Part shown: positions 1 to 42,720 of the stretch, one piece after another
Position numbering within the stretch: position 1 is the stretch's first letter
Layout of the letters: each line of letters starts with the position of its first letter
Origin: a virus
Reading direction: 5' to 3' (one strand)
Virus record (IMG/VR): IMGVR_UViG_3300045988_047747
Length of the DNA: 42,720 nucleotides
Program-made: the position numbers and the translations under genes
The notes under the pieces: model-generated
Seen by the model: only the letters and a program-made list of their open reading frames with translations
Databases searched by the model: none
Told to the model about the DNA's origin: nothing

Positions 1-89
1 ACAAAAGGAGCAGGCCAAGGCCGCGCTGATGGCTGAGAGCGCAACGAGAGAGACCGTAGGCGAGGAGGAGGACGAAGATGAAAAAAAAC
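1..89. repeat. Terminal overlap copy A (identical to 42632..42720)
   Basis: Hand alignment: acaaaaggagcaggccaagg...gaagatgaaaaaaaac occurs at both ends, 89/89 identical. Confidence 0.95.
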
Positions 90-103
90 AAAAAAATTTA
101 TGA
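2..103 (+). CDS. Portal protein, last 33 codons plus stop (wrap-around continuation of 41340..42720)
   Basis: Frame of the open ORF at the window end continues ...EDEDEKKQKNL then TGA at 101..103. Confidence 0.8.
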   Translation, partial: QKEQAKAALMAESATRETVGEEEDEDEKKQKNL

Positions 104-163
104 TCCTCTGGGAAGATCGATCGATGTGATGCTTTTTGTCGTTGATTTTGCCGTTGTGGCTGG

Positions 164-1219
164 GTGCTTTCTGGCCGTTGCGCAGGCGATTGGCTTATGA
201 CCGACCGTGACCGCATCTCTACCCGCCAGTTGAATCGCCTGCGCCGCCGCATCCTCCGGGTGTATGGCACTGCCCGCCGGGAGATGCAAAAGCAGCTCAC
301 TGATTTTCTGGAAAAGTACCGAGCCTTGGACGAGCGCAAGCGGGCGCAGCTGGATGCAGGCGAGATCACCGAGGACGACTACCGCATCTGGCTGCAAAAT
401 CAGGTCTTTCAGTCAGATTTGATGCACGCCAAGCTGGACGGCATCACACAGACCTGCACCACAGCCCAAGAGACGGCCTACAAGCTGGCCCGGGACGAGC
501 AATACAACATCTTTTCCTTTGGCGCAAACTGGGCTTTCTACGAGCTGGAACAGGCCGCAGGCGTGACGTTCGGGCTGACCCTGTACAACACCGAAGCGGT
601 CAAGCTCCTGCTGAAGGAGAACCCCCGCATGGTGCCCAACAAACGCATCAAGAGCGAAAGCAACCGCACCTATGACGCCAGGGTGTTCAACCGCTACGTC
701 ATGCAGGGCATCGTGCAGGGCAAGAGCGTCCACGACATCGCCGTGCAGGCCGTCAAAGGCATGGCAGACACGGAGATCCACTGGGCCATGAACAACGCCA
801 TCACAGCCCTTACCAGCGCCCAGAACGCCGGGGCTTTGCAGCAGATGCGCAACGCCCAGGCTTTGGGCATCGAGGTCAAAAAGCGCTGGAACTCTACCCA
901 CGACTACCGCACCCGTGAAATGCACCGCCTGCTTGACCAGCAGACAGCAGAGCTTGACGAGCCGTTCAAGGTCATGGGTTACGAGATTCAGCGCCCCGGC
1001 GACCCAAACGCAGCGCCGGAGATGGTCTACCACTGCCGTTGCGTACTGTCCTCTGTACTGGGCAAGTATCCCCGGCAGAACGCCATGCAGCGAGACAATG
1101 TGACCAAAGAGACCACACCCGTCATGGATTACACCGAGTGGTATAAATCCAAGGGCGGCAAGGAAACCGAACAGATGTGGTGGGCGGAAGAACGCAAGAG
1201 AAAGAAGGAGCGAAAATGA
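164..1219 (+). CDS. Head morphogenesis / minor capsid protein, Mu gpF / SPP1 gp7-like
   Basis: 351-aa ORF directly after portal. C-terminal PGDPNAAPEMVYHCRCV motif is typical of Mu-F domains. GTG 164 or ATG 197 are possible starts; neither has a good SD. Confidence 0.85.
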   Translation: MLSGRCAGDWLMTDRDRISTRQLNRLRRRILRVYGTARREMQKQLTDFLEKYRALDERKRAQLDAGEITEDDYRIWLQNQVFQSDLMHAKLDGITQTCTTAQETAYKLARDEQYNIFSFGANWAFYELEQAAGVTFGLTLYNTEAVKLLLKENPRMVPNKRIKSESNRTYDARVFNRYVMQGIVQGKSVHDIAVQAVKGMADTEIHWAMNNAITALTSAQNAGALQQMRNAQALGIEVKKRWNSTHDYRTREMHRLLDQQTAELDEPFKVMGYEIQRPGDPNAAPEMVYHCRCVLSSVLGKYPRQNAMQRDNVTKETTPVMDYTEWYKSKGGKETEQMWWAEERKRKKERK

Positions 1220-1221
1220 AG

Positions 1222-1253
1222 CATAAAAATAAAACCCTGCCTCCCGGCAGGGT
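1222..1253 (-). terminator. Intrinsic terminator for the leftward XRE gene
   Basis: Perfect 8-bp stem accctgcc/ggcagggt (1234..1253) with loop tccc. On the minus strand it is followed by TTTTATTTTTAT. Confidence 0.7.
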
Positions 1254-1260
1254 GTAGAGG

Positions 1261-1485
1261 CTATACGGTTGTTCCGTCAGGAAGATGGAAAAGAATCTCT
1301 GCGGTGCATCCGAGAGCCAAAGAAAGCTCTTGAATATCCTTTTCGGTAAAGTTTCCCCTTGCCATCTTGTTGGAAAGATTCTGCCGGGTTTGCCCAGTGG
1401 CTTCGGCAAGCTCGCCCATCGTCATCCCTTTACGCTTCATTATCAGGCGGATTTTTTCAGCAACAGTAAGTGTCATATCTTTCAC
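1261..1485 (-). CDS. XRE-family helix-turn-helix regulator (74 aa)
   Basis: MTMGELAEATGQTRQNLSNKMARGNFT is a classic Cro/CI-type HTH. GGAGGTG SD precedes the ATG. Gene is antisense to the surrounding late genes. Confidence 0.85.
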   Translation of the reverse strand: MKDMTLTVAEKIRLIMKRKGMTMGELAEATGQTRQNLSNKMARGNFTEKDIQELSLALGCTAEILFHLPDGTTV

Positions 1486-1499
1486 CTCCGTTCATTTAT

Positions 1500-1528
1500 A
1501 GTATAAACTAAAACGTGTATTCAGTCAA
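1500..1528 (-). promoter_or_regulatory. Leftward sigma-A-type promoter TTGACT-17-TATACT
   Basis: Minus strand reads ttgact gaatacacgttttagtt tatact about 15 nt before the SD of the XRE gene. Confidence 0.55.
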
Positions 1529-1568
1529 TCTCTATTTGCATTTTTCATAATAAAATGTAAAATAAGCG

Positions 1569-1597
1569 TTGACATACGACACGAATTAGTGTATAAT
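1569..1597 (+). promoter_or_regulatory. Rightward consensus promoter TTGACA-17-TATAAT with operator-like palindrome in the spacer
   Basis: ttgaca tacgacacgaattagtg tataat. The 14-mer acacgaattagtgt (1579..1592) is 12/14 palindromic. Confidence 0.7.
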
Positions 1598-1635
1598 ATA
1601 TTTTGTGAGCAAGAGGGGCGGAAAGGAGGACGCCC

Positions 1636-1731
1636 ATGAAGTTCAAGGATTTCAAGAAGCTGAACCGTGAAGAACAGCGCAAGAAGTTTGAACAGTACAA
1701 AAAAGAGTGGTTAGCTACTCGCCATAGCTAA
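1636..1731 (+). CDS. Small basic ORF, 31 aa (MKFKDFKKLNREEQRKKFEQYKKEWLATRHS)
   Basis: AGGAGG at 1625..1630 lies 5 nt before the ATG. ORF is below the track size cutoff and is the first ORF after the consensus promoter. Confidence 0.5.
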   Translation: MKFKDFKKLNREEQRKKFEQYKKEWLATRHS

Positions 1732-1737
1732 CCACTC
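1705..1737 (+). promoter_or_regulatory. Perfect 12-bp hairpin spanning the stop codon of the 31-aa ORF
   Basis: gagtggttagct (1705..1716) and agctaaccactc (1726..1737) with a 9-nt loop. No T tract follows. Confidence 0.6.
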
Positions 1738-1774
1738 GTAAGTCAGAGAAACCGTATTCAAAAAGCTCCTCTTA

Positions 1775-1820
1775 CTCACATTTTATTTTTTTATAAGCGA
1801 TTTGTCAAGTAAAATGTGAG
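1775..1820 (+). promoter_or_regulatory. 11-bp inverted repeat whose right arm covers the SD of the next gene
   Basis: ctcacatttta (1775..1785) and taaaatgtgag (1810..1820). The GTGAGG SD of the ATG at 1830 lies in the right arm. Confidence 0.5.
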
Positions 1821-1829
1821 GTTTTAGCA

Positions 1830-2117
1830 ATGGAAACACCAAAAATCACGAAGGTGGAGCTTGAACTGGATGCTGTTTCTGGTGAACTTCGAGTAATGCA
1901 CGACCTGTTGAACATCTTTGCCAACTGGTTTGAGGAGACCCACAAGACCGACATGATCAAGCGGGAGCGCACCAGCGAGCTTGTGAGCCAGATTTGGAAC
2001 GAAGCCCCGATGTACAACTCTTTGATTACGGCCTTGTTTGCATCCCTTACCGGGTTGGAAAAGGAAGTAGACGAAGTGCTTGACTATCAAATTGCAGAAC
2101 AAGAGGTAAACGCATGA
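1830..2117 (+). CDS. Hypothetical protein (95 aa)
   Basis: ORF overlaps the next gene by ATGA-type coupling. No recognisable motif. Confidence 0.7.
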   Translation: METPKITKVELELDAVSGELRVMHDLLNIFANWFEETHKTDMIKRERTSELVSQIWNEAPMYNSLITALFASLTGLEKEVDEVLDYQIAEQEVNA

Positions 2118-2860
2118 GTAATATCCAGATTTTCAACTACCAGTCCAACGAAGTCCGCACCGTAGAGATGGGCGGCGAACCGTGGTTTGTCCTGAAGGAC
2201 GTGTGCAACATCCTCGGCATTTCCAAATACCGTGATACTGCGGCACGTTTGGATGCAGATGAAAGGGGGTCGGTTGAGGTGGACACCCTTGGCGGTACTC
2301 AGCAAGTTATCGCCGTCAATGAATCCGGCCTTTACCATGTCATCCTTCGCAGCGACAAGCCGGAAGCGGCTCCGTTCCGCAAGTGGGTCACGTCCGAAGT
2401 GCTGCCGTCCATCCGCAAGAACGGCGGGTACATCGCCGGGCAGGAGCAGCTTACCCCGCAGGAGCTGATGGCAAAGGCTCTGCTTGTGGCAAACAAGACC
2501 CTTGCAGACCGGGAAGCCCGCATTTGTGAGCTGACCGCACAGAACAGCCAGCTCACCGTGGAGAAGCAGATCATGCAGCCCAAGGCAGAATACTTCGACG
2601 AACTGGTTGACCGCAACCTGTTGACCAATTTCCGGGAGACAGCCAAGGAGCTTGGCATCAAGCCCAAAGCCTTTGTGGCGTGGCTGCTGGACAAGAAGTT
2701 TCTTTACCGTGACCAGAAAGGCAAGCTGCTGCCCCGTGAGGACAAGAACAACGGCCTGTTTGAGGTCAAGGAAGCCAAGAACGACAAGACCCAGTGGAGC
2801 GGCGTGCAGACGCTTATCACCCCCAAAGGCCGTGAGACGTTCCGGCTGTTGTACCTGTAA
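2114..2860 (+). CDS. Antirepressor: Bro-N N-terminal domain plus KilAC/ANT C-terminal domain
   Basis: N-terminus FNYQSNEVRTVEMGGEPWFVLKDVCNILG...FRKWVTSEVLPSIRKNG is Bro-N-like. C-terminal half is paralogous to 25975..26700. Confidence 0.85.
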   Translation: MSNIQIFNYQSNEVRTVEMGGEPWFVLKDVCNILGISKYRDTAARLDADERGSVEVDTLGGTQQVIAVNESGLYHVILRSDKPEAAPFRKWVTSEVLPSIRKNGGYIAGQEQLTPQELMAKALLVANKTLADREARICELTAQNSQLTVEKQIMQPKAEYFDELVDRNLLTNFRETAKELGIKPKAFVAWLLDKKFLYRDQKGKLLPREDKNNGLFEVKEAKNDKTQWSGVQTLITPKGRETFRLLYL

Positions 2861-2872
2861 CTGAATCACCGA

Positions 2873-2902
2873 CCCTGCCCCACACCGGGGCGGGGTTTTG
2901 TT
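2873..2902 (+). terminator. Intrinsic terminator
   Basis: ccctgcccc / ggggcgggg 9-bp stem (one G-U), loop acacc, then TTTTGTT. Confidence 0.75.
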
Positions 2903-2918
2903 ATACATGGAGTATAGC

Positions 2919-3383
2919 ATGGATTTTAAGTATGACATCAAATTCACCGACAACACCCCGCAGCTGCATGAGGCGCTGGATTCATGGGCGGAGCGGGTGC
3001 TGACCCTCTGGGGTATGAAGGTGCAGGACCACGCCCAGCTGCTTGTGCCCACCGGCACGGCAGACAGCACGGGCATTGAGGGCTACGTGGGCGGTGCGCT
3101 CAAGCAGAGCCTGACCTATGCCGTAGACCTCGCAAAAAAGACCGTGACCATCGGAAGCAACCTGTTTTACAGCGTGTATGTGGAGCTGGGCACGGGCATT
3201 TTTGCCGAAAAAGGCAACGGACGCAAAACGCCGTGGGTCTGGAAAGACTTCAACGGAAAGTGGCACTTTACCCGGGGCATGAAAGCCGCCAATGACGGCA
3301 AAGGGTTCCTCCGCCCGGCGGTGGAGGAGCACATCGAAGAGCTGCGAGAAATCGCAGTAGAGGAAGGAAACAAGGAGGCGTAA
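2919..3383 (+). CDS. HK97 gp10-family neck / head-tail joining protein
   Basis: Pattern VPTGTADSTG...YSVYVELGTG...GFLRPAVEE matches gp10-family hallmarks. GGAG lies 6 nt before ATG 2919. The longer track start would overlap the terminator. Confidence 0.65.
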   Translation: MDFKYDIKFTDNTPQLHEALDSWAERVLTLWGMKVQDHAQLLVPTGTADSTGIEGYVGGALKQSLTYAVDLAKKTVTIGSNLFYSVYVELGTGIFAEKGNGRKTPWVWKDFNGKWHFTRGMKAANDGKGFLRPAVEEHIEELREIAVEEGNKEA

Positions 3384-3387
3384 AAGC

Positions 3388-3693
3388 ATGACAAAACTTG
3401 AAATTTTGAGCGCATTGCTTGAAGTTGCTGCGAAAAGGCAGATGGAAGCCGATGAAGCATATCACAAAGCCGCCGAAGAGGTGGAAAGCATAAAGGCAGA
3501 AATGGTGAGAGTAAAAAACAAGCGAGAAAAAGAACTTGATGCTGTTGGTGAGTTGCTTTGCAAGGGAAGAACGGCACGAAAAGAACTTCAAAAAATTTGC
3601 GATGTTGCGTACGGCAATGAAGCCAAAATCAAAATTTTGGTGTATCTTCCAGCTTCTGAGCTTAACGATACAGATTTTCAGCTATACCTCTAA
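3388..3693 (+). CDS. Hypothetical coiled-coil protein (101 aa), AT-richer than its neighbours
   Basis: AAGGAGG SD present. Composition is visibly lower in GC. The gene is bracketed by terminators. Confidence 0.7.
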   Translation: MTKLEILSALLEVAAKRQMEADEAYHKAAEEVESIKAEMVRVKNKREKELDAVGELLCKGRTARKELQKICDVAYGNEAKIKILVYLPASELNDTDFQLYL

Positions 3694-3706
3694 AACTAAA
3701 TACTCA

Positions 3707-3738
3707 GCGGTTGGCGCACAGCGTCAGCCGCTTTTTTA
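3707..3738 (+). terminator. Intrinsic terminator
   Basis: gcggttggcgc aca gcgtcagccgc (11-bp stem, two G-U) followed by TTTTTT. Confidence 0.75.
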
Positions 3739-3739
3739 T

Positions 3740-3816
3740 GCCGTTTTAGCTCAGTCTGGCAGAGCACCGGACTTTTAATCCGGGAGCCGTGGGTTCAAGC
3801 CCCACAAGCGGCACCA
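3740..3816 (+). tRNA. tRNA-Lys, anticodon UUU, CCA encoded
   Basis: Hand fold: acceptor GCCGTTT/AAGCGGC, D arm GCTC..GAGC, anticodon arm CCGGA CTTTTAA TCCGG, T arm GTGGG TTCAAGC CCCAC, ACCA end. Total 77 nt. Confidence 0.9.
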
Positions 3817-3891
3817 CACCGGCAGCACGTCCGGCAAATAAACCTTATTGCCAAGCATGGCAGCCCGAGCAAGGGCAGAAAGGACTATCAT

Positions 3892-4479
3892 ATGGCACTC
3901 GAACGCAAGACTCTCCGGGCGATTCTGGAAGATGAAACGACCGACACCAGCGGCAAGCTCAAGAAAATTCTGGACGTGCTGCATGAGGAAACGGACACCT
4001 TGCAGAACCAGCTCGATGAGAAGAACGCAGCCCTCGCCAAAGCCGAAAAAGACCGGGACGCAGCCAACGGCGGCAAGGAAGCCGCTGAAAAGGCGCTGAA
4101 CGACTACAAGGCCCAGCAGACCCAGAAGGACACCCACGCAGCCAAGGAAGCAAAGTTCCGGGAGCTGCTGAAGTCCGCCGGGGTGCTGGACAAGTATGCT
4201 GATCGGGTCGTGCGGCTGTCTGGCGAGGATATCGACAAGCTGGAGCTGGACGATAAGGGCGAGGTCAAGGACGCCAAGAAGCACGCCGACAGCCTGAAAG
4301 CTGATTGGAGCGACTTCGTAGGCACTACGACCACCACCGGCGCAAAGGTGGACACCCCGCCCACCAACACTGGCTCCAAAATGACCAAAGACCAAATTTT
4401 TGCAATCAAGGACGCCGGCGAACGCCAGGCCGCGATTGCTGCAAATGTCGACCTGTTTACAGGCGGCGGAAAGGACTAA
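3892..4479 (+). CDS. Scaffolding protein (GP20-like)
   Basis: Acidic coiled-coil 195-aa ORF immediately upstream of the capsid gene. Contains KAEKDRDAANGGKEAAEKALNDYKAQ. Confidence 0.8.
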   Translation: MALERKTLRAILEDETTDTSGKLKKILDVLHEETDTLQNQLDEKNAALAKAEKDRDAANGGKEAAEKALNDYKAQQTQKDTHAAKEAKFRELLKSAGVLDKYADRVVRLSGEDIDKLELDDKGEVKDAKKHADSLKADWSDFVGTTTTTGAKVDTPPTNTGSKMTKDQIFAIKDAGERQAAIAANVDLFTGGGKD

Positions 4480-4482
4480 CAC

Positions 4483-5376
4483 ATGGCAGCAAAAGAAAAT
4501 ATCACCATGACCACCGATATCACCGTAGCCGCGCGTGAAATCGACTTTGTGGCCCGTTTCCAGCGCAACTGGGACCATCTGCGCACCATTCTGGGCATCA
4601 TGCGCCCTATCCGGATGCAGCCTGGCACCGTGCTCAAAAGCAAGTATGCACAGGGCACCCTGCAGAGCGGCACCGTGGGCGAGGGCGAAGAGATCCCGTT
4701 CAGCAAGTACACCGTCAAGGAGAAGGAGTACGGCAAGATCACCATCGACAAGTACGGCAAGTCTGTCACCCTTGAGGCGATCCAGAATTACGGCTACGAT
4801 GTCGCCGTGCAGAAGACCGATGATGAGTTCCTGTACGACCTGACCGCTCTGGTAACGGATAAGTTCTACAAGTTCCTGAACACCGGCACCCTGAAGGGCA
4901 CTCCCAAGACCTTCCAGATGGCGCTGGCACATGCCAAGGGCGCGGTCGAGAACAAGTTCAAGACCATGCATCGCACCGTGACCGGCGTTGTTGGCTTTGT
5001 CAACGTGATGGACGTGTACGACTATCTGGGCAATGCCAATATCACCGTGCAGAACCAGTTCGGCTTCCAGTACATCAAGGACTTCATGGGCTACAACACC
5101 ATCTTCCTGCTGTCCGACAGTGAGATCGCGAAGGGAAAGGTTATTGCCACCCCGGTAGACAACATCGTCATGTACTATGTGGATCCTGCGGATAGCGAGT
5201 TTGCCCGCGCAGGTCTGGTCTACCGGACCGCAGGCGAGGCAAGCAACCTCATCGGCTTCCACACTCAGGCAAACTACAGCACCGCAACCTCCGAGAGCTA
5301 CGCCATTATGGGCGTGACCCTGTTTGCTGAGTATCTGGACGGTATCGCTGTCGAGACCATTACCCCGGGCGAGTGA
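4483..5376 (+). CDS. Major capsid protein
   Basis: 297-aa ORF after the scaffold gene; position and size fit an HK97-fold siphovirus capsid protein. Confidence 0.85.
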   Translation: MAAKENITMTTDITVAAREIDFVARFQRNWDHLRTILGIMRPIRMQPGTVLKSKYAQGTLQSGTVGEGEEIPFSKYTVKEKEYGKITIDKYGKSVTLEAIQNYGYDVAVQKTDDEFLYDLTALVTDKFYKFLNTGTLKGTPKTFQMALAHAKGAVENKFKTMHRTVTGVVGFVNVMDVYDYLGNANITVQNQFGFQYIKDFMGYNTIFLLSDSEIAKGKVIATPVDNIVMYYVDPADSEFARAGLVYRTAGEASNLIGFHTQANYSTATSESYAIMGVTLFAEYLDGIAVETITPGE

Positions 5377-5402
5377 TCGCCCCTTTGTAAGGAGGACGCC
5401 CC

Positions 5403-5813
5403 ATGACCGTCCCAGAGCTGTGCGTTTACACGCACAATTTTTTTGACCGGGCGGACGACCCCGTTGCCGGGGAGTTTGCTTTTGAGCCGGATACCGTGCC
5501 CGCCGGGGTAGTGCCGGGGCAGTATTTCCTTGTGTGCGGATCCATCTTCAACGACGGCGTGCACAAGGCCGGGGACGGCGATTTGACCGCCGAGACCTTC
5601 ACCGGGACGGTACAGCCCATGCGCGTGCCGCCTGACTTCGTGGCGCTGGCTGAAAAGATTGACGCATACGACAAGGCGCTCCCGTCCGGCGGCGTGTATG
5701 TGTCCCAGTCCTTTGTCGGGTGGTCCGGCACGATGGCTACAGGCGCGGACGGCCTGCCTGCCGACGGCAAGACTCGCTATAAATCCGAGATCAATCATTG
5801 GAGGAAGATGTGA
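5403..5813 (+). CDS. Head-tail adaptor-position protein (by synteny)
   Basis: First gene after the capsid gene. GGAGG SD. Confidence 0.55.
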   Translation: MTVPELCVYTHNFFDRADDPVAGEFAFEPDTVPAGVVPGQYFLVCGSIFNDGVHKAGDGDLTAETFTGTVQPMRVPPDFVALAEKIDAYDKALPSGGVYVSQSFVGWSGTMATGADGLPADGKTRYKSEINHWRKM

Positions 5814-5814
5814 C

Positions 5815-6183
5815 ATGGTCAACGCGTTCACTGCATCCACCGTGATGCAGAGCTTTACCCAAAAATACCGTTTTCAGACCCGCAGCTATGAGCCGGACGG
5901 CGTGGGCGGCTTTGTTTCCGGCTGGAAGGACGGCCCCGAGTTTGAGGCCGTGGAGCGCCACGACACCACTGTGGAAGCTCAGGTGGCAGAGCAGGATGAC
6001 ACCGCCTCCACCTATACCCTGCTGGTCAGCACGGGCGTGCCGCTGGCCTTCCCGGACTACATCAAGCGGGTGATCGACGGCCAGACCTTCCAGATCACCA
6101 GCACAGCGGACGAAGGAAAAGCCCCGCCGGAATCCGGCATGGGACTGCGGGCCGTCAAGTGCAAAAAGGCGGTGCTGCCGTAA
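5815..6183 (+). CDS. Head closure / head-tail joining protein
   Basis: ATG 5815 after GGAGGAAG. QKYRFQTRSYEPDGVGGFVSGWKD...YIKRVIDGQTFQI resembles SPP1 gp16-type head closure proteins. Confidence 0.6.
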   Translation: MVNAFTASTVMQSFTQKYRFQTRSYEPDGVGGFVSGWKDGPEFEAVERHDTTVEAQVAEQDDTASTYTLLVSTGVPLAFPDYIKRVIDGQTFQITSTADEGKAPPESGMGLRAVKCKKAVLP

Positions 6184-6560
6184 TGGGACCGTCTGAGAGC
6201 ATCAACCGGGCGCTGAACACGTTTTTCAACGGCTTTGGCATCCCCGGCTATCTGGAAGATAACATCCCTCCTGCCGCTTCACTGCCCTATCTGACCTACA
6301 AGCCCACCATCCCCGGCGGGTGGAACGAAACGGCATCCTTCCACGCCCGGCTGTGGTACCCCAGCAAGGGCGGCAGAGCCCCCATCCTGCAAAAAGAAGA
6401 TACGATCAGCGCAGCCCTCGAGGACAGCATAACGCTTTCCTGTGAGGGCGGCGCTATTCTTTTGCAAAAAGGCACCCCATGGGCACAGCCCCTCGACAAC
6501 CCGCCTGAAGGGTATCTGTGCGAATACCTCAATTTTGAAATCACGCAATTTTGCGAGTAA
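6183..6560 (+). CDS. Tail completion-position protein
   Basis: TAATG overlap with the previous gene. Lies directly upstream of the major tail gene. Confidence 0.5.
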   Translation: MGPSESINRALNTFFNGFGIPGYLEDNIPPAASLPYLTYKPTIPGGWNETASFHARLWYPSKGGRAPILQKEDTISAALEDSITLSCEGGAILLQKGTPWAQPLDNPPEGYLCEYLNFEITQFCE

Positions 6561-6568
6561 GGAGCAAT

Positions 6569-7144
6569 ATGGCAAGAAAGTTTACCAAGATCAGCGCAAA
6601 AGCATTCGAGTCCATGCAGATCAATGCCGGTGTCGTGCTGAACAAATTTGACCCGTCCGGCACGACCGAGATCCAGGACGCAGACATCATCTGCGCCACC
6701 TCCGGCGGCGTGACGGCAGAGTGCAAGCCCAACATCACCGACCTTGGCGATGATGTGGACAACTGCCAGAAAAACACCGCAGAGCTGATGCAGATCGAGG
6801 ACTACGACTGCACGCTGGCCTTTACGGCCCTGAACGTCACAACAGACGTTATCAAGCTGGCGCTGGGCGCAGCGGATGTGAGTGAAAAGAAGGTCACCCC
6901 CCGCATGACGCTGGACCCGACAGACAGCACCGGCGATTTTAAGGACATCTGGTGGGTCGGCGACACCATCGACGGCGGTTTTGTGGCCGTCAAGTTGATG
7001 AACGCACTCTCCACCGGCGGCCTGTCCCTCAAGACCACCGACAAGGGCAAGGGCAATCTGTCCGTCACCTTGACCGGCTGCCCCCGGATGGGTGACGACG
7101 CCGTGCCTATGGAGTGGTACTACAGCCCCAAGGCCGCAGCATAA
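6569..7144 (+). CDS. Major tail protein
   Basis: AAGGAG SD before ATG 6569. 191-aa ORF immediately before the chaperone pair and tape measure. Confidence 0.7.
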   Translation: MARKFTKISAKAFESMQINAGVVLNKFDPSGTTEIQDADIICATSGGVTAECKPNITDLGDDVDNCQKNTAELMQIEDYDCTLAFTALNVTTDVIKLALGAADVSEKKVTPRMTLDPTDSTGDFKDIWWVGDTIDGGFVAVKLMNALSTGGLSLKTTDKGKGNLSVTLTGCPRMGDDAVPMEWYYSPKAAA

Positions 7145-7156
7145 GGAGGACACCGC

Positions 7157-7561
7157 ATGAAATTTTTGACAGAGCTGTCCGATGAAGAGTTTCTGCGCCA
7201 CTGCTGGCAGATCGCCGATGTGGCAGAGGAGGTCTTGGAAAAATCCAAGATCATGGAGCTGCGCAAGGTTCTGCCGGTTCTGACCGGCGAGGAAACGCCG
7301 GAGGAGCTGGAACAGAAGAAGAAGGAGCAGGCAAAAAAGAACATTCAGGCTATGGCAAAAAGCTTGCTGTTCGACAATGCCGCTGCCACCGCAAAGCTGC
7401 TTCCGTTGCTCTATGAGCCGGACGTGGATGAAAACGGGGTGGTTGAAAACATCGGCCCGTTCAAGAAGATGCGCGCGGTAAAAGAGCTGCTGAACAACGA
7501 TGATGTGATGGATTTTTTGCTCTGGTGTCTGCCGTTGGTGCTGGCGGGTACAGACGCCTGA
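7157..7561 (+). CDS. Tail assembly chaperone (gpG-like)
   Basis: Acidic 134-aa ORF between the major tail and tape measure genes, overlapped by a -1 frame ORF. Confidence 0.75.
   Translation: MKFLTELSDEEFLRHCWQIADVAEEVLEKSKIMELRKVLPVLTGEETPEELEQKKKEQAKKNIQAMAKSLLFDNAAATAKLLPLLYEPDVDENGVVENIGPFKKMRAVKELLNNDDVMDFLLWCLPLVLAGTDA
7513..7519 (+). promoter_or_regulatory. Programmed -1 frameshift slippery heptamer T_TTT_TTG
   Basis: Zero-frame codons gaT TTT TTG. The -1 frame is open from the TGA at 7501 through 7827. Confidence 0.65.
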
Positions 7562-7827
7562 TTTCTTCCATCAGCCCGGACGCGCTGCGGCTGTTTGGCA
7601 GGCCGTATATTTTGCAGCACTGCCTGAACGCTTTGCGGCAAGAGCACATCATGCTCAGCTATCAGGCGTACATGACGGACGCTCTGGCACACCTTATAGG
7701 CGCGGAAGAGCGTTGGTACGACATGGTGGCCGGGCTTGTGGAAAACCGCCCACAGCCGCCGCAGCCGTCCGCTGATGAAGTGATAGCACGCATTAAAAAT
7801 GGCTTGAACGGGGGTGATGAAATCTGA
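7519..7827 (+). CDS. gpT-like extension of the chaperone, expressed as a G-T fusion after a -1 shift
   Basis: The -1 frame ORF has no SD of its own and ends 11 nt before the tape measure start. Confidence 0.65.
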   Translation, partial: ALVSAVGAGGYRRLISSISPDALRLFGRPYILQHCLNALRQEHIMLSYQAYMTDALAHLIGAEERWYDMVAGLVENRPQPPQPSADEVIARIKNGLNGGDEI

Positions 7828-7838
7828 AACTTTTTGAA

Positions 7839-10607
7839 TTGAGCGCCACCCTTGGGCTGGACGACAGCGCCTACCGGCAGGGCGTGGAAGAGGCAAAGTC
7901 TCAGACTAAGACCGCTGTCTCCACCATGATGAAGGATTATAACCGGCTGTACAGTGAGGTCATTCACCTTACGGCAGCCTATCAGAAATCACGGAAAGAG
8001 ACCGGGGAAACCTCCGAAAAAACTAAGGAATTTGCCCAGAAGCTGAAAGAAGCTCAGGCCCAACTCAATACCACGGCACAGGGGCTAAAGACTGCGGAAG
8101 GGTACATGAACAGCTTTGGGGATGCCGCATCGGGGTCCGGCAAGTCTCTGGCCGGTGCTATTGCACAAGGCACGGTCATGGCGGGCATTTTCTCGAAGCT
8201 CGGCTCTGCTGCACTCAGTGCCGCAGAGGGGTTCATCTCTTCCGGCATCGAGTATAACGCCCAGATCGAGAAATACACCACCGGCTTTACCAATATGTTG
8301 GGCAGCGCGGAAGCCGCCCAGCAGGTCATGAGCCAGATCCAGGAAGACGCGGCAAAAACCCCGTTTGATGTCGAGTCCCTGACAAAGGCGAACCAATACT
8401 TGATCTCTGCAGGCGAGAACGCTTCCTATGCCCGCAGTACCATCATGGCACTGGGCGACGCGGTCTCTGCGACCGGCGGCGGCAACGACGAGCTGAACCG
8501 CATGTCCCAGAACCTGCAGCAGATCGCCAACACCGGCAAGGCTACAACGGCTGATATCAAGCAGTTTGCTTATGCCGGCATCGACGTATACGGCATTCTG
8601 GCCGACTACACAGGCAAGTCCACCGCTGAAGTGCAGAAGATGACCATCAGTTATGATCTTCTGACGCAGGCTTTGCAGGCTGCTTCCGAAGAGGGCGGGC
8701 GTTACTACAACAGCATGGACACCCAGAGCCAGACCATGAATGGCCGCGTGTCTACCCTGAAGGACAACGTGAGCCAGCTGACGGGATTGCTGACCGGCGA
8801 TTTATCCGGCGGCATCGGCGTTGTAATCGGCAATCTGAACGACATGCTCGTCGCAGCACAGGAAGCTTACAAAACGGACGGCTGGATTGGTCTCGCAGGC
8901 GCGATCACCGGCCTGACGGAGCCTATCAACACGGCAAAAAACGCTCTCAAGGACTTCGCAAGCAAAGCCACCACATGGCTGGATCAGCTGAGCTATAAAC
9001 TCAACCGTTTTCTCGGAAAAGCCGCCACAGCAGACTTCGATACCTACGAAGAGTACGCGGATGCAAATAACCGGAAGAGTAACCGTAACAGGATGCGGGA
9101 AAATGCATTAAATGGCATTGGCATCAGCAACAAGAGCTGGTCGGAGCGTCAGGCGGAAGCGGCAGCAGCCAGTGGCAACAGAGGCAGCTCCATTACAACC
9201 AGCCCGTCTGGCTCTTCCGCTGGCAAAAAATCCAGATCCTCCGGCTCCAAGTCCACCACCGAAACGGTCATTTCGTCCATCTCCAGCACAGCTACCACCA
9301 CCGCGCAGAATGCGCTGGGCACTGTGACCACCAGTATCCAGACTCTCACTGAAAAGGTCAAGGACAGCGCTGGCAAAATCAAAGACCGCATCACCGAGAC
9401 CACCACCACGACCGGCAAGGAGATGGTGAACGGTGTTGCCACGACTTTTAAGCAGGTCGAGACCAAAGTCAACGGCACGGTCACAAAGGTCACAAAGACC
9501 TATGACGACATGTCAAAAACGCTGCTGGGCACCTTTACCAACGTCTCGGAAACCACCTTTAACGGCATCACCACAAAGGTGCAGCAGGCGGTGGAAAAGT
9601 ACGCGGACGGCAGCGAGCATATCAAAAAGACCGTCACAGAGACCGGCCAGCGCATCGGCGAGAACGGCGCGGAGACCTACGAGAAGATCATCACCTACAT
9701 CGACGGCGTTCAAGACAAGGTTACGGAAACCTCCAACGAGATCGACAAGAGCGTGAAGGGCACCCAGAGCCGCATTGACCAGCAGCTGAGCGAGGCTTCC
9801 GGTCAGCTGGATAAGGGCATTTTCGGGCTGGTAAAGAACACCTTCAAAGACGCCAAAAACGGCGACTGGGCAAGTCTTGGGCTGGATTTTGTCAATCTGA
9901 TCTGGGGCGAAGTGTCGCAGGGGCAGCGTAACGTGATCTCTAAGTGGCTTACGGACGCACTGACCGCGGTCAACGAGGGCTACTTCAGCGGTGGCATCGG
10001 CAAGGCATTTGATATCTTCCAGAAGCTTTTTTCTGACGGCGGGGTAAAATCCGATATCGACGGTGTGACCAATTCGGTCAAGGCTTTTGGTGAGATCATC
10101 GACGATCTTGCAGGCTCCGGCGGCGTGGGCGGCGCTCTAGGCAGCATCGTCCAGAGCTTTTCCGGCATGGCTGGCGGCATCACGTCTGCGCTGGGCACTA
10201 TCGTGTCTTTTGTTGCAGCAAATCCTATTCTTGCCCTGATCCTGGGCGTGGGCGCTGTCGCTGGCGGCATTGGCCTTGCCATGTGGATGGACAAGAAGAA
10301 TAATCAGAAGCCTGTCAGCCACTACCAGAGCCCCTTTGACAAAACCGGCATGTATGACAGTCTGGGCACCTTCTCCACCCGTGCGGCCCTGCAGTACCGC
10401 GTCACCGGCCAGCAGTCCATTGTTGACCGGCAGACCAGCATTCTGGAACGCATCGAGGGGATGCTGGACGAGCATCTGCCAGACATCGGCAAGGGTCAGG
10501 TGGTCATGGATTCCGGTGAACTGGTGGGCGTGCTGTCGACCCGCATGGCGACCAACGTAGATGCACGCATCGGCGTGACAGTGGAACGGAAAGCGAGGGG
10601 TGTGTAA
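7839..10607 (+). CDS. Tape measure protein (922 aa)
   Basis: Largest ORF, helical and low-complexity with a C-terminal G-rich hydrophobic segment, in the canonical position. TTG start is uncertain. Confidence 0.9.
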   Translation: MSATLGLDDSAYRQGVEEAKSQTKTAVSTMMKDYNRLYSEVIHLTAAYQKSRKETGETSEKTKEFAQKLKEAQAQLNTTAQGLKTAEGYMNSFGDAASGSGKSLAGAIAQGTVMAGIFSKLGSAALSAAEGFISSGIEYNAQIEKYTTGFTNMLGSAEAAQQVMSQIQEDAAKTPFDVESLTKANQYLISAGENASYARSTIMALGDAVSATGGGNDELNRMSQNLQQIANTGKATTADIKQFAYAGIDVYGILADYTGKSTAEVQKMTISYDLLTQALQAASEEGGRYYNSMDTQSQTMNGRVSTLKDNVSQLTGLLTGDLSGGIGVVIGNLNDMLVAAQEAYKTDGWIGLAGAITGLTEPINTAKNALKDFASKATTWLDQLSYKLNRFLGKAATADFDTYEEYADANNRKSNRNRMRENALNGIGISNKSWSERQAEAAAASGNRGSSITTSPSGSSAGKKSRSSGSKSTTETVISSISSTATTTAQNALGTVTTSIQTLTEKVKDSAGKIKDRITETTTTTGKEMVNGVATTFKQVETKVNGTVTKVTKTYDDMSKTLLGTFTNVSETTFNGITTKVQQAVEKYADGSEHIKKTVTETGQRIGENGAETYEKIITYIDGVQDKVTETSNEIDKSVKGTQSRIDQQLSEASGQLDKGIFGLVKNTFKDAKNGDWASLGLDFVNLIWGEVSQGQRNVISKWLTDALTAVNEGYFSGGIGKAFDIFQKLFSDGGVKSDIDGVTNSVKAFGEIIDDLAGSGGVGGALGSIVQSFSGMAGGITSALGTIVSFVAANPILALILGVGAVAGGIGLAMWMDKKNNQKPVSHYQSPFDKTGMYDSLGTFSTRAALQYRVTGQQSIVDRQTSILERIEGMLDEHLPDIGKGQVVMDSGELVGVLSTRMATNVDARIGVTVERKARGV

Positions 10608-11347
10608 TGGCAAAGCTTCTGGGGGCAAAAATCGGCAATTTTCACACCCTGACAGATTGGGGGCTGTACCTCAAGGTAGGCAGCCCTAAAATCGGCGCGG
10701 CAGAACCGGAAGAATACCTTGTACAGGTCGCCGGATCTGATTCACTGCTGAACCTGACCACATGGGACGATGGCAAGGTGCACTATAAAAAGCGCACCAT
10801 CACCATGGAACTGCTGTGCAACGCGCCAAAAAGCAAGTGGCCCTACATCGAAAGCACCATTGCCAATGCCATTCATGGCAAGTGGCTGCAGTGCCGCTTT
10901 GATGAAGACCCGGCGTGGTACTGGGAAGGGCTTTGGAAAGTCACACCCTCCCGTGACCGGCTTTCCAGCACCTTTACCATCACCGGCACCTGCAACCCCT
11001 TCAAGCGTAGCGTCTACGACGGCACCAACGACTGGCTGTGGGATGACTTCAACTTTGAAACGGACATCGTGCGCAACTACACGAATATCCCGCTCAAGGC
11101 GGGCGAGGACAAAGAGGTGTCCATCACCGGTGCACCGCGTGCGGCCGGCATCTACTTCCAGCGCAGCGAGACCGCCGCAAACATCGCGGTGTCTCTCAAT
11201 GGCTTTGAGGTGGGCATTCTGGCCAAGTCCACCGACTGGCAGTATATCGAGGGGCTTACTATGCCGGATGGCGTAGTGGGCACCCTCGTTTTTGCTGCAT
11301 CGGCAGACTGCAGCATCAGTATCAAGTATTTGGGGGCAAGCCTATGA
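10607..11347 (+). CDS. Distal tail protein (Dit)
   Basis: TAATG coupling to the tape measure gene. 246 aa, in the siphovirus tail-component position. Confidence 0.8.
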   Translation: MAKLLGAKIGNFHTLTDWGLYLKVGSPKIGAAEPEEYLVQVAGSDSLLNLTTWDDGKVHYKKRTITMELLCNAPKSKWPYIESTIANAIHGKWLQCRFDEDPAWYWEGLWKVTPSRDRLSSTFTITGTCNPFKRSVYDGTNDWLWDDFNFETDIVRNYTNIPLKAGEDKEVSITGAPRAAGIYFQRSETAANIAVSLNGFEVGILAKSTDWQYIEGLTMPDGVVGTLVFAASADCSISIKYLGASL

Positions 11348-12987
11348 GCTACAAAGTTTATGCTGGTGTGCAGACGGATGTAGACACATGGAAAACTAAG
11401 GTCTGTATCCACGATATCAGCGACATTACCGACACGAAAAAGCTCATCAGCCCCACGCTGACCCGCGAAGTGGGTAAAGCTGGCTCTTTTGAGTTTACCA
11501 TGCCGCTGGGCAATGTGGCACACTCTGCGCTGCAAAAGCTGCGCACTACGGTAGAGGTGGAACAGGACGGCGTTTCCATCTGGCAGGGCCGTCCCATGAG
11601 CCATGAACAGGATTTTTTGATGCGTCAGAAAATCTACTGCGAAGGGGAGCTTGCGTATCTGAATGACAGCGGCATTGCGCCGTACGCTGCAAAAAATGTG
11701 AGCTTTTCGCAGTTTTTGGAATGGATCTGCGATAACCACAACGGAATGGTAGATGCATACAAAGCTTTTACTCCTGGCAATGTGCAAATGGACATTCCCA
11801 TGATCGTGCCCTATATCGACGGCATCAAAGTCGTGCAGGTGGGTTACAGCTACGATTCTAATGATGGAGATTACATTTACCATTGGGGAATTGTAGATCC
11901 CGTGGATGGAAAGACGAATATTTTCTATGAGGAAACAGAGATCAACAAAGCTTCCTGCCTGAGCTGGGAAATCGATGAAGAGCACATTGCGGAAGGTCGC
12001 ATTATTTCACGGATTGGAAGCAACAATTTCCGCGTGCGTCTGTTTGCAACCTATGTAAAGGGCAAAACGTACGCCGCAAAGGTCGAAGTGAAAAAAGCCG
12101 AAATCGTCTGCGGTACTTGCAACAAGAATTTTGGCACGTACTCCATTTACAACGTTGAGCAGGCATCTGAATCCAAGACCTTTAAGATCACCGAGCAAAA
12201 CGGGAAATACATCCTTGCTATCAACGGCAAGACGGATCCCCGCTTTTTGTTTGATGTCAAGGAACCTACATACAGCTTTGGCGATGGAAAAAACTACGGC
12301 GTTACATGGGACATCTTGCAGAGCGAGCTGGTGGAAAAGTACGGCGGATATCTGGTGCTGCGCCATGCAGAAGATCCTGACGGAAAACCGCGCCGGTATC
12401 TGGACTATCTGCAGGCGATCACCGATAAAAACAGCCAGACGGTGGCTTTTGGAACAAACTTGTTGGATTTGACCAACAACGTCAAAGCAGAGGATATCTA
12501 CACGCGGGTGATCGCGGTAGGTGCCAAAAAGATAACATGGCTTGTTTTTTCGTGGGGCGAGACCATCACAGAAACCGCAAACGATCTGGCTGCACAAAAG
12601 CTTTTTGGCATCATCACAAAAGTGATCTTTATTGAAGGCATCGAAAGCACGCCGCAGTCTTTGCTGGATGCGGCAGAGGAAGAACTTGCCAAAAATCTGC
12701 GCTATCTGAACGGCATGACAGTCAAAGCGGTCGATCTGAAAGACGCTGATATTGATGTCAGCCGTATTGCGATTGGAAAGCAAACGCACATTTTCTCTGC
12801 ACCGCATGGTGTAGATACCTGGTTGCTGTGTTCCAAGCTTGTGGAGCCGTTGGATTCGCCGGATAAAAAGGAGTTTACATTTGGCACTGAGTTTTCCAGC
12901 ATCAGCGACCTGCAGGCTTTGAGTGCACGCAAAGCGTCCGATGCTTACGACTTGAGTCGATCGCTCAAAGGGTACATGTCAGGCTAA
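11344..12987 (+). CDS. Tail-associated lysin-position protein (Tal / prophage tail endopeptidase family)
   Basis: ATGA coupling to Dit. 547 aa. N-terminal SFEFTMPLGN...YCEGELAYLNDS pattern is typical of Tal N-domains. Confidence 0.75.
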   Translation: MSYKVYAGVQTDVDTWKTKVCIHDISDITDTKKLISPTLTREVGKAGSFEFTMPLGNVAHSALQKLRTTVEVEQDGVSIWQGRPMSHEQDFLMRQKIYCEGELAYLNDSGIAPYAAKNVSFSQFLEWICDNHNGMVDAYKAFTPGNVQMDIPMIVPYIDGIKVVQVGYSYDSNDGDYIYHWGIVDPVDGKTNIFYEETEINKASCLSWEIDEEHIAEGRIISRIGSNNFRVRLFATYVKGKTYAAKVEVKKAEIVCGTCNKNFGTYSIYNVEQASESKTFKITEQNGKYILAINGKTDPRFLFDVKEPTYSFGDGKNYGVTWDILQSELVEKYGGYLVLRHAEDPDGKPRRYLDYLQAITDKNSQTVAFGTNLLDLTNNVKAEDIYTRVIAVGAKKITWLVFSWGETITETANDLAAQKLFGIITKVIFIEGIESTPQSLLDAAEEELAKNLRYLNGMTVKAVDLKDADIDVSRIAIGKQTHIFSAPHGVDTWLLCSKLVEPLDSPDKKEFTFGTEFSSISDLQALSARKASDAYDLSRSLKGYMSG

Positions 12988-13005
12988 TGAGACAGGAGGT
13001 GTTTT

Positions 13006-13896
13006 ATGGATAAAACTTTTGATGAAGCCATTGCGGGCATCCGTAAGGCTGAGCGCGGCGTGGAAGTCCGCGAGGACATCGCACAGGGCATGGAGTACGT
13101 CAAGCAGTACGCCGAGGAAGTGACAGACCAGCAGCAGGCCGCTTTGCAGGCCGCTCAGACCGCCACCGGAGCAGCCAGCACCGCGACGAAAAAGGCCGCA
13201 GCAGCTGCAGAGAGCGAAAGCGCCGCCCGGACCTCCGCCGCCGAAGCGGCCCAAAGCGAACGGTCAGCATCCGTAGACGCAACGAACGCGGGAAACTCTG
13301 CCGCTTCTGCCAAAGCTGAAGCGGACAGGGCTGCGGCTATTGTACGCACCGATAAGACGCTATCTGTTGAGGGCGCTCCGGCTGACGCAAAGGCTGTTGG
13401 CGATGCGCTGAAAGGCATCAAGCTCCCTATTGCCACCGCAACCACGCTGGGCGGTGTGAAGGTGGGCAGCGGTCTGACGGTCGATGCGGACGGAACGCTT
13501 TCTGCGGACAGCGCTTTGGCGGCCTACCCCGTGGGCAGCATCTACCAGAGCACCGACCCCACCAGCCCCGCCGCACTGTTCGGCGGTACATGGCAGGAGA
13601 TTGCGCAGAACCGGGTGCTGATGGGTGCATCCTACGCCCACGCAGCGGGTACCACAGTCGAAGCCGGTTTGCCGAACATCACGGGCTCTTTTGTCGCGGA
13701 TGTAAAAAAGGGTGAACATAAGGTATCCGGCGCATTCACTGCCGGCAACGTGATCACATCTACGGGCGAATACAATTCCTTTTCTGATGTATATAAGTTC
13801 AGTCTGGATGCGTCCAAGTCTAATGCCATCTACGGCCGCAGCGCCACCGTGCAGCCTGCCGCCTACTATGTGCACATCTGGCGGCGCGTGGCCTGA
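13006..13896 (+). CDS. Tail fibre / receptor-binding protein with collar-type C-terminal domain
   Basis: Ala-rich coiled stalk. SVEGAPADAKAVGD motif. C-terminus YPVGSIYQS...FGGTWQEI...RVLMG resembles the phage tail-collar domain. Confidence 0.75.
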   Translation: MDKTFDEAIAGIRKAERGVEVREDIAQGMEYVKQYAEEVTDQQQAALQAAQTATGAASTATKKAAAAAESESAARTSAAEAAQSERSASVDATNAGNSAASAKAEADRAAAIVRTDKTLSVEGAPADAKAVGDALKGIKLPIATATTLGGVKVGSGLTVDADGTLSADSALAAYPVGSIYQSTDPTSPAALFGGTWQEIAQNRVLMGASYAHAAGTTVEAGLPNITGSFVADVKKGEHKVSGAFTAGNVITSTGEYNSFSDVYKFSLDASKSNAIYGRSATVQPAAYYVHIWRRVA

Positions 13897-13914
13897 GAAA
13901 GGAGGTTTTGAACC

Positions 13915-14307
13915 ATGAAGATCATTGACGAGACCGGCGCGGTCGTGGAAAACCCGGACCTGACGCTGGGCTACCTGACCGACGACACCGAAGAAGTCAC
14001 CCACCCCGCTGTGGAGGGCGTGGAGGAGCAGTGGCACTGGGAGACCGTGACCGAGTATCCGAACGGCGGCAAGGACGTGCAGCGAGTGGTGGATGTGCCC
14101 GGCGTACAGGCGCAGGAGGAATGGGTGGAACAGGTGCCCATCCAGAAATACATCCGCTACACCGCCGAAGAGCTGGCCGCGCAGGAAGAAGCACGCAAAA
14201 AGGCCGAAGCCCGAGAGAAGCTGCCGGAGACGGTGGCGGCGCTGCAAAAAGAAAACGAGATGTTGAAACAGTGCTTGCTTGAAATGAGCGAGATTGTTTA
14301 TGCATAA
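13915..14307 (+). CDS. Hypothetical protein downstream of the fibre gene (130 aa, acidic)
   Basis: AAAGGAGG SD. Position is typical of fibre accessory genes. Confidence 0.65.
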   Translation: MKIIDETGAVVENPDLTLGYLTDDTEEVTHPAVEGVEEQWHWETVTEYPNGGKDVQRVVDVPGVQAQEEWVEQVPIQKYIRYTAEELAAQEEARKKAEAREKLPETVAALQKENEMLKQCLLEMSEIVYA

Positions 14308-14338
14308 AATCACACAAAAATTAGAAAGGATGGTATTT

Positions 14339-14485
14339 ATGATGGCAATGTTATGGGCACAGGAAATCATGTCTGCTGAGACTATGGAGGATGCAAAGGC
14401 TCTGTACGAGCGCTGCCCCCGCCTGCTGAAGGAGAAAGTCAAGGCAATTCTTATCAAGAGCGGCTTTGAGGAGATCACGCAGTAA
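14339..14485 (+). CDS. Small phage protein (48 aa), XkdX/CD1375-like by position
   Basis: AAAGGA lies 8 nt before ATG 14339. Sits between the fibre accessory gene and the endolysin. Start is uncertain (track start 14294). Confidence 0.45.
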   Translation: MMAMLWAQEIMSAETMEDAKALYERCPRLLKEKVKAILIKSGFEEITQ

Positions 14486-14495
14486 GGAGGACGCT

Positions 14496-15149
14496 ATGGC
14501 TGAAATCATGGATGTGTCCCGATATCAGGGCACAATCAACTGGGAGAAGGTCAAGGCAAGCGGCAAGGTGGACGGCGTGATGATTCGCGCCATGGGCAAC
14601 AGTGCAGCGGGCAGACCCAGTGCGCCCTACACCGACCCGCAGTTTGCCCGCAATTACAGCGAGTGCAAGCGGCTGGGCATACCCTGTGGCGTGTATGGCT
14701 ACTTTAAAGCGGTCAACCGGGAGCAGGCTGACAAGGAGCTGGCTTACTTCAAGGAGCTGCTCGCCGGCCGGAGCTTTGAGCTGCCGGTAGCCGTGGACAT
14801 TGAGGACGAAGTGCAGAAGCCGCTGGGCAAGGCCGCACTGACCGACCTGACGGCCTACATGCTGAGCACGGTGGAAAGCTGGGGCGTGTACGCTCTGCTC
14901 TACACCGGCCTGTGGTTCGGCAGCACCTTCCTGTACATGGGCGGCGCAGCCCTGAAGCCATACGACGTGTGGCTGGCTGCCTACCGGACGAAGAAGCCCG
15001 CTCCCGGCTGGCCCTTTGGCATGTGGCAGTATACCAGCAAGGCCCGTGTACCCGGTGTGACCACCAACGTGGACATGTCCCACGCATACAAGGACTATGC
15101 GGGTATCATCAGCAAGAAGGGTCTGACCCGTCTCCGGGAGGGTAAATGA
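14496..15149 (+). CDS. Endolysin, GH25 muramidase catalytic domain only
   Basis: MDVSRYQGTINWEKVKASGKVDGVMIRA plus later VAVDIED and WQYTS motifs. AAGGAGG SD. No wall-binding repeats. Confidence 0.9.
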   Translation: MAEIMDVSRYQGTINWEKVKASGKVDGVMIRAMGNSAAGRPSAPYTDPQFARNYSECKRLGIPCGVYGYFKAVNREQADKELAYFKELLAGRSFELPVAVDIEDEVQKPLGKAALTDLTAYMLSTVESWGVYALLYTGLWFGSTFLYMGGAALKPYDVWLAAYRTKKPAPGWPFGMWQYTSKARVPGVTTNVDMSHAYKDYAGIISKKGLTRLREGK

Positions 15150-15535
15150 CCGAAAAAGAAGCTTTACTGTGGGTGCTGGGCATCCTGGGCAGCCTGTGCG
15201 CTGCTACCATCACGATCGACAAGGTGCTGGACATCATCCACAAGTACATCAAAAAGGCACAGGCCCCCGACGATGCGCAGAACAAGCGAATGGATACGCT
15301 CGAAAAAAGACTTGGCGTGCTGGAACAGGGACAGCTTCAGCACGCACAGGCCCTTGCAAGAGACCTGCGCCGCTTTGACGGCCTCGATGAAGAGATGCGT
15401 CTCGTCCTTGTTGGCGTGCAAAATCTTTTGGATTCGCAGCTGTCCGGCAACAACCGCGAAGGTATGCAAAAAAGCAAATCCGATATCAACAACTACCTGC
15501 TGAAAGGAGTAACAAATCATGGAAGCAATGTTTAA
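15146..15535 (+). CDS. Membrane-anchored coiled-coil protein of the lysis cassette
   Basis: One N-terminal TM segment (LLWVLGILGSLCAATITI). ATGA coupling to the endolysin gene. Confidence 0.6.
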   Translation: MTEKEALLWVLGILGSLCAATITIDKVLDIIHKYIKKAQAPDDAQNKRMDTLEKRLGVLEQGQLQHAQALARDLRRFDGLDEEMRLVLVGVQNLLDSQLSGNNREGMQKSKSDINNYLLKGVTNHGSNV

Positions 15536-15854
15536 TTTTATCCCCGCACCCATCGCACTGGTACTGATGTTCATTGGCTTTGCCGCGCTGGCTGTTGGCG
15601 CTATCCGGCTGGGTTACAAGCAGTACGTCAAGGACTGGGCGCTGGAGCTCGTGACCATCGCTGAGGACAGCATCATGGGCAGCGGTCAGGGCGCAAAGAA
15701 AAAAGCACAGGTCTTTGCCGCACTGCGCGGCGCACTGCCGGACTGGCTGAAGCCTTTTATCACCGATGAAGTGCTGGACAGCGTGATCGAAAAAGCCGTC
15801 AGCATGATGAAAAAGGCACTTGCAGAAAAGAAGCCTACCATCAACAAGGGGTAA
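15519..15854 (+). CDS. Holin, LL-H-family-like
   Basis: N-terminal TM segment (PAPIALVLMFIGFAALAVGAI) followed by a helical tail resembling LL-H holins. Confidence 0.65.
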   Translation: MEAMFNFIPAPIALVLMFIGFAALAVGAIRLGYKQYVKDWALELVTIAEDSIMGSGQGAKKKAQVFAALRGALPDWLKPFITDEVLDSVIEKAVSMMKKALAEKKPTINKG

Positions 15855-15897
15855 TTTATGAGCTACATGAAAGCGGCACTAAGCAAGGAGCGATGAT

Positions 15898-16104
15898 ATG
15901 AACGCAGTAAATGTCGAAGATTTGCTCGATTTGATTGAATCCATGAAACACGTATCTGCGGATGAAATTATCGCTGCATCAAAAGAGAACAACGAGCTGG
16001 AGCGCATCGCACACATCGCAACGGAAGCAACTTATAATGCCGTTATTAAAAAGTTGGAAAGCCTCCGCGTGTACGCAGTAATCGTTTTGGATAACAAGGA
16101 GTAA
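15898..16104 (+). CDS. Hypothetical protein (68 aa), AT-richer
   Basis: AAGGAG SD. No motif recognised. Confidence 0.6.
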   Translation: MNAVNVEDLLDLIESMKHVSADEIIAASKENNELERIAHIATEATYNAVIKKLESLRVYAVIVLDNKE

Positions 16105-16108
16105 CACC

Positions 16109-16517
16109 ATGACCAGCACTACATACGAGCATTTTGTTGACACCAACAAAATGTACGCCGCACAAGAGCAATTTCGTGACATCACGAAAATGGTGACAAA
16201 ACGTCACCGTTTCGCCGCGCTTGGCAATATGGTGCGCAACGCCGGACAGCTGCCGCAACCCTTCTGGCTCGGTGCTGCCTGTGGCGGCGGCTCGTGTAGT
16301 CTTTCCGCCAGCGTTGCAAGGGCTTAATGCAGAACAGATAAAAGCTGTGATAAAACGTGCGCCGCTTGGGAGGTATGACCGGAAAATCGCCCGGTTGCGG
16401 TACGTTGACCAGCTATGCCAAGTTGATATTGCAGCGCGTGTGCCGTATTGTCGGACGTCAATCGGCAATAGGCTAAAAATTATTGATAAAAAGCTAGACG
16501 AAAGGAGCTCACCGTGA
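16109..16517 (+). pseudogene. ArpU / sigma-70 region-4-like regulator split over two frames (16109..16327 and 16221..16517)
   Basis: Second frame ends with KIARLRYVDQLCQVDIAARVPYCRTSIGNRLKII (HTH-like) but has no SD or plausible start. The frames overlap by 107 nt. Confidence 0.45.
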
Positions 16518-16657
16518 ATCTCGAAAATGTTCCGACCGCAAATCTTATTACAGAGCTTCGCAAACGCGAGGGCGTGAAAACGACCGTTGTTGAGCCCTAT
16601 CAGGACGCAGCGGTAAGCGTCAACGGCCCTGCGCTGGTTCTTGTCGTGACGGATTGA
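16514..16657 (+). CDS. Small BC1881-like protein (47 aa)
   Basis: AAAGGAG lies 6 nt before the GTG. Sequence NLITELRKREGVKTTVVEPYQDAAVSVNGPALVLVV matches my recollection of the BC1881 small-protein family. Confidence 0.5.
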   Translation: MNLENVPTANLITELRKREGVKTTVVEPYQDAAVSVNGPALVLVVTD

Positions 16658-16669
16658 TTGTGGTATAAT
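16641..16669 (+). promoter_or_regulatory. Candidate extended -10 promoter (TTGTCG-17-TGgTATAAT)
   Basis: tggtataat at 16661..16669. No credible CDS lies downstream before the terminator at 16806..16878. Confidence 0.4.
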
Positions 16670-16805
16670 AACATCAGCAAATCCACCCGGCCTCTCAAAG
16701 AAGCGCATTAGGGTGGATATTTGAAAGGCTACGGTCTTTGTAGAGAGCGGCATTGCCTGTGGGCGGTTCCGCTCTTGATTTTAGACTTTGCCGTTTTGGC
16801 AGCAT

Positions 16806-16878
16806 AAAAAAATCCCCTGCTTTGCCGAAGCCCTGCGTTCTACGCGGGGTACTTTGTAGGCAAAGTGGGGGATTTTTT
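16806..16878. terminator. Bidirectional terminator between convergent units
   Basis: A7-tcccctgctttgcc ... ggcaaagtggggga-T6 long hairpin with inner stem ccctgcg/cgcgggg. Confidence 0.7.
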
Positions 16879-16881
16879 GTT

Positions 16882-17205
16882 TTACAGCAGCTTGTAGTGC
16901 TCCGCCAGCAAAAAGCGGACATACGCCGGGCACGCACGCTTTTCACAGCACCAGTCCTGCACGGTTCGCCGCGGAATGCCCGCCCGCTTTGCAAAAGTGG
17001 TCTGAGACAGACTGGTGCGGACTACTAGCTCACGCATTGGAAGATGAGCTAAATCCCAGATGGTGGACAGCCTTGCCTTCTCGGCATCCAAGTCGATGCA
17101 GCCGGAAGTGTCATCCGGGACGCTAAGAGTGATGTTGTTGAGGAACGCTGCCCTGGACGCTTCCGGGTCAGCAGCCATAATAAAGAGTTCAGCAGTAGTA
17201 TACAT
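16882..17205 (-). CDS. HTH DNA-binding protein (107 aa)
   Basis: GAAGGAGAAG SD before ATG 17205. C-terminus LSQTTFAKRAGIPRRTVQDWCCEKRACPAYVRFLL is an XRE-like HTH. Confidence 0.75.
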   Translation of the reverse strand: MYTTAELFIMAADPEASRAAFLNNITLSVPDDTSGCIDLDAEKARLSTIWDLAHLPMRELVVRTSLSQTTFAKRAGIPRRTVQDWCCEKRACPAYVRFLLAEHYKLL

Positions 17206-17264
17206 AGTCTTCTCCTTCTTAAATCTCCCCGGTCGATGTTCGCACATCGGCTGGGGACTTTTCT

Positions 17265-17549
17265 TTACTCCATATCTTCCAGAGCTTCAAGATACTTCGG
17301 GTAAAGATCTTCCACGACGGCCTGTCTCTCAACGTCGTCCAGATTGCCGTTCATGAGTGCCTCACCCTCTTTATCGGAGAGTTCGATGCTGGTAGTGACC
17401 ATCAGGTCGCGAGCGTCCAGATGAGAGGTCTTGACGTCGCCATCATCGGTAAGGTGCGCGTAAATCATCCAAACGCCGTTGTCGCACTCAATTTCGGTAC
17501 CGGTGGCCATAACCTTAGTTGCGAACTCGTCAGCAGTAAGCTTTTTCAT
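17265..17549 (-). CDS. Small strongly acidic protein (94 aa)
   Basis: GGAGGT SD before ATG 17549. Many D/E residues. First gene after a consensus promoter. Confidence 0.7.
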   Translation of the reverse strand: MKKLTADEFATKVMATGTEIECDNGVWMIYAHLTDDGDVKTSHLDARDLMVTTSIELSDKEGEALMNGNLDDVERQAVVEDLYPKYLEALEDME

Positions 17550-17601
17550 AATTGTTACCTCCATGTCTCCATGTGTTTGTGTGGTGTCTTTCACGGTCTT
17601 T

Positions 17602-17630
17602 ATTATACACGCATTGCGTGTAATTGTCAA
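17602..17630 (-). promoter_or_regulatory. Leftward consensus promoter TTGACA-17-TATAAT
   Basis: Minus strand reads ttgaca attacacgcaatgcgtg tataat. Confidence 0.75.
17606..17622. promoter_or_regulatory. Operator: perfect 8-1-8 palindrome tacacgca-t-tgcgtgta overlapping the spacer and -10
   Basis: Reverse complement checked by hand; only the central base differs. Confidence 0.7.
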
Positions 17631-17647
17631 GACTTTTTTGAAAATTT

Positions 17648-17664
17648 TATACGCGTTGCGTGCA
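17648..17664. promoter_or_regulatory. Second operator-like site (14/17 identical to 17606..17622)
   Basis: tatacgcgttgcgtgca, centred 42 nt from the centre of the first site. Confidence 0.5.
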
Positions 17665-17788
17665 AATCCTTGAGCGTCCATACAGCCCTGTGCTGTGTGG
17701 GCGCTTTTCTTTTTTGTCCTTCGTTGTGCGTTCGTTGTCTCTCACGGCGGTTTAAAAAAGTACACTGGGCGCAAAGGGAGGGGGTGCC

Positions 17789-18166
17789 ATGTGGCACAAG
17801 TTTAACCCAAACCCGCGCGGGAGCAGCGTCGGGGACTGCGTAGTGCGGGCGGTAGCTGCGGCCACCGGCCGGAGCTGGGAGCAGGCGTATATTGCGCTGG
17901 CGCTCACCGGTTACGCCCTCGGCGATATGCCCAGCGCTAACCGCACATGGGGCGCGTATCTTCAAAAACAGGGCTACAAGCGCCGCATGGTGGAAGCAGA
18001 CTGCACCACCTGTTACACCGTGGCAGATTTTGCCCGGGAGTATCCGCGCGGCGTGTATGTACTGGGCTGCTCCGGCCACGTTCTGGCCGTGATCGACGGC
18101 GCGTGGTGGGACAGCTGGGACAGCGGCGCAGAATGCCCGATCTACTACTGGTACAAGGAGGACTGA
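17789..18166 (+). CDS. Hypothetical protein with papain-like Cys/His signature
   Basis: GGGAGGGGG SD. NPNPRGSSVGDCVVRAV...GHVLAVIDG...WDS looks like a Cys-His-Asp peptidase layout. Confidence 0.6.
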   Translation: MWHKFNPNPRGSSVGDCVVRAVAAATGRSWEQAYIALALTGYALGDMPSANRTWGAYLQKQGYKRRMVEADCTTCYTVADFAREYPRGVYVLGCSGHVLAVIDGAWWDSWDSGAECPIYYWYKED

Positions 18167-18169
18167 TCC

Positions 18170-18613
18170 ATGCCGATCTATAACGGATACCCACAAGTGT
18201 TTTACCCGCAACAGCCGCAAGGGCAGTTGGAACAGCTCAGGGCAGCACAGTACCAGCCCCAGCCCGTCATGATGCCGACAATGCAGGGGCAGACCGCACC
18301 GACTGACAGCGGCTTTATTTGGGTACAGGGCGAAGCGGCTGCCCGGGGCTATCTGGTAGCCAACGGGAGCCGAGTGCTTTTACTGGATGCCGATTCCGAT
18401 ACCTTCTACATCAAAGAAGTGGGGCAGGACGGCAGGCCGTTCCCTCTTCGCATTTACGATTACAAAGAGCGCACCAGCGGCCCCAAAGCGTCGATTGCAG
18501 CCACGCAAGCCGCAGGCGGGGAGTATGTCACCCGCAAGGAGTTCGACGAGTTGGCGGCAAAGCTGGCGGCGTTGGAGAAGCAAGAAGCACCAGAGCCGGA
18601 AAAGGAGGGCTAA
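18170..18613 (+). CDS. Hypothetical protein, P/Q-rich N-terminus plus conserved-looking core (GFIWVQGEAAARGYLV...FYIKEV)
   Basis: AAGGAGG SD. 147 aa. Confidence 0.7.
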   Translation: MPIYNGYPQVFYPQQPQGQLEQLRAAQYQPQPVMMPTMQGQTAPTDSGFIWVQGEAAARGYLVANGSRVLLLDADSDTFYIKEVGQDGRPFPLRIYDYKERTSGPKASIAATQAAGGEYVTRKEFDELAAKLAALEKQEAPEPEKEG

Positions 18614-18616
18614 ACG

Positions 18617-18841
18617 ATGGGCAGCAGCTTGTATAACTCGATGGGCCGACAGACCCAGAATCCCATTGGCGGGCAGTTCCAGCAGTTTATGGGCCAGATG
18701 CAGGGAAAGAACCCGCAGGAGATGATAAACCAGATGCTCACCTCCGGCCAGCTCTCACAGCAGCAGCTCAACGCCATTCAGCAGCGGGCGCAGCAGATCG
18801 CGCCGATGCTCAACGGCATGAAAAATATGTTCGGATTCTGA
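18617..18841 (+). CDS. Small Q/N/M-rich protein (74 aa)
   Basis: AAAGGAGGG SD. Low-complexity sequence QFQQFMGQMQGKNPQEMINQML. Confidence 0.65.
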   Translation: MGSSLYNSMGRQTQNPIGGQFQQFMGQMQGKNPQEMINQMLTSGQLSQQQLNAIQQRAQQIAPMLNGMKNMFGF

Positions 18842-18894
18842 AATGCGGCCGCATTTAGAATAAATTTAAAAATCTAACGTAAAGGAGTAAAACT

Positions 18895-19734
18895 ATGTCT
18901 CTTTCTTCTGATAGCACGGTTCTGACCATGCCGGTGCAGCCCGCCAACGGCTACAGCAACGGCTTCAACGGCTGGGGAGGCGACTGGATGGGCTGGATCG
19001 TCCTCTTTCTGATTTTCGGCATGTTCGGCTGGGGCGGCATGGGCGGCTTTGGCTGGGGCGGCGGCATGGGCGGCGCTTCGCCTTATATGACCAGCGCTGT
19101 CACACAGGCAGACCTGCAGCGCGGCTTCGACAATCAGAGCGTCATGAACAAGCTGAATGGGCTGGAAAGCGGCCTGTGCGATGGCTTCTACGCCATGAAC
19201 ACCGGGATGCTTCAGGGCTTCAACGGCGTGCAGCAGGGCCTGAACGGCGTCACCAACGCCATGCAGCAGGGCTTCAACGGCACCAACATCGCGCTGATGC
19301 AGGGTCAGAATGCTCTGGCTACACAGCTGGCAGACTGCTGCTGCAAGACCCAGACCGCGATCCAGGGAGTCAACTACAATCTGGCCACTCAGGAGTGCGA
19401 CACCCGGAACCAGATGCAGCAGGGCTTCTGCGCAACGCAGAATGCCATGAACAACAACACCCGGGACATTATCGAGAATCAGAACAGCAACACCCGCGCG
19501 GTGCTCGACTTCCTGACCAACGATAAGATCGCCACCCTGCAGAGCGAGAACAACGAGCTGCGTCGGGCTGCTTCTCAGGATCGCCAGAGCGCGTTCCTGA
19601 CCACCGCGATGAATGCGCAGACCAACCAGATCATCGGGACTCTGCAGCAGAAAGCTCCCGTGCCTGCCTATCAGGTGCCCAACCCCAACGCCATTTACTA
19701 TGGCTGTGGGACCGGCTGCGGCAGCTGCGCATAA
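18895..19734 (+). CDS. Low-complexity membrane protein: G/W-rich TM region, QQGFNG-type repeats, CCC and C-terminal CGTGCGSCA
   Basis: AAAGGAG SD. 279 aa. GWGGDWMGWIVLFLIFGMFGWGGMGGFGWGGGMGG, then Q/N-rich repeats with conserved-looking Cys. Confidence 0.7.
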   Translation: MSLSSDSTVLTMPVQPANGYSNGFNGWGGDWMGWIVLFLIFGMFGWGGMGGFGWGGGMGGASPYMTSAVTQADLQRGFDNQSVMNKLNGLESGLCDGFYAMNTGMLQGFNGVQQGLNGVTNAMQQGFNGTNIALMQGQNALATQLADCCCKTQTAIQGVNYNLATQECDTRNQMQQGFCATQNAMNNNTRDIIENQNSNTRAVLDFLTNDKIATLQSENNELRRAASQDRQSAFLTTAMNAQTNQIIGTLQQKAPVPAYQVPNPNAIYYGCGTGCGSCA

Positions 19735-19826
19735 CTGAATCACGACAACTTTTTGAGTGGTTGTTTCCAAAATGGAAATGCCCACATCAAAATGTTCAGC
19801 CCCTGAGCTGATTTTGCAAACCAGAG

Positions 19827-19855
19827 CGCCGGGGCAGCAGTCCCGGCGTTTTTCT
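19827..19855 (+). terminator. Intrinsic terminator inside the cargo island
   Basis: cgccggg / cccggcg 7-bp stem, 8-nt loop, then TTTTTCT. Confidence 0.7.
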
Positions 19856-19873
19856 ATGAAAGGAGCCGATAAA

Positions 19874-20299
19874 ATGGCTGAATTTAGCAACTCCAACACC
19901 GTCATCGTGGCGGCGGGGGAAAACCTTCCCCTGACCGAGACCGCAGTGAAAGCCCCTGCTTGTATCGTGCACCGTGATGGAAGCGGCCTTGTGACCTTGC
20001 GCGGTCTGCCCAGCGGGCAGTGCCGGGCCCGTTTCAAAGTAAGCTTTGGCGGCAATATCGCCATTCCCACCGGCGGCACCGTGGGACCCATTTCCGTGGC
20101 GCTGGCTGTCGGCGGTGAGTCGCTGACCAGTGCGACCGCCATTGTCACCCCGGCGGCAGTCGAAAATTACTTCAACGTTTTTGTGGCTGCTTTCATCGAG
20201 GTGCCGCGCGGCTGCTGCGTGACCGTAGCGGTTAAAAACACCAGTACGCAGGCTGTCAGCATTGCAAACAGCAATCTGATCGTTGAGCGGGTAGCATAA
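19874..20299 (+). CDS. Beta-rich protein resembling BclA/C1q-like (TNF-fold) C-terminal domains
   Basis: AAAGGAG SD before ATG 19874. The pattern VIVAAGENLPL...IVHRDGSGLVTLRG...VALAVGGESL...VAVKNTSTQAVSIANSNLIVERV recalls exosporium BclA C-terminal domains. Confidence 0.5.
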   Translation: MAEFSNSNTVIVAAGENLPLTETAVKAPACIVHRDGSGLVTLRGLPSGQCRARFKVSFGGNIAIPTGGTVGPISVALAVGGESLTSATAIVTPAAVENYFNVFVAAFIEVPRGCCVTVAVKNTSTQAVSIANSNLIVERVA

Positions 20300-20315
20300 G
20301 AAAGGAGATAAAGTC

Positions 20316-20717
20316 ATGCTGGATAAACTGAATCACCTGAAGGACGAAATGTGCGACGAGCTCATGGAGCTGACCGACAAAAAGAACCGCTCCCCGGGTG
20401 ATATCGAGATGATCGGCGAGATCGTGGATATCATTCTGGACATCCACCGCATCGAGGACTACTGCGAGGGCGGCGATTACAGCCGTGCGGGTGAGTGGGA
20501 AGCTGACATGCGCGGGACTTTTGGCCACGATGCCGGGAACGGTTACAACCGGGGCAACAGCTACGCCAACCGTGGCCGTCACTATGTGCGCGGGCACTAC
20601 TCCCGCACGGATGGCCGTGAGCGCATGATCTCCGACATCGAGGACATGATGCAGGAAGCCACCGGTGCAGAGCGTGACGCCTACAAGCGGGCGGCAGACA
20701 TCCTGCGGAACGCATAA
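20316..20717 (+). CDS. Hypothetical protein (133 aa)
   Basis: AAAGGAG SD. Acidic ends with a basic G/R/Y-rich centre (GNGYNRGNSYANRGRHYVRGHYSR). Confidence 0.65.
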   Translation: MLDKLNHLKDEMCDELMELTDKKNRSPGDIEMIGEIVDIILDIHRIEDYCEGGDYSRAGEWEADMRGTFGHDAGNGYNRGNSYANRGRHYVRGHYSRTDGRERMISDIEDMMQEATGAERDAYKRAADILRNA

Positions 20718-20735
20718 GGAAGGAGGACGGCAGGC

Positions 20736-21065
20736 ATGGATATTGACGAGATCAATGAGCACATTCGCAAGCTCAAGTGCGAAGAAACCAGCTGGCAAAG
20801 CGTCAACAAGCTTGCCGCCCTCTGCACTGTGCGGGACGAGCTGGAAGAAAAGCAGGCACCTGAAACGCAGACCCAGTCATTGCCGCCCACGGATTACCGG
20901 GCGGCGTACTCCACAGCAGCGGAACCGCAAAGCGACTTTGTGGCGGCTGCCAGCTCTGTTCCTTTCGGAGGTCTGATGCAGGTGCTTGACGAGCACATGA
21001 AGGCAATAAAGCTGGTTTACCCGAAAGAGTATGAGCTCGTAATGCGGAAGATAAGCGACTTGTAA
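20736..21065 (+). CDS. Hypothetical protein (109 aa)
   Basis: AGGAGG SD. Last gene before attP. Confidence 0.65.
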   Translation: MDIDEINEHIRKLKCEETSWQSVNKLAALCTVRDELEEKQAPETQTQSLPPTDYRAAYSTAAEPQSDFVAAASSVPFGGLMQVLDEHMKAIKLVYPKEYELVMRKISDL

Positions 21066-21120
21066 AAAGACATAAAATGTGCTATTTTTACATGAGCTTC
21101 AACGTTAGGGCACGGGATGC

Positions 21121-21131
21121 ATAATCTAACG
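21121..21131 (+). repeat. Arm-type repeat ataatctaacg (left of the attP core)
   Basis: The exact 11-mer recurs at 21314..21324. Confidence 0.6.
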
Positions 21132-21179
21132 GAAAGCCAACAAATTGATGATTATTCACGTTAAAACGCCAAATAAATT

Positions 21180-21227
21180 TGATTTGTAATCAGTGGGTTG
21201 CGGGTTCAACTCCTGTCACCAGCTCCA
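21180..21227 (+). other. attP core candidate: 3' part of a tRNA-Thr(UGU)-like gene (anticodon loop to CCA)
   Basis: tga tttgtaa tcagt gggtt gcggg ttcaact cctgt caccagc t cca. No matching 5' half lies upstream. Site is adjacent to the integrase gene. Confidence 0.65.
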
Positions 21228-21234
21228 AAAATAA

Positions 21235-21279
21235 ACGCACGAACGATGAAAATGAATCGTTCGTGCGTTTTTCTTTTTG
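21235..21279. terminator. Strong hairpin terminator (bidirectional context)
   Basis: Perfect 13-bp stem acgcacgaacgat/atcgttcgtgcgt, loop gaaaatga, then TTTTTCTTTTT, with an A-run upstream. Confidence 0.8.
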
Positions 21280-21313
21280 CTTAAAATACCTTAAAATCTC
21301 CTGAATGAATGTA

Positions 21314-21335
21314 ATAATCTAACGAACAATCTAAC
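21314..21335 (+). repeat. Arm-type repeats ataatctaacg plus aatctaac (right of the attP core)
   Basis: Direct repeats lie between the core and the integrase stop codon. Confidence 0.6.
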
Positions 21336-21338
21336 AAA

Positions 21339-22472
21339 TCAGTACTTCATCTTCTGCATTTCCTGCAACAAATAGGCTGGATCGTTGTGGGACACGTACT
21401 TGTTTGCCGTGGTGGAGAAATTTTTGTGGCCCAAGATGGCCTGCACGGCGGTCTTTTCCAGGCCGCACTCCACCATCTTACTACTGGCCGTGTGGCGCAG
21501 CGTGTGTGGATGCACGCCCTCTATATGGCATTCCTGCATCAACGCCCGGAACTTTGTAGCCACGTTGCGCTTATCCAGCTTTGTGCAGGCCTTGGATGGA
21601 ATCAGCCATTCACACCCGCTGTCCAGCATCCAAAAGGCAATGATCTTGTAAATGGGCTCAAGGATGGGGATAATGCGGTTTTTGCCCATCTCGGTCTTTT
21701 CACCGCCCTGCATGTACCGCTCTTTCAGGTGCACGTCCTCGCAGCGCATGGAAAGCAGCTCGTCAATGCGCATACCGGTATAAAGAAGCACCATTGCGAT
21801 TTGCGCCGTCTGCCCAAACTTCGGGTCATTCTGTCGGCTGCTGATCTGCTCGATCTCTTGGGCGGTCAGGGTGCGTTCTTCCTTGCCTGTAGCCGCTGGG
21901 AGCTGCAAGAGCATAGCATAGTTTTTGTTTATGATGTCCTGAGCCATTGCCCACTCGCAGATCTGGCTGAAAAGCGTGCGCTGCTTTTCGCAGGAGCTGC
22001 GGGAGAGGCCCTTTTCCACCATTGCGTCAATGACCTGTTGATAATCTGCAGCTTTCAAGTCCCGCAATTGTCGGTCGTACAGCGGCGTAGCCTTTGCATA
22101 GGCCAGCTCATAACCCTTTTTCATGTCAGTGCTGAGCTTGTCAAATTTGGGCTGCGCTTTCCATTGGGCATAGGCATCCGCAAAGGTGCACTTCAGACGC
22201 GCTGCGGGGGTGTTCTGGGCGTTGTAAGCGTCTAATGCTTGTACGGCTTCGCCTGCCGTTTCAAACGTCCCCAGAACGTCCCTTTTGGCCGTAAGCGCCA
22301 CATACGGTCTTGCCCGCGTCCCGCTCAGTTTATACACGCTGCCGCTTCCCTTGGGACGGCGGCGCTTTTTTCTTTGCTGCGGGGCGGCTTCCGGCTGCTT
22401 TTTCCCGCACCACGGACAAAAAGAAGCACCATCCGGGATCTCTTTCCGGCAGCATGGTCTCACGCATTTCAT
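21339..22472 (-). CDS. int: Tyrosine integrase with N-terminal zinc-ribbon
   Basis: C-terminal HTLRHT...LGHKNFSTTANKYVH catalytic motifs. N-terminus CVRPCCRKEIPDGASFCPWCGKK. Confidence 0.9.
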   Translation of the reverse strand: MKCVRPCCRKEIPDGASFCPWCGKKQPEAAPQQRKKRRRPKGSGSVYKLSGTRARPYVALTAKRDVLGTFETAGEAVQALDAYNAQNTPAARLKCTFADAYAQWKAQPKFDKLSTDMKKGYELAYAKATPLYDRQLRDLKAADYQQVIDAMVEKGLSRSSCEKQRTLFSQICEWAMAQDIINKNYAMLLQLPAATGKEERTLTAQEIEQISSRQNDPKFGQTAQIAMVLLYTGMRIDELLSMRCEDVHLKERYMQGGEKTEMGKNRIIPILEPIYKIIAFWMLDSGCEWLIPSKACTKLDKRNVATKFRALMQECHIEGVHPHTLRHTASSKMVECGLEKTAVQAILGHKNFSTTANKYVSHNDPAYLLQEMQKMKY

Positions 22473-22475
22473 GGC

Positions 22476-23063
22476 TTACTCCTTTTTCTGCCCGATATAT
22501 CCGAAGGCACCATTTTCAGCAGCGGCCCTTCCGGCCTTGTAGTTGATCTTCAGGTCTTCAATGGGAGGGTGTGGAGCGTCCGGGCATGGGTCTAATCCCA
22601 TGCTCTGGGCAAAGTTGTATTGGTCGATGATTGTTCCGCATATGCTGACCCGGTTATTGAGCGGGCAGTGCAAATTTGCAGCTATCTCCGATATGACAGC
22701 AGGCGGGCTGCTGCCGTGACTGCCTTTCAGTATGAAGAGAAGCAGCCTTTTTGTCAGTGGCGGCAGGCTTACCACGAGACGGCGCAGCTCCGTGTTTAAC
22801 TCATCGTCTGCCTTGCCGTTATCCGGCACTTTGTACAGATCCGGGTGAGTCATCTCCATGAACACCGTGATGGGCGACACCCCACACGCCGTGCACCAGT
22901 CCATGATCTCGTCACTGTCCGGGCTGGTGCATCCTTTTTCCCAGCTCTGCACGGTGCGCTCTCCTTTTTCGATGCGCCTTGCGATCTCCGCTTGGCTCAG
23001 GCCAGCAGACACCCGCGTTTTTGCAAGTGCCTTTCCGATTTGGCTCGCCGTAAAATAACTCAT
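22476..23063 (-). CDS. XRE-family HTH protein with an approximately 130-aa C-terminal domain
   Basis: GGGGGTGA SD before ATG 23063. GLSQAEIARRIEKGERTVQSWEKG HTH. Stop lies 3 nt before the integrase start. Confidence 0.8.
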   Translation of the reverse strand: MSYFTASQIGKALAKTRVSAGLSQAEIARRIEKGERTVQSWEKGCTSPDSDEIMDWCTACGVSPITVFMEMTHPDLYKVPDNGKADDELNTELRRLVVSLPPLTKRLLLFILKGSHGSSPPAVISEIAANLHCPLNNRVSICGTIIDQYNFAQSMGLDPCPDAPHPPIEDLKINYKAGRAAAENGAFGYIGQKKE

Positions 23064-23094
23064 ACTTTCACCCCCATAAAACCAGTGTGTTTTT

Positions 23095-23128
23095 AACAAA
23101 AAATGGCGCAGAAAAAGTCTGCGCCATT
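23095..23128 (-). terminator. Terminator-like hairpin in the leader of the HTH-integrase operon
   Basis: Perfect 11-bp stem aatggcgcaga/tctgcgccatt, loop aaaag. On the minus strand it is followed by TTTTGTT, 38 nt before the ATG. Confidence 0.55.
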
Positions 23129-23166
23129 CGACAAATTTTATCCGTATTTTGTTTTCCAACGGCGCA

Positions 23167-23185
23167 TGGTAAAATCTGGATTATA
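23167..23185. promoter_or_regulatory. Overlapping opposed promoter elements: plus-strand TGgTAAAAT and minus-strand TATAAT
   Basis: tggtaaaat at 23167..23175. attata at 23180..23185 is TATAAT on the minus strand. Confidence 0.35.
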
Positions 23186-23221
23186 AATCGTAGATGTGCA
23201 CAAAAGAAAGGAGAAAACAAA

Positions 23222-23332
23222 ATGGATTTTGAGCAAAGAAACAGTAAAGAAACTGAAATGACCATCATCGACGGAATGCCTGCCAGCATCCTGACCGGCA
23301 CCGAACGCACCCCTGCACCTTGGGAGGAATGA
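23222..23332 (+). CDS. Small ORF (36 aa)
   Basis: AAAGGAG at 23208. Sequence MDFEQRNSKETEMTIIDGMPASILTGTERTPAPWEE. Confidence 0.45.
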   Translation: MDFEQRNSKETEMTIIDGMPASILTGTERTPAPWEE

Positions 23333-23335
23333 GTT

Positions 23336-23548
23336 ATGAAAAAGCTGTCACACTTTCGCACCCATGCCCGTGCCCTGCTGGCCTGCTATTTGGATATGAC
23401 CCCGGAGCAGCAGCGCCTTGCTCGCGCTTACATTCAAGATAAGGCCCTGCCGGAGGTGCAAGCCCTGCGTAACGCAGCCGGTACGCCCGGCGGGGCGCTG
23501 GCTGCTGACCTGTTGCAAAATTTGCAACATCCTTGCAACCGCGAATAG
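23336..23548 (+). CDS. Hypothetical protein (70 aa)
   Basis: GGGAGGA SD. Protein-like sequence, unlike the antisense alternatives. Confidence 0.6.
   Translation: MKKLSHFRTHARALLACYLDMTPEQQRLARAYIQDKALPEVQALRNAAGTPGGALAADLLQNLQHPCNRE
23513..23527. promoter_or_regulatory. Perfect 7-1-7 palindrome TTGCAAA-A-TTTGCAA plus nearby TTGCAA half-sites
   Basis: Further TTGCAA copies at 23533 and 23593. Confidence 0.4.
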
Positions 23549-23648
23549 CAACGTGCATTTTTTGCACATTGCTCGTGCATGCCGCGCGCATCTTGCAAAT
23601 ACGCATTTTTTGTGGATTTTTCCACTAAAAGCAGTGCACGAATGGGGA

Positions 23649-23677
23649 TTGACGACCACAACCAGCAGTTTTATAAT
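23649..23677 (+). promoter_or_regulatory. Near-consensus promoter TTGACG-17-TATAAT facing into the 3' end of the leftward SHOCT gene
   Basis: ttgacg accacaaccagcagttt tataat. A 7-bp inverted repeat cacaacc/ggttgtg brackets the -10. Confidence 0.65.
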
Positions 23678-23693
23678 ATGGTTGTGAACAGGC

Positions 23694-24410
23694 TTACAGG
23701 CCAAGCAACTGAGATTTCTTTGCGTTGTACTCCGCTTCCGTGATGGCCCCCATATCCAGTAGCTGCTTAAACTTCAAAAGTTCATCGGCGGAGCAGGGGG
23801 CAGCCGGAGCAGTGCCCTGCGGCTGTTCTGGAGAGCCTTTGCAACTCTTGAGAAACGCAGTCATTCCGCCGGGATAAACCGTTGTCGGCAAGTTGCTTTC
23901 GCCTAGTGGAAGCGCAAAGTGGATAGACACGCTCTCTTTACTGCGACCCTTGCGGGTCTCTGTTTTAGCGGTGGTAGCGCCCACGATCGCACCCACAGGC
24001 CCGGCAACGGCTGCACCGATCACGGCACGTCCAATACCACCCTTTGTCTCTGTCACCGTCAGATCGTCAGGAGTATCAGAATCATACCCAGCGACTTCAT
24101 CAAAACTGTAGATCATGCGAGGGCCTTTATCGCCGCTGCGGTGTCCAATGCAAAACAGCCGGTTGGGTTTGTCGATGGACACAAAGAGCGCGTCACTATC
24201 ATAGATGGAATCGGTTTCTTTGAACGTCTTTCGGCGGTTTTCCAGCGTAATCCAGTATTCCGCAAGTGCAGCTGTCGGTTGCTTTGCTGCCCGGATACCC
24301 AATTTTGAAAAGAAAAAGTTGCTGCAGCTGGCGCAAATCAAGCTGTCAGCGCTTTTCTCACGGTTCAGCAGACCCAACTTGCCGCCGCAGACAGGACAGG
24401 CATTTGCCAT
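23694..24410 (-). CDS. Zn-ribbon / glycine-zipper / SHOCT-domain protein (238 aa)
   Basis: GAGGTG SD. CPVCGGK...CASCS. GGIGRAVIGAAVAGPVGAIVGATT glycine zipper. C-terminal SADELLKFKQLLDMGAITEAEYNAKKSQLLGL matches the SHOCT consensus. Confidence 0.75.
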   Translation of the reverse strand: MANACPVCGGKLGLLNREKSADSLICASCSNFFFSKLGIRAAKQPTAALAEYWITLENRRKTFKETDSIYDSDALFVSIDKPNRLFCIGHRSGDKGPRMIYSFDEVAGYDSDTPDDLTVTETKGGIGRAVIGAAVAGPVGAIVGATTAKTETRKGRSKESVSIHFALPLGESNLPTTVYPGGMTAFLKSCKGSPEQPQGTAPAAPCSADELLKFKQLLDMGAITEAEYNAKKSQLLGL

Positions 24411-24423
24411 AATAAGCACCTCA

Positions 24424-24455
24424 CATAAACAAAAATAGGCAGCCAATCAGCTGCC
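24424..24455 (-). terminator. Weak terminator-like hairpin just upstream of the SHOCT gene SD
   Basis: ggcagc/gctgcc 6-bp stem, 6-nt loop. On the minus strand it is followed by TATTTTTGTTTAT. Confidence 0.45.
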
Positions 24456-24650
24456 GAAAAGCTAAATTATCAAGGAAAACGCCAAAGGGGGAAAATAAAG
24501 TGCAAGAAAATAGCACAAAATTTGCAAAATGTGATACAATGGAAGAAAAGTGCCGTCTCAAAGCTTTATTTTCTTCTCTGTCGGCACAGGAAAAACAAGA
24601 GGTGCTTTCCTATGCGGAAAGCCTGCTCAACAGCAGAAAGGAGTAAATCT

Positions 24651-25100
24651 GTGGATAAGTACGAAATTGAACTGGGTCGGTACAAAACCAGAATTTTTGC
24701 TCTTCTGGCAACGGAAGCGTCCGGCCTGCCCGGAATCAAAAGCGAAGAGTGCGCAAATTGCGACCACCGGTGCTCTCTTGAAATCGGGTGTTACTGCTTC
24801 AACTACGGATGCGGAAAGGGCAAGACCACGGAAGAGCTGCACGAAGCATTTGACCGCGTTTGTGATGCCCTTAAAATTTCTGGCCGAAGATGGACACCAG
24901 CAAATCCAATGCGGCCTGAAGTATTTGATTCTCCCGATCTGCTCGAAGCTCTTGAAGATAGGCTTCTCCAGCTAGCGGAAGAGAATAAATGTACTCGCTG
25001 GGAAGAAAACCACCCACCCCGTCAGGAATGTACTCTTTGCGGCGCTCATCAATCAGACCGCGTCCCTTCAAGTTCTGAATGTACCGATTCTGGCCGTTGA
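24651..25100 (+). CDS. Cys-rich hypothetical protein; C-terminal 230 nt overlap a convergent gene
   Basis: AAAGGAG lies 7 nt before GTG 24651. CANCDHRCSLEIGCYCFNYGCGKG. Third-position GC drops after about 24870, so the true end is uncertain. Confidence 0.4.
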   Translation: MDKYEIELGRYKTRIFALLATEASGLPGIKSEECANCDHRCSLEIGCYCFNYGCGKGKTTEELHEAFDRVCDALKISGRRWTPANPMRPEVFDSPDLLEALEDRLLQLAEENKCTRWEENHPPRQECTLCGAHQSDRVPSSSECTDSGR

Positions 25101-25212
25101 AACTGAAATCCTCGCCGGAAATGAGACAGACTTCGTGCTGGTTCATTTTCCCGTTGTGCTTCTCCATATATAATAGGAGAGCCAGGCTCTTTTTGTCCAA
25201 AAACTCAGCCAT
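24871..25212 (-). CDS. Hypothetical protein (113 aa), possible winged-helix
   Basis: ATG 25212 overlaps the stop of the upstream repressor gene by 8 nt. GC3 is higher than in the opposing frame. Confidence 0.65.
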   Translation of the reverse strand: MAEFLDKKSLALLLYMEKHNGKMNQHEVCLISGEDFSFNGQNRYIQNLKGRGLIDERRKEYIPDGVGGFLPSEYIYSLPLAGEAYLQELRADRENQILQAALDLLVSIFGQKF

Positions 25213-25561
25213 TGGGGTTTTCCTTCCTCTTTGCAACCTTAAATTCCATATACTCCAGAAGATCTGCACGGTCTGCATCGGTCATCTGACTTAGCAGCTC
25301 GTCAAACCTTGCATCCAGCCCACTCCCTTCACCGGGGGTGGGCTTTTCTTTTTGCTCTTCGCCCATAAGCTCTTCAATAGAAATTCGTAGAAAATCAGAC
25401 ACAAGCAGTAGCTTATCTTTCGGCGGATAGCGCTTTCCATTAGCCCATTTTCCTACTGTTCCGTTGGCAAATTTCAAATCTTTCTCCATTTTTGTAATGG
25501 AGCTTCCTTGATTTTTACACGATACACGGATAAATTCCACCAGTTCAGGCAAAGAACGCAT
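25205..25561 (-). CDS. CI-type repressor candidate, XRE HTH (118 aa)
   Basis: GGAGGAA SD. ITKMEKDLKFANGTVGKWANGKRYP HTH. Divergent from the Cro-like gene across an operator-bearing promoter. Confidence 0.85.
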   Translation of the reverse strand: MRSLPELVEFIRVSCKNQGSSITKMEKDLKFANGTVGKWANGKRYPPKDKLLLVSDFLRISIEELMGEEQKEKPTPGEGSGLDARFDELLSQMTDADRADLLEYMEFKVAKRKENPNG

Positions 25562-25577
25562 AAAAAAATTCCTCCAA

Positions 25578-25615
25578 TAGCCTAATTTTCTATTGACAGA
25601 TAGAAAATTAGGCTA
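25578..25615. promoter_or_regulatory. Operator: perfect 15-bp inverted repeat tagcctaattttcta / tagaaaattaggcta
   Basis: The arms flank the -35 hexamer and fill the spacer of the rightward promoter. Confidence 0.8.
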
Positions 25616-25621
25616 TATAAT
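25593..25621 (+). promoter_or_regulatory. Rightward early promoter, exact consensus TTGACA-17-TATAAT
   Basis: ttgaca gatagaaaattaggcta tataat. Confidence 0.8.
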
Positions 25622-25762
25622 AGAGAGCGTAAGGAGCAAACAAAACCAAAGCCCCTGACAATATTATATCGGGCAGACGCTAGATTTTATTCACTTTGTA
25701 CCTTGCAACTACATAGTAGCATATTTTCTAGTGATTTTCAAGCCCGGAAAGGAGAATTGCTA

Positions 25763-25978
25763 GTGAATGTATCAAAAATTGACCAGTTTTGCAAGTTGCA
25801 CGGACTGAGCCGCACCGATCTGGAGGCGGCGGCAGGCCTGAGCAACGGCGCAATCGGCAAGTGGGAGCGCTCGATTTACGGGCCAAGCCTTTCACAGTTG
25901 CTCAAGCTCGCAAAGTATTTCAAGGTCACACTGAACGAGCTTGTGGTCTACGATGAGGAAGGAGGAAAGCCTGAATGA
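25763..25978 (+). CDS. Cro-like XRE HTH protein (71 aa)
   Basis: AAAGGAG lies 8 nt before GTG 25763. LSRTDLEAAAGLSNGAIGKWERS HTH. Confidence 0.75.
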   Translation: MNVSKIDQFCKLHGLSRTDLEAAAGLSNGAIGKWERSIYGPSLSQLLKLAKYFKVTLNELVVYDEEGGKPE

Positions 25979-26700
25979 ACGACATTATCTTATCCACACA
26001 GAACGGCGAGCCAGTTGTTTCCAGTCGGGAAGTCGCCAAGAACTTTGGCAAAGAGCACAAGGACGTGCTCAAAGCCATCAACAATCTCGTGGCGCAAAAT
26101 TGCGCCGCCAAATCTATGTTCCATCTTTCCGACTTTGAGAATCGTGGCAAGAAGTACCCCATGTACCTGATGAACCGGGACGGCTTTTCGCTGCTGGCGA
26201 TGGGTTTTACCGGCAAGGAAGCGCTGGAATGGAAGCTGAAGTACATCCAAGCCTTCAACGCCATGGAAAAGCAGCTGGCACAGCGCCCGCAGCTTTCTCG
26301 CTCTGAGCTGATGGCACAGGCCCTGATTGCCGCCCACGATGAGCTTGAGCACAAGGACAGGCAGATTGCAGAGCTGACCCCGAAGGGCATCTTTGCGGAT
26401 GCCGTGAGTGCCAGCAAGAAGAGCATCCTTGTGGGCGAGTTGGCAAAGCTGCTGTGCCAGAACGGCGTGCAGATCGGGCAGAACCGGCTGTTCAGCTGGA
26501 TGCGGGAGCGCGGCTACCTTATCAAAGACCCCAAGCGCAGCGACTACAACATGCCCACACAGCGGGCCGTGGAGCAGGGCCTGTTTGAGATCAAGGAGAC
26601 CACCGTGGTGCACTCCGATGGACACACCAGCATCAACAAGACACCCAAAGTGACCGGCAAAGGTCAGATCTACTTTGTGAACCAGTTTGTGAAGCGGTAA
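25975..26700 (+). CDS. Antirepressor: Rha-family N-terminal domain plus KilAC/ANT C-terminal domain
   Basis: GEPVVSSREVAKNFGKEHKDVLKAI...YPMYLMNRDGFSLLAMGFTGKEALEWK is pRha-like. C-terminal half resembles that of 2114..2860. Confidence 0.85.
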   Translation: MNDIILSTQNGEPVVSSREVAKNFGKEHKDVLKAINNLVAQNCAAKSMFHLSDFENRGKKYPMYLMNRDGFSLLAMGFTGKEALEWKLKYIQAFNAMEKQLAQRPQLSRSELMAQALIAAHDELEHKDRQIAELTPKGIFADAVSASKKSILVGELAKLLCQNGVQIGQNRLFSWMRERGYLIKDPKRSDYNMPTQRAVEQGLFEIKETTVVHSDGHTSINKTPKVTGKGQIYFVNQFVKR

Positions 26701-26743
26701 AGCCACAGCGTGGCGTAAGCAATATATTTTGGAGGTTATCAAG

Positions 26744-27376
26744 ATGAAAAAACTGCATGTGAAAGCTACGTTTATTGAGCCGGTGCTGGGCACATGGCCC
26801 GCAAACCCCAATGTGGCCCGCGAGTTTATCGCCAGCAAGTCGCCGGATGCTGCAACCATCGAGGATGAAGTGGCGGCTCTTGGCCCTGATGCGGTAGCTG
26901 ACAAGGGCATGACCGTTTTCCCGCGTGACCCGGACGGCAATCCTATTTTTTACGATTACCAGATTAAAGGCATGTTTAAGGATGCTTGCGGGATGCTTTC
27001 CCGCATCGGCGGAAAGACCGAAACGGGAAAGAAGCGGGCTGCGAACGAAAGCGGCAAGCTGACCGCTTACAAGAAGGTCATTGACGGCCTGATCTTCGTC
27101 CAGCCCCGCATGATTCTCATTCACGTGAACGGCGAGATTACCGACTGCCAGCGTCCGCTGCGTGCACAGACCGCACAGGGAGAGCGTGTGAGCCTTGCCA
27201 ACAGTGAGGAGATTCCCGCTGGTTCGACCTGCGAGTTTGATGTCACGCTGCTGGACGATTCTCACGAGAAGGTCGTGCGTGAGTGGCTTGATTATGGCAT
27301 CCTGCGCGGCATCGGCCAGTGGCGCAACAGCGGCAAGGGCCGGTTTACTTACATCGCCTATGAGGTGAAAGCCTGA
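26744..27376 (+). CDS. Conserved-looking early protein with RAMP-like motifs (210 aa)
   Basis: TGGAGGT SD. LHVKATFIEPVLGT, YQIKGMFKDA and C-terminal GIGQWRNSGKGRF glycine-rich loop. Confidence 0.7.
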   Translation: MKKLHVKATFIEPVLGTWPANPNVAREFIASKSPDAATIEDEVAALGPDAVADKGMTVFPRDPDGNPIFYDYQIKGMFKDACGMLSRIGGKTETGKKRAANESGKLTAYKKVIDGLIFVQPRMILIHVNGEITDCQRPLRAQTAQGERVSLANSEEIPAGSTCEFDVTLLDDSHEKVVREWLDYGILRGIGQWRNSGKGRFTYIAYEVKA

Positions 27377-27780
27377 GAGCGAGGGCATGGCATTGACGGC
27401 CCTGATTCGCGGAGGCATGGCACGGCGACGCGTGGCGAAGGAATTGAGTGGCAAGGCGTGGTTTGGCGAAGCAAAGCGCGGAATTGCAACGGAAAAGCTC
27501 TGCATTGAGTTGCAAAGGCAGAGCAAGGCTGAGAGGTGCGTGGCAACGGCTATGAGGTGAACTGCTGTGCAGTGGCACTGAGAAGCACAGACAGGCAAGG
27601 CAAAGGCGAAGCAGAGCATGGCGACGCGAAGGAATGGCAGAGAAAAGCGCTGATGTGATTTGCAAAGGAAAAGTGGTGCACCGTAACGATTCGCTGCGGC
27701 AAGGTTTTGCTTCGGATGCATTGGCATGGCAACGCGACACACCGCGACGGCAAAGCAAAGAGAAGGCATTTTATTGAACA
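27358..27780 (+). repeat. Purine-skewed degenerate repeat tract, no convincing CDS
   Basis: 12-mer ctatgaggtgaa at 27358 and 27550. 14 top-strand copies of GC[AG]A[AG]G and none of its complement. 40/60 purines in 27421..27480. Confidence 0.7.
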
Positions 27781-27803
27781 TTTTATTAAAAGGAGAAACG
27801 AGC

Positions 27804-28046
27804 ATGAAAAAAGTTATTGTTGGCGTAGCGTCCGTATTGGCAAGCGCTTTGCTGATGGCCGGATGCAATAAGCAGGTCATCGATTTGACTTATGAATACA
27901 ACTGGGCACAGCTGAAAATGCCCGATGGAACGATTGTCGAGGGCAAGCTGAATAGTTGGGACGATTACGAGGGCGACCAGCTGCAAGTGAAAATTGACGG
28001 TGTGACCTATCTGGTTCATTCGTCCAATGTTGTGCTGCGTCATTGA
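27804..28046 (+). CDS. Lipoprotein (80 aa)
   Basis: AAAGGAG SD. Signal peptide with lipobox: MKKVIVGVASVLASALLMAGC. Confidence 0.8.
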   Translation: MKKVIVGVASVLASALLMAGCNKQVIDLTYEYNWAQLKMPDGTIVEGKLNSWDDYEGDQLQVKIDGVTYLVHSSNVVLRH

Positions 28047-28062
28047 TGCAAGGAGGATTTTT

Positions 28063-28380
28063 ATGAAAACCACGATGCGCGATAAAGTTTGCCAGCTGAT
28101 TGGCAAGTATCAGTATCTCGAAGACTATTACAAAACGAAAGCGGCCATCCAAGCACAAAAGAGCTTCTTAGACGGCGGCTTTATCATCCGGCTTGCAGAG
28201 CCTGCGCAGGCAGATATGTGCGGCCAGTTCTTGACCGATTTGAACAAGCTGCTGGAAGAGGACGAAGCTGCAGCAGCCCAGGATGACCCCCGCAAGACCG
28301 CCCCAGCGGGCAAGTGGTGCACGGAATCAGCGGCACAGGCAGCTGAGAGAGTCGCAAAGGAGGCGCGGAACAATGGGTGA
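28063..28380 (+). CDS. Hypothetical protein (105 aa)
   Basis: AGGAGG SD before ATG 28063. Confidence 0.7.
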   Translation: MKTTMRDKVCQLIGKYQYLEDYYKTKAAIQAQKSFLDGGFIIRLAEPAQADMCGQFLTDLNKLLEEDEAAAAQDDPRKTAPAGKWCTESAAQAAERVAKEARNNG

Positions 28381-28555
28381 AGTACTATCGATCATCATCG
28401 CGTTTGCCGCCCTTCTGGGCATCTCGTGGGGCGTTACCTGTGCCGCCGTGTGGGCCATCTGCGCATTGATGCACTGGACGTTCACCTGGGCCGCCGGAAC
28501 GGCGGCGTGGATCGCGCTCTGGCTCATCGGCAGCTTTGGCAGCTCTAAGAAGTGA
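28373..28555 (+). CDS. Small two-TM membrane protein (60 aa)
   Basis: AAGGAGG lies 8 nt before ATG 28373. Trp-rich hydrophobic sequence. Confidence 0.6.
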   Translation: MGEVLSIIIAFAALLGISWGVTCAAVWAICALMHWTFTWAAGTAAWIALWLIGSFGSSKK

Positions 28556-28564
28556 GGCCGAGCC

Positions 28565-28687
28565 GTGAAGAAGCACTACAACAAGCGCTGGCTTGAACAG
28601 CGCTGGGATGCAAGGCAGCCGGAGCGGTTGGAGCATATCCAGATGAAGCGGAAGCTGAGAGAAAAAAAGGAGGGGGTGCGGCAATGA
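28565..28687 (+). CDS. Small basic ORF (40 aa)
   Basis: GTG start after GAGG. ATGA coupling to the next gene. Below the track cutoff. Confidence 0.35.
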   Translation: MKKHYNKRWLEQRWDARQPERLEHIQMKRKLREKKEGVRQ

Positions 28688-28920
28688 AGCCGAGCATGGG
28701 AATTGCAGAGTGCTGCCAGATCATGCGTGACAATAACATTTCGGTGAGCGAGCCGATCTTTACTGGTATGATTCAGGCCGGCAGCTTCCCGGCATGGGCG
28801 GTGCCGTCTATTGACACCAAGAGCGCCGCCCCGCTGATCTCACGCGCCGGATTTATGGCGTGGATGAAGGATTTCTACAAACTTGAGAAGATCTACACAA
28901 AGGAGGACCCGAAAGAATGA
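28684..28920 (+). CDS. Possible excisionase / MerR-type HTH protein (78 aa)
   Basis: AGGAGGGGG SD. IAECCQIMRDNNISVSEPIFTGMIQAGSFP...ISRAGFMAWM resembles Xis-type HTH proteins. Confidence 0.4.
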   Translation: MKPSMGIAECCQIMRDNNISVSEPIFTGMIQAGSFPAWAVPSIDTKSAAPLISRAGFMAWMKDFYKLEKIYTKEDPKE

Positions 28921-29201
28921 AACTAAAATCCACTACTTACTACTGGCTGGCTGTCATTTTTGGCGGCGTTGGAATGGGTGCAGCTATGGGCGCAGAGGGT
29001 ACCGCGCAGACCACCGGATACATCTCCGGCACGCTGTTTGCGGTGTCGCTGGTGCTGATTTTGGCCGCTGTTCTGCTGGCTCGTCTGGGCTTTGCCGCAG
29101 AGGACAGGGAGAGAGCCGCAAAGCGGCGCAAGTACGGCAAGATCAGCCGCACCCACGCCCGCAACCCGGAGTATCCGGAGAATCAGGAGCGTGGGGCATG
29201 A
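28917..29201 (+). CDS. Two-TM membrane protein (94 aa)
   Basis: Two hydrophobic segments followed by a basic tail. ATGA coupling. Confidence 0.65.
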   Translation: MKLKSTTYYWLAVIFGGVGMGAAMGAEGTAQTTGYISGTLFAVSLVLILAAVLLARLGFAAEDRERAAKRRKYGKISRTHARNPEYPENQERGA

Positions 29202-29407
29202 TGACGGCTAAAGAGTACGTTGAGGACAAAGTCAAATCCTACACGCGGCTTGCTGAACGCTGCAGGCGAGAAGCCGAAACCTCAGATGACATTGTCGTCC
29301 GGGCCGGATACTCCGCACGGGCAAACGTCTGGGAGATGTGCGCCGAAGAAATGGACAACGTGCGGGAGATGCTGCAAGAGGAATCTGGAGAGATCACGTA
29401 TGCCTGA
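29198..29407 (+). CDS. Hypothetical protein (69 aa)
   Basis: ATG 29198 overlaps the previous stop. Confidence 0.6.
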   Translation: MMTAKEYVEDKVKSYTRLAERCRREAETSDDIVVRAGYSARANVWEMCAEEMDNVREMLQEESGEITYA

Positions 29408-29550
29408 CGCTGTCCACCATGTCATGTGGTACACCGTGTATGACACAAAAAAAGTAGAGCCTGCCCGTGCGCCAACACGGACAAGCCCGAGGGATGATGA
29501 GTTTCGCCGCCCATCACCACAAAAATAACATAAAACAGGAGGTTTTACAA

Positions 29551-29724
29551 GTGGCACTTTTGAGAATTTACGATGTGAAGCAAGAGCCGCCAGCGCTTGT
29601 TTCGCAACAGCAATTTCCGGTTGCTTCGGATGCAATTGTGATTGCCGATGAACTGGCAAAGAGAAAGCCCGAACGGCTGTACAGGGTGTTTGACGCTGAT
29701 ATGAACGTTGTGTATGCGAGGTGA
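29551..29724 (+). CDS. Hypothetical protein (57 aa)
   Basis: AGGAGG lies 8 nt before GTG 29551. Confidence 0.5.
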   Translation: MALLRIYDVKQEPPALVSQQQFPVASDAIVIADELAKRKPERLYRVFDADMNVVYAR

Positions 29725-29730
29725 ATATTT

Positions 29731-30660
29731 ATGCAAGAAGAATTGACCGTCCGGGTGGAGCACCCGGAACTGCCCGCGATCCGGTGGAATGAAGCCGAGG
29801 TGCAGCAGAACCTGACCGAGATGCTGGCCGCCTACACTGGCCGCGTCTACACCCCGGAGACCATCAAGGATGCCAAGGCCGACCGCGCAGCCGTGAACAA
29901 GCTGGACAAGCAGCTCTCGGATGCTGCCCGCAGTGCAAAGGCCTTTTACATGAAGCCGCTGGAAGAGTTCTTGCAGAGCGCCAAGCAGATGCAGGGCCAG
30001 TGTAAGGCCGTCTCCGGTGCCATTGACCAGCAGGTCAAGGCTGTGGAGGAAGCCGAGAGGCAGGATAAGCAGGATGCGCTGCGGGCTGTCTATGCCGACT
30101 GCATCGGAGAACTGCGGGAGCTTATCCCCTTTGACCGCCTGCTTGTTCCCCAGTGGCTGAACAAGACCTATGATCTGGCAAAGGCCGGCCGGGAGCTGCG
30201 CAAGAGCGTGGAGACCCGGCGGGAGGAGCTGCGTCTGATCCGGGAGACCTGCGGAGAGGACGCAGAGGCTTGCACCACGGAGTATCTGCGTGAACTGAAT
30301 CTGAACGCCGCCCTTGTGGAGCATAGCCGCCGCCAGAATGCCCGGGACGCCCAGCGCCGCGCAGAAGCCGAGAGAATGGCCGCAGAGCGGGTGCAGGCCA
30401 CCGCTCCGGTCATTATCCCTCCGACCGAAGAAGAACGCCAGATCGCCGCAGAAGCGGTCCAAACGGCGCAGGCCAATGCAGCCATCACGCCGGATGGCAG
30501 GTTGGATTTCAGCATGCTTCAGAGATTCGCAGAGCCTGTCCAGCCGGAAGCTCCTGCCCGCAAGCAGTATCGTTTCTGGGTAGAGTTCACCCGCGAGGAT
30601 ATTGCATGGTTCAAGCAGGGAGCCGCAGAGCGCGGTTTCCGCTATGGTTCTATCAAATAA
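29731..30660 (+). CDS. DUF1351-like protein of the recombination module
   Basis: 309-aa helical protein directly upstream of RecT, as DUF1351 genes usually are in Firmicutes phages. Confidence 0.6.
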   Translation: MQEELTVRVEHPELPAIRWNEAEVQQNLTEMLAAYTGRVYTPETIKDAKADRAAVNKLDKQLSDAARSAKAFYMKPLEEFLQSAKQMQGQCKAVSGAIDQQVKAVEEAERQDKQDALRAVYADCIGELRELIPFDRLLVPQWLNKTYDLAKAGRELRKSVETRREELRLIRETCGEDAEACTTEYLRELNLNAALVEHSRRQNARDAQRRAEAERMAAERVQATAPVIIPPTEEERQIAAEAVQTAQANAAITPDGRLDFSMLQRFAEPVQPEAPARKQYRFWVEFTREDIAWFKQGAAERGFRYGSIK

Positions 30661-30678
30661 TTTTGGAGGTATTTACTT

Positions 30679-31533
30679 ATGGCATTTACTCGTCCCGGCG
30701 CACCCGCGCCTACTTCGTCTGTTTCCAACGCACAGTCTCTGGCAAACCGTTCCATTCAGAATGCCAACCGTGCAGGCAGCACCGCTATGCAGGCCGCATC
30801 CCCGTCCGTGCCGGTGGAGATCACCGGTGCTGACGGTCAGCACTTCACTGTGAGTTTTGGAGACGTGCGCGACTTCATCTGCCCCAAGGCCACCGATGCT
30901 GAATGCAAAATCTTTCTGGAAACCTGCAAGCAGTACCACCTGAACCCCTTCACCAAAGAAGCCTACCTGATCCACTACGATAACAAAAACGATGACACTG
31001 CCAGCACCATTGTGCTGGGCAAAAACTGCTATCTGCAGATGGCCGAGCGCAACCCCAACTTTGACGGCTTTGAAGCTGGCGTGATCGTCCTGACCGCAGA
31101 TGGCCAGCTGCTGAACCGTGAGGGATCTATCGTCTATGATGGAGACAGCGGCGAGACCCTTCTCGGCGGCTGGGCGAAGGTCTACCGTAAGGATCGCACC
31201 CGCGCCAGCTATGAGGAAGTCAAGCTCAGCGAGTATGACACCGGCAAATCTCTCTGGAACGGCAAAAGGGCCACCATGATCCGCAAGGTAGCGCTGGTGC
31301 ACGCCCTTCGTGAAGCGTTCCCGTCTACCTTTGGCGCTTTGTACGATGAGAGCGAGGTGCGTGTGGACGCTGAAAGCACCGCCCGCGAGGTGCCGCCCGA
31401 AGAGCTTCCGGTGCTGGATCCCTTCGCAGGCTCCCACCGCCACCGCAAGACGGCAGGCACGCTGATCCCCGCTCCGGAAGCGCCTGCGGAAGAGCCGCCC
31501 GCCGATGACCCGTTTGGCGGTGATGATGCATGA
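30679..31533 (+). CDS. recT: RecT-family single-strand annealing recombinase
   Basis: CKQYHLNPFTKEAYLI...GKNCYLQMAERNPNFDG...GKRATMIRKVALVHALREAFP matches RecT family patterns. Confidence 0.85.
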   Translation: MAFTRPGAPAPTSSVSNAQSLANRSIQNANRAGSTAMQAASPSVPVEITGADGQHFTVSFGDVRDFICPKATDAECKIFLETCKQYHLNPFTKEAYLIHYDNKNDDTASTIVLGKNCYLQMAERNPNFDGFEAGVIVLTADGQLLNREGSIVYDGDSGETLLGGWAKVYRKDRTRASYEEVKLSEYDTGKSLWNGKRATMIRKVALVHALREAFPSTFGALYDESEVRVDAESTAREVPPEELPVLDPFAGSHRHRKTAGTLIPAPEAPAEEPPADDPFGGDDA

Positions 31534-32060
31534 TCGTCCAGACCAAGAACGGCATCATGCTGCACGGTGAGATTGCCAAAGACCCGGTACTCCGGGACAT
31601 CGGGCAGAAGCGGGTGCTGAAGTTCGACCTGAAAGCCAGCCGCACACAGGACGAGACCGGAAAATGGCAGAGCTTTTTTGTAGGCGTGAACCTCTGGCAC
31701 GGCATCGACCAGTGGGACGGCATGCTGCAGAAAGGCGATCAGGTCACGGTTTTTGCCCAGAAGCTGAAAGAGCGGGAGTACAACGGCAAGACCTACTACG
31801 ATGTGGACGCGGATGATGTTCAGCCCGGTGGGCTTGTGACATTCCGTTGGCTGCAACAGATGATCGACCTGATGGCACACCCCGGTCCTCCGCCGGAACC
31901 TGCAGAACCGGCAGCAAACCCGGCAGATCTGCAGGGTGCGCAGATGTATCCCGATGAAACGCTTGCAGACTACGCGCCGCACAGCACCAGCGCTCCGGAA
32001 GCAGCCCCTTCTGCTGAGTATGACCCCATCAACGATGATGCCGACGACCTGCCGTTCTGA
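31530..32060 (+). CDS. ssb: Single-stranded DNA-binding protein
   Basis: OB-fold-like N-terminus, P/A-rich linker, acidic C-terminal tip DDADDLPF. Confidence 0.85.
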   Translation: MIVQTKNGIMLHGEIAKDPVLRDIGQKRVLKFDLKASRTQDETGKWQSFFVGVNLWHGIDQWDGMLQKGDQVTVFAQKLKEREYNGKTYYDVDADDVQPGGLVTFRWLQQMIDLMAHPGPPPEPAEPAANPADLQGAQMYPDETLADYAPHSTSAPEAAPSAEYDPINDDADDLPF

Positions 32061-32113
32061 CCTCGCAAGCTGTGCTATCCGGCTATACGGGCGGGCAAAG
32101 GAGGTGAAAGTAG

Positions 32114-32917
32114 TTGAAAGAGGAAGAACAGAAAAGCATAGTCATTTACAAATCATGGAAAAAGCCATTGCGGAAATTGTCTCTGGAGCAAAAAGGCAGG
32201 ATTTTTGACGCGCTGCTTGATTTCCCCGATCCGCCGAATTTTGAGGACGACCAGAAGCTCGAAATGGCGTGGGATTTTATGTCCGAGGCGGTGGAATCAA
32301 ATTCTAAAAAATGGAACGAAAAACGAGAAAAGAGAGCTGCCGCAGGGCGTAAAGGCGCAGAAGTTACAAACGGCAAGCGTCAGCAAAACGCGGCAAATCC
32401 GGCAAATGCCGACTTTGACGAGCAAAAACAGCAAAACGCGGCAAATCCGGCTGTAAATGTAAATGGTAATGGTAATGTAAATGGTAATGGTAATGTAAAT
32501 GGTAATGGTAATGTAAATGGTAATGGTATATCACCTAACGGTGGTGTATATAATAGCGCCGCACCCGCCGCCGTTGACGTAGAACTTTCCAAGATCGTCC
32601 AGCATTATCAGCAGGCCGTTGGGGACTTCCCGCGCTCTGCGCTGGACAAGCTGCAGAAGTGGAGGCAGGAGTACAGCACAGAGATGATCCTGCTGGCGAT
32701 TGACAAGGCCACAGAAGCCGGGAAGCGCTCATGGAACTACATCAACGGCATATTGTCCGGCTGGAAACGAGACGGGATACGCACCCCGGGGGACGTGGAA
32801 GCCAACGAACAAAGCCGACAAGCCAGACCGCGAGGAAAGCAGCCAACCGAGACCGTAGACGACCAGCTTGCCCGGGTGCTGGCAAAGATGGACAGAGAAA
32901 GAGGGTTTGAGACATGA
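32114..32917 (+). CDS. Replisome organiser with DnaD-type C-terminal domain
   Basis: GGAGGTG SD before TTG 32114. C-terminus YSTEMILLAIDKATEAGKRSWNYINGILSGWKRDGIRT is DnaD/DnaB_2-like. Repeat-encoded linker. Confidence 0.8.
   Translation: MKEEEQKSIVIYKSWKKPLRKLSLEQKGRIFDALLDFPDPPNFEDDQKLEMAWDFMSEAVESNSKKWNEKREKRAAAGRKGAEVTNGKRQQNAANPANADFDEQKQQNAANPAVNVNGNGNVNGNGNVNGNGNVNGNGISPNGGVYNSAAPAAVDVELSKIVQHYQQAVGDFPRSALDKLQKWRQEYSTEMILLAIDKATEAGKRSWNYINGILSGWKRDGIRTPGDVEANEQSRQARPRGKQPTETVDDQLARVLAKMDRERGFET
32381..32451 (+). repeat. Two perfect 23-bp direct repeats cagcaaaacgcggcaaatccggc (32381 and 32429)
   Basis: Hand-aligned. The copies lie 48 nt apart inside the replisome organiser gene. Confidence 0.85.
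32453..32530 (+). repeat. Tandem 18-bp repeat gtaaatggtaatggtaat, about 4.3 copies (hexamer substructure GGTAAT/GTAAAT)
   Basis: Units at 32459, 32477, 32495 and 32513. In frame, encoding VNGNGN repeats. Confidence 0.9.
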
Positions 32918-33483
32918 CACGGGAAGACGTGGCAAAACTGATTCGCATGAATTTTGTGCTGTACAAGCTGGGATCTAAGCCACTGACCGATGAGGAGATG
33001 CAGACCACCATCGATGTGTGGACGTACCAGTTTGGCGACTATGACGGCGATACTGTCAAGCGGGCTTTTCTGGCGGCGAACCGGGTATGCGTTTATCCGG
33101 TCACGGTTGCCGACATCTTCAAGCAGCTTTCCCAGTGTCTTGACCCGTCCGCTGAATGGGAAGCTCTGGCTGTAGCGGCACGCAAGGCACAGACATTTTT
33201 GAGCTGGCGCAAGTTCCCGATGGTGACCGGCATTGACGAAAAGGGCGGGCTGCTGCGTAGCGACGGGCAGAAAGAGCTGAAAGCCCTGTATGACCAACTT
33301 CCCCCGGCAGCAAAATCCTATGCCGGGAGCGTGGGAGGGCTTGCAGAGCTGGCTGAAATGCCAGACCTTACATACCGCCGTGCCGAGTTTTTGAAGCAGG
33401 CGCAGGCAGATATCACCACCGCCCCGCGTGAAGCTGCAAGGCTGCGGGCGAGCGAGCCGACAAGAAAGGAGATTGAAAAATGA
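32914..33483 (+). CDS. Replication-module protein, possibly G39P-like helicase-loader N-domain
   Basis: ATGA coupling to the DnaD gene. Call rests on a weak motif recollection only. Confidence 0.35.
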   Translation: MTREDVAKLIRMNFVLYKLGSKPLTDEEMQTTIDVWTYQFGDYDGDTVKRAFLAANRVCVYPVTVADIFKQLSQCLDPSAEWEALAVAARKAQTFLSWRKFPMVTGIDEKGGLLRSDGQKELKALYDQLPPAAKSYAGSVGGLAELAEMPDLTYRRAEFLKQAQADITTAPREAARLRASEPTRKEIEK

Positions 33484-33950
33484 GCGATAAAAGATTGATT
33501 GACGCGAACGCTTTGCACAAGCGCATTGAAATGAACCTTCGTGCAAGCAATCCGTTCACTATTGAAGAATGCTGCTATAAGGATGCCCTGAACAGCGTGG
33601 ACGAGGCTCCAACCATCGACCCGGAAACACTGCGGCCGACATGGCGCAACCCTGAAACGGACCCGCCGAAAGTCGAAGAAGATGTGCTGATTCTGTTTGA
33701 AACCGCCTGCGGTGGATATGGGATTACGACGGCTAACTACGAAGATGGCACAGTCTTGTCCCAAAAGAGCGCTTTCTACTGGGAAGAAATTTCCGAGTGG
33801 GGAACCTACGATAAAGAAAGCGATGATTACTTTATTCCTAAAGGCTGGTGGGAATATCGTTATTTCAACCAGGATGACATTTACAATAACCGTGTAGATG
33901 CTCACGTGGTTGGCTGGATGCCGCTGCCGCCGAAGGAGATTACAAAATGA
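33480..33950 (+). CDS. DUF551-like protein
   Basis: WRNPETDPPKVEEDVLILF...VVGWMPLPPKE pattern. Confidence 0.55.
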   Translation: MSDKRLIDANALHKRIEMNLRASNPFTIEECCYKDALNSVDEAPTIDPETLRPTWRNPETDPPKVEEDVLILFETACGGYGITTANYEDGTVLSQKSAFYWEEISEWGTYDKESDDYFIPKGWWEYRYFNQDDIYNNRVDAHVVGWMPLPPKEITK

Positions 33951-34450
33951 GCGAATTTATCGACCGCGAAAAAGCCATCGCAAACATCAAAGCGGCATAT
34001 TGCTGTGGCTGCGAAAATTACAACGGCGTAAGATGCCGCGCGTGTCAGATCATGGACGCGATGGATGTGCTGGAAGACGAGCCGGCAGTCGTTCCGGATG
34101 TCCAGCGCTGGCGCAAGACGGCAGAAGAGCCGCCGACTGAGGCTGATGCAAATGAAGACGGCGACGTCCTGAGCATCAACAACAACCCCAGCGACGGCTT
34201 CATAACAAATTGGCCGTGGAACATGGTGGCGGCTTTCCCGGAAAACCTCACGGTCTGGATGCCCATGCCTAAACGGCCGGGCGAACGTCCCAAAAAGCTT
34301 TATTGGCGTGAAGAAACAATCAATGAGATTTGCCCCGTTTGCGGGTATGAATGCAACGATGATTATTACCTCGATAAATATTGTCCCGGATGCGGAACAC
34401 GCCTTTGGTTTAACGAGGAGGAAGCCGAACATGACCAACCCGACATGTAA
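33947..34450 (+). CDS. DUF551-like protein with C-terminal zinc ribbon
   Basis: VQRWRKTAEEPP...TVWMPMPKRP plus CPVCGYEC...CPGCG. Confidence 0.55.
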   Translation: MSEFIDREKAIANIKAAYCCGCENYNGVRCRACQIMDAMDVLEDEPAVVPDVQRWRKTAEEPPTEADANEDGDVLSINNNPSDGFITNWPWNMVAAFPENLTVWMPMPKRPGERPKKLYWREETINEICPVCGYECNDDYYLDKYCPGCGTRLWFNEEEAEHDQPDM

Positions 34451-34619
34451 AGACTGCCCCGACCGGCACCCGATCTGTCACGACAGCTGCCCACGGTACG
34501 CCGAGTACAAGCGTCAGTTGAAAGCGCAGCGCATCTACACCAACGGGGCCCACGCGGCGGAGCGGATCAGCCGCAACGATTTCGACAAAGAAGGATGGAT
34601 GGGAGGAAGAAAACGGTGA
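34431..34619 (+). CDS. Small Cys-rich protein (62 aa)
   Basis: CKDCPDRHPICHDSCPRY. GAGGAAG SD. Confidence 0.55.
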   Translation: MTNPTCKDCPDRHPICHDSCPRYAEYKRQLKAQRIYTNGAHAAERISRNDFDKEGWMGGRKR

Positions 34620-35311
34620 AAGTTCTGATTGCCTGCGAGGAATCGCAGGAAGTATGCAAGGCTTTCCGGGCTCGGGGACACGAAGCCTACTCCTGCGACA
34701 TTCAGGAGCCGTCCGGCGGGCATCCAGAGTGGCACATCCTGGGCGATGCGCTCAAGGCTATTAAGGGGGGGCAGGTCGTGACCATGGACGGCGTAACGCA
34801 TGACGTTGGCAAGTGGGACTTGCTCATTGCACACCCGCCGTGCACTTATCTTTCCAACGCGGCGACAAGAGCGTACAGTTTGCGAGTAACGCCAGCTGAA
34901 AAAGTTGTAGCGCGATGGGCAAAGCGCGTGGAAGCTGCAATTTTCTTTATGCAATTCATGTTGGCAGACGTTCCGCACATTGCGGTGGAAAATCCAGTGG
35001 GTATCATGAACACTGCATACAGAAAAGCTGACCAGATCATTCACCCGTACTATTTCGCAGAGAATGAATCTGACGAGGAAAATTATCACACGAAGCGCAC
35101 TTGCCTTTGGCTGAAAAACTTGCCGCCTCTGGAACGGAAAAACAACTTTTCACCACCAGAGCCCGTGTACGTCTCAACTGGGAAAAATCCCAAGAAAATT
35201 AGCTGGTGCGAAGGCATACGCAACACGCACAACGGCCAAGAGGGCCGGGCAAAAGCCAGAAGCAAAACCGCGCCGGGCGTTGCAAAAGCAATGGCCGAAC
35301 AATGGGGGTAA
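34616..35311 (+). CDS. DNA (cytosine-5) methyltransferase-like protein with atypical motif I
   Basis: AHPPCTYLS (PC motif) and IAVENPVG (ENV motif). N-terminus VLIACEESQEV replaces FxGxG. GGGAGGA SD before GTG 34616. Confidence 0.55.
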   Translation: MKVLIACEESQEVCKAFRARGHEAYSCDIQEPSGGHPEWHILGDALKAIKGGQVVTMDGVTHDVGKWDLLIAHPPCTYLSNAATRAYSLRVTPAEKVVARWAKRVEAAIFFMQFMLADVPHIAVENPVGIMNTAYRKADQIIHPYYFAENESDEENYHTKRTCLWLKNLPPLERKNNFSPPEPVYVSTGKNPKKISWCEGIRNTHNGQEGRAKARSKTAPGVAKAMAEQWG

Positions 35312-35314
35312 AAA

Positions 35315-35554
35315 ATGAAAACGGTACAGACGGCACAGACGAAGAAGTACAAGCCCGGACAGTATATCGTTTCGCTCGATCATCTGATGGAGCAGGAACT
35401 TGTTTATTACGGCGGGAAACTGCTCTACAAGGGATGGTTTGGCAACTGGCAACTGTGGTATGCGAAAACTGAGCTTGCCAGACTGCGCATTCGGGAAGCT
35501 GTGAGAACGGAGGAAGAACATGAAACCGAAAACGAAATCCGAGCTGATGACTGA
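35315..35554 (+). CDS. Hypothetical protein (79 aa)
   Basis: ORF with an ATG after a G-rich stretch. Confidence 0.55.
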   Translation: MKTVQTAQTKKYKPGQYIVSLDHLMEQELVYYGGKLLYKGWFGNWQLWYAKTELARLRIREAVRTEEEHETENEIRADD

Positions 35555-36008
35555 ATGGGCAAACCAGCCGGATCAGCTCAAGAAAGAGCGGGAAGTCAAG
35601 GCCATCCGTAAGGCGATGGACGATGCCCGCGCCGTGCTGCAGGACGGTCTGACCCGGTACGTCAAGAAAAAGACCAAATCCCGCAGCATGGCAAAGGCTG
35701 AAGCTGACCCTTTTGCTGAGCTGGAAGGCTGGGAAAGCATGGAGCAGATCCAGGATGCCTACGGCTATGGCGAGATCGCCGCTGACAGGCGGGACAAACT
35801 CAACGACCTGTGGGAAGCCCGGGAAGCTGCCAAGAACAGCCGCAAGGGCGCAGACAAGTACCACGACCTTGTGACGGAGATGCTGGAAACGGCCATCCGC
35901 CGGGTGGGCAATGAGTACGCAGATATGCTGTTTGAGTATGACCAGCAGCGCAGAGAAGCTGAAAAGCAGTGCGAGCAGCTGGCAATGGATGGGATGATGA
36001 AAAAATGA
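35520..36008 (+). CDS. Hypothetical helical protein (162 aa)
   Basis: GGAGGAAG SD. Overlaps the previous ORF by 35 nt. Confidence 0.6.
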   Translation: MKPKTKSELMTEWANQPDQLKKEREVKAIRKAMDDARAVLQDGLTRYVKKKTKSRSMAKAEADPFAELEGWESMEQIQDAYGYGEIAADRRDKLNDLWEAREAAKNSRKGADKYHDLVTEMLETAIRRVGNEYADMLFEYDQQRREAEKQCEQLAMDGMMKK

Positions 36009-36523
36009 AAGCTATCTTGATGAGCATCCGGCCTGAATGGTGCGACCTCATCATTCGGGGGCAAAAGACCCTTGAGGTGCGCAGAACAAAGCCTGGGAAT
36101 CTAAAGACTCCATTCAAGTGCTATGTCTATTGCACGAAAAGCAAATCCAAAATAGGCTGGCTTCTAATTGTCCCGGGCAAAGGATGGAAGCGGTTGGATG
36201 GCAATATCATTGGCGAGTTTACATGCGACGGCATCCGACGCATTGGCCCTGAATACTGTGTGGTCAAAGAAGATATCGAATCTGCGATTGCTGGAAGCTG
36301 CCTCAGTATCAAGCAGGTGAAGAAATACGCCGGCTGGGATATCGGTATGAACTATTCCGACATGAAAGACCTGTATGGCTGGCACATTTCCGACCTAAAA
36401 ATTTACGACCGCCCACGACCGTTAAGTGCTTTCGCAAGACTACGGGCAACAAAATTTGGCTATGAGCCTGTAGATATTGAGCGACCACCGCAATCCTGGT
36501 TTTATGTGGAGGACGGGAGATGA
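36005..36523 (+). CDS. ASCH (PUA-like) domain protein
   Basis: MKAILMSIRPEWCDLIIRGQKTLEVRR is the typical ASCH N-terminus. Confidence 0.7.
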   Translation: MKAILMSIRPEWCDLIIRGQKTLEVRRTKPGNLKTPFKCYVYCTKSKSKIGWLLIVPGKGWKRLDGNIIGEFTCDGIRRIGPEYCVVKEDIESAIAGSCLSIKQVKKYAGWDIGMNYSDMKDLYGWHISDLKIYDRPRPLSAFARLRATKFGYEPVDIERPPQSWFYVEDGR

Positions 36524-36900
36524 AGCTGACCCTCTACGGCGACCCCCGCACCAAGAAAAACTCTGCCCGCATCCTCAGAAGCCGCTCAGGTGGGCGCTTT
36601 GTGGCCCCTAGCAAGGCCTACGTGGATTATGAGACGGACTGCCTGCGGCAAATCAAAAAGCCGCGCAGCCCTATCTCTGCCCGCGTGAACGTGAGGTGCG
36701 TGTACTACATGAAAACCGCCCGCCGGGTCGATCTGGCAAACCTCATCGAGGCGACCACGGACATTCTGGTAAAAGCCCGCGTGCTGGAGGACGACAACAG
36801 CAAGATCGTCGCCGCCCACGATGGCAGCCGGGTGGAGCTTGATCGAAAACAGCCACGGGTGGAAATTGAGATCGAAGAAATGGAGGACGAAAATGGCTGA
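36520..36900 (+). CDS. rusA: RusA-family Holliday junction resolvase
   Basis: LYGDPRTKKNS...DLANLIEATTDILVKARVLEDDN matches the RusA pattern. Confidence 0.8.
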   Translation: MKLTLYGDPRTKKNSARILRSRSGGRFVAPSKAYVDYETDCLRQIKKPRSPISARVNVRCVYYMKTARRVDLANLIEATTDILVKARVLEDDNSKIVAAHDGSRVELDRKQPRVEIEIEEMEDENG

Positions 36901-37171
36901 ATACCATGTTGGATGTGGGATGTTTGGAAACATCTATGCAGGAACGATGGCACCGCCTCGAAAAGATGGCTTGAAGATGTGGCGCAACAAGTCAGATGTG
37001 ACCGATGAAGCGATTACGGCGGTCATGGGGCATTTCATCACGGAAATGATGCGTGACAACAAGACCGAAATTCAAAAGGCGTGGGAAGTCCGTGGTAGCA
37101 AAACGCTGAAAGTCACTTTTGAGATTTTCGATGGAAAGGAGGAAAACAATGACCCGCACATGGACACCTGA
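36893..37171 (+). CDS. Hypothetical protein (92 aa)
   Basis: GGAGGA SD. MAEYHVGCGMFGNIYAGT. Confidence 0.6.
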   Translation: MAEYHVGCGMFGNIYAGTMAPPRKDGLKMWRNKSDVTDEAITAVMGHFITEMMRDNKTEIQKAWEVRGSKTLKVTFEIFDGKEENNDPHMDT

Positions 37172-37604
37172 CACTGACACCCAGAAGCCGGACAAAACCG
37201 ATTACCGCATTGTTAAGGCGTGGCTGAACCGCTACCGCGAAGCAGAGAAAAGATACTACTTGCTGTCTGACCGTCTGGCCGAAGCGCAGGAGGCCACCCG
37301 GCACATTACCCAGAGCCTCAGCGCGGCCCCCGGCGGCAGCAAAGATGGACAGAGCCTTGCCCGGGCGGTTGAACGCGAGGAGGAAGCGGAGCGCCGCGCT
37401 TATGAGCAAAGAGCGGTCTGTGACAGGCTGTTCCTTGAGATTAGAAACGCACTCGCCCAGATCCAGAACGAAAAAGCATACACGGTGCTGTACAAGTACT
37501 ATCTCGATTGCCTCACGTGGGACAGGGTCGCAAAAGATATGAATTACTCTCTGCGCATGGTCTATGTCTTGCGGCGCAAAGCAATGGAGGAGCTGAGCCT
37601 TTAA
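37149..37604 (+). CDS. Late-gene transcriptional activator candidate (sigma-70 region-4 / RinA-ArpU-like)
   Basis: C-terminus YTVLYKYYLDCLTWDRVAKDMNYSLRMVYVLRRKAMEEL. Last gene before the packaging module. Confidence 0.6.
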   Translation: MTRTWTPDTDTQKPDKTDYRIVKAWLNRYREAEKRYYLLSDRLAEAQEATRHITQSLSAAPGGSKDGQSLARAVEREEEAERRAYEQRAVCDRLFLEIRNALAQIQNEKAYTVLYKYYLDCLTWDRVAKDMNYSLRMVYVLRRKAMEELSL

Positions 37605-37625
37605 AAACATTGCACTGTCATTACA

Positions 37626-37655
37626 TTGCGGTTTCACTATTACATGGTGTAAAAT
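37626..37655 (+). promoter_or_regulatory. Candidate promoter TTGCGG-18-TAAAAT upstream of the tRNA-like cluster
   Basis: Weak match by eye. Confidence 0.3.
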
Positions 37656-37788
37656 TGTATCATCGGAAAAGCCAAAAGGCAAACCGATGCACGCAGCCTC
37701 CGAAACGTGTTCCTTCTTAGCATTTTCCTCCTTTTCTGTTTGCAGGTACCGGGCTTTGCTCTCTTCACGTTTCGCGGGCTGCTTCTAT

Positions 37789-37861
37789 GCGATACACTGA
37801 AACAAAGGCAGCCTGCCGCTCATGAGAGACAGGAGGCGGTTCGATTCCGCCGTATCGCACC
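37789..37861 (+). ncRNA. tRNA-like element 1 (perfect acceptor and T arms, no canonical anticodon arm)
   Basis: gcgatac/gtatcgc acceptor. ggcgg ttcgatt ccgcc T arm. Middle cctgcc-gctcatgaga-gacagg has a 10-nt loop. 3' end is ACC-G. Confidence 0.5.
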
Positions 37862-37977
37862 GTATGGCGCATGGACTAGACAACCCGCAAGGCCGCACGT
37901 GCAACCTCCCGTGCCAAGAAAAGGCCTTAGAATCCTTGCCAAGGTGTAGCTTTCCTGACAGGATGTGCGCCAACCAA

Positions 37978-38007
37978 CAGCCCCGGCGGCGAACCGGAGC
38001 TGTTTTT
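37978..38007 (+). terminator. Intrinsic terminator between the tRNA-like elements
   Basis: cagccccgg / ccggagctg 9-bp stem (one mismatch), 7-nt loop, then TTTTT. Confidence 0.6.
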
Positions 38008-38011
38008 ATAT

Positions 38012-38079
38012 GCCGCCTGAGCGCAGTTTGGAGCGCGGCGCGTGTGTGTAGACACGGCTGGTTCGATTCCAAGGGCGGC
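38012..38079 (+). ncRNA. tRNA-like element 2 (good acceptor and D arms, 6-nt anticodon loop, degenerate T stem)
   Basis: gccgcct/gggcggc acceptor. gcgc..gcgc D arm. cgtgt gtgtag acacg. T loop ttcgatt with a 3-bp stem. Followed by TTTTT instead of CCA. Confidence 0.4.
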
Positions 38080-38084
38080 TTTTT

Positions 38085-38160
38085 ACTCTGGTAGCTCAAT
38101 TGGCAGAGCGATGGTCTCCAAAACCGTAGGTTGCAGGTTCAAGGCCTGCCCAGAGCGCCA
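38085..38160 (+). tRNA. tRNA-Trp, anticodon CCA, CCA encoded
   Basis: Hand fold gives 76 nt: D arm gctc..gagc, anticodon arm atggt ctccaaa accgt, T arm gcagg ttcaagg cctgc. A1-C72 mismatch in the acceptor. Confidence 0.85.
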
Positions 38161-38299
38161 TGCAATGTACAGTCGGGGGACGGCTGTGCAAAGCATAGCG
38201 GGGCATCTGGCCGCGAAAGTTCCAGATGCAGCAGCACCCACCGTTTGACGCATGTCCAACGAACTGAATGCACGGGCGCTGCTTATTTTGATATTTTGA

Positions 38300-38329
38300 C
38301 CGTTCGGATTTCCGGGCGGTTTTTCTTTT
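38300..38329 (+). terminator. Intrinsic terminator ending the tRNA cluster
   Basis: ccgttcgg attt ccgggcgg (8 bp, two G-U), then TTTTTCTTTT. Confidence 0.7.
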
Positions 38330-38347
38330 GCACGGGAGGAGAATAAC

Positions 38348-39562
38348 ATGATTCAGAAAGAGCTGCTGAAATTACCGGTCGAAGATCTTGTTCCGTATGA
38401 GAACAACCCGCGCGTCATTTCCCAGGAAGCTGTGAACGCCTGCGCGGAAAGTATGCGGCAGTGTACCGCTCTTGACCCCATTGAGGTGGACGAGAACAAC
38501 GTCATCCTCAGCGGACACACCCGCCGTCTTGCTCTGATGCAGCTCCATGTGGACATGGCCGACGTGGTGCGATACACCGGCCTTACCGAAGAACAGAAGC
38601 AGAAATACCGTATCCTCGCAAACAAGACCGGTGAAATGTCTGGGTGGGATTTCGGAAAACTTGAACAGGAACTGGCAGAAGTGGACTTTGGCGACTTTGA
38701 CTTTGATTTCGACCTTCCAGACAGTGGAGCCAATGAAACGCAGGTTGCTGAGGATGAAGCACCAGAAGTTGACGAAGCCGCGCCGCCAAAGGCGAAGCTG
38801 GGGGATATCTGGAAATGCGGCAGGCATCGCGTTATGTGCGGGGACAGTACTAATGAAGAAAGCGTCAAAACCCTTATAGGGGGGGCGCAGGCCGATATGT
38901 TGCTTACAGATCCACCGTATAACGTGAACTATGGAGCAGTGCGAGATGTAAGCGAGGCAGTAAAAAGGCACAAAAGAACGGATGGCCTGCTCATACAGAA
39001 TGACAACATGGGAGATGAGGAATTTAGAGAGTTCTTAACCAGTGCTTTCAGAAACGCCAACGCTGTAATGAGACCTGGCGCTGTTTTCTATATTTGGCAC
39101 GCAGATGGAGAAGGGTACAACTTCCGAGGTGCATGTAGAGACGTTGGATGGACTGTAAGGCAATGTTTGATTTGGAACAAAAACACGTTATGCATGGGGA
39201 GGCAGGATTACCAGTGGAAGCATGAGCCTTGCCTGTATGGATGGAAAGATGGCGCAGGACATCTATGGACAAGCGACAGAAAACAGACAACCGTTCTTGA
39301 TTTTGACAGACCGGTTAAGAGTGAGCTGCACCCAACGATGAAACCTGTTGCGCTTTTTGACTATCAAATCAAAAACAACACAGAAAGCGGGAATATTGTC
39401 CTTGACCTGTTTGGGGGAAGCGGGACAACGTTGATCGCCTGCGAGCAGAACGGAAGAACAGCTTATCTCATGGAGTATGATCCGAAGTACGTTGATGTCA
39501 TTGTGAAGCGATGGGAAGACCTCACGGGAGAAAAGGCCGTTCTTGTAAAAGAGGTGAGCTAA
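38348..39562 (+). CDS. ParB-like nuclease domain fused to an N6A/N4C DNA methyltransferase
   Basis: N-terminus LVPYENNPRVISQEAV...ILSGHTRRLA (ParB/Srx). LLTDPPYNVNYG (DPPY). C-terminal FGGSGTTLIACEQNGR SAM motif. Confidence 0.85.
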   Translation: MIQKELLKLPVEDLVPYENNPRVISQEAVNACAESMRQCTALDPIEVDENNVILSGHTRRLALMQLHVDMADVVRYTGLTEEQKQKYRILANKTGEMSGWDFGKLEQELAEVDFGDFDFDFDLPDSGANETQVAEDEAPEVDEAAPPKAKLGDIWKCGRHRVMCGDSTNEESVKTLIGGAQADMLLTDPPYNVNYGAVRDVSEAVKRHKRTDGLLIQNDNMGDEEFREFLTSAFRNANAVMRPGAVFYIWHADGEGYNFRGACRDVGWTVRQCLIWNKNTLCMGRQDYQWKHEPCLYGWKDGAGHLWTSDRKQTTVLDFDRPVKSELHPTMKPVALFDYQIKNNTESGNIVLDLFGGSGTTLIACEQNGRTAYLMEYDPKYVDVIVKRWEDLTGEKAVLVKEVS

Positions 39563-39563
39563 G

Positions 39564-40103
39564 ATTGGCCGAAAAGGTAAATTCGAGCAGTGGTTAGAAC
39601 CGGAAGGGCTAACGCTGCTTCGCGGTTGGGCAATGGATGGCCTGAAAGACAAGCAGATTGCCGGGAATATGGGAATTTCAGTATCCACTCTCTGCGAATG
39701 GAAAAACAAATTTTCCGAATTATCGGAAGCTTTAAAAAAAGGCCGAGAAGTTGCGGACTACATTGTGGAGAATGAGCTGTTCGAAAGCTGCAAGACCCGC
39801 ACCGTAACCGTAAAAAAGCCCATCAAACTGAAAAAGGTCATGGTGGATGGAAAAAAGCGGCTTGAAGAAGAACGCATCGAGTATGCAGAGGAACAGGTCG
39901 TCGTTCCAGCCAACGTGACGGCTCAGATATTCTGGTTGAAAAACCGGCGGCCTGAAAAGTGGGCAGGTGTGCCGGAAGAAACGAGGGCAGAGGAGCATGA
40001 CGACGATGGCCTGCTTGAGGCCCTGAATGCTGCCGCAGACATCAGCCCGCCGGATGACGTGGAGATGCTGCCGGAGGAAGAAGACGACCATGTGGAAAAG
40101 TAA
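39564..40103 (+). CDS. terS: Terminase small subunit, apparent ATT initiation
   Basis: Conserved-looking GRKGKFEQWLEPEGLTLLRGWA precedes the first ATG (39633). Frame opens at 39558. GAGGTG lies 7 nt before ATT 39564. Confidence 0.6.
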   Translation: MGRKGKFEQWLEPEGLTLLRGWAMDGLKDKQIAGNMGISVSTLCEWKNKFSELSEALKKGREVADYIVENELFESCKTRTVTVKKPIKLKKVMVDGKKRLEEERIEYAEEQVVVPANVTAQIFWLKNRRPEKWAGVPEETRAEEHDDDGLLEALNAAADISPPDDVEMLPEEEDDHVEK

Positions 40104-41337
40104 CGGTTTTCGCTGGAAAGCCCTCAGCCAGCGGCAAAAGCAGGTCTTGAGCTGGTGGACACCGCAGAGCGCATACAGCGGCTACAACGGCATCATTGCC
40201 GATGGAGCTATCCGATCGGGCAAGACCTTTGCCATGAGCTTTTCTTTTGTACAGTGGGCTATGACCTGCTACAGCGGCCAGCAGTTTGCCATGTGCGGCA
40301 AGACCATTGCCAGCTTCCGGCGCAACGTGCTGGGGACGCTCAAGCAGCAGCTTGCAGCCCGTGGTTACAACGTCAAGGAGCACCGGGCGGAAAACTGCAT
40401 GACCGTCAGCAAGGGCAGCAAAGTTAACGAGTTTTACTTTTTCGGCGGCAAGGATGAGAGCAGCCAAGACCTGATCCAGGGCATCACCCTTGCCGGGGCA
40501 TTCTTCGACGAGGTGGCCCTGATGCCGCAAAGCTTCGTCAATCAGGCCACAGCCCGATGCTCTGTCACCGGGTCAAAGTTCTGGTTCAACTGCAACCCGG
40601 GCAGCCCGCAGCACTGGTTTTATCTCGAGTGGGTGCGGAAATGCCGTTCCCGCAAGATGATGTATCTCCATTTCACGATGGACGACAACCTGTCGCTTTC
40701 CGAGGACATCAAGGCCAGATACCGCAGCCAGTACAGCGGCGTTTTCTATCAGCGCTACATTCTGGGCCTGTGGACGGTGGCTGAGGGCCTTGTATATGAC
40801 ATGTTCGACCGCAAAAAGCACGTCGTTGACGAGTTGCCGGAGCTTTCGCCAAAGAGCGCCTATGTGGCGTGCGACTTTGGAACCCAGAACGCAACGACCT
40901 TTTTGCTGTTCCAAAAGCAGGCAGATGCAGACTGCTGGATCGTCACCCGGGAGTACTACTACAGCGGCCGCGAACAGAAGCGGCAAAAGACCGTGGGCGA
41001 GTATGTTGCAGACCTCAAGGCATGGCTGAATGGTCTCAAGCCGGAGAGGATCATTGTGGACCCGTCGGCCCTGCCGCTGATCACAGAGTTGCGAAAGAAC
41101 GGCTTTACCCAGACGCCCGCAAACAATGATGTCCTGAGCGGCATTCTGGACGTACAGACCATGCTGCAGACCGGGCGGCTGAAAATATACAAGGACTGCA
41201 AGCACACGCTGGAAGAGTTTGGCGTGTACGCTTGGGACCCAGACAAAGACGACACCGTGCTGAAGGTCAACGACCACTGCATGGACGCTATTCGATATTT
41301 TGTGCGCACGAAGCGCCTTGTAAAACTGAGGAATTGA
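40090..41337 (+). CDS. terL: Terminase large subunit (PBSX/Terminase_3-like)
   Basis: Walker A ADGAIRSGKTF. 415 aa. ATG 40090 overlaps the TerS end. Confidence 0.9.
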   Translation: MWKSNGFRWKALSQRQKQVLSWWTPQSAYSGYNGIIADGAIRSGKTFAMSFSFVQWAMTCYSGQQFAMCGKTIASFRRNVLGTLKQQLAARGYNVKEHRAENCMTVSKGSKVNEFYFFGGKDESSQDLIQGITLAGAFFDEVALMPQSFVNQATARCSVTGSKFWFNCNPGSPQHWFYLEWVRKCRSRKMMYLHFTMDDNLSLSEDIKARYRSQYSGVFYQRYILGLWTVAEGLVYDMFDRKKHVVDELPELSPKSAYVACDFGTQNATTFLLFQKQADADCWIVTREYYYSGREQKRQKTVGEYVADLKAWLNGLKPERIIVDPSALPLITELRKNGFTQTPANNDVLSGILDVQTMLQTGRLKIYKDCKHTLEEFGVYAWDPDKDDTVLKVNDHCMDAIRYFVRTKRLVKLRN

Positions 41338-41339
41338 TT

Positions 41340-42720
41340 TTGAGCACTGTATACACATTCCAGACTTTTCAGCAGGCGCAAGCCGCCGGGGAACAGCCTG
41401 ATTTCATCCGGCGGTTCGTGCAGCAGCACTGCACTTCCGGCCCCTACAAGATGGCGCTGGATGCCGACCTGTACGACGCACAGAAAAACCCGGGGGCTGA
41501 ACGCTTTGCGCAGGCTTACGCTTTGATGCTGAAGCGCCTATCCAAAAACACCAAGCAGGACACCCCACACCCCGATATGGTCAAGAGCAATCTTTTCCGG
41601 CGGCTCAACAAGCAGCGGGCAACCTACTCCCTCGGCAACGGCGTGGTCTTTGCAAACGATGGCGTGGACAAGGATAGGTTGGGGCAGAACTTTGACGAGC
41701 AGATCCAGAAGGCCGGATATTTCGCCCTGATCCACGGTGAGAGCTTCGGATTCTGGAACAACGACCATCTGGTGGTTTTCAAGCTGACCGAGTTCGCGCC
41801 CCTGTACGATGAAAAGACAGGCCTTTTGCAGGCGGGCGTGCGCTTCTGGCGGCTGAACCCGGACACGGATATGCACTATATCCTGTACGAGCTGGACGGC
41901 TTCACTGAGTACACGGAAAGCAAAATCGGAAGCACGATGCAGGAGACCGTGCCGAAGCAGGCATACAAGAGCGTGACCGTCACCACACCCGGCGGCGGGC
42001 TGGAAAGCGTAGAAGGAGAAAACTACAGCGCACTTCCCATTGTGCCGCTGTGGGGCTCAGACCTGCATCAGAGCACACTTGTTGGGCTGAAAGCCTACAT
42101 TGACAACACCGATCTTGTGATGTCCGGCTTCTGCAATGACTTGCAGGACTTTTCGCAGATCTACTGGCTGTGCGAGAACTTCAACGGCATGACCGATGAC
42201 GAGCTGCAGGAGTTCCTTGTCAAGCTGAATCTGTACCACATTGCAGGCGCAGACACCAGCGAGGGCGGCAAGATCACCCCCTACACCACCGAGATTCCCG
42301 TGACGGCCCGGCAGGCTCTGTTGGAGCTGCTCCACACACGGGTGTATGAGGACTTCGGCGGTCTGGATGTGCATTGCGTCAGCGCGGACAGCACCAACGA
42401 CCATCTGGATGCAGCCTATGAACCGCTGAACCAGAACGCGGACGATTTCGAGGCTCAGGTCAAGCCGTTCATACGGCAGATCTGCGCACTGGCGGGCTTT
42501 GACAACGCTATGCCGGCATTCAACCGCAGCAAGATCACCAACACCGCCGAGCAGGTCGCAACGGTGATTTCTGAGGCACCGATCATCGGGCAGGACATGG
42601 CCATTGACCTGCTGCCCAACCTGACCCCGGAACAAAAGGAGCAGGCCAAGGCCGCGCTGATGGCTGAGAGCGCAACGAGAGAGACCGTAGGCGAGGAGGA
42701 GGACGAAGATGAAAAAAAAC
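41340..42720 (+). CDS. Portal protein (SPP1 gp6-like), runs off the window end and continues at 90..103
   Basis: GAGGA lies 7 nt before TTG 41340. Open frame reaches the last base. Sits directly after TerL. Total about 464 aa across the junction. Confidence 0.85.
   Translation, partial: MSTVYTFQTFQQAQAAGEQPDFIRRFVQQHCTSGPYKMALDADLYDAQKNPGAERFAQAYALMLKRLSKNTKQDTPHPDMVKSNLFRRLNKQRATYSLGNGVVFANDGVDKDRLGQNFDEQIQKAGYFALIHGESFGFWNNDHLVVFKLTEFAPLYDEKTGLLQAGVRFWRLNPDTDMHYILYELDGFTEYTESKIGSTMQETVPKQAYKSVTVTTPGGGLESVEGENYSALPIVPLWGSDLHQSTLVGLKAYIDNTDLVMSGFCNDLQDFSQIYWLCENFNGMTDDELQEFLVKLNLYHIAGADTSEGGKITPYTTEIPVTARQALLELLHTRVYEDFGGLDVHCVSADSTNDHLDAAYEPLNQNADDFEAQVKPFIRQICALAGFDNAMPAFNRSKITNTAEQVATVISEAPIIGQDMAIDLLPNLTPEQKEQAKAALMAESATRETVGEEEDEDEKK
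42632..42720. repeat. Terminal overlap copy B (identical to 1..89)
   Basis: Same 89-mer as 1..89. Confidence 0.95.

What the first reader, a model, noticed from the sequence alone, without database searches (positions are those of the whole stretch)
17789..21065. Seven-gene cargo island of unusual low-complexity, membrane and BclA-like proteins next to attP
All seven ORFs are co-oriented, each has a strong AGGAGG-type SD, and none resembles a standard phage function. They fill the 3.3 kb between a regulatory region and attP, the classical site for lysogenic-conversion cargo. Contents: a papain-like Cys/His motif protein; a P/Q-rich protein with a conserved-looking core; a 74-aa Q-rich protein; a 279-aa G/W-rich membrane protein with Q/N repeats and Cys clusters; a TNF/C1q-like beta protein; and two charged hypotheticals. 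A terminator (19827..19855) splits the island into two units. This looks like a coherent envelope or surface-directed module of unknown role and is my best candidate for an undescribed system.
Basis: inference. Interest (0 to 1): 0.75.

Follow-up and report, generated by a model that had tools for sequence, protein, structure and literature searches.

The report
Widespread uncharacterised gut-phage gene cassette

Summary
There are seven co-oriented ORFs (O1-O7, 17789-21065), each with an AGGAGG-type ribosome-binding site, flanked by strong terminator hairpins, with a tRNA-like attP and an integrase downstream.

The gene order O1-O2-O3-O4-O5-O6-(O7) recurs in more than 200 loci from Lachnospiraceae, Oscillospiraceae and Ruminococcus phages. 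A small sigma-region-4-like regulator gene usually sits just upstream.

O1 models as a minimal papain-like Cys/His/Asp protein. O5 models as a stand-alone TNF/C1q jelly roll closest to the exosporium proteins ExsF, BxpB and BclA.

The "lysogenic-conversion cargo" reading fails on four counts:
- The cassette is in 66 of 68 testable relatives.
- In other phages it lies between the MuF and scaffold genes, downstream of an integrase, or among replication genes.
- It is complete in the cultured Butyrivibrio phage Ceridwen, which grows lytically and has no reported lysogeny genes.
- Its core (O4 plus DUF7841 and beta-protein partners) also occurs in crAss-like and Bacteroides phages. O4 alone occurs in viruses of gut methanogens.

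No Pfam, NCBIfam, PADLOC or PDB sequence match assigns a function.

My best guess, at low confidence, is a self-regulated lytic-cycle cassette. It would build a membrane-associated, cysteine-rich coiled-coil assembly (O4) capped by an exchangeable beta-sandwich protein (O5). A virion-borne role is a close rival.

The parts
16221..16517 (+). SIG: small sigma-70-region-4 / LuxR-type HTH-like ORF, probable dedicated regulator of the cassette. The true start is probably downstream of the listed TTG.
   Evidence: The sequence ...IARLRYVDQLCQVDIAARVPYCRTSIGNRLKIIDKKL reads as an HTH (my reading; no Pfam hit). Homologues or analogues lie on the same strand within 3.5 kb upstream of the module in 37 of 52 non-redundant loci, and within 282 bp in 20 of them. 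They are directly upstream in Dulem virus 33, Ceridwen and MT835516.
16514..16657 (+). 47-aa ORF that accompanies SIG, function unknown
   Evidence: phrog_5765, E = 1.6e-17. The same pair of small ORFs precedes O1 in Dulem virus 33.
17672..17706 (+). Intrinsic-terminator-like hairpin plus U-tract that insulates the cassette from upstream transcription
   Evidence: -25.9 kcal/mol, z = -6.7.
17789..18166 (+). O1: minimal papain-like Cys/His/Asp protein (putative peptidase, amidase or transglutaminase-like enzyme); a loose associate of the core
   Evidence: phrog_3754, E = 1e-30. Invariant C17, H97 and D108. AF2 pLDDT 96.4. Top Foldseek hits are ComA C39, AvrPphB, staphopain, Josephin and Tae4, but at E >= 0.15 and TM about 0.45. 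The family also occurs without O2-O7 in Bacillus, Pseudomonas, Lak and Myxococcus phages. Its position within the cassette varies.
18170..18613 (+). O2: P/Q/Y-rich N-terminus, a beta-type core domain of about 55 aa with an invariant Lys, a C-terminal amphipathic helix and a charged tail
   Evidence: phrog_21718. The architecture is conserved across 24 diverse homologues and found in 134 loci. No PDB or Pfam match.
18617..18841 (+). O3: 74-aa Q/M-rich, predicted helical protein
   Evidence: phrog_22984, E = 3.5e-19. Found in 101 loci, always between O2 and O4.
18895..19734 (+). O4: the invariant core protein. It has a Gly/Trp-flanked hydrophobic segment (about residues 30-46), a long polar Q/N/T-rich predicted helical region with a CCC motif, and a C-terminal Cys/Gly tail.
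   Evidence: phrog_16490, E = 1e-61. At least 8000 90%-identity clusters. Alignment. Homologues in crAss-like, Bacteroides and C. perfringens phages and in Methanomassiliicoccales viruses. The Cys tail is universal. Only sub-threshold influenza HA2 hits in the PDB.
19823..19852 (+). Hairpin plus U-tract between O4 and O5, probably an attenuator. The O5 ribosome-binding site follows immediately, leaving no room for a promoter.
   Evidence: -23.2 kcal/mol, z = -2.7.
19874..20299 (+). O5: stand-alone TNF/C1q-like jelly-roll protein with four conserved Cys. The fold implies a trimer, but this is an inference.
   Evidence: phrog_20016. AF2 pLDDT 87.8. Foldseek PDB hits: F-BclA CTD, ExsF, ExsFA, BxpB, BclA, EDA and 4-1BBL at E = 3e-6 to 1e-4 and TM 0.65-0.75. 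691 clusters at 50% identity, and those listed are short (72-196 aa), single-domain proteins. In other modules it is replaced by a Cys-rich protein with no detectable homology.
20316..20717 (+). O6: helical ends around an R/G/Y/S-rich low-complexity centre
   Evidence: Found in 107 loci after position 5. In other modules it is replaced by a DUF7841 protein with an R/D/E/Y-rich region.
20736..21065 (+). O7: 109-aa predicted helical protein, the last gene of the cassette
   Evidence: Found in 44 loci, including Ceridwen (E = 3e-30) and C. perfringens phage XP41-N3 (E = 3.5e-9).
21160..21226 (+). tRNA-like 3' fragment, the probable attP core (context, not part of the cassette)
   Evidence: Rfam tRNA, 21.3 bits, E = 0.035, model positions 9-63. 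ARAGORN finds no complete tRNA here.
21233..21270 (.). Bidirectional terminator-like hairpin between the cassette/attP and the integrase
   Evidence: -26.6 kcal/mol, z = -7.4.

Best explanation
Shown. O1-O7, together with the small HTH gene SIG upstream, are one copy of an autonomous and very widespread phage cassette. Its invariant core is O4.
- Position 5 holds either the TNF-like O5 or a Cys-rich protein with no detectable homology to it.
- Position 6 holds either an O6-type or a DUF7841-type protein with an arginine-rich low-complexity region.
- O2 and O3 precede O4.
- O1 is a looser associate.
- The cassette moves as a unit between plasticity zones of phage genomes: after the lysis genes, in the MuF-scaffold gap, next to integrases, and among early genes.
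- Both temperate and apparently virulent phages keep it.

Inferred. The cassette serves the lytic cycle, not lysogeny. None of its proteins except O1 looks like an enzyme. They look structural: coiled coil, jelly roll, low-complexity linkers and Cys clusters.

My working model is as follows. O4 forms an oligomeric coiled-coil stalk. Its Gly/Trp-rich hydrophobic segment engages the cytoplasmic membrane. Its CCC motif and C-terminal Cys/Gly tail cross-link the oligomer through disulfides or metal ions. An exchangeable beta-sandwich cap (O5 here) binds the stalk. O2, O3, O6 and O7 act as assembly partners or chaperones. O1 may process one of them. SIG switches the unit on independently of the neighbouring operons. 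The assembly would act on the cell membrane or envelope late in infection, as an accessory to lysis or egress that is spanin-like or fusogen-like in logic.

The function, topology, timing and all protein-protein contacts are unproven.
For: Synteny. The order O1-O2-O3-O4-O5-O6-(O7) holds in 58 of 86 first-round loci. After iterating the profiles, O4 was found in 168 loci, O2 in 134, O5 in 116, O6 in 107, O3 in 101, O1 in 99 and O7 in 44, across many Clostridia families.

Not optional. 66 of 68 testable contigs sharing the window's endolysin carry an O4 module.

Not lysogeny-bound. The cassette is complete in Ceridwen, which was seen only in lytic growth, with no excisionase reported, on a host I know as non-sporulating. 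The core is present in crAss-like cr109_1 and in Bacteroides phage C3_41T2LP.

Autonomy. A SIG-like gene lies upstream in 37 of 52 non-redundant loci. Flanking terminators are present. The genomic context varies.

Recurrent adjacency to lysis genes in unrelated lineages.
- The window has endolysin, holin, SIG and then the cassette.
- Ceridwen has the same arrangement.
- Endolysin genes lie 327-1800 bp upstream in nine genome loci.
- In cr109_1, a holin and a LysB/FtsL-like gene immediately precede the DUF7841 and O4 genes.
- Small ORFs combining a TM segment and a coiled coil are embedded in some versions.

O4 features. A hydrophobic Gly/Trp-rich segment, polar helical repeats, an invariant CCC and a universal Cys tail. 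Other annotators labelled its homologues 'viral fiber' or 'spike glycoprotein'. There are sub-threshold HA2-like matches.

O5 is a TNF-like jelly roll, a fold that typically forms trimeric caps on stalks (my own knowledge).

Homing-endonuclease insertions inside the cassette in three phages fit a conserved, frequently co-infecting target.
Against: There is no direct evidence on timing, localisation or interactions.
- The link to lysis genes is not universal. In MT835516 the lysis cassette is 15 kb away. In C3_41T2LP and XP41-N3 the module sits among early or recombination genes.
- Monoderm Clostridia and wall-less Methanomassiliicoccales have no outer membrane for a spanin-like device to fuse.
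- The O4 hydrophobic segment shows no positive-inside bias (0.53 K/R on each side), so even its topology is open.
- The partner proteins have no signal peptides (read by eye), so they can meet an extracytoplasmic O4 domain only after holin action.
- No covariation was found between the O4 tail and the type of position-5 protein.
- The HA2 similarity is not significant (E about 0.5-1).
- The same facts fit a virion-borne role almost as well.
Confidence: 0.33

Rival explanations
1. Virion-borne accessory. O4 and O5 form a fibre or decoration on the particle, or are packaged membrane-penetration (ejection) proteins. The Gly/Trp-rich segment would insert into the host membrane at entry. O1 would be a maturation protease, by analogy with the adenovirus protease that activates protein VI.
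For: - In 47 loci the cassette lies inside the head gene block between the MuF-like minor head protein and the scaffold and major capsid genes, with the O1 start codon abutting the MuF stop codon.
- The distribution is independent of host phylum and even domain, and structural relatives of O5 carry siphovirus, podovirus and myovirus labels. That fits something that travels with the particle.
- TNF-like jelly rolls cap phage fibres and spikes, for example the phi812 knob and the cyanophage A4 tail.
- Swapping non-homologous proteins at position 5 resembles receptor-binding tip exchange.
- The O4 segment has no flanking positive charges, like a fusion or penetration peptide and unlike a signal anchor.
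- Homologues have been annotated as 'viral fiber' or 'spike'.
Against: - In the window, the MuF-scaffold gap holds an Ant anti-repressor and other non-structural genes, so it is a plasticity zone and not a structural slot.
- In other phages the cassette sits next to integrases or among replication genes.
- Having its own small regulator and flanking terminators is unusual for virion genes.
- O5 is about 60% identical between phages whose major capsid genes differ in length (297 vs 389 aa). Their homology was not tested.
- The proteins rich in low-complexity sequence are atypical of virions.
- I found no published virion proteome that lists them.
Confidence: 0.25
2. Inter-phage competition or superinfection exclusion. 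O4 and its partners would be displayed at the membrane to block DNA entry or adsorption by other phages, or by progeny on cell debris. This would be useful to both virulent and temperate phages.
For: - The cassette lies in the accessory zones where exclusion genes usually sit: between lysis genes and attP, and next to integrase or repressor genes.
- It is an insulated unit with its own regulator.
- A membrane-associated core protein has precedent in known exclusion proteins such as lactococcal Sie2009 and HK97 gp15 (my own knowledge).
- The variable position-5 protein could track variable targets.
Against: - Known exclusion systems are one or two genes, not five to seven conserved ones.
- O5 is extremely conserved, at 87-96% identity across more than 100 clusters. 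That is the opposite of an arms-race signature.
- Near-universal presence and location inside a head operon are atypical.
- There are no PADLOC matches.
Confidence: 0.12
3. One reading: lysogenic-conversion cargo that remodels the cell or spore surface of the lysogen, in an exosporium-like way.
For: - The cassette is adjacent to attP in the window and its close relatives.
- The nearest solved structures to O5 are exosporium proteins: F-BclA, ExsF, BxpB and BclA.
- Cys-rich and Q-rich proteins plus a papain-like (transglutaminase-type) fold recall spore-coat cross-linking (my own knowledge).
- A small HTH-only regulator recalls GerE (my own knowledge).
Against: - The cassette is complete in Ceridwen, which grows lytically, has no excisionase reported, and infects a host I know as non-sporulating.
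- The core occurs in crAss-like and Bacteroides phages, and O4 in methanogen viruses.
- In 47 loci it lies inside the head operon.
- It is present in 66 of 68 relatives, not sporadically.
- O5 has no collagen repeats, no recognisable exosporium leader and no Pfam BclA_C hit.
- None of the partner proteins has a signal peptide.
Confidence: 0.05

Closest known systems
ExsFA/BxpB, F-BclA CTD and BclA CTD (TNF/C1q-like exosporium and endospore-appendage proteins of the Bacillus cereus group; PDB 7r1m, 8d02, 9h38, 9h3d, 1wck)
   Same: O5 has the same jelly-roll fold (Foldseek probability 1.00, TM 0.65-0.75). Like ExsF and BxpB it is a stand-alone domain of about 140-170 aa. Its family members end in a similar ...IVERVA-type last strand (compared with BclA from my memory of that sequence).
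   Different: Sequence identity is only 10-16%. O5 has no collagen-like repeats, no exosporium-targeting N-terminus and no Pfam hit. It is encoded by phages, including one that infects a non-sporulating host. It has four conserved cysteines that the Bacillus proteins lack, as far as I recall.
Papain-like cysteine peptidases (clan CA), for example the C39 double-glycine peptidase domain of ComA (3k8u), staphopain and Josephin
   Same: O1 has an invariant Cys at the N-terminus of a helix, a His at the start of a beta-strand and an Asp in the next strand. Its alpha+beta order is papain-like. All of its top Foldseek hits are of this kind.
   Different: The matches are weak (E >= 0.15, TM about 0.45). 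O1 is only 125 aa and matches no Pfam, NCBIfam or PDB-sequence family. It has no fused ABC transporter. Its substrate is unknown. The family also occurs in many phages that lack O2-O7.
Two-component spanins (i-spanin Rz / LysB type) of phages of Gram-negative bacteria
   Same: O4 has an N-terminal hydrophobic segment followed by a long predicted coiled-coil region with conserved cysteines. It often lies next to holin and endolysin genes. In crAss-like cr109_1 it follows a holin and a LysB/FtsL-like gene.
   Different: There is no partner outer-membrane lipoprotein. Most carriers infect monoderm Clostridia, and some O4 genes are in archaeal viruses. O4 has four to six conserved partner genes. 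It is not always near the lysis genes. There is no sequence relationship to spanins in any library searched.
Phage morons / lysogenic-conversion cassettes
   Same: The cassette is an insulated transcription unit with terminators on both sides, lying in a plasticity zone next to attP.
   Different: It is near-universal in its lineage. Apparently virulent phages keep it. It has five to seven genes in a fixed order. It carries its own regulator.
Class I viral fusion proteins (influenza HA2)
   Same: A Gly-rich hydrophobic segment is followed by a long polar helical region. HA2 chains are the commonest sub-threshold PDB hits for the O4 profile. Other annotators labelled crAss homologues 'spike protein/glycoprotein'.
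   Different: E is about 0.5-1, which is not significant. O4 has no C-terminal transmembrane anchor and the phages are not enveloped. The likeness may be purely compositional.

Membership tests
BclA / ExsF-BxpB exosporium C1q-like proteins | TNF/C1q-like jelly-roll fold | tested here: met
   AF2 model at pLDDT 87.8. Foldseek hits to 9h38, 9h3d, 7r1m, 8d02 and 1wck at E = 3e-6 to 1e-4 and TM 0.65-0.75.
BclA / ExsF-BxpB exosporium C1q-like proteins | Sequence membership (Pfam BclA C-terminal domain model or a PDB sequence match) | tested here: not met
   No Pfam family at E <= 1. A profile search of PDB sequences found no BclA, ExsF or BxpB chain.
BclA / ExsF-BxpB exosporium C1q-like proteins | Collagen-like GXX repeat stalk and exosporium-targeting N-terminus (BclA type) | tested here: not met
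   O5 is 141 aa and begins directly with the beta domain. All 150 listed representatives are short (72-196 aa), single-domain proteins.
BclA / ExsF-BxpB exosporium C1q-like proteins | Encoded by, and acting in, a spore-forming host | tested here: not met
   The full cassette is in a phage of Butyrivibrio fibrisolvens, which I know as non-sporulating. The cassette core is in Bacteroides and crAss-like phages.
Papain-like cysteine peptidases (clan CA; C39-like) | Conserved Cys/His(/Asp) catalytic residues in the canonical structural positions | tested here: met
   C17, H97 and D108 are invariant in 59 sequences. In the model, the Cys is at the N-terminus of a helix and the His and Asp are on consecutive strands.
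Papain-like cysteine peptidases (clan CA; C39-like) | Significant structural or sequence match to a family member | tested here: inconclusive
   The top Foldseek hits are all papain-like, but at E = 0.15-1 and TM 0.43-0.45. There is no Pfam, NCBIfam or PDB-sequence hit.
Papain-like cysteine peptidases (clan CA; C39-like) | Peptidase activity and a defined substrate (for example a double-glycine leader) | not testable with these tools
   A conserved NP[LF]F..[LM]GG motif near the N-terminus of most O3 homologues was noted. The window's O3 lacks it at that position, and no cleavage can be inferred.
Spanins (i-spanin/o-spanin) | N-terminal membrane anchor plus periplasmic coiled coil with Cys | tested here: inconclusive
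   A hydrophobic segment, a polar helical region and conserved Cys are present. Topology is undetermined.
Spanins (i-spanin/o-spanin) | Partner outer-membrane lipoprotein gene, and a diderm host | tested here: not met
   None of O1-O7 has a lipobox or signal peptide (read from the translations). Most carriers are Clostridia phages.
Moron / lysogenic-conversion cassette | Sporadic accessory distribution, restricted to temperate phages | tested here: not met
   Present in 66 of 68 relatives. Present in the lytically growing Ceridwen and in crAss-like phages.
Moron / lysogenic-conversion cassette | Expression from the prophage | not testable with these tools
   No transcriptome data. No sigma-70-type promoter was found upstream of O1 by the consensus scan.
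Known anti-phage defence systems | Match to a PADLOC model | tested here: not met
   0 families for all seven proteins at E <= 1.
Endospore appendage (ENA) subunits (DUF3992 / DUF4183) | Pfam DUF3992 or DUF4183 match for the position-5 proteins | tested here: not met
   No Pfam hit for O5 or for the alternative Cys-rich position-5 protein.

The most novel reading that the evidence does not exclude
The cassette is the Clostridia-phage form of a previously unrecognised machine shared across the gut virome. It is built around O4, a membrane-active, fusion-protein-like coiled-coil protein with metal- or disulfide-linked Cys clusters, and capped by exchangeable beta-sandwich proteins. Phages of Bacillota and Bacteroidota, and perhaps viruses of gut methanogens, would use it for a step of entry or egress that no model phage has revealed.
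Probability: 0.25. Interest if true: 0.85.

Novelty: categorically new. Interest (0 to 1): 0.68.

Why it matters
O4 and O5 each have at least 8000 distinct 90%-identity clusters in public data. They occur in human, lemur, rodent and rumen gut viromes. Their partners keep a fixed gene order across phages of different bacterial families, and the core extends to crAss-like and Bacteroides phages.

Yet every component is annotated 'hypothetical', a DUF, or a PHROG of unknown function. I found no paper that discusses the module.

A cassette this conserved, kept by both temperate and apparently virulent phages and carrying its own regulator, very probably does something important in the phage life cycle in the gut. 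Working out what it does could reveal a new step in lysis, entry or virion biology. It would also annotate a sizeable piece of gut viral dark matter.

Cultured carriers make the question directly testable: Butyrivibrio phage Ceridwen, several C. perfringens phages and Bacteroides phage C3_41T2LP.

Tried and rejected
1. Pfam, NCBIfam and PADLOC scans of all seven proteins found nothing above noise. PHROGs gave only families of unknown function.
2. Profile searches of PDB sequences with O1, O2, O4, O5 and the alternative position-5 family gave no significant hit. The HA2 hits for O4 are sub-threshold, and I do not treat them as homology.
3. A Pfam scan of 24 diverse O2 homologues returned only scattered coiled-coil noise.
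4. Literature searches for DUF7841, for BclA with prophage and Faecalibacterium, and for the cultured C. perfringens carriers found nothing about these genes. The Ceridwen paper lists them as hypothetical.
5. Spore or exosporium function was considered because of the Foldseek hits for O5. I rejected it on host range.
6. Lysogenic conversion was rejected on distribution.
7. The positive-inside rule for O4 topology was uninformative.
8. Covariation between the O4 C-terminal tail and the type of position-5 protein was not seen.
9. hhalign of O5 against the alternative Cys-rich position-5 protein showed no detectable homology.
10. I considered an O1 C39-type peptidase acting on a GG-containing O3 N-terminus. 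The motif is absent at that position in the window's own O3, and O1 occurs widely without O3, so I did not adopt this idea.
11. The plasmid collection has only one O4 hit, on an 861-kb replicon. The family is therefore essentially phage-borne.
12. My crude ORF-based neighbour extraction was too noisy for a family-count scan, so I did not use it quantitatively.

Full report
**What the window is**

The 42.7-kb window reads as a complete temperate siphovirus-like genome.
- TerS (39633-40103) and TerL (40027-41337).
- A MuF-like minor head protein (164-1219), then a gap holding an Ant anti-repressor and other small genes.
- tRNA-Lys (3740-3816), scaffold (3892-4479) and major capsid protein (4483-5376).
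- A 922-aa ORF (7839-10607) that I take to be the tape measure from its size and position, followed by tail genes.
- An endolysin (14466-15149) and a Holin_LLH-type holin (15519-15854).
- After the region under study, a tyrosine integrase (21339-22472, minus strand) and a 227-aa minus-strand ORF (22476-23159) that reads like a repressor. I did not test that assignment.

Weak nucleotide matches to Faecalibacterium phages and a G+C of about 55% suggest an Oscillospiraceae host, but this is not established.

**Checking the observation**

Each has a GGAGG-type ribosome-binding site.

The hairpin between O4 and O5 is real (-23.2 kcal/mol, followed by a U-tract). The O5 ribosome-binding site starts right after it, so O5-O7 must be read through from upstream.

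Two stronger hairpins bracket the unit, at 17672-17706 and 21233-21270. A tRNA-like fragment at 21160-21216 scores below Rfam's threshold but is in the right place for an attP core.

O1-O5 match PHROG families of unknown function at E = 1e-19 to 1e-61. O4 and O5 each saturate the 8000-candidate limit of the protein search. These are genuine, conserved genes. Pfam, NCBIfam and PADLOC say nothing about any of them.

**Is it a module?**

Yes. I fetched 80 viral loci and 80 genome loci with an O4 profile and labelled their ORFs with iterated profiles of O1-O7.
- In the first round, 58 of 86 loci had O1-O2-O3-O4-O5-O6 in that order, with or without O7.
- After adding the species-level genome loci, O4 was found in 168 loci, O2 in 134, O5 in 116, O6 in 107, O3 in 101, O1 in 99 and O7 in 44.
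- The same order holds in Lachnospiraceae, Oscillospiraceae, Ruminococcus, Acutalibacteraceae, Blautia and others.

Dulem virus 33 has all seven genes between its endolysin and integrase, although nucleotide identity is about 70% in the parts that align.

The variations are themselves regular.
- Position 5 holds either O5 or a Cys-rich protein of about 130 aa (MACKPVCKLCDRLVISQ...) with no detectable homology to O5 (hhalign probability 0.3%).
- Position 6 holds either an O6-type protein or a DUF7841 protein with an R/D/E/Y-rich region.
- O1 sometimes follows O6, or is separated from O2.
- Small ORFs combining a TM segment and a coiled coil are sometimes inserted.

**An extra component**

A small ORF that reads as a sigma-70-region-4 or LuxR-type HTH (SIG; window 16221-16517) lies on the same strand within 3.5 kb upstream of the module in 37 of 52 non-redundant loci. 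In 20 of them it lies within 282 bp. It is directly upstream in Dulem virus 33, Ceridwen and MT835516.

In the window, two minus-strand genes have been inserted between SIG and O1. One is HTH-like, and a perfect sigma-70 consensus lies at 17630-17602. I therefore count SIG as the cassette's probable regulator. No library confirms the HTH assignment.

**Structures**

O1, with 59 homologues at 50-94% identity, gives a pLDDT 96.4 model. It has a Cys at the N-terminus of a helix and His and Asp on consecutive strands, all invariant. Its best PDB matches are ComA C39, AvrPphB, staphopain, Josephin-2, PaTox and Tae4. All are papain-like, but the matches are weak (E >= 0.15, TM about 0.45). I call it papain-like at the level of fold and assign no family.

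The O1 family is much wider than the cassette. It occurs in Tsamsa-like Bacillus phages, Geobacillus GBK2, Lak megaphages, PAK_P1-like Pseudomonas phages and Mx1. O1 is therefore a loose associate of the core.

O5 gives a pLDDT 87.8 all-beta model. It matches the F-BclA C-terminal domain, ExsF, ExsFA, BxpB and BclA, as well as the TNF family members EDA and 4-1BBL and a phage spike knob, at E = 3e-6 to 1e-4 and TM 0.65-0.75. In the viral structure library its best matches are uncharacterised proteins of about 135-145 aa from gut phages labelled Sipho-, Podo- and Myoviridae.

The O5 family has 691 clusters at 50% identity. Those listed are short (72-196 aa), single-domain proteins with no collagen fusions. 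So "BclA-like" is true of the fold only.

**Why it is not lysogenic-conversion cargo**

1. Of 80 viral contigs whose endolysin is at least 92% identical to the window's, 68 extend far enough downstream to judge. 66 of those carry an O4 module. The other two show an O2 hit just before the available sequence ends.
2. The cassette occupies different places in different phages.
   - In 47 loci it sits between the MuF gene and the tRNA, scaffold and capsid genes, the same gap that holds Ant in the window.
   - In 55-60-kb Lachnospira-type phages it follows a serine or tyrosine recombinase.
   - In C. perfringens phage XP41-N3 and Bacteroides phage C3_41T2LP it lies among anti-repressor, recombination and replication genes.
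   - In MT835516 the lysis cassette abuts the integrase while the module is 15 kb away, behind MuF and a SIG-like gene.
3. Butyrivibrio phage Ceridwen is a cultured phage seen only to grow lytically. [quoted passage not shown] It has O1-O7 at E = 2e-13 to 4e-54, after its endolysin, a small TM protein, a SIG-like ORF and a terminator. An HNH-like gene is inserted between its O5 and O6.
4. The core extends beyond Bacillota.
   - crAss-like phage cr109_1 has, in order: holin, a LysB/FtsL-like protein, a DUF7841 protein with an R/Y/D-rich tail, an O4 homologue (E = 4e-29), a 146-aa protein that looks beta-rich, and a 188-aa protein that looks like a beta domain plus coiled coil.
   - The cultured Bacteroides phage C3_41T2LP has an O4 homologue (E = 2e-37) with comparable neighbours.
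   - O4 alone, annotated phrog_16490, also occurs in viruses assigned to Methanomassiliicoccales.

The same distribution rules out a spore-specific role.

**What it might do**

Apart from O1, nothing in the cassette looks enzymatic. The proteins look like building material.
- **O4:** a hydrophobic segment flanked by Gly and Trp and almost devoid of nearby Lys or Arg (0.53 on each side), about 200 residues of polar predicted helix, an invariant CCC, and a universal C-terminal Cys/Gly tail.
- **O5:** a jelly-roll fold that usually forms trimeric caps on stalks (my own knowledge).
- **O2:** a P/Q/Y-rich tail, a small beta domain and an amphipathic helix.
- **O3:** small and Q/M-rich.
- **O6 or DUF7841:** arginine-rich low-complexity regions.

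Lysis genes are the most frequent identifiable neighbours in unrelated lineages. Other annotators' remote-homology labels for O4 homologues are 'viral fiber' and 'spike glycoprotein', which agrees with my sub-threshold HA2 hits.

I therefore favour a self-regulated lytic-cycle cassette that assembles an O4-based, Cys-linked coiled-coil structure at the membrane. It would be capped by O5 and act late in infection. My confidence is about one in three.

A virion-borne fibre or penetration device explains the cross-host distribution, and the uncharged hydrophobic segment, about as well. An exclusion function is possible. The evidence against each is set out in the structured fields.

**Known or new?**

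I found no paper on these genes. 'DUF7841' returns nothing, and the Ceridwen paper lists them as hypothetical. The F-ENA paper explains what the structural neighbours of O5 do in Bacillus spores, but it does not mention phages.

The nearest known things are each alike in one respect only:
- TNF-like exosporium proteins (fold of O5);
- papain-like peptidases (fold of O1);
- i-spanins (outline of O4 and its frequent neighbours);
- morons (insulated unit in a plasticity zone).

As a system the cassette has no described counterpart, so I rate it categorically new. The caveat is that the function is unknown, and it could still turn out to be a new variant of a known kind of lysis or virion accessory.

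Noticed in passing
window 1220-3890: The gap between the MuF-like gene (164-1219) and tRNA-Lys, scaffold and capsid holds an Ant anti-repressor (2114-2860, phrog_130, E = 3e-81) and small unknown ORFs. In 47 related loci the same gap holds the O1-O6 cassette, with a tRNA of varying identity (Tyr, Gln or Thr) just before the scaffold gene. It looks like a recombination hot spot marked by a tRNA.
   Followed up: partly
window 16882-17681 (minus strand): Two minus-strand genes sit between SIG and O1. One is HTH-like (phrog_25567, weak HTH_3). A perfect TTGACA-17-TATAAT promoter lies at 17630-17602, inside the annotated start of the second ORF. They are absent at this position in Dulem virus 33 and Ceridwen, so they are probably a later insertion, and the real start of the second gene is downstream of the promoter.
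   Followed up: partly
L001 7567-8118; L249 10148-10942; L047 9520-10356; L251 4892-5512: Free-standing HNH-like or I-HmuI-like homing-endonuclease genes are inserted inside or beside the cassette in four phages. In Dulem virus 33 the insertion is between O3 and O4. In Ceridwen and in a Lachnospira-type phage it is between O5 and O6. In Bacteroides phage C3_41T2LP it is just upstream of O4.
   Followed up: no
L250 (crAss-like cr109_1) 3919-9017: Translating these genes with table 11 leaves in-frame stops in several of them, including the O4 homologue. This fits the stop-codon recoding known in some crAss-like phages (my own knowledge).
   Followed up: no
L252 (Caudoviricetes sp. vir335, host Methanomassiliicoccales) 5632-6555: A virus assigned to an archaeal host carries an O4 homologue (E = 9e-16; annotated phrog_16490) with two CCC motifs and a longer N-terminus but none of the bacterial-phage partner genes. 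It suggests exchange across domains within the gut virome, or a wrong host assignment.
   Followed up: partly
window 38348-39562: A 404-aa fusion of a ParB-like nuclease domain and a DNA methyltransferase (phrog_498, E = 1e-147) lies just upstream of the small terminase gene, with tRNA-Trp at 38085-38160 before it.
   Followed up: no
protein P0123 and loci L141, L159, L163, L167: Some close O4 and O5 homologues are filed under Alistipes, Paludibacteraceae, Treponema or Devosia genomes. Given that otherwise only Clostridia carry this cassette type, these look like mis-binned MAG contigs or contamination.
   Followed up: no
window 17789-18166 (O1) versus the phage collection: The small papain-like O1 family (phrog_3754) is present in 122 phage records, including about 68 Pseudomonas phage records, Tsamsa-like Bacillus phages and Lak megaphages. 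It is mostly annotated hypothetical or 'putative peptidase'. This is a widespread phage enzyme family with no known role in its own right.
   Followed up: partly

Follow-up and report, generated by a model that had tools for sequence, protein, structure and literature searches.

In the lysogeny region of this phage, a leftward gene for a protein of 238 amino acids is faced, just beyond its 3' end, by a near-consensus promoter that points rightward into it. The question raised by this locus is whether gene and promoter form one dedicated unit, in which a toxic membrane protein is controlled by antisense transcription as the initial annotation had suggested, or whether they are separate parts of a larger arrangement. 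The window, i.e. the whole stretch of viral DNA that was analysed, is 42,720 nucleotides long. Our results support the initial reading in part: the place of the gene and its possible role in exclusion or defence were right, but the dedicated antisense-controlled toxic unit was wrong. Taken as a whole, the explanation that we consider probable is that the region serves a temperate gut phage as the cargo (moron) slot of its lysogeny module, and the gene is accordingly called the cargo gene below. The concept of the moron, or lysogenic-conversion cassette, is reportedly due to Hendrix and Juhala.

The cargo gene, its neighbours and its protein

The features of the region are listed here by their coordinates in the window and their strand.

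21339-22472, minus strand: tyrosine integrase with an N-terminal zinc ribbon (backbone)
22476-23063, minus strand: HTH protein of 195 aa (backbone)
23101-23129, minus strand: intrinsic terminator, an 11-bp stem and then a T run; the first canonical one 3' of the cargo gene on its own strand
23222-23332, plus strand: ORF of 36 aa (backbone)
23336-23548, plus strand: ORF of 70 aa (backbone)
23549-23648: variable intergenic region upstream of the promoter, with short palindromes that have T-rich centres (e.g. GTGCATTTTTTGCAC and GTGGATTTTTCCAC)
23649-23677, plus strand: predicted promoter TTGACG-17-TATAAT, convergent with the cargo gene
23657-23686: inverted repeat of 8 bp, CACAACCA (23657-23664) and TGGTTGTG (23679-23686), which brackets the -10 of the promoter
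23683-23698: palindrome TGTRAAC-NN-GTTYACA, at about +1 to +16 of the promoter, with the cargo stop codon inside
23694-24410, minus strand: cargo ORF of 238 aa, ATG at 24410
24411-24522: conserved leader, or divergent control region, of 112 bp on the 5' side of the cargo slot
24417-24422, minus strand: ribosome-binding site GAGGTG, 6 nt ahead of the cargo ATG and kept in every upstream context
24438-24455, minus strand: GC-rich hairpin followed by UAUUUUUGUUU, in the conserved leader just upstream of the ribosome-binding site
24500-24646, plus strand: divergent ORF of 48 aa with a GTG start and a good ribosome-binding site
24651-25100, plus strand: ORF of 149 aa
25205-25561, minus strand: cI-like HTH protein (lysogeny module)

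The backbone was observed to run in the order integrase, HTH protein, two small convergent ORFs, slot, divergent small ORF(s) and cI-like repressor. The two small ORFs of 36 and 70 aa point toward the convergent cargo gene and away from the divergent HTH-integrase pair. A cro-like HTH protein and a Rha/ANT antirepressor were also found in the neighbourhood, and with these neighbours the earlier placement of the gene in the lysogeny region holds. Besides the cargo ribosome-binding site, the 112-bp leader carries the ribosome-binding site and the first eight codons of the divergent 48-aa ORF. The hairpin of the leader sits between any upstream promoter and the cargo ribosome-binding site, where it could act either as a terminator or attenuator of upstream leftward transcripts or as a 5' stabiliser of the cargo mRNA. 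No promoter site reaching 9/12 consensus positions was found on the minus strand upstream of the cargo gene; the candidates are two weak extended -10 sequences, TGATAATTT and TGCTATTTT, and the former (about 24465-24473, minus strand) may serve as the cargo promoter. Cargo transcription is predicted to begin near 24460 or 24501 on the minus strand.

The cargo protein is made up of the following parts.

Residues 1-37: DUF4428 zinc ribbon (Pfam PF14471 match at 5-32, E 6.7e-7)
Residues 46-62: helix
Residues 67-111 and 158-192: PH-like beta sandwich
Residues ~117-154: glycine-zipper insertion in the PH-like sandwich
Residues 207-236: two SHOCT helices after a linker (PF09851 match at 209-236, E 1.2e-8)

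Both the DUF4428 and the SHOCT matches exceed the Pfam gathering scores, and for the middle part of an identical protein there is a precomputed match to PF27000, 'PH_gly_zipper'. The protein is a member of the DUF4428/PH_gly_zipper/SHOCT family by all three of its domains, and the four-cysteine ribbon, glycine zipper and SHOCT tail that had been read from its sequence are thereby confirmed. In an alignment of 39 diverse homologues the cysteine ligand positions C5, C8, C26 and C29 are invariant and the SHOCT motif is also kept, while the best-conserved stretch of the family is the glycine zipper (approximately residues 124-147) with the core consensus VTKxKGGxGRAxVGGxxxGxVGAxVGAxTAK. The AlphaFold2 model (pLDDT 82) consists of the zinc ribbon, the helix and the PH-like sandwich with a C-terminal helix, and the glycine-rich segment at residues ~117-154 was modelled with low confidence as a helix-turn-helix insertion between strands. 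The top matches in a fold search against the PDB were generic PH domains, which are weak (E 0.06; none at E <= 0.001), and a sequence search found no relative among solved structures. Fold matches among viral structures were to phage proteins labelled 'Short C-terminal domain' or 'Bacterial PH domain'.

The family is already catalogued, widespread and uncharacterised, and the cargo gene described here adds genomic context alone. It comprises 1658 clusters (50% identity) at E <= 0.001 and 276 at E <= 1e-10, whose members are mostly full-length at around 230 aa. The cargo protein matches PHROG 888 (E 4e-32), which is without known function; it aligns over its full length with PF27000 proteins bearing DUF4428 and SHOCT and with PHROG 888, shares their three-part architecture and differs from them in no structural respect. 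A search of the defence models of PADLOC-DB 2.0 with the cargo protein returned no families at E <= 1, and NCBIfam gave a local glycine-zipper resemblance only.

The convergent promoter and its predicted transcript

The promoter has its -35 at 23649-23654 and, after a 17-nt spacer, its -10 at 23672-23677, agrees with the consensus at 11/12 positions, and the end of its -10 lies 16 nt from the cargo stop codon; its transcript would begin near 23684. Its conservation was followed in 86 homologue-bearing loci, in which protein identity is at least 85% in all except the distant locus L001. TATAAT was observed to be invariant wherever the promoter region exists and TTGAC to be nearly so, and GGTTGTGAA is conserved directly after the -10. 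Around these elements the flanks and parts of the spacer diverge, the spacer is either 17 or 18 nt across loci, and the sequence upstream of the -35 is wholly replaced in some groups of loci. Within the 42.7-kb window five sites of at least 11/12 were found against 0.26 expected from shuffles (shuffle maximum 2), a 20-fold enrichment; the five also include the obvious early promoter (25593) beside the cI/cro pair. The near-consensus rightward promoter reported earlier is therefore very probably real and functional, and as such it must yield transcription antisense to the cargo gene. It is extremely improbable that the match arose by chance, or that it is conserved for another reason, for example as a 3' hairpin or terminator of the cargo mRNA. 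The inverted repeat at the -10 could indeed fold as a hairpin in the leftward mRNA, but the invariant TATAAT would then fall in its loop, a place for which no conservation would be expected, the hairpin is not followed by a T run on the cargo strand, and the enrichment over shuffles argues against chance.

On the plus strand between 23678 and 24499 there is no ORF of at least 15 aa with a ribosome-binding site, in agreement with the earlier remark that no plausible ORF lies downstream of the promoter; the next translatable one is the 48-aa ORF that begins with GTG at 24500. A small peptide made directly from the promoter was considered and rejected, as the available frame of 19-21 aa lacks conservation in the divergent group and ORFs with a ribosome-binding site are absent. 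Another explanation is that the promoter mainly starts a rightward operon, with a leader of approximately 815 nt that passes through the slot to the plus-strand ORFs at 24500-24646 and 24651-25100, the antisense effect being incidental. The lack of any intervening plus-strand ORF agrees with this, as do the good ribosome-binding site of the 48-aa ORF, for which 24411-24499 contains no recognisable promoter, and the hairpin at 24438-24455, which is without a T run on the plus strand and would not halt rightward transcription. We nevertheless regard the operon as quite unlikely since many sister loci have the promoter, yet the genes beyond their cargo (417 or 301 aa) are co-oriented with the latter and no plus-strand ORF is found there. 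Furthermore, both ORFs are absent from the predictions of gene callers and an antisense leader of 815 nt would be unusual.

The sequence gave no signature of an antisense RNA that is structured or terminated. The predicted fold of the region 23684-23975 is no more stable than those of shuffled sequences (z 0.09), and synonymous diversity at the 3' end of the cargo gene is not lowered. The sole terminator-like hairpin on the plus strand inside the cargo gene is weak (5 bp, 23945-23958) and its conservation is explained by conserved amino acids. A search of 22900-25800 against Rfam gave nothing relevant and no match to a toxin or antitoxin.

The promoter is surrounded by symmetrical elements. 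An inverted repeat at the -10 had been recorded with arms of 7 bp; the repeat is present but its arms are 8 bp long in the window, and arms of 7-8 bp are retained in 50/77 related loci, so that it is a possible operator. The TGTRAAC-NN-GTTYACA palindrome has one mismatch in the window and is perfect in some sister loci, and the short palindromes at 23549-23648 are candidate regulator-binding sites. That the promoter may be regulated is suggested by all three kinds of element, namely the inverted repeat at the -10, the palindrome near +1 and the variable palindrome array upstream. An operator shared with the main cI/cro switch was considered and rejected, as the promoter palindrome is absent at the 25593 promoter, which bears a 16-bp inverted repeat of its own. 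Separately, we noticed that a further palindrome, TTGCAAAATTTGCAA, flanks the cargo gene (at 23513 and 24513) and is perhaps a recombination junction; no further repeats of it were found and its occurrence is not above chance at three mismatches.

A promoter beyond the end of a gene on the lysogeny side that fires back toward it is also found in the OOP RNA of lambda and in the convergent pR and pL of coliphage 186. The geometry of the present locus is like theirs and would allow control by antisense RNA or by transcriptional interference. In contrast to these systems, no short terminated RNA is evident here and the target is an interchangeable cargo gene instead of a regulator of the switch.

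Exchange of cargo between constant flanks

Whether the promoter belongs to the cargo gene can be judged from related phages. A search anchored on the neighbouring HTH gene gave 80 loci of the same phage group, and the slot was found to hold a PH_gly_zipper gene in 52 of them. Elsewhere, at least eight alternative types of cargo were observed between the same flanks. These include a zinc-ribbon/transmembrane protein of 187-189 aa with Lipoprotein_Ltp repeats (PF07553, E 5e-28), a secreted protein of 243-250 aa, lipoproteins of 332 and 377 aa, proteins of 205, 313 and 314 aa, and two-gene arrays. The same 112-bp leader, with its hairpin and ribosome-binding site, precedes the different cargo ORFs and the same palindrome and promoter follow them, the stop codon (TAA or TGA) lying within the palindrome, which thus marks the 3' boundary of the slot behind other cargo ORFs as well. 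The unit of exchange is one or two leftward genes, replaced ORF for ORF between the conserved 5' leader and a 3' boundary where the palindrome with the stop codon is followed at once by the strong promoter aimed back into the slot.

The strict promoter pattern was observed in 37/51 loci with the PH_gly_zipper gene and in 20/26 loci with other cargo. At least seven close loci have an intact ORF without the antisense promoter: a deletion of approximately 140 bp has removed it in five contigs (L080-L083 and L085), and in a different prophage (L002/L003) a Bro-N gene directly follows the intact ORF. As the promoter faces unrelated cargo and intact genes exist without it, its distribution indicates that it is a backbone element at the 3' edge of the slot which is not coupled to the PH_gly_zipper gene.

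The same observations bear on the proposal that the cargo protein is a toxic membrane effector, of abortive infection or resembling a type I toxin, which is restrained by antisense RNA or transcriptional interference from a dedicated convergent promoter. Hydrophobic toxins of fewer than 60 aa that are obligatorily linked to an antitoxin RNA are known from Bacillus subtilis (txpA/RatA and bsrG/SR4), and the type I systems of Bacillus prophages have antisense RNAs that overlap at the 3' end. Our locus resembles txpA/RatA and bsrG/SR4 in its convergent geometry, with an antisense promoter past the 3' end of a prophage gene for a potentially membrane-active protein, and the promoter that fires into the cargo gene is strong and conserved. 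The glycine-zipper segment is borderline for a membrane span (top 19-residue hydropathy 1.68), and glycine zippers can permeabilise membranes (PMC10240207). The cargo protein, however, has 238 aa and is mostly globular, where the Bacillus toxins are hydrophobic peptides of less than about 60 aa. Likewise the obligate linkage of those systems is not seen, as gene and promoter are each found without the other, the promoter in that case next to unrelated cargo such as secreted proteins and the Ltp homologue. A toxin that needs the antisense promoter is incompatible with the two latter observations, chromosomal copies of the gene are also without the promoter, and neither PADLOC nor Rfam gave a match. 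A toxic unit with its own promoter is therefore very unlikely, and the resemblance to antisense-controlled toxic membrane proteins on which the initial annotation had drawn is not supported beyond the geometry. As judged from these loci, the promoter is not an antitoxin for the cargo protein.

We also considered whether a convergent promoter is a trait of the whole family and rejected this, since each of the four distant loci that seemed to have one (L001, L174, L177 and L180) has another explanation. In L001 a 12/12 promoter drives an RNA of approximately 80 nt, which has a terminator of its own and stops short of the coding sequence. L180 has a strong convergent promoter upstream of a convergent cro-like gene, which it presumably serves, and L177 is DNA of 27% GC, where promoter-like matches are common. 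In L174 a module of the Bacillus type with 3' overlap adjoins the homologue, which speaks for the toxin proposal. The 12/12 promoter of L174, though, belongs to this separate bsrG-like type I module and not to the homologue; the module pairs a hydrophobic toxin ORF of 31 aa, whose match to BsrG of Rfam is below threshold (E 9.5e-4), with a small RNA that is convergent and terminated.

The preferred reading, a cargo slot with a backbone promoter at its 3' edge, was compared with other phage morons. As in these, a fixed position is variably occupied in near-identical phages, the cargo is transcribed against the main direction and it has regulatory bounds. The slot differs in that the exchange is ORF-precise, with a common leader and the stop codon in a common palindrome, and in that its 3' boundary is an inward-facing promoter instead of a terminator. 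A moron would have its own promoter for expression from the repressed prophage, for which the two weak extended -10 sequences named above are the candidates. This ORF-precise exchange slot bounded by an inward-facing promoter is the point of added interest. Most likely the promoter would damp or switch off leftward transcription of whichever cargo is present, by antisense pairing of its RNA or by collision of RNA polymerases. The cargo strand has no canonical terminator until 23129-23101, and leftward transcripts would thus run antisense through the 70-aa and 36-aa ORFs toward the HTH-integrase pair; the promoter may also protect the small ORFs, and with them the HTH-integrase block, against such read-through.

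Distant homologues and the possible role of the protein

A scan of a genome collection with the family alignment, in which the SHOCT motif was the sole usable pattern, gave 80 loci, most of which encode SHOCT-only proteins. In unrelated prophages a homologue was found between a cI-type repressor (HTH and Peptidase_S24) and an integrase, or adjoining an ImmR/ImmA-like pair and an integrase. Three of the eight distant lineages sampled have the homologue in the chromosome with no phage genes nearby, and no promoter-like site of at least 9/12 was found antisense to it in these three; the family is therefore not exclusively a phage factor against other phages.

Fusions of the module give information on its topology. 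One protein (P0175) contains the whole PH_gly_zipper module together with a transmembrane helix flanked by lysines and two Ltp domains, whereas the other fusions are to a transmembrane helix with DUF4352 (P0239) and to a TM2 domain (P0157). Since Ltp is extracellular, the fusions place the zinc ribbon on the cytoplasmic side, and SHOCT as well. With both ends of the module on this side, the glycine zipper would be a re-entrant or peripheral hairpin and not a single membrane span, which also speaks against the toxin proposal. SHOCT-like domains are predicted to be anchors in the inner leaflet (PMC11237479), and some homologues of the membrane nuclease SNIPE have DUF4428 or PH domains in place of a transmembrane anchor (bioRxiv 10.1101/2025.11.03.685801).

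Ltp of the Streptococcus thermophilus phage TP-J34 is an exclusion lipoprotein that is expressed from the prophage and encoded in the lysogeny module (PMC3952083). The cargo gene is similar in its location in the lysogeny module, and a homologue of Ltp occupies the identical slot in sister phages. The cargo protein itself differs from Ltp: it has no Pfam match to the Ltp domain (PF07553), no signal peptide and no lipobox, and it would act on the cytoplasmic side instead of outside. On the indirect evidence of the Ltp homologue in the same slot, the fusion to Ltp and the position between repressor and integrase in unrelated prophages, a role of the cargo protein in exclusion or defence is reasonable, and we give it slightly less than an even chance. 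Under the mechanism that seems most likely to us, the protein would be made in the lysogen and sit at the cytoplasmic face of the membrane, where the PH-like domain would dip the helical hairpin of the glycine zipper into the inner leaflet and SHOCT would mediate oligomerisation or anchoring. It could in this way hinder the genome entry of superinfecting phages, as may the Ltp-type and other envelope proteins of the slot.

A different possibility is that the cargo protein is a general factor of membrane homeostasis or stress, which would serve the fitness of the lysogen without acting against phages. The chromosomal copies outside prophages in several Clostridia lineages are consistent with this, no defence-system model matches the protein, and SHOCT-like domains have been linked to envelope-stress (PSP) contexts (PMC11237479). 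We consider it rather unlikely because unrelated prophages repeatedly have the gene between their repressor and integrase, and because it has the slot in common with exclusion domains of the Ltp type and is also fused to them. The exclusion role may be extended into a broader proposal, which is tentative and which we hold to be possible but doubtful: that PH_gly_zipper/SHOCT proteins form a large, so far unrecognised class with exclusion or defence functions in Firmicutes prophages, acting at the cytoplasmic face through a re-entrant glycine-zipper hairpin carried on a PH domain, and that the promoter and the stop-codon palindrome serve as a generic off-switch or insulator of the exchange slot.

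As things stand, the product of the gene is annotated as hypothetical and its genomic position is ordinary. Known exclusion proteins are mostly external lipoproteins or integral membrane proteins. If the cargo protein does block superinfection, it would add a mechanism on the cytoplasmic side to these and provide the first function for a family whose sequence clusters number in the hundreds in gut Clostridia and in phages of these bacteria. The slot is in addition a natural experiment in which one regulatory frame holds at least eight alternative genes of the envelope type, and it would be useful for mining exclusion functions and for studying how a convergent promoter tunes prophage cargo. 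The identical cargo protein was found to be indexed in 210 blocks of the metagenome collection.

Boundaries of the cargo slot and the neighbouring backbone

The conserved leader of the slot (24411-24522) was found to include the ribosome-binding site of the divergent + strand ORF together with its first eight codons (MQENSTK.), and past these codons the coding sequence is unrelated between different sister phages. This loss of similarity after the shared codons places a recombination junction just within the divergent ORF. A palindrome was also observed in the 70-aa ORF on the opposite side of the cargo gene, with a second, degenerate copy exactly 1000 bp away. At 3 mismatches, this pairing does not exceed chance expectation.

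Palindromes on either side of the cargo gene
23513-23527, perfect 7-1-7 palindrome TTGCAAAATTTGCAA, within the 70-aa ORF
24513-24527, degenerate copy of TTGCAAAATTTGCAA

One group of sister phages (L050-L076) carries another allele of the 70-aa ORF together with another allele of the 195-aa HTH protein, each only ~51% identical, and keeps the integrase and the 36-aa ORF at 83-94% identity. This joint change suggests that the two products (22476-23548) form a specificity pair. The tyrosine integrase (21339-22472) carries a zinc-ribbon extension (CxxC...CxxC) at its N-terminus, and an rRNA adenine dimethylase gene adjoins the integrated copies on two metagenome scaffolds (L004 and L090).

Predicted small RNAs beside distant homologues

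Between the integrase and the distant homologue of locus L174 lies a likely type I toxin-antitoxin module (8010-8263). The match of its 31-aa hydrophobic ORF to the Rfam BsrG family falls below threshold (E 9.5e-4). The equivalent interval of a second distant locus, L001, holds, in the region 7385-7497, an unannotated predicted RNA of ~80 nt, which starts from a perfect consensus promoter, stops at a strong terminator and belongs to no Rfam family.

Features of the two loci
L174 8041..8136, 31-aa hydrophobic ORF, MMPMVTYSDLFTFVIMICAIVTLVCNFRHKK
L174 8263..8235, 12/12 promoter of a predicted convergent small RNA of ~100 nt that runs to its own terminator
L001 7497..7469, - strand, perfect consensus promoter
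L001 7415..7394, strong terminator

Early promoter and other regions with strong promoter-like sites

A 12/12 early promoter is located between the cI-like and cro-like genes, and its -35 element and spacer are overlapped by a perfect 16-bp inverted repeat (25578-25621 region), which is presumably the main operator. Elsewhere, two leftward ORFs, situated behind a 12/12 promoter at 17630 (-), interrupt an otherwise rightward late region and look like a second moron. Strong promoter-like sites also cluster around a 74-aa HTH gene in a low-GC patch (1261-2117), which may be a further regulatory islet.

Repeat, leftward ORFs and promoter-like sites in the window
25578-25593 and 25600-25615, arms of the inverted repeat, TAGCCTAATTTTCTAT and ATAGAAAATTAGGCTA
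17265..17681, - strand, leftward ORF
16882..17247, - strand, leftward ORF
1261..1485, - strand, 74-aa HTH gene
1569, + strand, 12/12 site
1808, - strand, 11/12 site
1528, - strand, 10/12 site
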